A stretch of DNA of 24,000 bases, taken from Acetobacterium bakii (GTDB lineage: Bacteria; Bacillota; Clostridia; Eubacteriales; Eubacteriaceae). A model generated the notes under the pieces. It was not told where the DNA came from, did no database searches, and saw nothing but the letters and a program-made list of their open reading frames with translations. Numbering within the stretch: the first letter of the stretch is position 1; each line of letters begins with the position of its first letter. The stretch covers positions 6,340 to 30,339 of the forward strand of contig NZ_LGYO01000001.1 in the NCBI RefSeq assembly GCF_001263355.1, given 5' to 3'. Position numbers and translations under genes: made by a program. Positions 1 to 24,000 of this stretch are shown piece after piece.

Positions 1-147
1 AAAACAATTTTTCCACTCTACGGCGGACACTCTGCGAGATGTTCGCCTCGACGTTACAAAATTGATTATATAAACCCACAGTGAAGCACTTCAGGCTTGT
101 TTATTATTTGCAATTGCTAATCATTTTATGATAAAAAAGGAGAAATA

Positions 148-1491
148 ATGTTACATAAATATCAGCTTAACGGACTTAATATAGTTTTGGATGTGGACAC
201 CAGCACGGTGCTGACGGTTGATGATTTGACCTATGGGCTGTTGGATATCTGTGAAAATAAATCGAGTGAGGAAATTCTTGTGCGGTTTGGAGGGGAATAT
301 CCCGCCGCTGACATTTTGGAAAGCCTGGAAGAGATTAAAGTGCTTAAAGCCCGGGGACTATTGTTCACCGAGGTGAAATATGTGCGGGAAAACTATGCCA
401 ATGAGGATCTAATCAAGGCTATCTGCCTCCATGTTGCCCATGACTGCAATCTCAAATGTGAGTATTGTTTTGCGGCCCAGGGGGATTTTGACGGTGAAAA
501 GCTGTTGATGCCTTTGGAAATCGGAAAAAAAGCCATTGATTTTATTATTGAACAATCAAAAAATCGCAAGAACCTGGAGCTGGATTTTTTTGGCGGTGAG
601 CCGCTGATGAATCTGGATGTGGTTAAAGCACTGGTGACTTACGGAAATGAAGCTGCCGCGAAAAACAACAAGATTTTTAAGTTCACCATGACCACCAACG
701 GTGTTTTGCTGAATCCGGAAACCATGGAGTATCTCAATGAAACTATGGATAATATTGTGCTGAGCCTGGATGGTCGTAAAGAAGTCAATGATAAAATGCG
801 AAAAACCGTCAATGACAAGGGTTCCTATGATGTGATCATCGACAATATTAAAAAAATGGCCACCATGCGCGGGGATAAGGATCATTATATCCGGGGGACT
901 TATACCAGCAATAATCTTGACTTTGCCAAAGATGTTCAGTTTTTAGCAGAGGAAGGGTTTAAGAGTATTTCGGTTGAGCCGGTGGTTGCGGATGCATCCA
1001 TGGATTACGCCCTTACGGAAGCGGACCTTCCGATTATTTTAAAAGAGTATGACGATTTAGCGTTAACCTATTTAAAACGTCATGAAGAGGGTCTTGATTA
1101 CAATTTTTTTCACTTCAATGTGGATCTGGATCACGGCCCCTGTGTTTACAAACGACTTTCCGGCTGCGGTGCGGGAAAAGATTACGTGGCGGTGACTCCG
1201 GAAGGTGATATTTATCCCTGCCACCAATTTGTCGGCAAAGAGGAATTCAAAATGGGCGATGTGTTCCATGGCATTACCAACGGCAATATCAAAAAAATCT
1301 TTGATGCGGGAAATCTGCTTGAAAAAGAAAAATGCCAGGAATGCTGGGCAAAATATTTCTGTGGCGGCGGCTGTCATGCCAATGCCTTTAACTTCAACGG
1401 AACGATTATGGAACCCCATCATGTCAGCTGTGAAATTGAGCGGCGACGGGTGGAAAATGCCATTATGATCTCCATCATGGAAGAAAACTAA
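148..1491 (+). CDS. Radical SAM / SPASM-domain peptide-modifying maturase (anaerobic sulfatase maturase superfamily; resembles SCIFF-type thioether maturases)
   Basis: 447-aa ORF with SD 'aaggag' a few nt upstream of the ATG. The radical-SAM CX3CX2C motif 'CNLKCEYC' lies ~100 aa from the N-terminus, so a ~90-aa N-terminal extension precedes it, as in maturases carrying a RiPP recognition element. C-terminal Cys-rich SPASM-like region 'CGAGKDY...YPCHQF...CQECWAKYFCGGGCHANA'. The N-terminus 'MLHKYQLNGLNIVLDV' resembles my memory of SCIFF maturases (not verifiable here). Confidence 0.8.
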   Translation: MLHKYQLNGLNIVLDVDTSTVLTVDDLTYGLLDICENKSSEEILVRFGGEYPAADILESLEEIKVLKARGLLFTEVKYVRENYANEDLIKAICLHVAHDCNLKCEYCFAAQGDFDGEKLLMPLEIGKKAIDFIIEQSKNRKNLELDFFGGEPLMNLDVVKALVTYGNEAAAKNNKIFKFTMTTNGVLLNPETMEYLNETMDNIVLSLDGRKEVNDKMRKTVNDKGSYDVIIDNIKKMATMRGDKDHYIRGTYTSNNLDFAKDVQFLAEEGFKSISVEPVVADASMDYALTEADLPIILKEYDDLALTYLKRHEEGLDYNFFHFNVDLDHGPCVYKRLSGCGAGKDYVAVTPEGDIYPCHQFVGKEEFKMGDVFHGITNGNIKKIFDAGNLLEKEKCQECWAKYFCGGGCHANAFNFNGTIMEPHHVSCEIERRRVENAIMISIMEEN

Positions 1492-1538
1492 AAGATAATC
1501 AAAACAATTGGCAAAGCAATCATCCACAAGAGATTGTT

Positions 1539-1567
1539 TTGACAATTGTTGCAATTTATGGTACATT
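1539..1567 (+). promoter_or_regulatory. Putative sigma-A promoter for rho (TTGACA, 17 nt, TACATT, with TG upstream of the -10)
   Basis: ttgaca at 1539-1544, 17-nt spacer, tacatt at 1562-1567. It sits ~120 nt upstream of the rho start. The -35 overlaps the right arm of a perfect 10-bp inverted repeat (1499-1508 / 1533-1542). Confidence 0.5.
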
Positions 1568-1686
1568 AAGACATAATATTTTCTGAAATATTCATCATTA
1601 TTCAATCTACTTTATTTTCACATTCTGTTTTAGACATCTTTAATCTAAATTCAAATAAGAATAAAAAATATCCACGGAGGCAGGAA

Positions 1687-3372
1687 TTGGACAAAAAATC
1701 ATTGGAGAATTCAACCGTTGTTGAATTGCGTAAACAAGCGGAAACACTGGGAATTGAAAAAATCAGTCGTTTAAAAAAAGAGGAACTGATCGAAGCTATT
1801 GAAGAAAAACAAAAGGTCGAAAGCCCGGAAAGTGCTAAGCCTCTTGAAGCAAAATCCCTGGAACGAAAAACGGTTTCAGCCACTCATCAGCAGACGGGAT
1901 CTGGCGGCGGCGAAAACGGACGGTCACCCTATTATAAAATTAAAGATTCTATGGAGAATGTGGTGGTTGTGGAAGGAATTCTGGAAGTGCTTCCCGGAGG
2001 ATTTGGCTTTGTAAAAAACAAAGATATGAATTCCACTGAGGAGTTTGTCTATATTTCAGGTTCTCAAATTCAAAAATTCAAATTGGAAACCGGCGATGTG
2101 CTCAGCGGCAAGGTACGGCCACCTAAAACAGGGGAAAAATATTCGGCCATGCTTTTTCTGGAAAAGGTCAACGGCACCAAAACAGCGGATATTATCCAAA
2201 AAATCAACAGCATGCTCTATGTGGATGATAAAAAGGATCTGGAACGCTTTAAAACCTCCCAGGAAGGTATTCTGGATGTAAATCCTGATGGCTTTGGGTT
2301 TTTGCGAACGAATCATTATCTGTCCGGGGACAATGATATTTATGTGGCAGCTAACCAGATCCGCCGGTTTAATCTGCGGACCGGCGATAAAATCGTAGGC
2401 AAGATCAAACTATCCAGCGAAAGCGAAAAGTTTGATGCGCTGCTTTATGTTGAAACTGTGAATGGGGATATTCCGGAAAAAATAGCCAATCGTCCGAAAT
2501 TCGAACGGTTGACACCTATTTTCCCGGTGGAACGAATTACTCTGGAAACCAGTCGGGACGTAATTTCGACCCGGATGATCGATATCTTCTCGCCGGTGGG
2601 AAAAGGCCAGCGGGGTATGATTGTGGCTCCGCCAAAAGCCGGGAAGACTATTCTGCTGAAGGAAATTGCCACCGGGATTACCGAGAATCATCCGGAAATT
2701 GAATTGATCATCCTGCTGGTAGACGAACGTCCGGAAGAAGTTACGGATATGAAACGTTCCATTGATGCAGATATTGTTTATTCCACCTTTGATCAGCCAC
2801 CTGAAAATCATATTAAGGTGGCGGAAATTGTGCTTGAGCGCGGCAAACGCCTGGTAGAACAGGGGAAGGATGTGGTGATTCTGGTGGATAGTCTCACCCG
2901 TCTTACCCGGGGCAACAACCTGGTGGTGGCGCCGTCAGGGCGGACACTGTCCGGCGGCCTTGATCCCGAAGCCCTTTATTTCCCCAAGAAATTTTTTGGT
3001 TCAGCCCGAAAAATTGAAGAAGGTGGCAGTCTGACTATTTTAGCAACGGCGCTGGTTGATACCGGAAGCCGCATGGATGATATGATTTTTGAAGAATTCA
3101 AGGGTACCGGCAACATGGAACTGCATCTCGAACGTGAACTGGCCGAACGGCGGATTTATCCTGCCATTAATCTTAACCGTTCAGGAACACGTCGGGAGGA
3201 GATGCTGCTCACACCTCAGGAATTAAAGGTGAGTTTCGATATCCGTAAGTTGTACAAGGGAACTACGGTTTCAGATCTCACCGATAAGATTATCTCGATT
3301 CTGGAACGGACAAAAGACAACAAGGAATTTTTGAAAAAATTTATTGATAAATATAATGCACAAAATATTTGA
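1687..3372 (+). CDS. rho: Transcription termination factor Rho, long form with a duplicated N-terminal RNA-binding domain
   Basis: 561-aa ORF with a TTG start preceded by 'ggagg' (1676-1680). Rho_N-like helix '[30 protein letters not shown]'. Two CSD-like segments containing 'GFGF' and '[10 protein letters not shown]' / '[10 protein letters not shown]'. Walker A 'APPKAGKT', '[10 protein letters not shown]', '[12 protein letters not shown]', and '[28 protein letters not shown]' typical of Rho. Confidence 0.95.
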
Positions 3373-3455
3373 TCTTTTAAGAAATCTTTGATATAATAGC
3401 TCAGTTGATAAAATAACAAAGCCCTATAAAATAAAGAAGAAGCGAGGTGAATTCG

Positions 3456-3668
3456 ATGAAAGAAGGCATTCATCCTAATTACAAAAAATCAATAGTTAAA
3501 TGTGCATGTGGAAATACTTTTGAAACTGGTTCAGTTAAACCTGAATTAAAAGTAGAAATTTGTTCCGCCTGTCATCCATTTTTTACAGGAAAACAAAAAC
3601 TTATTGATACCGGTGGTCGTGTTGATCGATTTAACAAAAGATTCAATAAAAGCGATTCAGAAGAATAA
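3456..3668 (+). CDS. rpmE: 50S ribosomal protein L31, Zn-binding type A
   Basis: '[11 protein letters not shown]...CACGNTF...[26 protein letters not shown]' is a classic L31 sequence with both CxxC pairs. I chose the ATG at 3456 (SD 'gaggtga' at 3444-3450) over the upstream GTG at 3447 used by the ORF track. Confidence 0.95.
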
Positions 3669-3675
3669 CAAAAAA

Positions 3676-3701
3676 AGTCGGTTCTTGCAACCGGCTTTTT
3701 T
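3676..3701 (+). terminator. Rho-independent terminator after rpmE
   Basis: Stem agtcggtt (3676-3683) pairs with aaccggct (3689-3696), 8 bp including one G-U. Loop is 5 nt, followed by a T-run (cttttttc). Confidence 0.8.
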
Positions 3702-3866
3702 CTTGCGCGAAAGCAACGAGCCCGGTGAGTGCAGACACTTATTTGGCTATCCCTCGGGAAGTAGTCAGAAAGTTGAATCGCAGTTTGATGCTTTAAATTT
3801 GGGGAAATAATTGTTTCAACAAACAATTAGGATATAAAATAAACTATTAAATATCGGGGTAAACCT

Positions 3867-4730
3867 ATGGATGTAAAGGAAATTTTAGATTTTGGGACAA
3901 CTATTCTGAAAAAGGCTGGCGTTGAAAATCCCAGACTGGAAGCGGAAATACTGCTAAGTTATATTTTGGATTGCGATCGCGTTTATTTTTATGCGCATCC
4001 CCAGGAAAAGGTGGATCAGCTTCAAAAAGAGGCCTATTTAAAGGGGCTTGTACGACGGTGTGAAAATGAACCGATGGCATATATTTTCGGTAAAAAGGAA
4101 TTTATGGGAATGAGCTTTGAAGTGAGTCCTGATGTTCTCATTCCCCGGCCGGATACCGAGCCCATGGTGGAATATCTGATTCAACGGCTGACGAATGATT
4201 ACCCAAAGGGTGCCAAGATCTTTGATCTCTGTACCGGCAGTGGGGCCATTGGCATCGCTCTGAAAAAATTTTATCCCCAGGGTGAGATTGCCCTGGGGGA
4301 TATTTCAACAGAAGCGCTAAGGGTTGCCGGGGCTAATGCAAAGCAACTGGTTAAAGGGGCGGTCACCCTTTATCAGGGAGATTTATTTGCGGCACTGCCA
4401 AAGGATGAAAAATTCGATGTCATTGTGTCAAATCCTCCTTATATAAAAAGGATGGATATGCAGGCTCTGGCACCGGATATTTTAAACTATGAGCCCCATT
4501 TAGCACTGGATGGCGGTAGTTCGGGACTGGATTTTTACGAGCGGATCATTGCTGAAGCCAGGGATTATCTCAAAACGCCAGGGATTTTAGCCCTGGAAAT
4601 CGGGGATGACCAGGAAGTGTCGGTTATTGATCTGCTGGTAAAACATGGCTATGCCAATATCGAAAAGCATTATGATCTTGGCAGTCATGTACGATGTCTT
4701 GTTGGAGAACATATAGAAAAGAAATCATAA
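3867..4730 (+). CDS. prmC: Peptide chain release factor N5-glutamine methyltransferase (HemK/PrmC)
   Basis: 287 aa. SAM-binding 'DLCTGSGAIGIAL' and the catalytic 'NPPY' motif ('VSNPPYI'). 'EPMAYIFGKKEFMGMSFEVSPDVLIPRPDTE' is typical of PrmC. No prfA is adjacent. Confidence 0.9.
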   Translation: MDVKEILDFGTTILKKAGVENPRLEAEILLSYILDCDRVYFYAHPQEKVDQLQKEAYLKGLVRRCENEPMAYIFGKKEFMGMSFEVSPDVLIPRPDTEPMVEYLIQRLTNDYPKGAKIFDLCTGSGAIGIALKKFYPQGEIALGDISTEALRVAGANAKQLVKGAVTLYQGDLFAALPKDEKFDVIVSNPPYIKRMDMQALAPDILNYEPHLALDGGSSGLDFYERIIAEARDYLKTPGILALEIGDDQEVSVIDLLVKHGYANIEKHYDLGSHVRCLVGEHIEKKS

Positions 4731-4823
4731 TTCATAAATACTGATGACGCATAAAGAAAATTGTGATAAAATAGAAAAATAAATATTTATAGATAGAAAA
4801 CAAACCCATAGCGGAGGTATAAT

Positions 4824-5381
4824 ATGGTATCAGCAGGTGATTTCAAAAAAGGTGTAACCTTTGAAATGGATGGCAATGTATTTAGCATTATCGAATTTCA
4901 ACATGTTAAGCCAGGAAAAGGCGCAGCCTTTGTACGTACCAAGATTAGAAATGTAAGATCGGGAGCTGTGGTTGAAAAAACATTCAACCCTACAGAAAGA
5001 TATCCCAAAGCCCAGGTTGAAACCAGAGAAATGCAATATCTCTATGAAGATGGCGGTCTGTACTATTTTATGGATGGGGAAACCTTTGAGCAAATACCTT
5101 TAAATTTCGAACAGGTTGAAGAAGCATTGAAATATTTGAAAGAAAATGATAATGCCACCGTTCGTTCATTAAAAGGCATTGCATTTTCAGTGGTTGCACC
5201 AAATTTTGTTGAATTGGAAATTGTTAAAACAGATCCAGGATTTAAAGGCGATACCGCTACCGGCGCCAATAAACCTGCAACTGTGGAAACAGGTGCTGTC
5301 ATTACTGTTCCTCTCTTTGTTGAACAGGGTGATGTCATTAGAATTGACACACGTACCGGAGAGTACATGGAAAGGGTATAA
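4824..5381 (+). CDS. efp: Elongation factor P
   Basis: 185 aa. '[41 protein letters not shown]' includes the conserved modified-Lys loop 'KPGKG'. SD 'ggaggt' lies upstream. Confidence 0.97.
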
Positions 5382-5383
5382 AA

Positions 5384-5824
5384 ATGAAATATATTAATGA
5401 AAAAGTATTTTACACCAAGGGGCTTATGGATGGTTTGGATTTGGACAAAGGTTCAAATGAAGGCAAGATTTTAGTCCAGGTATTGGATATCCTTGAAGAC
5501 ATTGTAGATGCCTTAGATGGCTTAACCGAAGCTCAGGAAGAACTGGAAGCCTATGTTGAAATGGTTGATGACGATCTGACTGATTTAGAAGAATTCATTC
5601 TCGATGAAGACGGTCTTTTAGAAGACGATGATGAAGAATTTGAATTCGACGATGAAGATTTTTACGAAGTTGTCTGCCCGGAATGTGGGAATGTCTATAT
5701 TACTGAGTTTGATGCTTTTGAAAAGAATGCTGTTATCTGTCCTGAATGTGGGGAACCGTTTCGTCTGGAAGAAGAAATCTCCTGCTGTGGCGAAGACGGT
5801 TGTGACTGCCATCAGGAAGTATAA
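5384..5824 (+). CDS. Highly acidic protein with a C-terminal double CPECG zinc ribbon (conserved hypothetical; function unknown)
   Basis: 146-aa ORF starting 2 nt after the efp stop. It has a long D/E-rich central tract, then 'CPECGNVYI' and 'CPECGEPF', then 'CCGEDGCDCH'. I recall similar efp-adjacent proteins in Clostridia, but their function is unknown. Confidence 0.65.
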   Translation: MKYINEKVFYTKGLMDGLDLDKGSNEGKILVQVLDILEDIVDALDGLTEAQEELEAYVEMVDDDLTDLEEFILDEDGLLEDDDEEFEFDDEDFYEVVCPECGNVYITEFDAFEKNAVICPECGEPFRLEEEISCCGEDGCDCHQEV

Positions 5825-5843
5825 TGATTTATGGTAGAATAAA

Positions 5844-6188
5844 ATGAAAAAAGAAACCAGAAACAGCCAGTATCCGGAGATTTCGGATGAAATGGTCTAC
5901 TCTATTGTTAGCTTAGCGGCAACAGGAGTTGATGGTGTTGAACGGATGTCATTGAGAATAACCGATGAGATCATCGAGAAATTTTCGATAACGCCCACTG
6001 TAAAGGGCGTAAAGATCAGCCATGAGCCCGAAGGGCTTTTGGTTGGGGTTTACTTAATTACCGCAGCCGGAGTTGATATTGTCAAAGTTTCTAAAGAAGT
6101 CCAGGCAAAAATCAAAGAATCGGTTGAATCCATGACAGGCCTGGAAATTGCCGCGGTTAATGTAAGAATCGAAGGTTCAGGTATTTAA
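5844..6188 (+). CDS. Asp23/Gls24 family envelope/alkaline-shock protein
   Basis: 114 aa. 'ISDEMVYSIVSLAATGVDGV...VKGVKI....V.VYLITAAGVDIVKVSKEVQAKIKESVESMTGLEIAAVNVRIEG' matches the Asp23 family pattern. The asp23-nusB order is common in Firmicutes. Confidence 0.85.
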   Translation: MKKETRNSQYPEISDEMVYSIVSLAATGVDGVERMSLRITDEIIEKFSITPTVKGVKISHEPEGLLVGVYLITAAGVDIVKVSKEVQAKIKESVESMTGLEIAAVNVRIEGSGI

Positions 6189-6215
6189 GGACTCTTTCAA
6201 AAAAATTACAGGACA

Positions 6216-6346
6216 GGGGCTGTTGCAAAATAAAAAAGAACCGCATGATGGTTTTTTTGAATCTAGCTAAGCACCCGTTTATGCAAGGCTTTCATGAATG
6301 TCTTGCATACGGATGCTTAATCAGAGTTTTGTAACAGTCTCTTTTT
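6216..6346 (+). other. Nested inverted-repeat RNA structure (outer 15-bp stem enclosing two hairpins) followed by a U-run; complex terminator or unclassified structured RNA
   Basis: Hand-paired. Outer stem 6216-6230 with 6327-6341 (15 bp, 3 G-U). Inner hairpin A 6234-6242 / 6250-6258 (A/U-rich). Inner hairpin B 6268-6287 / 6302-6319 (~17 bp with a 2-nt bulge and one mismatch, 14-nt loop). 'ttttt' at 6342-6346. Confidence 0.4.
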
Positions 6347-6415
6347 GAAGTTTTGAATAAAGACATTTTTTCTAATTAACTTCATGAAATATACACGAAA
6401 AAAGAAGGAGAACGC

Positions 6416-6832
6416 ATGAGTCGAAAAAAAGAAAGGGAAAGTGCCCTGAAGGGTGTGTTCCAATTAGACTTTCATAATGAATCCGGGGATTTTAAAGAAA
6501 GCGTTGCTTATTTTTTAGAAGATAGTGAACTGGATCTTGGTTACGGGAAAACCTTGATTGAAACCACTGAGGAACATCTTTCAGAAATTGATGACATTTT
6601 AAATGATTACTTAAAGAGTACCTGGAAAATTGATCGCATCCCCAAGATAGAAAAATCAATCCTGCGGCTGGCCATCTGTGAGCTTATGTTTATGGAAGAA
6701 AAGACCCCATTTGAGGTTGTCATCAATGAAGCCATTGAGCTTACCAAATTGTATGGGGATGAGGATGGTAAAAATTACGTCAATGGTATTCTAAATAAGA
6801 TTGTCAAGGATGGACTCAATGAGTGCCCTTAG
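6416..6832 (+). CDS. nusB: Transcription antitermination factor NusB
   Basis: 138 aa, SD 'aaggag' upstream. 'RKKERESALKGVFQLDF...W.IDRIPKIEKSILRLAICELMF...PFEVVINEAIELTKLYGDEDGKNYVNGILNKI' is the typical NusB pattern. Confidence 0.93.
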   Translation: MSRKKERESALKGVFQLDFHNESGDFKESVAYFLEDSELDLGYGKTLIETTEEHLSEIDDILNDYLKSTWKIDRIPKIEKSILRLAICELMFMEEKTPFEVVINEAIELTKLYGDEDGKNYVNGILNKIVKDGLNECP

Positions 6833-7802
6833 TCTGGGAATTGATACCAGTAATTACACCACTTCGGTTGCCCTGGTGGATCAAAACGAAACAGTTATTT
6901 ATAACCAGGGTATCCTATTGGAAGTGAAGTCCGGAGAAAGAGGGCTTCGCCAATCGGATGCTCTTTTTCAGCATGTCAATAATTTGCCCCTTCTTTTAAA
7001 AGACCTGCCCCGAGGCCGGGAAATTGAAGTTGTATGTTTTTCGGACCGACCACGGCCATTACCTGATTCTTATATGCCTGTTTTCCGAGCCGGGAAATCC
7101 CTTGGCCAATCTCTGGCCGGCGTTTTAGATGCCGATTTAGTGACGGTCAGCCACCAGGAAAATCATCTTCGGGCCGCCATTTTCGGAAGTGGTTCGCCAG
7201 TCCTTAAGGATCCTTTTTGTGCGGTTCATTTCTCCGGGGGAACTTCTGAAATCCTTTTGGCAACTAGGGAAGGCATCGGTTTTCGCTGCGAAATCATGGC
7301 CAAAACACTGGATCTCAACGCCGGTCAACTCATTGATCGGATCGGGGTCCTGCTGGGATGTGCTTTTCCCGCCGGGAAGGCATTGGAAGTGCTGGCGCAA
7401 AAAGCCATCGATCATGATCAGGGGAAACACTGTATTATTCCATCGACAATGGATGGTATGAATTTCCATTTTTCCGGTCAGGAAAACCAGGCCAAAGAGT
7501 ATTTAAATAAAGGGGTGGATCCCAGCGAGGTGGCCTACAGTCTGCTCAAGGCCATTGCTAAAACCCTGTCAAAATCCATCTCCCGCTGCAGAGAAACCCA
7601 ATCCTTTCAGTCTGTTTTATTTTCCGGAGGAGTGATGTCGAATCAGATTATAAAAAGCATTCTCCTCAAGGAACTGGGAAGATCCGGATTAGCCCTTCAT
7701 TTTTCACCAGGTATTTATGCCCGGGATAATGCCCTGGGCAATGCCTTGCTGGGAATGGATCATTATAAAATTACAGGAGGCAGTCTCCATGAAAAATCCT
7801 AG
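6819..7802 (+). CDS. Kae1/TsaD-like (glycoprotease/M22, ASKHA-fold) family protein, paralog type
   Basis: 'LSLGIDTSNYTTSVALV' N-terminal ASKHA phosphate-1 motif. 'VSHQENHL' aligns with the TsaD 'VxHxxxHL' metal-binding motif. 'FSGGVMSN' lies near the C-terminus. The start is uncertain: the ORF opens at TTG 6801, with ATGs at 6810 and 6819. I chose 6819 because 'aagga' lies ~8 nt upstream. The gene overlaps the nusB 3' end. Confidence 0.7.
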   Translation: MSALSLGIDTSNYTTSVALVDQNETVIYNQGILLEVKSGERGLRQSDALFQHVNNLPLLLKDLPRGREIEVVCFSDRPRPLPDSYMPVFRAGKSLGQSLAGVLDADLVTVSHQENHLRAAIFGSGSPVLKDPFCAVHFSGGTSEILLATREGIGFRCEIMAKTLDLNAGQLIDRIGVLLGCAFPAGKALEVLAQKAIDHDQGKHCIIPSTMDGMNFHFSGQENQAKEYLNKGVDPSEVAYSLLKAIAKTLSKSISRCRETQSFQSVLFSGGVMSNQIIKSILLKELGRSGLALHFSPGIYARDNALGNALLGMDHYKITGGSLHEKS

Positions 7803-8997
7803 AATCTTAAGTGTTACCGAGGTAAATCAGTTTCTTAAAACTTTATTGGAAAGCAACAGTCTTTTAAAAAATCTGGTGATCCAGGGAGAATTGTCCAATG
7901 TTAAACGGGCGGCTTCGGGACATCTTTATTTTTCGTTAAAGGATCCAGCCAGCAAAATTGACTGTGTAATGTTTAAAAACGCGGCCATGGGTATTAAATT
8001 TGTACCAAAAGAGGGGCTGAAGGTCACCCTTCGGGGCAGCCTTGGGGTTTACCCGCCCAGCGGTCAATACCAGATTACGGTACGTTCCATGGAACCCCAG
8101 GGACAGGGGGATTTGTATCAGGCCTATCTGGCCTTAAAAGGTGACCTTGAGAAGAAGGGCTATTTTGATCCCGAGCACAAAAAAAAGCTGCCGGTTACCA
8201 TCAGCCGGGTGGGCATTGTCACGTCGCCAACCGGTGCGGCGGTTGAGGATATGATTTCCATTATTAAACGAAGAAATCCGATGATGGATATTGTGCTTTA
8301 TCCCAGTCTGGTCCAGGGTGAGGCGGCAGCGGCCAATATTATTGCCGGGATTAAGGCATTTAATGCTTTAAAGACAGTTGATGTTATTATTATTGGTCGC
8401 GGCGGCGGTTCCATTGAAGATCTCTGGGCATTTAATGATGAAAACCTGGCCCGGATAATTTTTGAATCCGAACTGCCCATTGTTTCGGCGGTGGGCCATG
8501 AAATTGACTTTACTATCGCCGATTTTGTTGCTGATCTGCGTGCCCCCACTCCCTCTGGCGCGGCAGAGTTGGTGGCAGAGGAAACCAGAAATCTGATCCA
8601 GAGTCTGGATCAGGTGAAAAACCGGATGATCCAGGCCATGAAGATCCAGATCAATCAAAATCGGGAAGTCCTCTTTAGGCTCAATAAGGATCTTTTGCGT
8701 TTTCACCCCCGGCAGCGAATTGATGAAATACGCATCAGTCTGGATGTTGTCCAGGAAAAGATGCTGCGTTCAATGAAGGTCATGATCAAAGACAACCGGC
8801 AACAGCTTAAACACCTGGAAGCCAGGCTTGACGCGGTTAACCCCACCAATGTTCTTAAGCGCGGGTATGTACTGGTGACTGACGGCAAGGGCATACCCAT
8901 TGGAACTGTTAAGGACCTTGCGCCTGACCAATCCCTGAGCCTACGCTTTAAGGATGGTTTGGTTTCGGTACGAATTGAATCGATAAAGGAGAATTAA
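7789..8997 (+). CDS. xseA: Exodeoxyribonuclease VII large subunit
   Basis: 'ILSVTEVNQFLKTLLE....L.NLVIQGELSNVKRAASGHLYFSLKD...KIDCVMF' (OB-fold N-terminus) and 'IGRGGGSIEDLWAFNDE.LAR.I..S.LPIVSAVGHEIDFTIADFVADLRAPTPSGAAE'. Start taken at ATG 7789 (SD 'aggagg' at 7775-7780) rather than the ORF-track 7717. Confidence 0.93.
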   Translation: MKNPRILSVTEVNQFLKTLLESNSLLKNLVIQGELSNVKRAASGHLYFSLKDPASKIDCVMFKNAAMGIKFVPKEGLKVTLRGSLGVYPPSGQYQITVRSMEPQGQGDLYQAYLALKGDLEKKGYFDPEHKKKLPVTISRVGIVTSPTGAAVEDMISIIKRRNPMMDIVLYPSLVQGEAAAANIIAGIKAFNALKTVDVIIIGRGGGSIEDLWAFNDENLARIIFESELPIVSAVGHEIDFTIADFVADLRAPTPSGAAELVAEETRNLIQSLDQVKNRMIQAMKIQINQNREVLFRLNKDLLRFHPRQRIDEIRISLDVVQEKMLRSMKVMIKDNRQQLKHLEARLDAVNPTNVLKRGYVLVTDGKGIPIGTVKDLAPDQSLSLRFKDGLVSVRIESIKEN

Positions 8998-8998
8998 A

Positions 8999-9214
8999 AT
9001 GGCAGTAAAAAAATTAAAGGCAAAATTAAGTCGACTGGAAGAAATTGCTTTGATTCTCGAAGGTGAAAATCAGGAAATTGAAGCATCCATTAAGTTGTTT
9101 GAAGAGGGCATGAAACTCGTTAAAGAATGTACCGGAGATTTGGATTCCCTGGAAGGAAAAATTCTTGTTCTGATTGATGGTGAGGAAAAAGATTTTGAAG
9201 GGAGAATTAGCTAG
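8999..9214 (+). CDS. xseB: Exodeoxyribonuclease VII small subunit
   Basis: 71-aa helical protein immediately after xseA. 'LSRLEEIALILEGENQEIEASIKLFEEGMKLVKEC' fits the XseB pattern. Confidence 0.9.
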   Translation: MAVKKLKAKLSRLEEIALILEGENQEIEASIKLFEEGMKLVKECTGDLDSLEGKILVLIDGEEKDFEGRIS

Positions 9215-10110
9215 TGTTAGATTTTGAATCAGCATTGAAGGAGAAGGTAAAGCGAATCAACGAGAATCTGGAGGCGGCCTTCCAACAAACCCCGGATATT
9301 CCCCCGGTGATTTTGGAATCCATGAAATATAGCCTTCAGGCCGGCGGTAAGCGGCTGCGACCGATGCTGATGATTGAAACCTGTCGATCCCTGGACGGGG
9401 ATGTGGCGGTGGTGATGCCACTGGCTCTGGCTATCGAAATGATTCACACCTACTCGCTGATTCATGATGATTTGCCAGCCATGGATAATGATGATTTAAG
9501 ACGGGGAAAACCCACCAATCATAAGGTTTATGGTGATGCCATTGCCATACTGGCCGGCGATGGACTGCTTAACTATGCCATGGAAACCATGCTTCAGGGT
9601 GCGGAAGGTCTTTATGGTGAAATGTTGATTCGATACATTGATGCCATGAAGACCATTATGAGTGCTTCCGGTATTTCCGGCATGATCGGTGGCCAGGTTG
9701 CGGATATGCAAAGCGAAAATCGGGTTATTTCCATGGATGAAATGGATTATATTCATTTGCATAAAACCGGTGCGCTACTGGAAGCCGCGGTGGATTGTGG
9801 CTGTATCATTGCAGATGCAGAGCCCGCAACCAGGGGCCGATTAACGACCTATGGTCATCATATCGGTCTGGCTTTTCAGATTGTCGATGACATTCTGGAT
9901 ATTGAAGGTAATGTGGGGGATCTCGGCAAACCCATTGGCAGTGATGAAAAAAATCACAAATCAACCTTTGTGACCTTGTATGGATTGGAGGCTTCTAAAA
10001 TTCGGGTGACTGAATTGCATTCGGAAGCTTTAGAGATGCTTAAGCCGATTGGGCAAAAAACAAAATTTCTTCAGGAATTGGCAGAGTATATCTGCACCCG
10101 GAGAAATTAA
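9214..10110 (+). CDS. ispA: Farnesyl diphosphate synthase / (2E,6E)-polyprenyl diphosphate synthase
   Basis: 298 aa, GTG start overlapping the xseB stop by 1 nt. 'GGKRLRP'. First Asp-rich motif 'IHDDLPAMDNDDLRRGKPT'. Second Asp-rich motif 'FQIVDDILD'. 'GKPIGSDEKNHKSTFV'. Confidence 0.9.
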   Translation: MLDFESALKEKVKRINENLEAAFQQTPDIPPVILESMKYSLQAGGKRLRPMLMIETCRSLDGDVAVVMPLALAIEMIHTYSLIHDDLPAMDNDDLRRGKPTNHKVYGDAIAILAGDGLLNYAMETMLQGAEGLYGEMLIRYIDAMKTIMSASGISGMIGGQVADMQSENRVISMDEMDYIHLHKTGALLEAAVDCGCIIADAEPATRGRLTTYGHHIGLAFQIVDDILDIEGNVGDLGKPIGSDEKNHKSTFVTLYGLEASKIRVTELHSEALEMLKPIGQKTKFLQELAEYICTRRN

Positions 10111-10121
10111 AAGGCGTTTTC

Positions 10122-10150
10122 TTGTTTTGGAAAAACAGCTATGTTATAAT
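10122..10150 (+). promoter_or_regulatory. Putative extended -10 sigma-A promoter directly upstream of the OLE-like RNA
   Basis: ttgttt (10122-10127), 17-nt spacer, TG at 10142-10143, tataat at 10145-10150. It lies 12 nt after the ispA stop. The predicted TSS is near 10157, just before the GC-rich block begins (~10163). Confidence 0.5.
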
Positions 10151-10154
10151 AAGA

Positions 10155-10770
10155 GTATATCAGGTGGTGCAGTATTCTAGTCGGCACTGTCGACCTTCAG
10201 GGCGGGCCTAAAAATCCGTCGAAGGGCATATCGATGAAGTCCCTTGTTTTGGCTTTTGACGCCCAGTTGAGGGCTGATTCAGGGGGTTAAGGAGGATGGG
10301 GCGATCCGCAATGGCATGCGGGCGTTGACCCTGCCTCCGTGGAGACCCGCATTTGCGGGAGTAACCTGTGAACGTGTTACCGCGAGGAGATACTGCAACA
10401 GTGTAGCCTGCCTTGAGTGGCTTAGGTGGATGGATTGACAGTTTCATAAGTTAATTGGGCCCAATGCTTAGAAATATTGCTATTCGAAACCTAATCTGCA
10501 AAAGAGGCTAAGGGTCGATTTGTGTTGCCGAGGAAAACTCCTAGGCTGTTCGAAAGAAGTATGATGGGGATTATGGTGTGCACTCAGTGGTAATTCAGTC
10601 TTGCATATGGCGACAATGCAAAATGCATAATAAAGGGAAACCGCTGGGACGGCGACGTCCCAGTCGTGCATTGGGAAATCCTGCTGGACCTAAGTCGCAA
10701 AGTTTACTTATCGTGCTGCCATCTGCTATAATAAATTATTTGAGGAATTATGATGTTTCATAGTTCCTTT
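10155..10770 (+). ncRNA. ole: OLE (ornate, large, extremophilic) RNA candidate; boundaries approximate
   Basis: There is a ~700-nt gap between ispA and a small membrane protein. It contains only short, SD-less ORFs on both strands. It is visibly GC-enriched relative to its flanks (core ~10163-10735). It holds many local stems, for example an 8-bp stem with a GCGA tetraloop at 10644-10663, a hairpin at 10346-10359, and gtaac/gttac at 10361-10380. The gene order xseA-xseB-ispA-[RNA]-membrane protein-tlyA-nadK-argR-recN is the neighbourhood reported for OLE RNA. I cannot recall the OLE consensus sequence well enough to align it by eye. Confidence 0.75.
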
Positions 10771-10814
10771 TGTTGTATAATAATGTATAAATAGTCATTG
10801 ACCCAGGAGTGTTC

Positions 10815-11387
10815 ATGAAAAAAAAATTAACAAAAAAAGAATTAAAAGAGAAGCGTCATCGTCGGTGGGTTGTTAATATTACAATCGCCACTTTTTTTAT
10901 GACCCTGCTCATCAGTTATATTTCGGATGTTTTATTATCCAATACACCTATTTTTGCTGCATTTATTATTTTGCTGGTTATTATCAGCCTGGGTATCCTT
11001 TCGGATATTGTCGGCATTGCCGTAACGGCGGTGAGCATCGAACCATTTAATGCGATGGCATCCAAAAGAATAAAGGGCGCAAAAACATCGGTAGCGCTTG
11101 TTAAAGATGCCTCCCGGGTTTCAAACTTCTGTAATGATGTGGTTGGGGATATCTGCAGCATCGTCAGCGGGGTGATCAGCATCACTATTGTGATTCAGCT
11201 GGGGAACCATTACCCACTCATGAACGTGGCGTTGATGACACTGATTCTCAGCAGCGTTGTTGCCTGTTTTACCGTTGGGGGAAAAGCGCTGGGAAAAGAT
11301 GTTGCCATGAAAAACGGCACCAGCATTATTCATGGTTTATCGGTAATCATTGCCAGTGTTAAAATAGCCATTAGAGGCAAAGAATAA
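10815..11387 (+). CDS. oapA: Small multi-pass membrane protein, candidate OLE-associated protein A (OapA)
   Basis: ~190 aa (~21 kDa). It has a basic N-terminus 'MKKKLTKKELKEKRHRRW' followed by several hydrophobic segments ('VVNITIATFFMTLLISYI', 'IFAAFIILLVIISLGILSDIVGIAVTAV', 'VVGDICSIVSGVISITIVIQLG', 'LMNVALMTLILSSVVACFTVGG'). It lies immediately downstream of the OLE-like RNA, as described for oapA. Start taken at ATG 10815 (SD 'aggag' at 10805-10809); the ORF track opens at GTG 10809. Confidence 0.7.
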   Translation: MKKKLTKKELKEKRHRRWVVNITIATFFMTLLISYISDVLLSNTPIFAAFIILLVIISLGILSDIVGIAVTAVSIEPFNAMASKRIKGAKTSVALVKDASRVSNFCNDVVGDICSIVSGVISITIVIQLGNHYPLMNVALMTLILSSVVACFTVGGKALGKDVAMKNGTSIIHGLSVIIASVKIAIRGKE

Positions 11388-11391
11388 AAAA

Positions 11392-12249
11392 ATGAAAACC
11401 ACAAAAGGAAAAGAGGAAAATTTGAAAGAACGTTTAGATAAATTATTAGTTGCCCAGGGTCACTTTGACACCCGGGAGCGAGCCAAAAAAGCAATTATGG
11501 CAGGGCTTATTCAGGTGAATGAGCAGATCAAGGATAAAGCCGGAGACCTTGTGGACACTGAAGCGACGATTCTGATAAAGGGCAGTGATATGCCCTATGT
11601 GAGCCGGGGTGGTTTAAAGCTGGAAAAAGGGCTGGCGACATTTTCATTGCCGGTTGCCGGGAATACCTTCATCGATATTGGCTCTTCAACCGGGGGATTT
11701 ACCGATTGCTTACTGCAAAACGGGGCCAAAAAGGTTTATTCTGTGGATGTTGGCTATGGTCAGCTGGATTGGAAACTGCGCAATGATGAACGGGTGGTTT
11801 CCATGGAGCGCACCAATTTTCGCCATCTCACCGGGGACGATTTCCCAGAAATGGTGGATGGCACCGTAATGGATGTGTCTTTTATTTCCATTATAAAATT
11901 ATTTGACGCCATTCAGGCCGTTATGAAACCCGGGGCCCTGGGTATTTGGCTGATTAAACCGCAGTTTGAAGCCGGCCGTGGGCGGATTGGCAAAAACGGT
12001 GTGGTCCGGGAAAAAAAAATCCATGAAGATGTTTTATTACAGGTGCTGACGGCCATTGATCAGCATGGCTTTACGGTGAAGGGTCTGGATTATTCGCCGA
12101 TACAGGGACCAAAGGGGAATATTGAATTTCTTGTTTTCGTTGAAAATAAACAAACAGATAGCGAATTTGAATGGTCCCAAAAGATTGAAAACGTAGTAAA
12201 AATAGCCCATGAAAACTGTCGAAAGAAAAAGGAACCATTAGCCGAATAG
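11392..12249 (+). CDS. tlyA: TlyA-family rRNA (cytidine-2'-O)-methyltransferase (S4 domain plus FtsJ-like MTase)
   Basis: 'RLDKLLVAQGHFDTRERAKKAIMAGLIQVN' (S4-like). 'YVSRGGLKLEKGL..F......N.FIDIGSSTGGFTDCLLQNGAKKVYSVDVGYGQL' (SAM-binding site). 'GNIEFLVF'. Confidence 0.9.
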   Translation: MKTTKGKEENLKERLDKLLVAQGHFDTRERAKKAIMAGLIQVNEQIKDKAGDLVDTEATILIKGSDMPYVSRGGLKLEKGLATFSLPVAGNTFIDIGSSTGGFTDCLLQNGAKKVYSVDVGYGQLDWKLRNDERVVSMERTNFRHLTGDDFPEMVDGTVMDVSFISIIKLFDAIQAVMKPGALGIWLIKPQFEAGRGRIGKNGVVREKKIHEDVLLQVLTAIDQHGFTVKGLDYSPIQGPKGNIEFLVFVENKQTDSEFEWSQKIENVVKIAHENCRKKKEPLAE

Positions 12250-12252
12250 GAT

Positions 12253-13128
12253 GTGAATGTGGTGAATTATTACACTAAAGAAGTTGGCATTTACTTTAAT
12301 ATGGAAAAACCGGACAGCCAGGTTTTAGGTAAAAATTGCATTGAGTTTTTGTTGAATCGGGGATTTAAAATTGCTTTGCTTAGAGGCCAAATTCAGTATG
12401 AGAATGAATTGGTGAATTATTATTCAAAAGGGGTATTTTTCAGAAAGCCGGATTGCATTCTGGTGCTCGGCGGTGATGGCACCTTATTATCGGTCGCCCG
12501 GCAATGCTGTTTTTACCGAGTCCCGATTTTTGGGATCAACCTGGGCAAGCTGGGCTTTTTAACGGAGGGTGAGGCCAATCATTATGAGGAAACCCTGGAG
12601 AGTTTCACCAAGGGTGATTATTACATCGAAGAGCGGATGATGCTAAGCTGTACCATTAAGAAAGAGAATGAATGTTCCCGGGAATACGTGGCATTGAATG
12701 ATGTGCTGGTGAAAAGTCGGGGTTTTCGGATGATGGATATCCAGGCTAACGCCAGTGGATCCACCATTGATACCATCCGGGCAGACGGCCTCATTATTTC
12801 AACCCCTACCGGTTCCACCGGGTATTCACTGGCAGCTGGAGGACCGGTGGTGGCGCCGCAAACAGATGTGATGATTCTTAATCCGATCTGCCCTCACCGG
12901 CTCCATGACCGTTCATATGTATTGCCCGGGGATGAAGTGATCACATTGGAATTTGGCGACCGGGAAAAAGAAATTATGGTCATCCTGGATGGACAAACCA
13001 ATGTGGCCATAAAACCCGAGGATGGGGTTCGGGTTGAAAAATCAATTTATTCCACAAGGCTGATTCGGCTCAATAAAATGAGCTATTTTGATCGGTTACG
13101 AGTGAAACTGTCCAATGATATAGTATAA
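12253..13128 (+). CDS. nadK: NAD+ kinase
   Basis: 'ILVLGGDGTLLSVAR' (GGDGT motif), 'PIFGINLGKLGFLTE', 'ALNDVLV', 'ADGLIISTPTGSTGYSLAAGGPVV'. The start is uncertain: GTG at 12253, 12259 or 12262, all in frame, with 'agga' at 12248-12251. Confidence 0.9.
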   Translation: MNVVNYYTKEVGIYFNMEKPDSQVLGKNCIEFLLNRGFKIALLRGQIQYENELVNYYSKGVFFRKPDCILVLGGDGTLLSVARQCCFYRVPIFGINLGKLGFLTEGEANHYEETLESFTKGDYYIEERMMLSCTIKKENECSREYVALNDVLVKSRGFRMMDIQANASGSTIDTIRADGLIISTPTGSTGYSLAAGGPVVAPQTDVMILNPICPHRLHDRSYVLPGDEVITLEFGDREKEIMVILDGQTNVAIKPEDGVRVEKSIYSTRLIRLNKMSYFDRLRVKLSNDIV

Positions 13129-13154
13129 CGTTAAAATGACTACCGGGGGGAAAA

Positions 13155-13604
13155 ATGAAAATTGCAAGACAATTAAAAATAATCGAAATAATTGAAAGTA
13201 AAGTGATTGAAACCCAGGAAGAACTTGCTCAGTCCCTCAAGGATATTGGCTTTGCCGTGACTCAGGCAACGATTTCCAGGGACATCAAGGAGCTCAAGCT
13301 AATCAAGGTAATGAGCAACGATGGGATTTCGCATTATGCACCGCTGAAAGATATGAGTGCCATTTACAATGAACGGGTAACTGCGGTTTTTAGAGAATCG
13401 GTTCTAACCGTGGATTATGTTGAAAACAATATTGTCTTAAGAACCCTGCCGGCCATGGCCCAGGCTGCGGCTTTGGCCATTGACGGCCTGGAGTGGACGG
13501 AAGTGGTGGGTACTATTGCCGGGGATGATACCATCTTTGTTTTAATCCGCAACCGTGACATTGTGCCGGAAATTGTCGGCAAGTTTAAAAAGCTGATGAA
13601 ATAA
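13155..13604 (+). CDS. argR: Arginine repressor
   Basis: 149 aa. Winged-helix 'RQLKIIEIIESKVIETQEELAQSLKDIGFAVTQATISRDIKELKLIKV'. C-terminal 'GTIAGDDTIFVL' oligomerisation/arginine-binding motif. Confidence 0.9.
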   Translation: MKIARQLKIIEIIESKVIETQEELAQSLKDIGFAVTQATISRDIKELKLIKVMSNDGISHYAPLKDMSAIYNERVTAVFRESVLTVDYVENNIVLRTLPAMAQAAALAIDGLEWTEVVGTIAGDDTIFVLIRNRDIVPEIVGKFKKLMK

Positions 13605-13616
13605 GGGAGGCTTCCG

Positions 13617-15356
13617 ATGCTGAGAAATCTCGTTGTCAAAGACTATGCACTGATTGAAAATTTAAGCGTTGATTTTAGCAATGGCCTGAATGTCATAACC
13701 GGTGAAACCGGTGCCGGCAAATCCATTGTGATTGATGCTTTGTCAATGGTGCTTGGGAACCGTGGGAATAAAAGCAACATTCGCCAGGGTGAAACTAAAA
13801 TGATTGTTCAGGGACTCTTCGATATCAGCGATCAATCTGAGATTTTAGAAAGATGTGGTATATTTGGTGTACCCATTGAGGATGGTCAATTAATTTTAAC
13901 CCGGGAAATGGATAGTCATGGTCGTAATTTATGCCGGGCCAACGGCATCATCATCACGGTCTCGCAGCTTAAAACCCTGGGGAACAGTTTAATGGATATC
14001 CATGGCCAGCATGAACATCAATCCCTGTTTCAGCGGGATAATCATCGCCAGCTGCTGGATGCTTTCGGCGGAGAGAAAAGCCAAAAATATCTTAAAGAAA
14101 TTGCTTCTTACGCCAATGCGCTTAAAAATATTCAAATTCAAATCGATGATTTGGAAGTGAATGAGCGGGAATTGGAACGGGAAAAAGAAACCCTCCAGTT
14201 TGAAATCGATGAAATTGAAAAAGCAGGATTGGAAATTGGCGAAGATGAGCGTCTTGAAGGTGAGAAACGGATTCTTGAAAACCGAGAACGGCTTTTTTCA
14301 AACATCAATGGGGCCTATGAACTGTTGCGGGGCGAAGGGCCGGAGCAGACCCCGATTATTGATGCGCTGGGGCAGCTTCAGGAAAATATTTCGGAAATTG
14401 CTAAAATTGATAATAGTTTTTTGCCAAAGCTGGAATTATTAAATGGTGTATTCAGTGAGATTGAAAGTCTTTCTTTTGAAATCAGAAGCTATCTGGAGGA
14501 TCTGGAATTTAATCTTGGTGACTTGGATGAAATTGAAGGTCGGCTTGCTCTCATCAGTCGGATGAAACGAAAATACGGCCAGGATATTTCTGAGATTCTG
14601 GCTTACGCGGATACTATTAGCGAACGACTGACAAATCTGCTTAACCGTGATGAAAATCTTCAGTCCTATTATGAAGAATTAGAGAAAACCCGGAAAAAGT
14701 ATTCTGAGATTGGCAGACAGCTTCATGCTCTTCGAGTAAAATCTGGCGGGAACCTAAAAAAATCGTTGGAAAATGAATTGCAGGATCTGGCCATGGAAAA
14801 AGCCCAGGTGGAAATTTTAGTAGATTATGATACCCAGCGAATCAGTGCCAAAGGACAGGATATTGTGGAGTTTTTAATTTCGGTTAATCCTGGTCAACTG
14901 CCAAAGCCTTTGGGAAAAATTGCTTCGGGTGGTGAAATATCCCGAATTATGCTGAGCATCAAAAGTATTTTTGGGAGTATGGATGCCATTGAAACCATGG
15001 TTTTTGATGAGATCGATACCGGAATCAGCGGACGGACGGCTCAGGTGGTAGCCGAGAAAATCCAGGCTTTATCGGCGACCCCGCCAAAAGGCCGACAAAT
15101 TATCTGTATTACGCATTTACCGCAAATTGCGGCCATGGCAGATCAGCACTTTATGGTGGAAAAACGCACCGGGGAAGCATCGGTTGACGTCAGTTTTGTG
15201 CCTTTGGATGAAAAGGGTAAAAAAGAAGAGCTTTCCCGAATGCTGGGCGGAGCAGAGGTTACCCGAAAAACCTGGGAACACGCCCAGGAAATGCTGGAAT
15301 TGAGCCAAAAAATAAAAAAAGACAAAAAAAGCAAAGAGAACAAAATATTGCCTTAA
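13617..15356 (+). CDS. recN: DNA repair protein RecN
   Basis: 579 aa. 'ML..L.VKDYALIENLSVDFSNGLNVITGETGAGKSI' (Walker A). Long coiled-coil middle region. 'ASGGEISRIMLSIK' (signature motif). 'MVFDEIDTGISG' (Walker B). Confidence 0.95.
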   Translation: MLRNLVVKDYALIENLSVDFSNGLNVITGETGAGKSIVIDALSMVLGNRGNKSNIRQGETKMIVQGLFDISDQSEILERCGIFGVPIEDGQLILTREMDSHGRNLCRANGIIITVSQLKTLGNSLMDIHGQHEHQSLFQRDNHRQLLDAFGGEKSQKYLKEIASYANALKNIQIQIDDLEVNERELEREKETLQFEIDEIEKAGLEIGEDERLEGEKRILENRERLFSNINGAYELLRGEGPEQTPIIDALGQLQENISEIAKIDNSFLPKLELLNGVFSEIESLSFEIRSYLEDLEFNLGDLDEIEGRLALISRMKRKYGQDISEILAYADTISERLTNLLNRDENLQSYYEELEKTRKKYSEIGRQLHALRVKSGGNLKKSLENELQDLAMEKAQVEILVDYDTQRISAKGQDIVEFLISVNPGQLPKPLGKIASGGEISRIMLSIKSIFGSMDAIETMVFDEIDTGISGRTAQVVAEKIQALSATPPKGRQIICITHLPQIAAMADQHFMVEKRTGEASVDVSFVPLDEKGKKEELSRMLGGAEVTRKTWEHAQEMLELSQKIKKDKKSKENKILP

Positions 15357-15420
15357 CATTTTAAGGTTTATTGGTTAAAATGGAGATTGTTAAAAATATA
15401 TTTAAGTAAGGAGAAATAAT

Positions 15421-15990
15421 ATGGAACGAAAAGTGCCCATTGGGCTATCAAACAAACATATTCATGTATCACAGGCAGATTTAGAGGTTTTATTTGGAAA
15501 AGGTTACCAATTAACTCCAATGAAGGATTTATCACAGCCGGGACAATTTGCAGCTGAAGAAAAGGTTGATGTTGTTGGACCTAAGTCTACCATCAAAGGG
15601 ATTCGAATTCTGGGACCTGTTCGACCACAGACTCAGTTGGAAGTTTCCATTGGCGATGGTTTTTGTTTAGGCATTAAAGCACCGCTTAGAAATTCAGGCG
15701 ATATTGCCGATACTCCAGGCGTAAAAGTAGTAGGACCGGTCGGAGAAGTTGAAATTCCGTGTGGAGCCATTGTTGCTGCCCGTCATATTCATATGAGTCC
15801 TGAAGAAGGCGCTGCTTTTGGATTAAAGGACAAAGATATTGTTTCAGTTCAATTGGATGGTCCTCGCGGCTTAATCCTAAATAATGTGTTAGTACGTGTT
15901 CATCCGGAATTTAAACTGGATATGCATCTTGATGTAGAAGAAGGAAATGCTGCCGGCGCCAGAAACGGCCAAATGGCAACCATCCTCTAA
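15421..15990 (+). CDS. pduL: Phosphate propanoyltransferase / phosphotransacylase PduL
   Basis: 189 aa with the two-repeat PduL pattern: 'VPIGLSNKHIHVSQADLEVLFG' and 'IVAARHIHMSPEEGAAFGLKD'. Also 'GQFAAEEKVDVVGPK', 'IRILGPVR', 'LDMHLDVEEGNAAG'. SD 'aaggag' upstream. Confidence 0.85.
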   Translation: MERKVPIGLSNKHIHVSQADLEVLFGKGYQLTPMKDLSQPGQFAAEEKVDVVGPKSTIKGIRILGPVRPQTQLEVSIGDGFCLGIKAPLRNSGDIADTPGVKVVGPVGEVEIPCGAIVAARHIHMSPEEGAAFGLKDKDIVSVQLDGPRGLILNNVLVRVHPEFKLDMHLDVEEGNAAGARNGQMATIL

Positions 15991-15992
15991 TC

Positions 15993-16775
15993 ATGCAAGC
16001 ACTGGACCCTATAGCCTTTTCTGCATTTGGATTTGATGTGCGGTGGTATGGGATTCTCATCGCTTCCGCATTACTCATCGGATTATTTATCGGTATTAAA
16101 CGTGCTCCGAAATATGGAATTGACCCGGATCTTGTTCTTGATTTCTTTCTGTATATGACTCCGGCAGTGGTGATCGGTGCACGACTCTACTATGTTATTT
16201 TTAATTTTAGCTACTATGCAGCCAATCCAACGGAAATATTAGCCACCTGGCATGGCGGTCTAGCCATTCATGGTGGAATTATTGCCGGGGTAATTGTGGG
16301 ATATATATTGTGTCGGGTTAAAAAGATTAATTTTCTGAGCTTTACTGATATGATCATTCCTGGTTTGCCCCTTGGGCAGGCCATTGGGCGATGGGGGAAT
16401 TATTTCAACCAGGAGGCTTATGGGGTTCAAACAGATTTGCCCTGGGCAATTACTGTGAATGATGCGGTTCTGGGAATGATCCGGGTTCATCCCACATTCC
16501 TGTATGAATCGATCTGGAACTTTTGTATCTTTGGCTTTCTGTTTTTCTACGAAAGCAAGTTAAAAAAGGTTAATGGCGAATTATTCTTTGTCTACCTTGG
16601 CTTATATTCTATTGGCCGATTTTTCATCGAAGGACTAAGAACGGACAGTCTCATGTTTATGGGACTCCGAACAGCTCAGCTTGCCAGTTTAATATTGGTA
16701 ATCGTCGGCTTCGGCGGACTTGTGCTGCTGCGAAAATATCCGGACCGATTTAAAGCATTACCCTGGAAAAAATAA
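15993..16775 (+). CDS. lgt: Prolipoprotein diacylglyceryl transferase
   Basis: 260 aa, multi-TM. 'VRWYGILIA', 'WHGGLAIHGGIIAG', 'GQAIGRWGNYFNQEAYG', 'HPTFLYESIWN', 'GRFFIEGLRTDSL' are hallmark Lgt motifs. Confidence 0.93.
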   Translation: MQALDPIAFSAFGFDVRWYGILIASALLIGLFIGIKRAPKYGIDPDLVLDFFLYMTPAVVIGARLYYVIFNFSYYAANPTEILATWHGGLAIHGGIIAGVIVGYILCRVKKINFLSFTDMIIPGLPLGQAIGRWGNYFNQEAYGVQTDLPWAITVNDAVLGMIRVHPTFLYESIWNFCIFGFLFFYESKLKKVNGELFFVYLGLYSIGRFFIEGLRTDSLMFMGLRTAQLASLILVIVGFGGLVLLRKYPDRFKALPWKK

Positions 16776-16806
16776 AAAGACTGCCTTTCGAGGCAGTCTT
16801 TTTTTG
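16776..16806 (+). terminator. Rho-independent terminator after lgt
   Basis: aaaagactgcc (16775-16785) pairs with ggcagtctttt (16792-16802). Loop is 6 nt, followed by a T-run. Confidence 0.85.
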
Positions 16807-17261
16807 ATAAGCTACCGTACCGGCAATTTCAATCAGTTTTTTTTCCTCTTCTTCTGTTCTTTCTTCCATTTCTTATCCCTGCGGATATCACTGCCTCCGA
16901 TAGGGAGCAGTACAATAAATAACATTTTTTTGCCAAAATAGGAGAATTATGCCAAAATATAAAAATTTATTTTTATTTATATGAGATTTCAATTAATGCA
17001 TTGCAATACTACAAAGTTTTCTATTTGCATTTCCTATAATTAACCCAAAAATCTTAGTATAATATGTAAAGGTGTAATCGGATGGATCAATGGAATGGAC
17101 AACCTTTTTTATTGACATCAATACCGACAAAAAATTGCCCAACATTAAAATTACTTCATTAATGGTTACAGCATTCAGTGTTGTATGGTTTTTTGCACGC
17201 AGCATAGTGTTATAGTATCCCTTTATTAACCTGAATTTATGATGAAAGGAAGGATAATTGA

Positions 17262-17858
17262 ATGTTAGCAGGCATTGTGCTGGCAGCGGGTCTTTCTTCT
17301 CGAATGGGAGCAGAAAAGATGCTTTTGCCTTTTGGAGAAGGCACTGTTTTAGAGGCCGCAATATCGCGTATTCCAAATGATGTGTTAGACCAGCTTCTTG
17401 TGGTTACCCGCCAGGAGATTTGGGATGCAGTTGAGTTACCCCAAATTACATCGTTTATTTTGAATCGATCGCCGGAAAAAGGTCAAGCTGAATCTCTGCA
17501 ATTGGGCATCGCTTATCTTCGTTCTAATTTTTCATATTGTCAGGGAATTTTGATATTCTTAGGGGATCATCCTCTTACTAATCCCAGATTGATTTGCGAT
17601 GTTGTTAGGATCTTAGAGGAAAACCCAAAAGCCATCGTTCTGCCAGAATACCATGGTATCATTGGACATCCAGTCGCATTCGGTTCAAAATGGTTTTCTT
17701 ATCTTGAAAACCAGAATGGCGACATGGGGGGGCGGAGGCTTATTGTAGAATATCCCGAAGCGGTGATCCGTATTCCGGGAGATGAGACCTGTATTATGGA
17801 CATGGATTCAAAAGCAGACTATAGGAGGATATTGAACTATGCCGAAAAATATCAGTGA
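17262..17858 (+). CDS. MobA/MocA-like nucleotidyltransferase (molybdenum cofactor cytidylyl/guanylyl-transferase family)
   Basis: 198 aa. N-terminal 'AGIVLAAGLSSRMG..K.LLPFG' NTP-transferase glycine-rich loop. 'GQAESL..G', 'FLGDHPL'. SD 'aaggaagga' upstream. Confidence 0.75.
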   Translation: MLAGIVLAAGLSSRMGAEKMLLPFGEGTVLEAAISRIPNDVLDQLLVVTRQEIWDAVELPQITSFILNRSPEKGQAESLQLGIAYLRSNFSYCQGILIFLGDHPLTNPRLICDVVRILEENPKAIVLPEYHGIIGHPVAFGSKWFSYLENQNGDMGGRRLIVEYPEAVIRIPGDETCIMDMDSKADYRRILNYAEKYQ

Positions 17859-18651
17859 ATATACTAATCTTGTCATTGTACGGGGCGCCGGAGATATTGC
17901 AAGCGGTACCATTTGCCGTTTGTATCAGTGCGGCTTTGCAGTGGCAGCTCTGGAAGCGGAAAAACCCACTGTTATCCGAAGATGGGCGGCTTTTGCATCA
18001 GCGGTGACTGAGGGGGAAGTGACGGTGGAAGATCTGACGGCGCTCCGCTGCGACACTGAACAAGAGATTGCAGAGGCGCTTGAGACTGGAAAAATCCCCA
18101 TCTGCGTGGATCCGGAAGGAATATGGATAAAAAAACTGAATCCCTTTGCAGTGGTGGATGCAATCTTGGCAAAAAAAAATATAGGAACTACCCGTGAGAT
18201 GGCGCCCATCGTTATTGGATTGGGGCCAGGATTTACTGCAGGGATGGATGTGGATGCTGTTATTGAAACCAATCGCGGGCACGATTTGGGCCGCGTGATT
18301 TATAAAGGAGCAGCTGCCGAAAACACTGGTGTTCCTGGAAGTATCGATGGGTATACCCATGAACGGGTTATCCGTGCACCATCAGCAGGAGTTGTCAGGA
18401 TTGTCAGGGACATTGGAACTGTGGTGAAAGCGGGAGACTGTCTGGCCGTTATTGACGGAAGGGAGGTGATGTCAAAAATCGCCGGTGTGGTTCGGGGAAT
18501 TATAGCTGATGGCAGCAGTGTTTTTAAGGGAATGAAAATTGCAGATGTGGATCCGAGAGGCAATGCGGGCTATTGTAATACCATTTCAGATAAGGCCAGA
18601 AATCTCAGCGGTGGCGTTCTGGAGGCGATTATTCATTACGTGGCAAAATAA
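17839..18651 (+). CDS. yqeB: YqeB-family selenium-dependent molybdenum hydroxylase system / XdhC-like accessory protein
   Basis: 270 aa, overlapping the preceding MocA-like gene by 20 nt (SD 'aggagga' at 17823-17829). 'VIVRGAGDIASGTICRLYQCGFAVAALEAEKPTVIRRWAAFASAVTEGEVTVE' matches my recollection of the short Firmicute YqeB/EF2563 family. The assignment is from memory only. Confidence 0.6.
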   Translation: MPKNISEYTNLVIVRGAGDIASGTICRLYQCGFAVAALEAEKPTVIRRWAAFASAVTEGEVTVEDLTALRCDTEQEIAEALETGKIPICVDPEGIWIKKLNPFAVVDAILAKKNIGTTREMAPIVIGLGPGFTAGMDVDAVIETNRGHDLGRVIYKGAAAENTGVPGSIDGYTHERVIRAPSAGVVRIVRDIGTVVKAGDCLAVIDGREVMSKIAGVVRGIIADGSSVFKGMKIADVDPRGNAGYCNTISDKARNLSGGVLEAIIHYVAK

Positions 18652-18663
18652 ATAAAGACAAAA

Positions 18664-18692
18664 TTGACAGGCAAGGGTCAGTCAACTATAAT
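18664..18692 (+). promoter_or_regulatory. Perfect-consensus sigma-A promoter (TTGACA, 17 nt, TATAAT) with no downstream CDS
   Basis: ttgaca at 18664-18669, 17-nt spacer, tataat at 18687-18692. The only element downstream on the + strand is a terminator ~100 nt away. The next gene is convergent, on the - strand. Confidence 0.55.
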
Positions 18693-18698
18693 GAATCG

Positions 18699-18845
18699 AA
18701 GACAAAGAGGTCTGACCAGTGGTATCCAAGCATGGACAGCATGTGAAAATAAATGAAAAAATTTGGCAAAATTTTATCAAACTTAATATAATATAAACAA
18801 AGGTGTTTGAAGATAAAATATTCTTCAGACACCTTTGTTTTATTT
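18699..18845 (+). ncRNA. Candidate small RNA (~145 nt) bounded by the consensus promoter and an intrinsic terminator
   Basis: The predicted TSS is ~18699 and the terminator stem is 18795-18840 followed by a U-rich tail. Only trivial ORFs occur in between (MDSM*, and MKKFGKILSNLI* with no SD). No family is recognised. Confidence 0.35.
18795..18845. terminator. Bidirectional intrinsic terminator (serves the convergent - strand activase gene and the + strand candidate sRNA)
   Basis: aaacaaaggtgtttgaag (18795-18812) pairs with cttcagacacctttgttt (18823-18840): 18 bp with one G-U on the + strand. Loop is 10 nt. Both flanks are A/T-rich, giving U-tracts in either orientation. Confidence 0.8.
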
Positions 18846-18870
18846 GAAAGGATGTGTGCAGCTGGAGCGA

Positions 18871-20607
18871 TTAGTTGAAGTTCATATTCATGATGTAGGC
18901 TTCCATAAAATCGGCGCTATCGGCCAAGTTGACCTGTTTTGTATGGGATTGAATGGATTGGGTGCGCTGGTTTTCATGCTGGTTCAACAGACAAAGCTGG
19001 ACACCATGTCCTGCACCGTTGCCGATGGAGATGATTTTTTCTTTTGGAATAAGAGGGAGCAGGCCTATGGCCAGAGCGTTTTCAATATCGATGAAATTAC
19101 CAAAGGCACCAGCTAGGACGAGCGCATCTATATCATCAAGGACTAAGTCACATTCCTTCAAAAGGGTTAGACAGCCGGAATAGATGGAGCTTTTTGCCAA
19201 CTGAATCTGTCGGATGTCTTTTTGAGAGATGTAAACAGGCACTGTCTCGTTGGAAAAGTAAAAAACCACATCATCGGTCTCCAATAAGGTCAGTTGGGAA
19301 AAAAGTTGGCTGTCTGGACGTTTTTTGCGGTATTCATCGGGTGTAAGCAGATACCCTGTTTCGTCAATGATTTCGATGGATCGTAAGATGGCAACTGCGT
19401 CAACTATGGCAGATCCGCAAAGGCCGATGGGTTGTGTATCACCTATTACTTTAAAAGAAATGACGTCATTGGCCAGGGTGATTTTTTCGATGGCTCCTTC
19501 ACTGGCGCGCATGCCGCATTCAATATTGGCACCTTCCAGAGCAGGTCCGCAAGCAGTTGAAGCCGTATAGAATTGCTGGGTGTTACCAACTGCGATCTCA
19601 CCATTGGTGCCAAGGTCAATCATCAGGTATTTTTTTTCATCCTGGGGTAAAGTCAATAAAACAGCGGTTGTGTCAGCACCGACGAAACCGCCTAATAGCG
19701 GTAAAAATTCAATGGTTGAAAAATCGGGAAGATCTAAACCACAGTGAACATTATTAGTGAGAATGCTGTTCTGGGTGATGTTGGAAAAGGGAAAAACACC
19801 CAGTGCGATAGGATTAAGTTTGAAAAAAAGGTGCTGCATGGTGCTGTTACCGCAGAGGATGAGTTGATAGAGATGATCTCGTAAATGGGGGTGGTTGACG
19901 TAACATTTTTCAAGAAGGCTGTTGATAGTGGAGCGGATACAGTTGTTTTGTTCGGTTAAAGCAGTATCCTGTTCCTGGCAGGACAAGATACGGGTAATGA
20001 CATCGGCGCCAAAGGTGATTTGCTTGTTTAGGGCTGATTCCGTCTGGATCAATTCACCTGTTTTCAAATCGTATACATAGAGCACGACACTGGTGGTGCC
20101 AATGTCAATTGCTCCGCCAAACAGCCAGTCCGTAGTATCGCCTTTTTGGAAATCGATGATCTGACTCTGACGATAAACTGCGGTAAAGCCATCTTTTTCG
20201 GTGGTATTGATGATTACAGAAAACTTTTGAAGCAGGGGGGCGTTAGCGTTTTTTAGGTGATCACTATAGGTCTCAGGCATCATGTCTGAATGAAGGAAAT
20301 GCGTTTTAGAAATAGATGGATTAAAGATAACGTCTTGCGGAGCAAGATGATGGGTAAGGAGTGAAGCCTGGTCAAGAAATTGGGAGGCGTCAAGATAGAT
20401 CGTCAAATCTTCGGTAATTTCAAACTGGCAGGCCAGTTCATTTCGTTTCAGACCGTTGGATTCAATGGTGACAGAACATTTGCCACAGGTTCCTTTGCCG
20501 CCACAGACTAAATCAAGGGGAAATCCAGCTTTAGAAGAGGCATCGGCTAGGGTGCCGCCATTAACACAAATGGACATTTTTTGATTGATAAATGTAAGTT
20601 GATACAT
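18871..20607 (-). CDS. Corrinoid reductive activase (RACo/RamA-like): N-terminal [2Fe-2S] ferredoxin domain fused to an ASKHA ATPase (DUF4445-type)
   Basis: 'ICVNGGTLADASSKAGFPLDLVCGGKGTCGKCSV' is a plant-type 2Fe-2S motif. ASKHA phosphate motifs 'GGAIDIGTTSVVLYVYDL' and 'MIDLGTNGEIAVG'. 'TASTACGPALEGANIECGMRA'. Start taken at ATG 20607 (SD 'gaggtg' just upstream); the ORF track opens at GTG 20613. Confidence 0.85.
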   Translation of the reverse strand: MYQLTFINQKMSICVNGGTLADASSKAGFPLDLVCGGKGTCGKCSVTIESNGLKRNELACQFEITEDLTIYLDASQFLDQASLLTHHLAPQDVIFNPSISKTHFLHSDMMPETYSDHLKNANAPLLQKFSVIINTTEKDGFTAVYRQSQIIDFQKGDTTDWLFGGAIDIGTTSVVLYVYDLKTGELIQTESALNKQITFGADVITRILSCQEQDTALTEQNNCIRSTINSLLEKCYVNHPHLRDHLYQLILCGNSTMQHLFFKLNPIALGVFPFSNITQNSILTNNVHCGLDLPDFSTIEFLPLLGGFVGADTTAVLLTLPQDEKKYLMIDLGTNGEIAVGNTQQFYTASTACGPALEGANIECGMRASEGAIEKITLANDVISFKVIGDTQPIGLCGSAIVDAVAILRSIEIIDETGYLLTPDEYRKKRPDSQLFSQLTLLETDDVVFYFSNETVPVYISQKDIRQIQLAKSSIYSGCLTLLKECDLVLDDIDALVLAGAFGNFIDIENALAIGLLPLIPKEKIISIGNGAGHGVQLCLLNQHENQRTQSIQSHTKQVNLADSADFMEAYIMNMNFN

Positions 20608-20634
20608 AGTCACCTCATAATATATTTTATAAAT

Positions 20635-21270
20635 TCAGTCAACAAGACGATGGGGACAATTTATTGAATCACATGTTTTGCAATCATGTTTCGTTGAATG
20701 AGATTCAATTTGGGAATCTGCACCAAAGTAATACAACATCGATTTTTCGGGTTCCAGCATATAATTTTCTGTCAAACTTACTTCAAGATTTGTTTCATCT
20801 TTCAGATTACGAAGAATGTTTTCCTGGACTTGTAAATCGATATTATTTTCACCTGGTGAATGACGTTTTGTTAACCTTAGTCCCAAATAGTTGATGGTAT
20901 TTTCGAGTTGCGTGTTCATCTGATTTGATGCATTAAATAGTATTTCATTTGAAATATGGTTTAAGAGGAATCCATCCAGAAATTCATTTTTTTGAATGAG
21001 GTCTTCAATGACTTCATTAATTTTATTTGAACACGAACAAAAGCATGAAACAACGTATTTACAGCAATCGATATTCGGAAGATTAAGATGAGTAATGTTT
21101 TTCCGGATACTATAACAGGTGGTGATTTTCAGATTTTCTTTGGCAAGTTTAATGAGCTTTGGGAAAACCTGATGGGTATATTTTGTAGCATTTTCATTTT
21201 CTTTCAGATGTAGCTGACGAAAAATTCGATCCTTGTCATAAATAAATTCGGTTTGTGTGAATACAACCAT
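20635..21270 (-). CDS. Methionine-synthase (MetH) activation-domain-like protein with a C-terminal Cys cluster
   Basis: 'RHSPGENNIDLQVQENILRNL.....LEVSLTENYMLEPEKSMLYYFG' resembles the 'R.SPGYGDWPL..Q..lf.lL......i.LTe..mM.P.KSv' core of the B12-dependent Met synthase activation domain. C-terminal 'CKTCDSINCPH'. Start taken at ATG 21270 ('ggag' 6 nt upstream); the ORF track opens at TTG 21282. Confidence 0.65.
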   Translation of the reverse strand: MVVFTQTEFIYDKDRIFRQLHLKENENATKYTHQVFPKLIKLAKENLKITTCYSIRKNITHLNLPNIDCCKYVVSCFCSCSNKINEVIEDLIQKNEFLDGFLLNHISNEILFNASNQMNTQLENTINYLGLRLTKRHSPGENNIDLQVQENILRNLKDETNLEVSLTENYMLEPEKSMLYYFGADSQIESHSTKHDCKTCDSINCPHRLVD

Positions 21271-21282
21271 ATTGAACTCCAA

Positions 21283-22551
21283 TCATTTTTCCTGCAGTTG
21301 AGCAGTGATCCGTTTGCGGTACTCTTTTGGGGTTTCACAAAGGAGCTTTTTAAACACTTTTGTGAAATAGCTTTGATCTCCAAAACCGACTTGCAATGCA
21401 ATATCAGCAAAATTCATGTCCTTATTCTCAAGATAATCAAGACTTTTCTGGATTCGTTTATCATTCAGAAAAGTGGTGAAATTGACGCCTACTTCCTGAT
21501 TGAAAAGTTTTGATAAATATGTTTTACTGATGCGCAAATGAGAAGCGACGTCATTCAAAGTAATCTTTTCACAATATCCGTCATTGATAAAAACGAGCGC
21601 CTGTTTGATGATCTCTGATTGTACACGTACCAGAGAGTGGTACACATTATCAACAAAGTGATTGATAATATGAAAAATCCAATTGAATAGTTCAGTAATG
21701 TTATGAATCTGGCTCATGGAGAAGACCTGATTAATGTCAAAACTGAAGATTGTTTTTATCGAAGCACCACTGTCTATGGCTCTTTGAGAAAGGGTTCCAA
21801 ACAAATCAAGTACTCGGCCTTTAATATTTTCGAAATTTCCGCCTTCAATAATGAGAATTTCGTCATAGTACAATAACAAAATCTCCTGGACTTTTTCTTT
21901 GTTGCATTCTTCAACAAAACGGATTAGTTTATGTTCTAACGATGTTAACGTTGAGACATCTTCGAATGATGAAGTGGACTTGTTTTTATATTTTTTAATT
22001 TGATCACCAATATAAAGTTGGGTTTGGTATCTGGCATTGAGATGTTCATAATCTTGCCAATTTTTGTAGAAACCAAGCAGCGTGTTAAACAATAATGTTG
22101 AAAGACTTTGAATATGACTGGAATTATATATGATCATTTTGGAAATAGCAAGTGATATTTTTGGGAGCAATGCTTGAAAATCGGGATATAATTGGAAGGT
22201 TTTATCCAAAAATATTTCGTTGATATTCCCCATGACCAGGGGACCGATAATCACGTTGGCGAAGTATTTGTTATCAATAATGATAGGAATAGCAATATTG
22301 ATGAAGTTGGAAGGACAGGTAAAAATATAGGGTTCACCTAAATTAGCGGAGAATTGAGCGGAAAAAGAAAGTGTATCTTCACATTTTTTATTCAGATTGC
22401 CATAATGATCGCTGAAGATTGAACAAAACTTCAGTTCAGACAAGAATGTCATGATGATTTCGCCGGACGGTTGATAAACCGATACTGGTACGCCAGTACA
22501 CGTGCAAAAATCGGTTAGAACTTTTCTAAGTTTTTCGATGTGATCTTCCAT
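21283..22551 (-). CDS. AraC-family transcriptional regulator with an N-terminal PocR sensory domain
   Basis: 422 aa. The N-terminus 'FCTCTGVPVSVY.PSGE......ELKFCSIF.........CEDTL.......NLGEPYIFTCPSNFINIAIPIII' fits the PocR Cys pattern. The C-terminal dual HTH 'ITLNDVASHLRISKTYLSKLFNQEVGVNFTTFLNDKRIQKSLDYLENKDMNFADIALQVGFGDQSYFTKVFKK' is an AraC signature. Confidence 0.85.
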   Translation of the reverse strand: MEDHIEKLRKVLTDFCTCTGVPVSVYQPSGEIIMTFLSELKFCSIFSDHYGNLNKKCEDTLSFSAQFSANLGEPYIFTCPSNFINIAIPIIIDNKYFANVIIGPLVMGNINEIFLDKTFQLYPDFQALLPKISLAISKMIIYNSSHIQSLSTLLFNTLLGFYKNWQDYEHLNARYQTQLYIGDQIKKYKNKSTSSFEDVSTLTSLEHKLIRFVEECNKEKVQEILLLYYDEILIIEGGNFENIKGRVLDLFGTLSQRAIDSGASIKTIFSFDINQVFSMSQIHNITELFNWIFHIINHFVDNVYHSLVRVQSEIIKQALVFINDGYCEKITLNDVASHLRISKTYLSKLFNQEVGVNFTTFLNDKRIQKSLDYLENKDMNFADIALQVGFGDQSYFTKVFKKLLCETPKEYRKRITAQLQEK

Positions 22552-22882
22552 TGTATGCTCCTTCGTTTAAGAATTAAATTTTCCAATCAATCCCCAAAAA
22601 TTAAGAAAGAGAGAAATTTATGAGACATGCATATCGTAAAATCCCGTTTTAGGGTAAAATATTTAGTAAATCGTTAAGCTAAATAAGGGATGTTTTATTA
22701 CAATACATCAATATTTTACCAAAACATGGTTTTTTGTCAAGAAAAAACAGAGGAATCACTTCAGACTTTGGGAGTTTATGAAAACGTAGTGCAATTCTAC
22801 AAAGACTTGTGTTGCATTTTCTATATTAAACATCATAAGCCTGATATAATTTGTTTATTGGTTCAACAGTCAGGAGGACACA

Positions 22883-23518
22883 ATGTTGCCAACAAAAAAA
22901 ATATTTCAAAAGATAATTGAAGGAGATGAAGTTTGTACGGTTGAACTATGCCGTGAGTGTTTGTCAAATGGTTATGATGCCATGGAGATTCTGGAAAAGA
23001 GTATGATTCCGGCTATGGATCAATGTGGAGTATTATTGACAAATCGGAAGAGTTTTATTCCTCAGGTTTTAATGTCCACACGTGCTATGCAGGCTGGTAT
23101 AGAAGTCCTAAAACCTTATCTGAGTCAGCAGGAAAATAAGCTGATGATTTCGGAAACGGTTATTATTGGAACGGTCATGGGTGATGTCCATACCATTGGC
23201 AAAAATCTTGTTTCAATTATGCTTGAGAGTGTCGGTACCACGGTGATTGATTTGGGTGCGAACATCTCGGGAAAAGAGTTTATCGATGCCATTACAAAAT
23301 ACCAGGCAAGATTTGTGATGATGTCGGCTATGCTCACATCGGCGATGGTAAGTATGCGAAAGATTGTCAAAGAGATTAAAGATCATGAATTTGGTTGGGA
23401 TGTCGTCATTATCATTGGTGGGGTAATGGTTACCTTAGCATTTGCCAAAGAAATTGGAGTTGAATATGCTGAAAACGCTATCATCGGTATGGAAAAAATA
23501 TTAAAAATTCATGATTGA
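22883..23518 (+). CDS. Cobalamin-binding corrinoid protein (methyltransferase system, MtaC/MtbC/MttC-like)
   Basis: 211 aa, SD 'aggagga' upstream. N-terminal helical cap domain, then B12-binding 'GTVMGDVHTIGKN' (DxHxxG), 'MSAMLTS' (SxL) and 'IIIGGV' (GG). Confidence 0.85.
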   Translation: MLPTKKIFQKIIEGDEVCTVELCRECLSNGYDAMEILEKSMIPAMDQCGVLLTNRKSFIPQVLMSTRAMQAGIEVLKPYLSQQENKLMISETVIIGTVMGDVHTIGKNLVSIMLESVGTTVIDLGANISGKEFIDAITKYQARFVMMSAMLTSAMVSMRKIVKEIKDHEFGWDVVIIIGGVMVTLAFAKEIGVEYAENAIIGMEKILKIHD

Positions 23519-23589
23519 AAAAATATAATTAAAATGGTTTAACGACCTTTTGATAGAAAAGATAAAAATAGATTTAAGAGGAGGAACGT

Positions 23590-24000
23590 ATGTCACTATT
23601 AAATGAGATCAGCGAAGCTGTGATCGCTGGAAATGTAGAAGGTACAAGAGAAAAAGTTAAACTTGCTGTACAGCAAGAGGTCAATGCATCAAGCATTTTG
23701 AATGATGGTTTGATGGTCGGTATTAATGAAATTGGAGTGCGATTTGGTGCCGGTAAAATTTTCGTACCAACGGTTCTAATGGCTGCAAAAGCTATGCATG
23801 AAGGTGTAGAGGTGATTAAGCCCTTACTGGAAAGTGATGGTCCAACAACGGTTGGAAAAGCGATTGTCGGTACAGTCAAAGGAGATTTACACGACATTGG
23901 CAAGAAGCTGGTTGTTCTGATGATGCGAAGTGTGAACATCGACGTCATTGATATGGGCTCAAACGTTACTGCAGAACAGTTTATTGAGGGAATTAAAGAA
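23590..24000 (+). CDS. Second cobalamin-binding corrinoid protein (5' partial; runs off the window end)
   Basis: ATG at 23590 with SD 'agaggagga' upstream. The frame is open to position 24000 (137 codons) and is absent from the ORF track because no stop falls inside the window. My translation is 'MSLLNEISEAVIAGNVEGTREKVKLAV...GKIFVPTVLMAAKAMHEGVEVIKPLL...GTVKGDLHDIGKKLVVLMM', with a DxHxxG motif. The listed - strand ORF 23574-23948 is its antisense shadow. Confidence 0.85.
   Translation, partial: MSLLNEISEAVIAGNVEGTREKVKLAVQQEVNASSILNDGLMVGINEIGVRFGAGKIFVPTVLMAAKAMHEGVEVIKPLLESDGPTTVGKAIVGTVKGDLHDIGKKLVVLMMRSVNIDVIDMGSNVTAEQFIEGIKE

Follow-up and report, generated by a model that had tools for sequence, protein, structure and literature searches.

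Rho picks the sites at which it terminates transcription through its primary RNA-binding site, and how this choice varies among bacteria is poorly understood. The DNA analysed here, a stretch of 24,000 nucleotides from Acetobacterium bakii (hereafter the window), carries a rho gene whose product was proposed, in a preliminary description, to contain two tandem copies of the cold-shock-like OB domain that forms this site. The locus therefore raises the questions of whether both copies are genuine Rho-type RNA-binding domains, how old the duplication is, and what a Rho with two such domains in each protomer may do with the second one.

A doubled RNA-binding domain in Rho is already known, as a bioinformatic observation, from a survey published in 2024. 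Moreira, Chyou, Wade & Brown (Nucleic Acids Res 52:8979, PMC11347177) described a duplicated tandem RNA-binding domain in the Rho of Eubacteriaceae (abstract, Fig. 5A-C), with four members including Acetobacterium woodii and Eubacterium callanderi and 23 more from GenBank, and reported that both copies, modelled with AlphaFold, can be superposed on E. coli Rho. According to its treatment of the duplication, 'all the critical residues' are present in both copies; that treatment includes neither a phylogeny of the copies nor an analysis of selection, and it reports no experiment. A full-text literature search returned no other paper on the duplicated domain of Eubacteriaceae Rho, and a 2025 review of Rho does not mention it. 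Of the novelty implied in the preliminary description, then, the duplication itself must be credited to the 2024 survey, but it holds good that we found no experimentally characterised Rho with two OB domains.

The Rho of the window shows the same feature in the same clade and adds a further Acetobacterium species: two adjacent domains (aa 93-165 and 192-264) are joined by a linker of 26 aa, as compared with about 20 aa in the published proteins and the 20-25 aa or so that we took as typical of them. What we add to the published account is evidence for a single origin of the duplication and for selection on both copies, together with a set of reciprocal, clade-wide residue losses. A two-site Rho that has been kept through family-level diversification amounts to a natural experiment on rut recognition.

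The rho gene and its product

The rho gene occupies positions 1687-3372 of the window on the forward strand (561 codons plus stop in the list of open reading frames), as do all features of the gene given below, and a search of the organism's own 4.1-Mb genome identified this locus as its sole rho. Its start codon is TTG, which stands 6 nt after a Shine-Dalgarno sequence GGAGG that can be read at positions 1676-1680. The same arrangement of GGAGG and TTG recurs in many of the rho relatives examined (loci L003-L041), and TTG is the aligned start in 17 of 30 genes sampled from this order and other Clostridia; the rho TTG is thus a conserved weak start codon paired with a strong ribosome-binding site.

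The 561-aa product is a bona fide transcription termination factor Rho. The whole protein scores 681.1 bits against the NCBIfam Rho equivalog NF006886 (cut-off 315) and 645.9 bits against TIGR00767 (cut-off 509.45), and in addition to these matches it has the Rho_N domain, the OB binding site and the RecA-type ATPase of a Rho protein. Its best protein matches come from Acetobacterium sp. (91-92% identity), which places the host within the Eubacteriaceae in the sense of the NCBI taxonomy.

The neighbourhood of rho (window 148-10110) consists of ordinary housekeeping genes. A radical-SAM enzyme gene lies upstream, and downstream are found rpmE (L31), prmC, efp, an Asp23-family gene, nusB, a TsaD-like gene, xseA and a polyprenyl synthase gene. 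Between efp and the Asp23-family gene there is an open reading frame (5384-5824, forward strand) for a very acidic protein of 146 aa with two CxxC pairs, for which a Pfam search gave no match.

Two OB domains between the helix bundle and the ATPase

The order of domains in this Rho is helix bundle, variable spacer, first OB domain (copy 1, or OB1), helix, second OB domain (copy 2, or OB2) and ATPase. The N-terminal helix bundle (aa 1-45; 1687-1821) is matched by Pfam Rho_N (PF07498) at aa 6-42 with 42.2 bits (cut-off 24.9, E = 7.8e-11), and AlphaFold2 places helices in it at residues 3-7, 11-20 and 31-45. The spacer that follows (aa 46-92; 1822-1962) is variable and disordered, with pLDDT below 50 over aa 46-79, and ends directly before copy 1 in the motif Y-x-K-[IL]-K-D, in which Y82 is invariant and K86 and D87 are conserved at a level of at least 90%. 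Among relatives the length of the spacer between bundle and copy 1 ranges from 12 to 158 aa; in two-OB Rhos, therefore, the classical variable insertion region coexists with a fixed second OB domain. The short spacers among loci L003-L032, of 12-16 aa, belong to Anaerofustis and the UBA1433 group, and the long ones, of 108-158 aa, to the Eubacterium limosum group and the genus labelled g9.

Copy 1 (aa 93-165; 1963-2181) is a diverged Rho-type cold-shock/OB domain, delimited by the Pfam match, the alignment with E. coli Rho and the predicted fold. It is separated by the linker (aa 166-191; 2182-2259), which we defined from the AlphaFold2 secondary structure and from conservation, from copy 2 (aa 192-264; 2260-2478), whose residues, by Pfam match, E. 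coli alignment and tree position, are those expected of a canonical primary RNA-binding site. The remainder of the protein (aa 265-561; 2479-3369) comprises the connector and the RecA-type ATPase/translocase domain, recognised by superposition, by the Pfam match to ATP-synt_ab (PF00006, aa 295-499) and by its Walker A (PPKAGKT, 315-321) and Walker B (DERPEEV, 346-352) motifs, both of which are invariant in the alignment of relatives.

Against Pfam Rho_RNA_bind (PF07497), which has a cut-off of 27 bits, the full-length protein reaches 186.6 bits over two stretches. Each copy is also significant on its own: a fragment of aa 90-170 containing copy 1 scores 89.7 bits (E = 1e-25) and a fragment of aa 185-265 containing copy 2 scores 106.8 bits (E = 5e-31). 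The proposal of two tandem RNA-binding domains, which a single significant match would have refuted, is thus borne out by two independent ones. The interval originally assigned to them, 1963-2469, corresponds to aa 93-261 and spans both copies, and the two 68-aa segments quoted for them agree exactly with the translation and do align without gaps, with 29 of 68 residues identical. By BLASTP the copies share 42% identity (E = 3e-21). Their DNA is 55.9% identical overall and 41% identical at third codon positions, which indicates that the duplication is old.

An AlphaFold2 model of the whole protein, built on a 43-sequence alignment (mean pLDDT 84), predicts that both copies adopt OB folds. The succession of strands and helix is the same in each, with strands at 93-101, 107-110 and 121-123, a helix at 125-130 and strands at 138-144 and 153-161 in copy 1, and strands at 192-198, 204-207 and 218-220, a helix at 222-227 and strands at 235-241 and 250-258 in copy 2. 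Copy 1, whose fold had been named as a point on which the proposal could fail, reaches pLDDT 90-95 in its core when modelled alone with the linker; the best 50 matches of this model in the PDB are all Rho structures, and it superposes on the Rho OB domain, that of E. coli included, at 1.5-2.1 Å over 71-81 columns. For copy 2 and the ATPase, superposition of the model on E. coli Rho (8q3n_A) yields Z = 50.7 and an rmsd of 1.8 Å over 381 residues, pairing model residues 174-554 with chain residues 24-418.

The same superposition offers a tentative view of what was duplicated. Linker residues 174-191 of the model fall on residues ~24-50 of E. coli Rho, the last helix of the N-terminal bundle; positions 33-412 of the NCBIfam Rho profile align to residues 168-551; and in each copy the first glycine is preceded, at a distance of exactly ten residues, by a K-D motif. 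Because of these three correspondences, the duplicated unit may have been helix 3 of the bundle plus the OB domain, with the linker helix taking the role of helix 3 beside copy 2. The linker is modelled as helices at 166-180 and 183-186 and carries a conserved motif of its own, K-D-x-x-R-[YF]-x-x-S-[QH]. The suggestion is tentative since the linker has a pLDDT of 60-66, since hhalign of the linker with the helix bundle gave the expected register at a probability of 1.2%, which is not significant, and since Pfam Rho_N matched the linker in none of 16 members. For the last two reasons we dropped the claim that the linker is homologous to helix 3 by sequence.

Distribution and origin of the duplication

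To place the duplication in its clade, Rho_RNA_bind was searched in genomes at the levels of family, order and class. Within the family, matches were obtained in 50 of 53 genomes, representing 9 of 9 genera, and in each of the 50 there are two of them in a single frame, spaced by about 290 bp; the three genomes that yielded no Rho_RNA_bind match are 70-84% complete. Within the order, the tandem is present in all rho-bearing genomes of four of the five families (f1, f2, f3 and f5), and the fifth family (f4) has a single Rho_RNA_bind domain. Across the class (300 Clostridia genomes from 71 families) the tandem was found in f1, f2, f3 and f5 only, with no tandem Rho_RNA_bind in the approximately 60 other Clostridia families sampled. 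Three genomes with two hits each (G151, G180 and G349) were considered as candidates for an independent tandem duplication and rejected, the hits being in separate genes or on separate contigs. Family f1 contains Acetobacterium, the Eubacterium limosum/callanderi and barkeri/aggregans groups and Pseudoramibacter, f2 Alkalibacter and Alkalibaculum, f3 Anaerofustis and f5 UBA1433-like members, and together these four constitute the Eubacteriaceae of the NCBI taxonomy. The survey of Rho architecture in related genomes that the preliminary description had recommended has thus shown the tandem in every rho-bearing genome of four families.

From the start of copy 1 to the start of copy 2 there are 93-98 aa in every one of the 28 genus representatives. 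Phylogenetic analysis of 69 OB domains resolves copy 1 as one clade (support 100/100) and copy 2 as another (98/92), with the two copies of the window each falling within the corresponding clade, and copy 2 groups with the OBs of single-domain Rhos from f4 and from other Clostridia; a topology in which copy 1 and copy 2 are sisters is not rejected (p-AU = 0.48). In a tree inferred from the ATPase domain only, a 100/100 branch separates all two-OB Rhos from f4 and the outgroups. Because of the clades in the domain tree and this branch in the ATPase tree, our results indicate a single ancient origin, the simplest history being that the tandem was gained once and, within the sample, never lost.

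Strong purifying selection acts on both copies. We estimated dN/dS at ~0.05 for copy 1, ~0.035 for copy 2 and ~0.016 for the ATPase domain, values that are approximate as dS is near saturation, and the mean identity across genera is 60%, 63% and 72%, respectively. Distribution, trees and dN/dS together uphold the earlier statement that this is an old, maintained duplication. They leave next to no room for the reading that the doubling stems from misassembly or represents an in-frame repeat that is decaying in this one genome, which had been discounted from the start and which we regard as excluded: no evidence was found in its support, the same architecture is shared by more than 78 species genomes, complete chromosomes included, the two copies are 56% identical in DNA, and the frame is selectively constrained and runs without stops.

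Reciprocal losses at the binding-site residues

We numbered both copies after E. coli Rho by HMMER alignment (copy 1 to residues 51-127, copy 2 to residues 52-136) and scored the pyrimidine-recognising set F64, R66, D78, Y80, E108 and Y110. R66, D78 and Y80 are among the six residues with which E. coli Rho recognises pyrimidine nucleotides (Murayama et al. 2023, PMC9908020). In the window, copy 2 has F, R, D, Y and E at the first five positions of the scored set and F at the sixth, 110, and it also keeps F62 and has S in place of K105. Copy 1 has the set in part, with R66 replaced by K and D78 by F; F62, F64, Y80, R102, K105, E108 and Y110 are retained.

The same residues were tallied in 78 species genomes, the loci having been retrieved with copy-1 peptide patterns spanning positions 79-88 and 112-120; the numbers obtained for Y80, Q87 and R88 are for this reason partly circular, and positions 66, 78 and 102-110 lie outside the patterns. 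A set of 28 genera chosen without reference to sequence gave the same residue picture. Position 66 is R in copy 2 in all 78 genomes, as it is in 13 of 13 single-domain Clostridia, and in copy 1 it is K in 58, R in 6 and another residue in 14. Position 78 is D in copy 2 (78/78) and in the single-domain proteins (13/13) and is never D in copy 1 (0/78), where it is Y in 31, F in 18, a gap in 11, and H, W and Q in 4 each. The pattern is reversed in the basic loop, in which position 105 is K or R in copy 1 (78/78), K in single-domain Clostridia (13/13) and never basic in copy 2 (0/78; G, N, S, A or D). R102 is invariant in copy 1 (78/78) and in the single-domain proteins (13/13) and is R in 53 and K in 25 of the copy-2 domains. 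Other positions are widely retained: Y80 in copy 1 (78/78, a partly circular count), in copy 2 (77/78) and in the single-domain proteins (13/13); E108 in copy 1 (78/78) and in the single-domain proteins (13/13), with E in 67 and D in 11 of the copy-2 domains; and Y110 in copy 1 (77/78), where copy 2 has F or Y in 72 of 78 and the single-domain proteins have F in 7 and Y in 6. Copy 1 also has a conserved signature of its own, consisting of E60 (73/78), Q87 (76/78, partly circular), M113, F115 and T124, residues without a recognised RNA role.

By these counts the losses are reciprocal and clade-wide, copy 1 having given up the R66/D78 pair and copy 2 the PPK segment of the loop that precedes E108. 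The complementary conservation that had been described for the two copies is therefore confirmed as a pattern and needs correction in its particulars. Copy 2 had been said to lack the entire stretch RPPK.GE.Y; it has lost P103, P104 and K105 only, keeps E108, and has K for R102 and F for Y110, and the replacement of D78 by F in copy 1 had been overlooked. The tallies also seem to contradict in part the statement in the 2024 survey that 'all the critical residues' are found in both copies, given that copy 1 never has D78 and mostly has no R66, and that copy 2 never has K105; the residue set behind that statement, as worded in the part of the paper that treats the duplication, may differ from ours.

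The reciprocity in every species examined (K or R at 105 in 78/78 OB1 domains against 0/78 OB2 domains; D78 in 0/78 against 78/78) would also be expected if neither OB domain were complete after duplication, degeneration and complementation, so that OB1 and OB2 formed one extended surface per protomer, to which OB2 is proposed to give the cytosine-reading R66/D78 and OB1 the basic RPPK loop that OB2 is missing. The fixed period of the copies and the conserved linker helix, which suggest a rigid relative placement, point the same way. Against such a composite site stand the low confidence with which the linker is modelled and the literature on K105, which records that this residue of E. coli Rho contacts Rof and that K105E arose as an adaptive change in evolved E. 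coli. As these two facts are what the literature shows, we do not claim K105 as an RNA contact and regard an RNA role of the PPK loop as putative, and we hold the composite site to be improbable.

A probable role for the second OB domain

The reading we prefer, with a probability of roughly 0.55, is that copy 2 is the canonical primary site and copy 1 an auxiliary RNA-binding module with a changed base preference. An in-frame tandem duplication of a unit of ~97 residues, made up of the OB primary RNA-binding domain and probably the short helix preceding it, would have taken place in an ancestor of the Eubacteriaceae in the broad sense. OB2, which adjoins the motor domain, would then represent the canonical YC-dinucleotide pocket with the pyrimidine-recognising residues of E. 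coli Rho. OB1 is a kept and strongly constrained second OB domain that has the aromatic platform and the 5' pyrimidine pocket (F62, Y80, E108 and Y110) and the basic loop (R102 and K105), and that has exchanged both residues that read the 3' cytosine, R66 mostly for K and D78 for an aromatic residue or a gap. Such a domain would probably still bind single-stranded RNA, its base preference being relaxed or altered, and would put a second ring of six RNA contacts on the crown of the hexamer; these additional contacts would raise the affinity for nascent RNA or broaden the choice of rut sites, as N-terminal insertion domains do.

With R66 and D78 gone, it could also be that the canonical pocket of OB1 no longer binds RNA. 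One form of this idea is that OB1 is a pseudo-RNA-binding domain, which lost RNA recognition after the duplication and was kept for another role; it could serve as a surface for RNA polymerase, for NusG/NusA or for another Rho protomer, or as a regulatory or autoinhibitory lid over OB2. This would agree with the complete absence of D78 and the replacement of most R66 residues in OB1, with the conserved signature peculiar to this copy, and with the long branch that parts OB1 from all other Rho OB domains (0.79+1.09 changes per column). However, OB1 holds Y80, E108, Y110 and F62, which stack on and enclose the 5' pyrimidine, and likewise the basic R102, K105 and K109, with little or no variation, a constancy that stability of the fold would not by itself demand; as the invariance of pocket and basic loop is hard to explain in this way, we consider OB1 likely still to bind single-stranded RNA. 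Furthermore, Thermus thermophilus Rho (PDB 8HSJ/8HSR), whose OB domain differs from that of E. coli at R66, D78 and Y80, has kept a preference for C-rich RNA (PMC9908020), and by analogy it may be taken as a precedent for a working OB domain that lacks the R66/D78 pair; it differs from the window Rho in having a single OB domain, and OB1 of the window, for its part, keeps Y80. On these grounds we judge a pseudo-site to be unlikely.

A further possibility, which we put forward only tentatively, is a division of the ancestral site between OB1 and OB2, in which OB2 would read cytosine through R66/D78 and OB1, with its aromatic residue at position 78 and its intact 5' pyrimidine pocket and basic loop, would read other RNA, for example U-rich or purine-containing sequences. 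If so, there would be twelve pockets on the hexamer crown, with two specificities among them, rut sites of the AT-rich acetogens of this clade would obey a rule other than the C-rich, G-poor rule of E. coli, and the family would provide a natural case of a Rho that altered the terminator code through domain duplication.

Like the Rho of the window, typical E. coli Rho (PDB 1PVO, 1PV4 and 8Q3N) has a helix bundle, an OB primary binding site, a connector and a RecA-type ATPase, the two proteins sharing 51-56% sequence identity with Z ~50 over OB2 and the ATPase; E. coli Rho has one OB domain per protomer, whereas the window Rho has a second OB domain and a helix between the bundle and the canonical OB. 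In the Rhos of Mycobacterium tuberculosis, Micrococcus luteus and Bacteroides, which have insertion domains, the extra polypeptide is likewise found between the bundle and the canonical OB, and such insertions raise RNA affinity and widen substrate choice (PMC8828861, PMC11347177). From the shared position we infer, by analogy, that OB1 may act as the insertion domains do, on affinity or substrate choice. The two kinds of insert differ in nature, however, those of insertion-domain Rhos being mostly disordered, of low complexity and basic, and that of the window Rho being a folded, conserved OB copy accompanied by a short disordered spacer.

The reciprocal losses point to precise mutants in which these readings could be tested. 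Acetobacterium woodii and Eubacterium limosum, two acetogens of interest to biotechnology, can be manipulated genetically.

Tandem Rho-type OB domains in other proteins

A search for tandem OB domains in a representative library of 1.84 billion proteins returned 7 hits below 1e-30. The top hits that we mapped by domain (P0122-P0124) were considered as other ancient tandem-OB Rhos and rejected, as they are of the same type or are fragments. In P0130 (L123:941-2491, metagenome ERZ23880518) a unit of SAP/Rho_N plus OB occurs twice with a period of 169 aa, behind a long basic N-terminus rich in Q, N, R and G, on a contig of 2.5 kb. Its two OB copies are 100% identical, which indicates a very recent duplication or an assembly artefact, and it was likewise not accepted as an ancient tandem-OB Rho. 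Two further proteins, P0147 (811 aa) and P0166 (371 aa), were set aside as tandem-OB Rhos because in each of them an ECF-type sigma factor with regions 2 and 4 is joined to a pair of OB domains of the Rho_RNA_bind type; P0147 additionally carries Clp_N repeats and a bifunctional-nuclease domain. Tandem Rho-type OB domains thus occur outside Rho as well.

Follow-up and report, generated by a model that had tools for sequence, protein, structure and literature searches.

OLE RNA and its membrane protein OapA in the ispA-recN gene block of the psychrotolerant acetogen Acetobacterium bakii

Organization of the locus

The stretch of DNA analyzed here (24,000 nucleotides, hereafter the window) belongs to Acetobacterium bakii DSM 8239, since its gene coordinates match Scaffold1 exactly and the product of its oapA gene matches a protein of A. 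bakii with 100% identity. Between the stop codon of ispA and the ATG of the next gene, the sequence reads as a gap of 704 nt (positions 10111 to 10814), much as the original prediction had it (about 700 nt). The predicted neighbors were also recovered, all of them on the + strand: xseA, xseB and ispA upstream, then OLE (ornate, large, extremophilic RNA) and a 190-aa membrane protein, followed by tlyA, nadK, argR and recN. The membrane protein gene, oapA (ABAKI_c04250), extends from 10815 to 11387 (+) behind an SD sequence, AGGAG, at 10805 to 10809, and its ATG is 76 nt from the Rfam OLE match on the same strand. The interval from oapA to tlyA lacks a dxs gene in the window; a dxs-sized gap of 1.9 kb was seen in 54 of the 62 loci that have tlyA downstream. 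No genes for OapB or OapC were found within the 24 kb. As expected of an OLE host, A. bakii belongs to the anaerobic or extremophilic Bacillota.

The linkage of the RNA to oapA is nearly constant among the loci of OapA homologues that we compared (the best 80 of a genome scan, with neither Halalkalibacterium halodurans nor A. bakii itself among them): an OLE-like sequence lies just upstream of the gene on the same strand in 78, and the gap is shorter than 250 nt in 75. Other neighbors vary in this sample of mostly Oscillospiraceae loci, where tlyA is found downstream in 62 of 78 and ispA within 500 nt upstream in only 14 of 64, so the ispA-OLE junction is typical of some lineages rather than all, and ispA was discarded as a universal upstream neighbor. 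The gap had also been described as clearly richer in GC than the flanking coding DNA, but the contrast is modest, with 0.50 in the core against 0.467 in ispA and 0.417 in oapA (mean of the coding sequences in the window 0.433 +/- 0.032, maximum 0.492).

Identification of the OLE RNA

The Rfam model of this family, which reportedly goes back to Puerta-Fernandez et al. in 2006, bore out the predicted identity of the gap. RF01071 matches positions 10148 to 10738 (+) over its full length (model positions 1 to 616 of 616) with 466.9 bits and an E-value of 2.6e-134, against a gathering score of 50 bits, and it is the sole Rfam match across the window. Of the 142 pairs of the threaded model, 130 are canonical in the window sequence. 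The same family was detected by Rfam at 258 to 529 bits in 15 of the 16 related loci checked; at one locus of Anaerofustis (L018), an OapA homologue is present without any OLE within 4 kb even at an Rfam E-value of 1 or below.

Comparison of the orthologous intervals revealed compensatory base-pair changes and no codon-like conservation. In 59 orthologous OLEs, 87% of the structure is paired, versus 42 to 45% in slid controls, and compensatory changes are found in 106 of the 142 pairs; none of 500 shuffles reached the observed values. Family match, covariation, the hallmarks of OapA and a published transcription start site all agree, and the original call of an OLE RNA followed by OapA was correct: we are highly confident that positions 10158 to about 10775 (+) encode the OLE RNA of A. 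bakii and that the next gene (10815 to 11387) encodes OapA.

The locus was already known. The same 591-nt interval appears as ABAKI_n00140, "OLE", in a 2018 study of this genome, where it carries the label "ribozyme" (Shin et al. 2018, PMC6239172 Table S8; RF01071). The new detail added here is minor, namely a promoter and a terminator of its own for ole, a minimal P7 and the missing dxs.

Structure of the RNA

Four helices fall outside the Rfam model and were derived by eye, with names inferred from the wording of the published papers. All on the + strand, they are P1 (10161 to 10167 with 10719 to 10725), P2 (10169 to 10173 and 10177 to 10180 with 10541 to 10549, containing a CUAG palindrome), P3.1 (10183 to 10186 with 10526 to 10529), and P3 (10190 to 10197 with 10510 to 10518). 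In our alignment A2 these four helices are 85% paired, versus 35 to 51% when slid, and 20 of their 28 pairs have changes on both sides. P3 and P3.1 together make 12 bp, as many as have been published for the stem proposed to span the membrane.

Inside them, the P4 hairpin (10201 to 10220, +) carries the A-rich loop CCUAAAAAU at 10207 to 10215 (loop 10207 to 10214), whose columns are invariant in the 59 sequences and which is a dimer contact in cryo-EM models (PMC12265935). An AUCGAU palindrome in the P4a region (10230 to 10235, +) lies in a conserved block and is a candidate OapA contact, judging from the published OapA sites, which map to palindromes within or close to P2 and P4a. P5/P5.1 (10240 to 10286, +, loop GCCCA at 10261 to 10265) and P6/P6.1 (10291 to 10338, +, loop AUGGCA at 10311 to 10316) correspond to alignment helices 2 to 4, which are 80 to 99% paired. 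In published work, P5.1 and P6.1 are kissing-loop partners and P5/P6 is the k-turn region for OapC/bS21.

P7 (10346 to 10359, +) is reduced to a 5-bp hairpin, CCCGC-AUUU-GCGGG, with 2 nt in place of 33 model positions. This reduction is common to the whole Eubacteriaceae group (5 bp in the Acetobacterium sequences, slightly larger in the loci L003 to L006), and P7 is also shortened in some Alkaliphilus-like sequences; most others have 40 to 120 nt there. The CCGCA/UGCGG strings from which mutually exclusive helices had been proposed do occur at the positions given, but the alternative pairing was rejected. P7 reads CCUGC/GCAGG or CCUG/CAGG in L001 and L002, changes that are compensated within P7 and destroy the cross-complementarity with P6.1, and since the reuse between the two hairpins is thus lost in the closest relatives, it is probably coincidental. 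A similar case is the gtaac/gttac stem proposed at 10361 to 10380: the strings are present, but the stem is not a family feature and competes with P8 (10366 to 10401, +; CUGU/ACAG plus GUGUU-A-CC[GCGA]GG-A-GAUAC), which is the minimum-free-energy fold and one strand of which, with the adjoining junction, forms the invariant AACCUG. L004 has no complement for the proposed stem, and L002 drops one of its pairs yet keeps P8, with a different apical sequence. The long P9 arm (10410 to 10508, +) ends in a palindromic apical loop, GGGCCC at 10457 to 10462, with a conserved GGCC core; the published role of this loop is that of a self-kissing dimer contact. The dimerization loops (P4, the complementary P5.1 and P6.1, and the palindromic P9) are therefore all present and conserved, and by analogy the A. 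bakii RNA would dimerize as well.

Domain 2 (P11 to P15, 10558 to 10717, +) comprises alignment helices 16 to 22, which are 78 to 100% paired. P13 (10601 to 10621, +), UUGCAU-A-UG[GCGA]CAAUGCAA, has its GCGA tetraloop at 10610 to 10613 and, two pairs further down the stem, a single-nucleotide bulge, A10607. This is the architecture of the OapB site, for which a GNRA loop and a one-nucleotide bulge in P13 are the published requirements, the GCGA loop of P14.1 being a weak second site. P14 (10622 to 10629 with 10665 to 10672, +) encloses P14.1 (10643 to 10664, +), the GNRA hairpin singled out in the original prediction. Its 8-bp stem with a GCGA tetraloop (10644 to 10663) is exactly as described and is extended by one G-U pair (10643-10664), with a folding energy of -16.7 kcal/mol (z -4.8). 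P15, GGGAAAUCC, follows at 10673 to 10681 (+).

The OapA protein

Scans of the 190-aa protein against Pfam and NCBIfam gave no match even at an E-value of 10 or below, and a PDB sequence search returned a chance match alone (E 0.86). With these searches empty, OapA was identified by motif, genomic linkage and fold. The predicted assignment fits the published description of the protein in its position, transmembrane (TM) helices, DxxxD motif, basic clusters and CNNM-like fold. There are four hydrophobic helices (hydropathy peaks near residues 30, 55, 120, and 146), and the AF2 model (pLDDT 85) has long helices at residues 7 to 42, 46 to 72, 99 to 132, and 138 to 166. The DxxxD motif is D108-VVG-D112 (DVVGD, 108 to 112); across 20 diverse homologues, N107, D108, V109, G111, and D112 do not vary, nor do the strings NDVVGD and TVGGKALGK in the family. 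Basic residues cluster at the N terminus (10 K/R in residues 1 to 17) and in the loop from 73 to 105 (6 K/R), on the cytoplasmic face in the predicted topology.

The top six PDB matches of the model in Foldseek are all TM domains of MtCorB/TpCorC, of the CNNM/CorB/CorC group (7M1T, 7M1U, 7CFF, 7CFG), with probabilities of 0.98 to 1.00, TM-scores of about 0.47 to 0.49, and weak E-values of 0.012 to 0.39. In databases, OapA is named only "hypothetical" or "CorB", and some homologues carry a precomputed match to PF01595.

Transcription of ole and oapA

Upstream of the RNA we found a promoter (10122 to 10150, +) with a -35-like TTGTTT at 10122 to 10127 and an extended -10, TGtTATAAT, at 10142 to 10150, separated by a spacer of 17 nt that includes the TG. 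A consensus promoter scan had missed it because the -35 matches at 3 of 6 positions. The arrangement recurs elsewhere, as 37 of 70 loci, in addition to the window, have a perfect TATAAT at a distance of 8 to 35 nt before the conserved GCAGUAUUCUAGUC block, often with the TG. The primary start site ABK_TSS0767 falls at 10158 (+; genome position 458037; Shin et al. 2018 Table S6), 8 nt past the -10 hexamer; this and the other published start sites were placed in the window via the oapA and ispA coordinates of the same tables, both of which fit exactly. In the dRNA-seq data, ABK_TSS0767 is of class N, is marked "Conserved" in all four conditions and has an abundance of 415,250, comparable to that of the RNase P RNA start site (393,330; Shin et al. 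2018). The start signal is thus that of an abundant transcript, whose length would be about 600 nt if measured to its predicted 3' end. A further promoter-like site from the consensus scan (10703 to 10732, inside the 3' end of OLE) was treated as fortuitous because none of the published start sites corresponds to it and because it falls within conserved sequence of the RNA.

Downstream, a 12-bp terminator-like hairpin (10742 to 10769, +; -14.5 kcal/mol, z -5.0) is followed by a U-rich tract reaching 10775. As a predicted intrinsic terminator, it probably forms the 3' end of OLE, and an equivalent hairpin and U tract follow OLE in L001, L002, L004, L006, L009, and L016. The starts mapped by dRNA-seq for oapA are weak: a secondary one, ABK_TSS0766, at 10790 (+; abundance 55) and a second one, ABK_TSS0765, at 10842 inside the coding sequence (abundance 119). 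The start-site signals of ole and oapA hence differ more than 1,000-fold, and within its own transcription unit oapA has the lowest mRNA level (443 to 657 versus 788 to 5,318 for the other four genes; Shin et al. 2018). With an extended -10 promoter of its own and an intrinsic terminator, ole would be largely insulated from oapA. In Acetobacterium, and apparently also in many other hosts, ole appears to be an autonomous, very strongly transcribed promoter-to-terminator unit inside a housekeeping operon.

Possible role of the OLE-OapA particle

What is known of the particle comes from work on H. halodurans and from cryo-EM structures of Clostridium OLE (PMC12265935, PMC11332333, PMC7936274, PMC9723947), and we infer binding, membrane localization, dimerization, and phenotypes in A. 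bakii from these other species. By this analogy, the RNA would dimerize via P4, P5.1/P6.1, and the P9 loops and would be anchored at the membrane by OapA dimers bound to the palindromes flanking P3. OapB may be recruited at the GNRA hairpin of P13 and OapC/bS21 at the k-turns around P5/P6, and the particle would help the cell to withstand cold, short-chain alcohols, excess Mg2+ and poor carbon sources. The mechanism that we favor, although we give it slightly less than an even chance, is that OapA is a CNNM-like divalent-cation transporter devoid of the CBS and CorC regulatory domains and that the RNA supplies the regulatory and sensing module. Rather improbable is a further reading, in which the compact, P7-minimal particle helps psychrotolerant acetogens to tolerate cold and the OLE:OapA ratio is set by the terminator as a regulated gate.

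A catalytic core function, in which OLE would be a membrane ribozyme and OapA merely its anchor, seems to us unlikely. In its favor, most RNAs of comparable size, conservation and complexity are ribozymes, the discoverers still propose this role, and "ribozyme" is the label in the table of Shin et al. (2018). Nearly 20 years have nevertheless passed without a substrate or a reaction, and the published anticorrelation with MpfA, the structural kinship of OapA with CNNM domains and the Mg2+ phenotype favor the regulation of a transporter. The window itself is neutral on the question.

Much less probable is that the interval is a cis-acting leader or attenuator, that is, a long structured 5' UTR of oapA and the genes downstream in which the terminator hairpin gates read-through. 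In nearly all loci oapA does follow OLE directly, the hairpin does lie between the two, and with oapA start sites as weak as 55 and 119, transcripts that start at the ole promoter and read through may account for some expression of oapA. What speaks against a leader is the 600 nt of the RNA, with about a quarter of its positions near-invariant and some 25 covarying helices; we know of no leader that approaches this combination of size, conservation and number of covarying helices. Moreover, a start signal equal to that of RNase P RNA together with the lowest oapA mRNA of the unit fits a stable RNA product rather than a leader, and in H. halodurans OLE has been reported to act in trans, as an abundant RNP with OapA, OapB, and OapC.

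There had been said to be no SD-preceded ORF in the gap on either strand. Three mechanical ORFs of 61 to 79 aa do exist (10208 to 10447, -; 10480 to 10671, -; 10578 to 10763, +), but none has a coding signal: all gain stop codons in Eubacteriaceae relatives, two as close by as the nearest relative (94% identical) and the third from an 85%-identical relative onward, and substitutions lack 3-periodicity (10/11/14 and 30/26/32 at the three codon positions). That the gap holds small protein-coding genes and matches an RNA family incidentally can be dismissed for practical purposes, given these stops, the flat spread of substitutions, an alignment full of indels other than multiples of three and the dominance of compensatory pair changes.

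The A. bakii copy of OLE is no new kind of thing, but in size and conservation the family ranks near the top of the bacterial RNAs that still lack an assigned biochemical function, and recent cryo-EM work suggests that it may span the membrane. The genome of A. bakii is complete, RNA-seq and dRNA-seq data at 10 and 20 degrees C have been published, and the species is psychrotolerant, cold sensitivity being a hallmark phenotype of OLE loss. A reasonable second system would thus be A. bakii or Acetobacterium woodii, a relative that is genetically tractable, in which to ask how general the roles of OLE in cold, alcohol, and Mg2+ stress are, whether P7, short as it is here, is dispensable, and how the promoter and terminator flanking ole set the ratio of RNA to OapA.

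Comparison with known systems

The A. bakii RNA resembles the OLE of H. halodurans, Clostridium acetobutylicum, and Clostridium botulinum (the latter two with cryo-EM structures) in its full-length family match, in having every conserved junction and loop (the A-rich P4 loop, those of P5.1 and P6.1, the palindromic P9 loop, P13 with its GNRA loop and bulge, the GCGA loop of P14.1, and P15), and in the 12 bp of P3 plus P3.1. It shares with them the anaerobic Bacillota host, an oapA gene directly downstream and the conserved block nusB-xseAB-ispA ... tlyA-nadK-argR-recN. It differs in its 5-bp P7 hairpin and in the lack of dxs between oapA and tlyA. Whereas the cluster of H. halodurans has been described as one polycistronic transcript, ole of A. 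bakii has its own strong promoter and a terminator-like hairpin. The host is a psychrotolerant acetogen, neither an alkaliphile nor a thermophile.

Like OapA of H. halodurans, for which CorB (7M1U) is the published top match, the A. bakii protein is encoded directly 3' of ole, has about 190 aa, four TM helices, DxxxD, and basic clusters, and has a predicted fold closest to the CNNM/CorB TM domains. The fold of its TM domain likewise matches the CNNM family of MpfA, CorB, and CorC, with which, according to the literature, it also has a link to Mg2+ tolerance in common. However, CNNM proteins combine PF01595 with a CBS pair and CorC_HlyC, whereas the A. bakii OapA gave no match to PF01595 even at an E-value of 10 or below and has neither CBS nor CorC, for which 190 aa leave no room; it also has four TM helices instead of the three of CorB and carries the DxxxD motif that CNNM domains lack. 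It is thus a distant relative of the CNNM family rather than a member, and it possibly works like CNNM transporters.

Among RNAs, OLE is comparable to GOLLD, ROOL, the raiA motif, and HEARO, which are also large and highly structured with obscure biochemistry and, like OLE, form homo-oligomers in cryo-EM. The covariance models of these classes are unrelated to that of OLE, the only one matched in the window. To our knowledge, a dedicated membrane-protein partner has been described for OLE alone among these ornate RNA classes.

An OLE RNA between ispA and oapA

The plus-strand gap between the stop codon of ispA (9214-10110; farnesyl-diphosphate synthase, NCBIfam FPPsyn at 360.7 bits and Pfam polyprenyl_synt) and the ATG of oapA spans 704 nt (10111-10814), as originally predicted, and holds an OLE (ornate, large, extremophilic) RNA. 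The Rfam covariance model RF01071 matches plus-strand positions 10148-10738 over its whole length (model 1-616, no truncation) with 466.9 bits (gathering score 50; E = 2.6e-134), and this is the sole match in the 24-kb window when all 4227 Rfam families are scanned. Threading the RF01071 structure onto the window sequence gives 130 canonical pairs out of 142. The proposed OLE identity is established by this analysis. The RNA class, its partner protein, the gene neighborhood and the exact locus were all known beforehand, and the finding is a correct re-identification, with some small additions: a conserved promoter and terminator flanking ole, a minimal P7 of the Eubacteriaceae type, an oapA-tlyA junction without dxs, and one genome that has an OapA homolog and no OLE nearby.

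The gap had been described as holding no SD-preceded ORF on either strand. Three mechanical ORFs of 61-79 aa are present, but coding as an explanation of the gap is refuted, since all three gain stop codons within the Eubacteriaceae (two are already broken in the nearest relative, 94% identical) and substitutions are spread evenly across the three codon positions. The core is richer in GC (0.50) than ispA (0.467), oapA (0.417) and the CDS mean (0.433 ± 0.032), although the contrast is only modest, and the strings quoted in the original prediction sit where it placed them.

Structure and anatomy of the RNA

Conservation in this interval is of the RNA type and not of the protein type. The Rfam pairs were transferred from the window sequence to an alignment of 59 full-length OLE RNAs and counted: 87.0% of the cells are paired, and sliding the 3' partners by 1-3 columns lowers this to 41.7-45.4%. 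Changes on both sides occur at 106 of the 142 pairs, the covariation score reaches 0.495, with slid controls at 0.10-0.14, and none of 500 shuffles attains any observed measure. The orthologous intervals thus display the compensatory base-pair covariation, rather than 3-periodic conservation, that had been anticipated. The outer helices, absent from the Rfam model, were derived by eye on the plus strand: P1 (10161-10167 with 10719-10725), P2 (10169-10173 and 10177-10180 with 10541-10549), P3.1 (10183-10186 with 10526-10529) and P3 (10190-10197 with 10510-10518). They are 85% paired, versus 35-51% when slid, with double changes at 20 of 28 pairs. P3 and P3.1 together make 12 bp, as many as Lyon and Breaker report for a proposed membrane-crossing stem (PMC12265935).

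Helix names were inferred from the text of the published papers. The loops named there as dimer contacts in the cryo-EM models (PMC12265935) are all present and conserved on the plus strand, namely the A-rich loop of P4 (CCUAAAAAU, 10207-10215, loop 10207-10214), GCCCA of P5.1 (10261-10265), AUGGCA of P6.1 (10311-10316) and the palindromic GGGCCC of P9 (10457-10462). On either side of P3 lie the palindromes CUAG (P2) and AUCGAU (10230-10235, P4a region), and published work has mapped OapA contacts to palindromes of this kind. For an OapB site, P13 must have a GNRA loop and a bulge of one nucleotide. P13 of the window RNA (10601-10621, plus strand; UUGCAU-A-UG[GCGA]CAAUGCAA) has its bulge, A10607, two pairs below the loop and is a candidate OapB site. 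The 8-bp GNRA hairpin singled out in the original prediction, CUGGGACG-GCGA-CGUCCCAG (10644-10663), does exist, with an extra G-U pair (10643-10664; -16.7 kcal/mol, z = -4.8); since P13 has what OapB needs, this hairpin is P14.1 and not the primary OapB site. The GCGA loop of P14.1 is a weak second OapB site in Halalkalibacterium halodurans.

P7 is reduced to a 5-bp hairpin (10346-10359, plus strand), in which 2 nt replace 33 model positions. This reduction is common to the whole Eubacteriaceae group; P7 is shortened in some Alkaliphilus-like sequences and measures 40-120 nt in most others of the 59. We read the short P7 as a benign lineage variant because published work places neither P7 nor P8 among the dimer contacts and describes natural variants in which these helices are shortened or missing.

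Two predicted substructures are not features of the family and were discarded. Mutually exclusive helices through reused CCGCA/UGCGG segments fail in the nearest relatives, where CCCGC/GCGGG of P7 becomes CCUGC/GCAGG, an internal compensation that abolishes complementarity to P6.1. The minimum-free-energy fold is P8, with which a gtaac/gttac stem competes, and the stem would also sequester the invariant AACCUG junction; L002, an OapA-homolog locus from another genome, retains P8 with a different apex.

Gene neighborhood

The neighbors are those predicted, all on the plus strand (Pfam, NCBIfam): efp, an Asp23/YqhY-family protein, nusB, a TsaD-like protein, xseA, xseB and ispA upstream, and tlyA, nadK, argR and recN downstream. 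tlyA begins 5 nt after oapA (11387-11392), with no dxs between them. A dxs-sized gap of about 1.9 kb separates oapA and tlyA in 54 of the 62 loci with tlyA downstream, and the 8 loci without it include the Eubacteriaceae.

Between efp and the Asp23/YqhY gene (yqhY is among the genes reported to cluster with ole) lies a 146-aa protein (5384-5824) whose N-terminal domain is of the CD1247 type and which ends in a C-terminal zinc ribbon. The TsaD/Kae1-like protein between nusB and xseA (6801-7802), annotated Gcp1, scores 119 against a TsaD cut-off of 207.8 bits, so far under the family cut-offs that it is probably a divergent paralog. As listed, its ORF shares 32 nt with nusB and 86 nt with xseA; hence, the true starts may differ.

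Elsewhere in the window, 148-1491 codes for a SCIFF-type radical SAM thioether peptide maturase (TIGR03974, 633.7 bits). The precursor gene is expected upstream, at or past the window edge, and no ORF of at least 20 aa was found in 1-147. Family models align to the 561-aa Rho factor (1687-3372) only from about residue 168, so that either its N-terminus is extended by about 165 aa or its TTG start was called too far upstream. pduL (phosphate propanoyltransferase) and lgt (15421-16775) make up a separate unit, whose published start site is fairly strong (11,209; genome 452806, window 15389) and whose RNA-seq levels rise about 5-fold across four conditions (pduL, 4,444 to 23,051) (PMC6239172). 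The region 17262-23518 looks like an acetogen methyltransferase/corrinoid module: a MobA-like nucleotidyltransferase and the selenium-dependent molybdenum-cofactor maturation protein YqeB (365.7 bits) are followed on the opposite strand by a RACo corrinoid activase, a 215-aa protein and a PocR/AraC regulator, and then by a B12-binding corrinoid protein.

Transcription of ole and oapA

The window corresponds to the minus strand of A. bakii DSM 8239 Scaffold1, with window position = 10815 + (457380 - genome position), which ispA (ABAKI_c04260), oapA (ABAKI_c04250) and the OLE interval fit exactly. Shin et al. 2018 (RNA 24:1839, PMC6239172) list 457457-458047 in Table S8 as ABAKI_n00140, RF01071 'OLE', the same 591 nt as our Rfam match. 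Their dRNA-seq start site ABK_TSS0767 (genome 458037, window 10158) was seen in all four conditions (10 and 20 degrees C, autotrophic and heterotrophic) with an abundance of 415,250, compared with 393,330 for RNase P RNA and 30-29,000 for neighboring mRNAs (PMC6239172). The extended -10 element TGtTATAAT (10142-10150, plus strand) lies 8 nt upstream of this start, with TTGTTT 17 nt further upstream. A consensus promoter scan did not report this promoter; a perfect TATAAT, often with TG, occupies the equivalent position in 37 of 70 loci. The 3' end is predicted at a terminator-like 12-bp hairpin with a U-rich tract (10742-10775, plus strand; -14.5 kcal/mol, z = -5.0), and a hairpin-plus-U also directly follows OLE in the homologous loci L001, L002, L004, L006, L009 and L016. 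The oapA start sites are weak (55, mapping to 10790, and 119, mapping to 10842 within the CDS), and oapA mRNA is the lowest of its transcription unit (443-657 versus 788-5318 for the other four genes) (PMC6239172). Given the conserved -10 box, the strong ole start, the hairpin after OLE and the weak oapA starts, ole in A. bakii acts as a strong transcription unit of its own, with the efp...ispA operon on one side and the oapA...recN operon on the other.

The published 'primary' oapA start site (genome 457353, window 10842) is 27 nt inside the annotated CDS, weak and seen in a single condition; its transcript could encode only a protein from Met29, lacking the basic N-terminus. A good sigma-70-like match (TTTACT-18-TATAAT with TG, 10/12) at 10703-10732, within the conserved OLE 3' end, is followed by no published start site and is therefore probably a chance overlap with the conserved UUUAC block.

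OapA and its linkage to OLE

The oapA CDS (10815-11387, plus strand) codes for 190 aa that match an Acetobacterium bakii protein at 100% identity; NCBI calls that protein 'hypothetical' and UniRef calls it 'CorB'. Pfam, NCBIfam and PDB sequence searches gave no match. Its predicted assignment to OapA is upheld by the features published for that protein. There are four hydrophobic helices, in keeping with the multi-TM protein expected directly after the gap, a DxxxD motif (D108-VVG-D112) inside NDVVGD, which is invariant in 20 homologs down to 38% identity, and basic clusters (10 K/R in residues 1-17, plus a basic TM2-TM3 loop). The fold is CNNM-like: the AF2 model is confident (pLDDT 85.3, pTM 0.73), and its top six PDB matches are TM domains of this family (MtCorB 7M1T and 7M1U; CorC 7CFF and 7CFG), with probabilities of 0.98-1.00 and a TM-score of about 0.48, yet E-values of only 0.012-0.39. 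Fernando and Breaker likewise found 7M1U as the best match for H. halodurans OapA.

With an alignment of 20 diverse homologs as the query, the best 80 loci were taken from species-representative genomes, and 78 of them have an OLE-like sequence directly upstream on the same strand (nhmmer). One of the other two, L074, has just 120 nt of upstream sequence. Of 16 loci checked with Rfam, 15 gave an OLE match, at 258-529 bits.

The sixteenth, L018 (positions 1-8522; Anaerofustis stercorihominis DSM 28733, NZ_JANJZK010000005.1), carries an OapA homolog 43% identical (match 4001-4522) and no OLE within 4 kb on either side by nhmmer, at the Rfam gathering threshold or even at E <= 1. No other locus among the best 80 clearly departs from the linkage.

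Proposed function and comparison with known systems

In other species, two OLE RNAs dimerize (PMC12265935), and OapA dimers, bound to the palindromes on either side of P3, keep the RNA at the membrane and possibly through it. There, OapB acts as a clamp on the P13/P12.2 junction, and alternative k-turns near P5/P6 are induced by OapC and bS21. Cells of these species that lose the particle become sensitive to cold, to ethanol, to Mg2+ and to poor carbon sources. By analogy, the A. bakii OLE would share these partners and phenotypes. The most likely mechanism, which we propose tentatively, is that OapA would be a CNNM-like divalent-cation transporter with the RNA as its sensing and regulatory part; the anticorrelation of OLE with MpfA in published work agrees with this view. 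A catalytic role of the RNA seems doubtful, and a purely cis-regulatory one very unlikely.

The A. bakii locus differs from that of H. halodurans, where one polycistronic transcript has been described, in that ole forms a separate unit. OapA differs from MpfA and CorB in having neither CBS nor CorC domains and is therefore not a transporter of their type. It may nonetheless work like the TM part of such a transporter, and the OLE RNA would then perform the sensing and regulation done by the CBS and CorC domains in MpfA/CorB.
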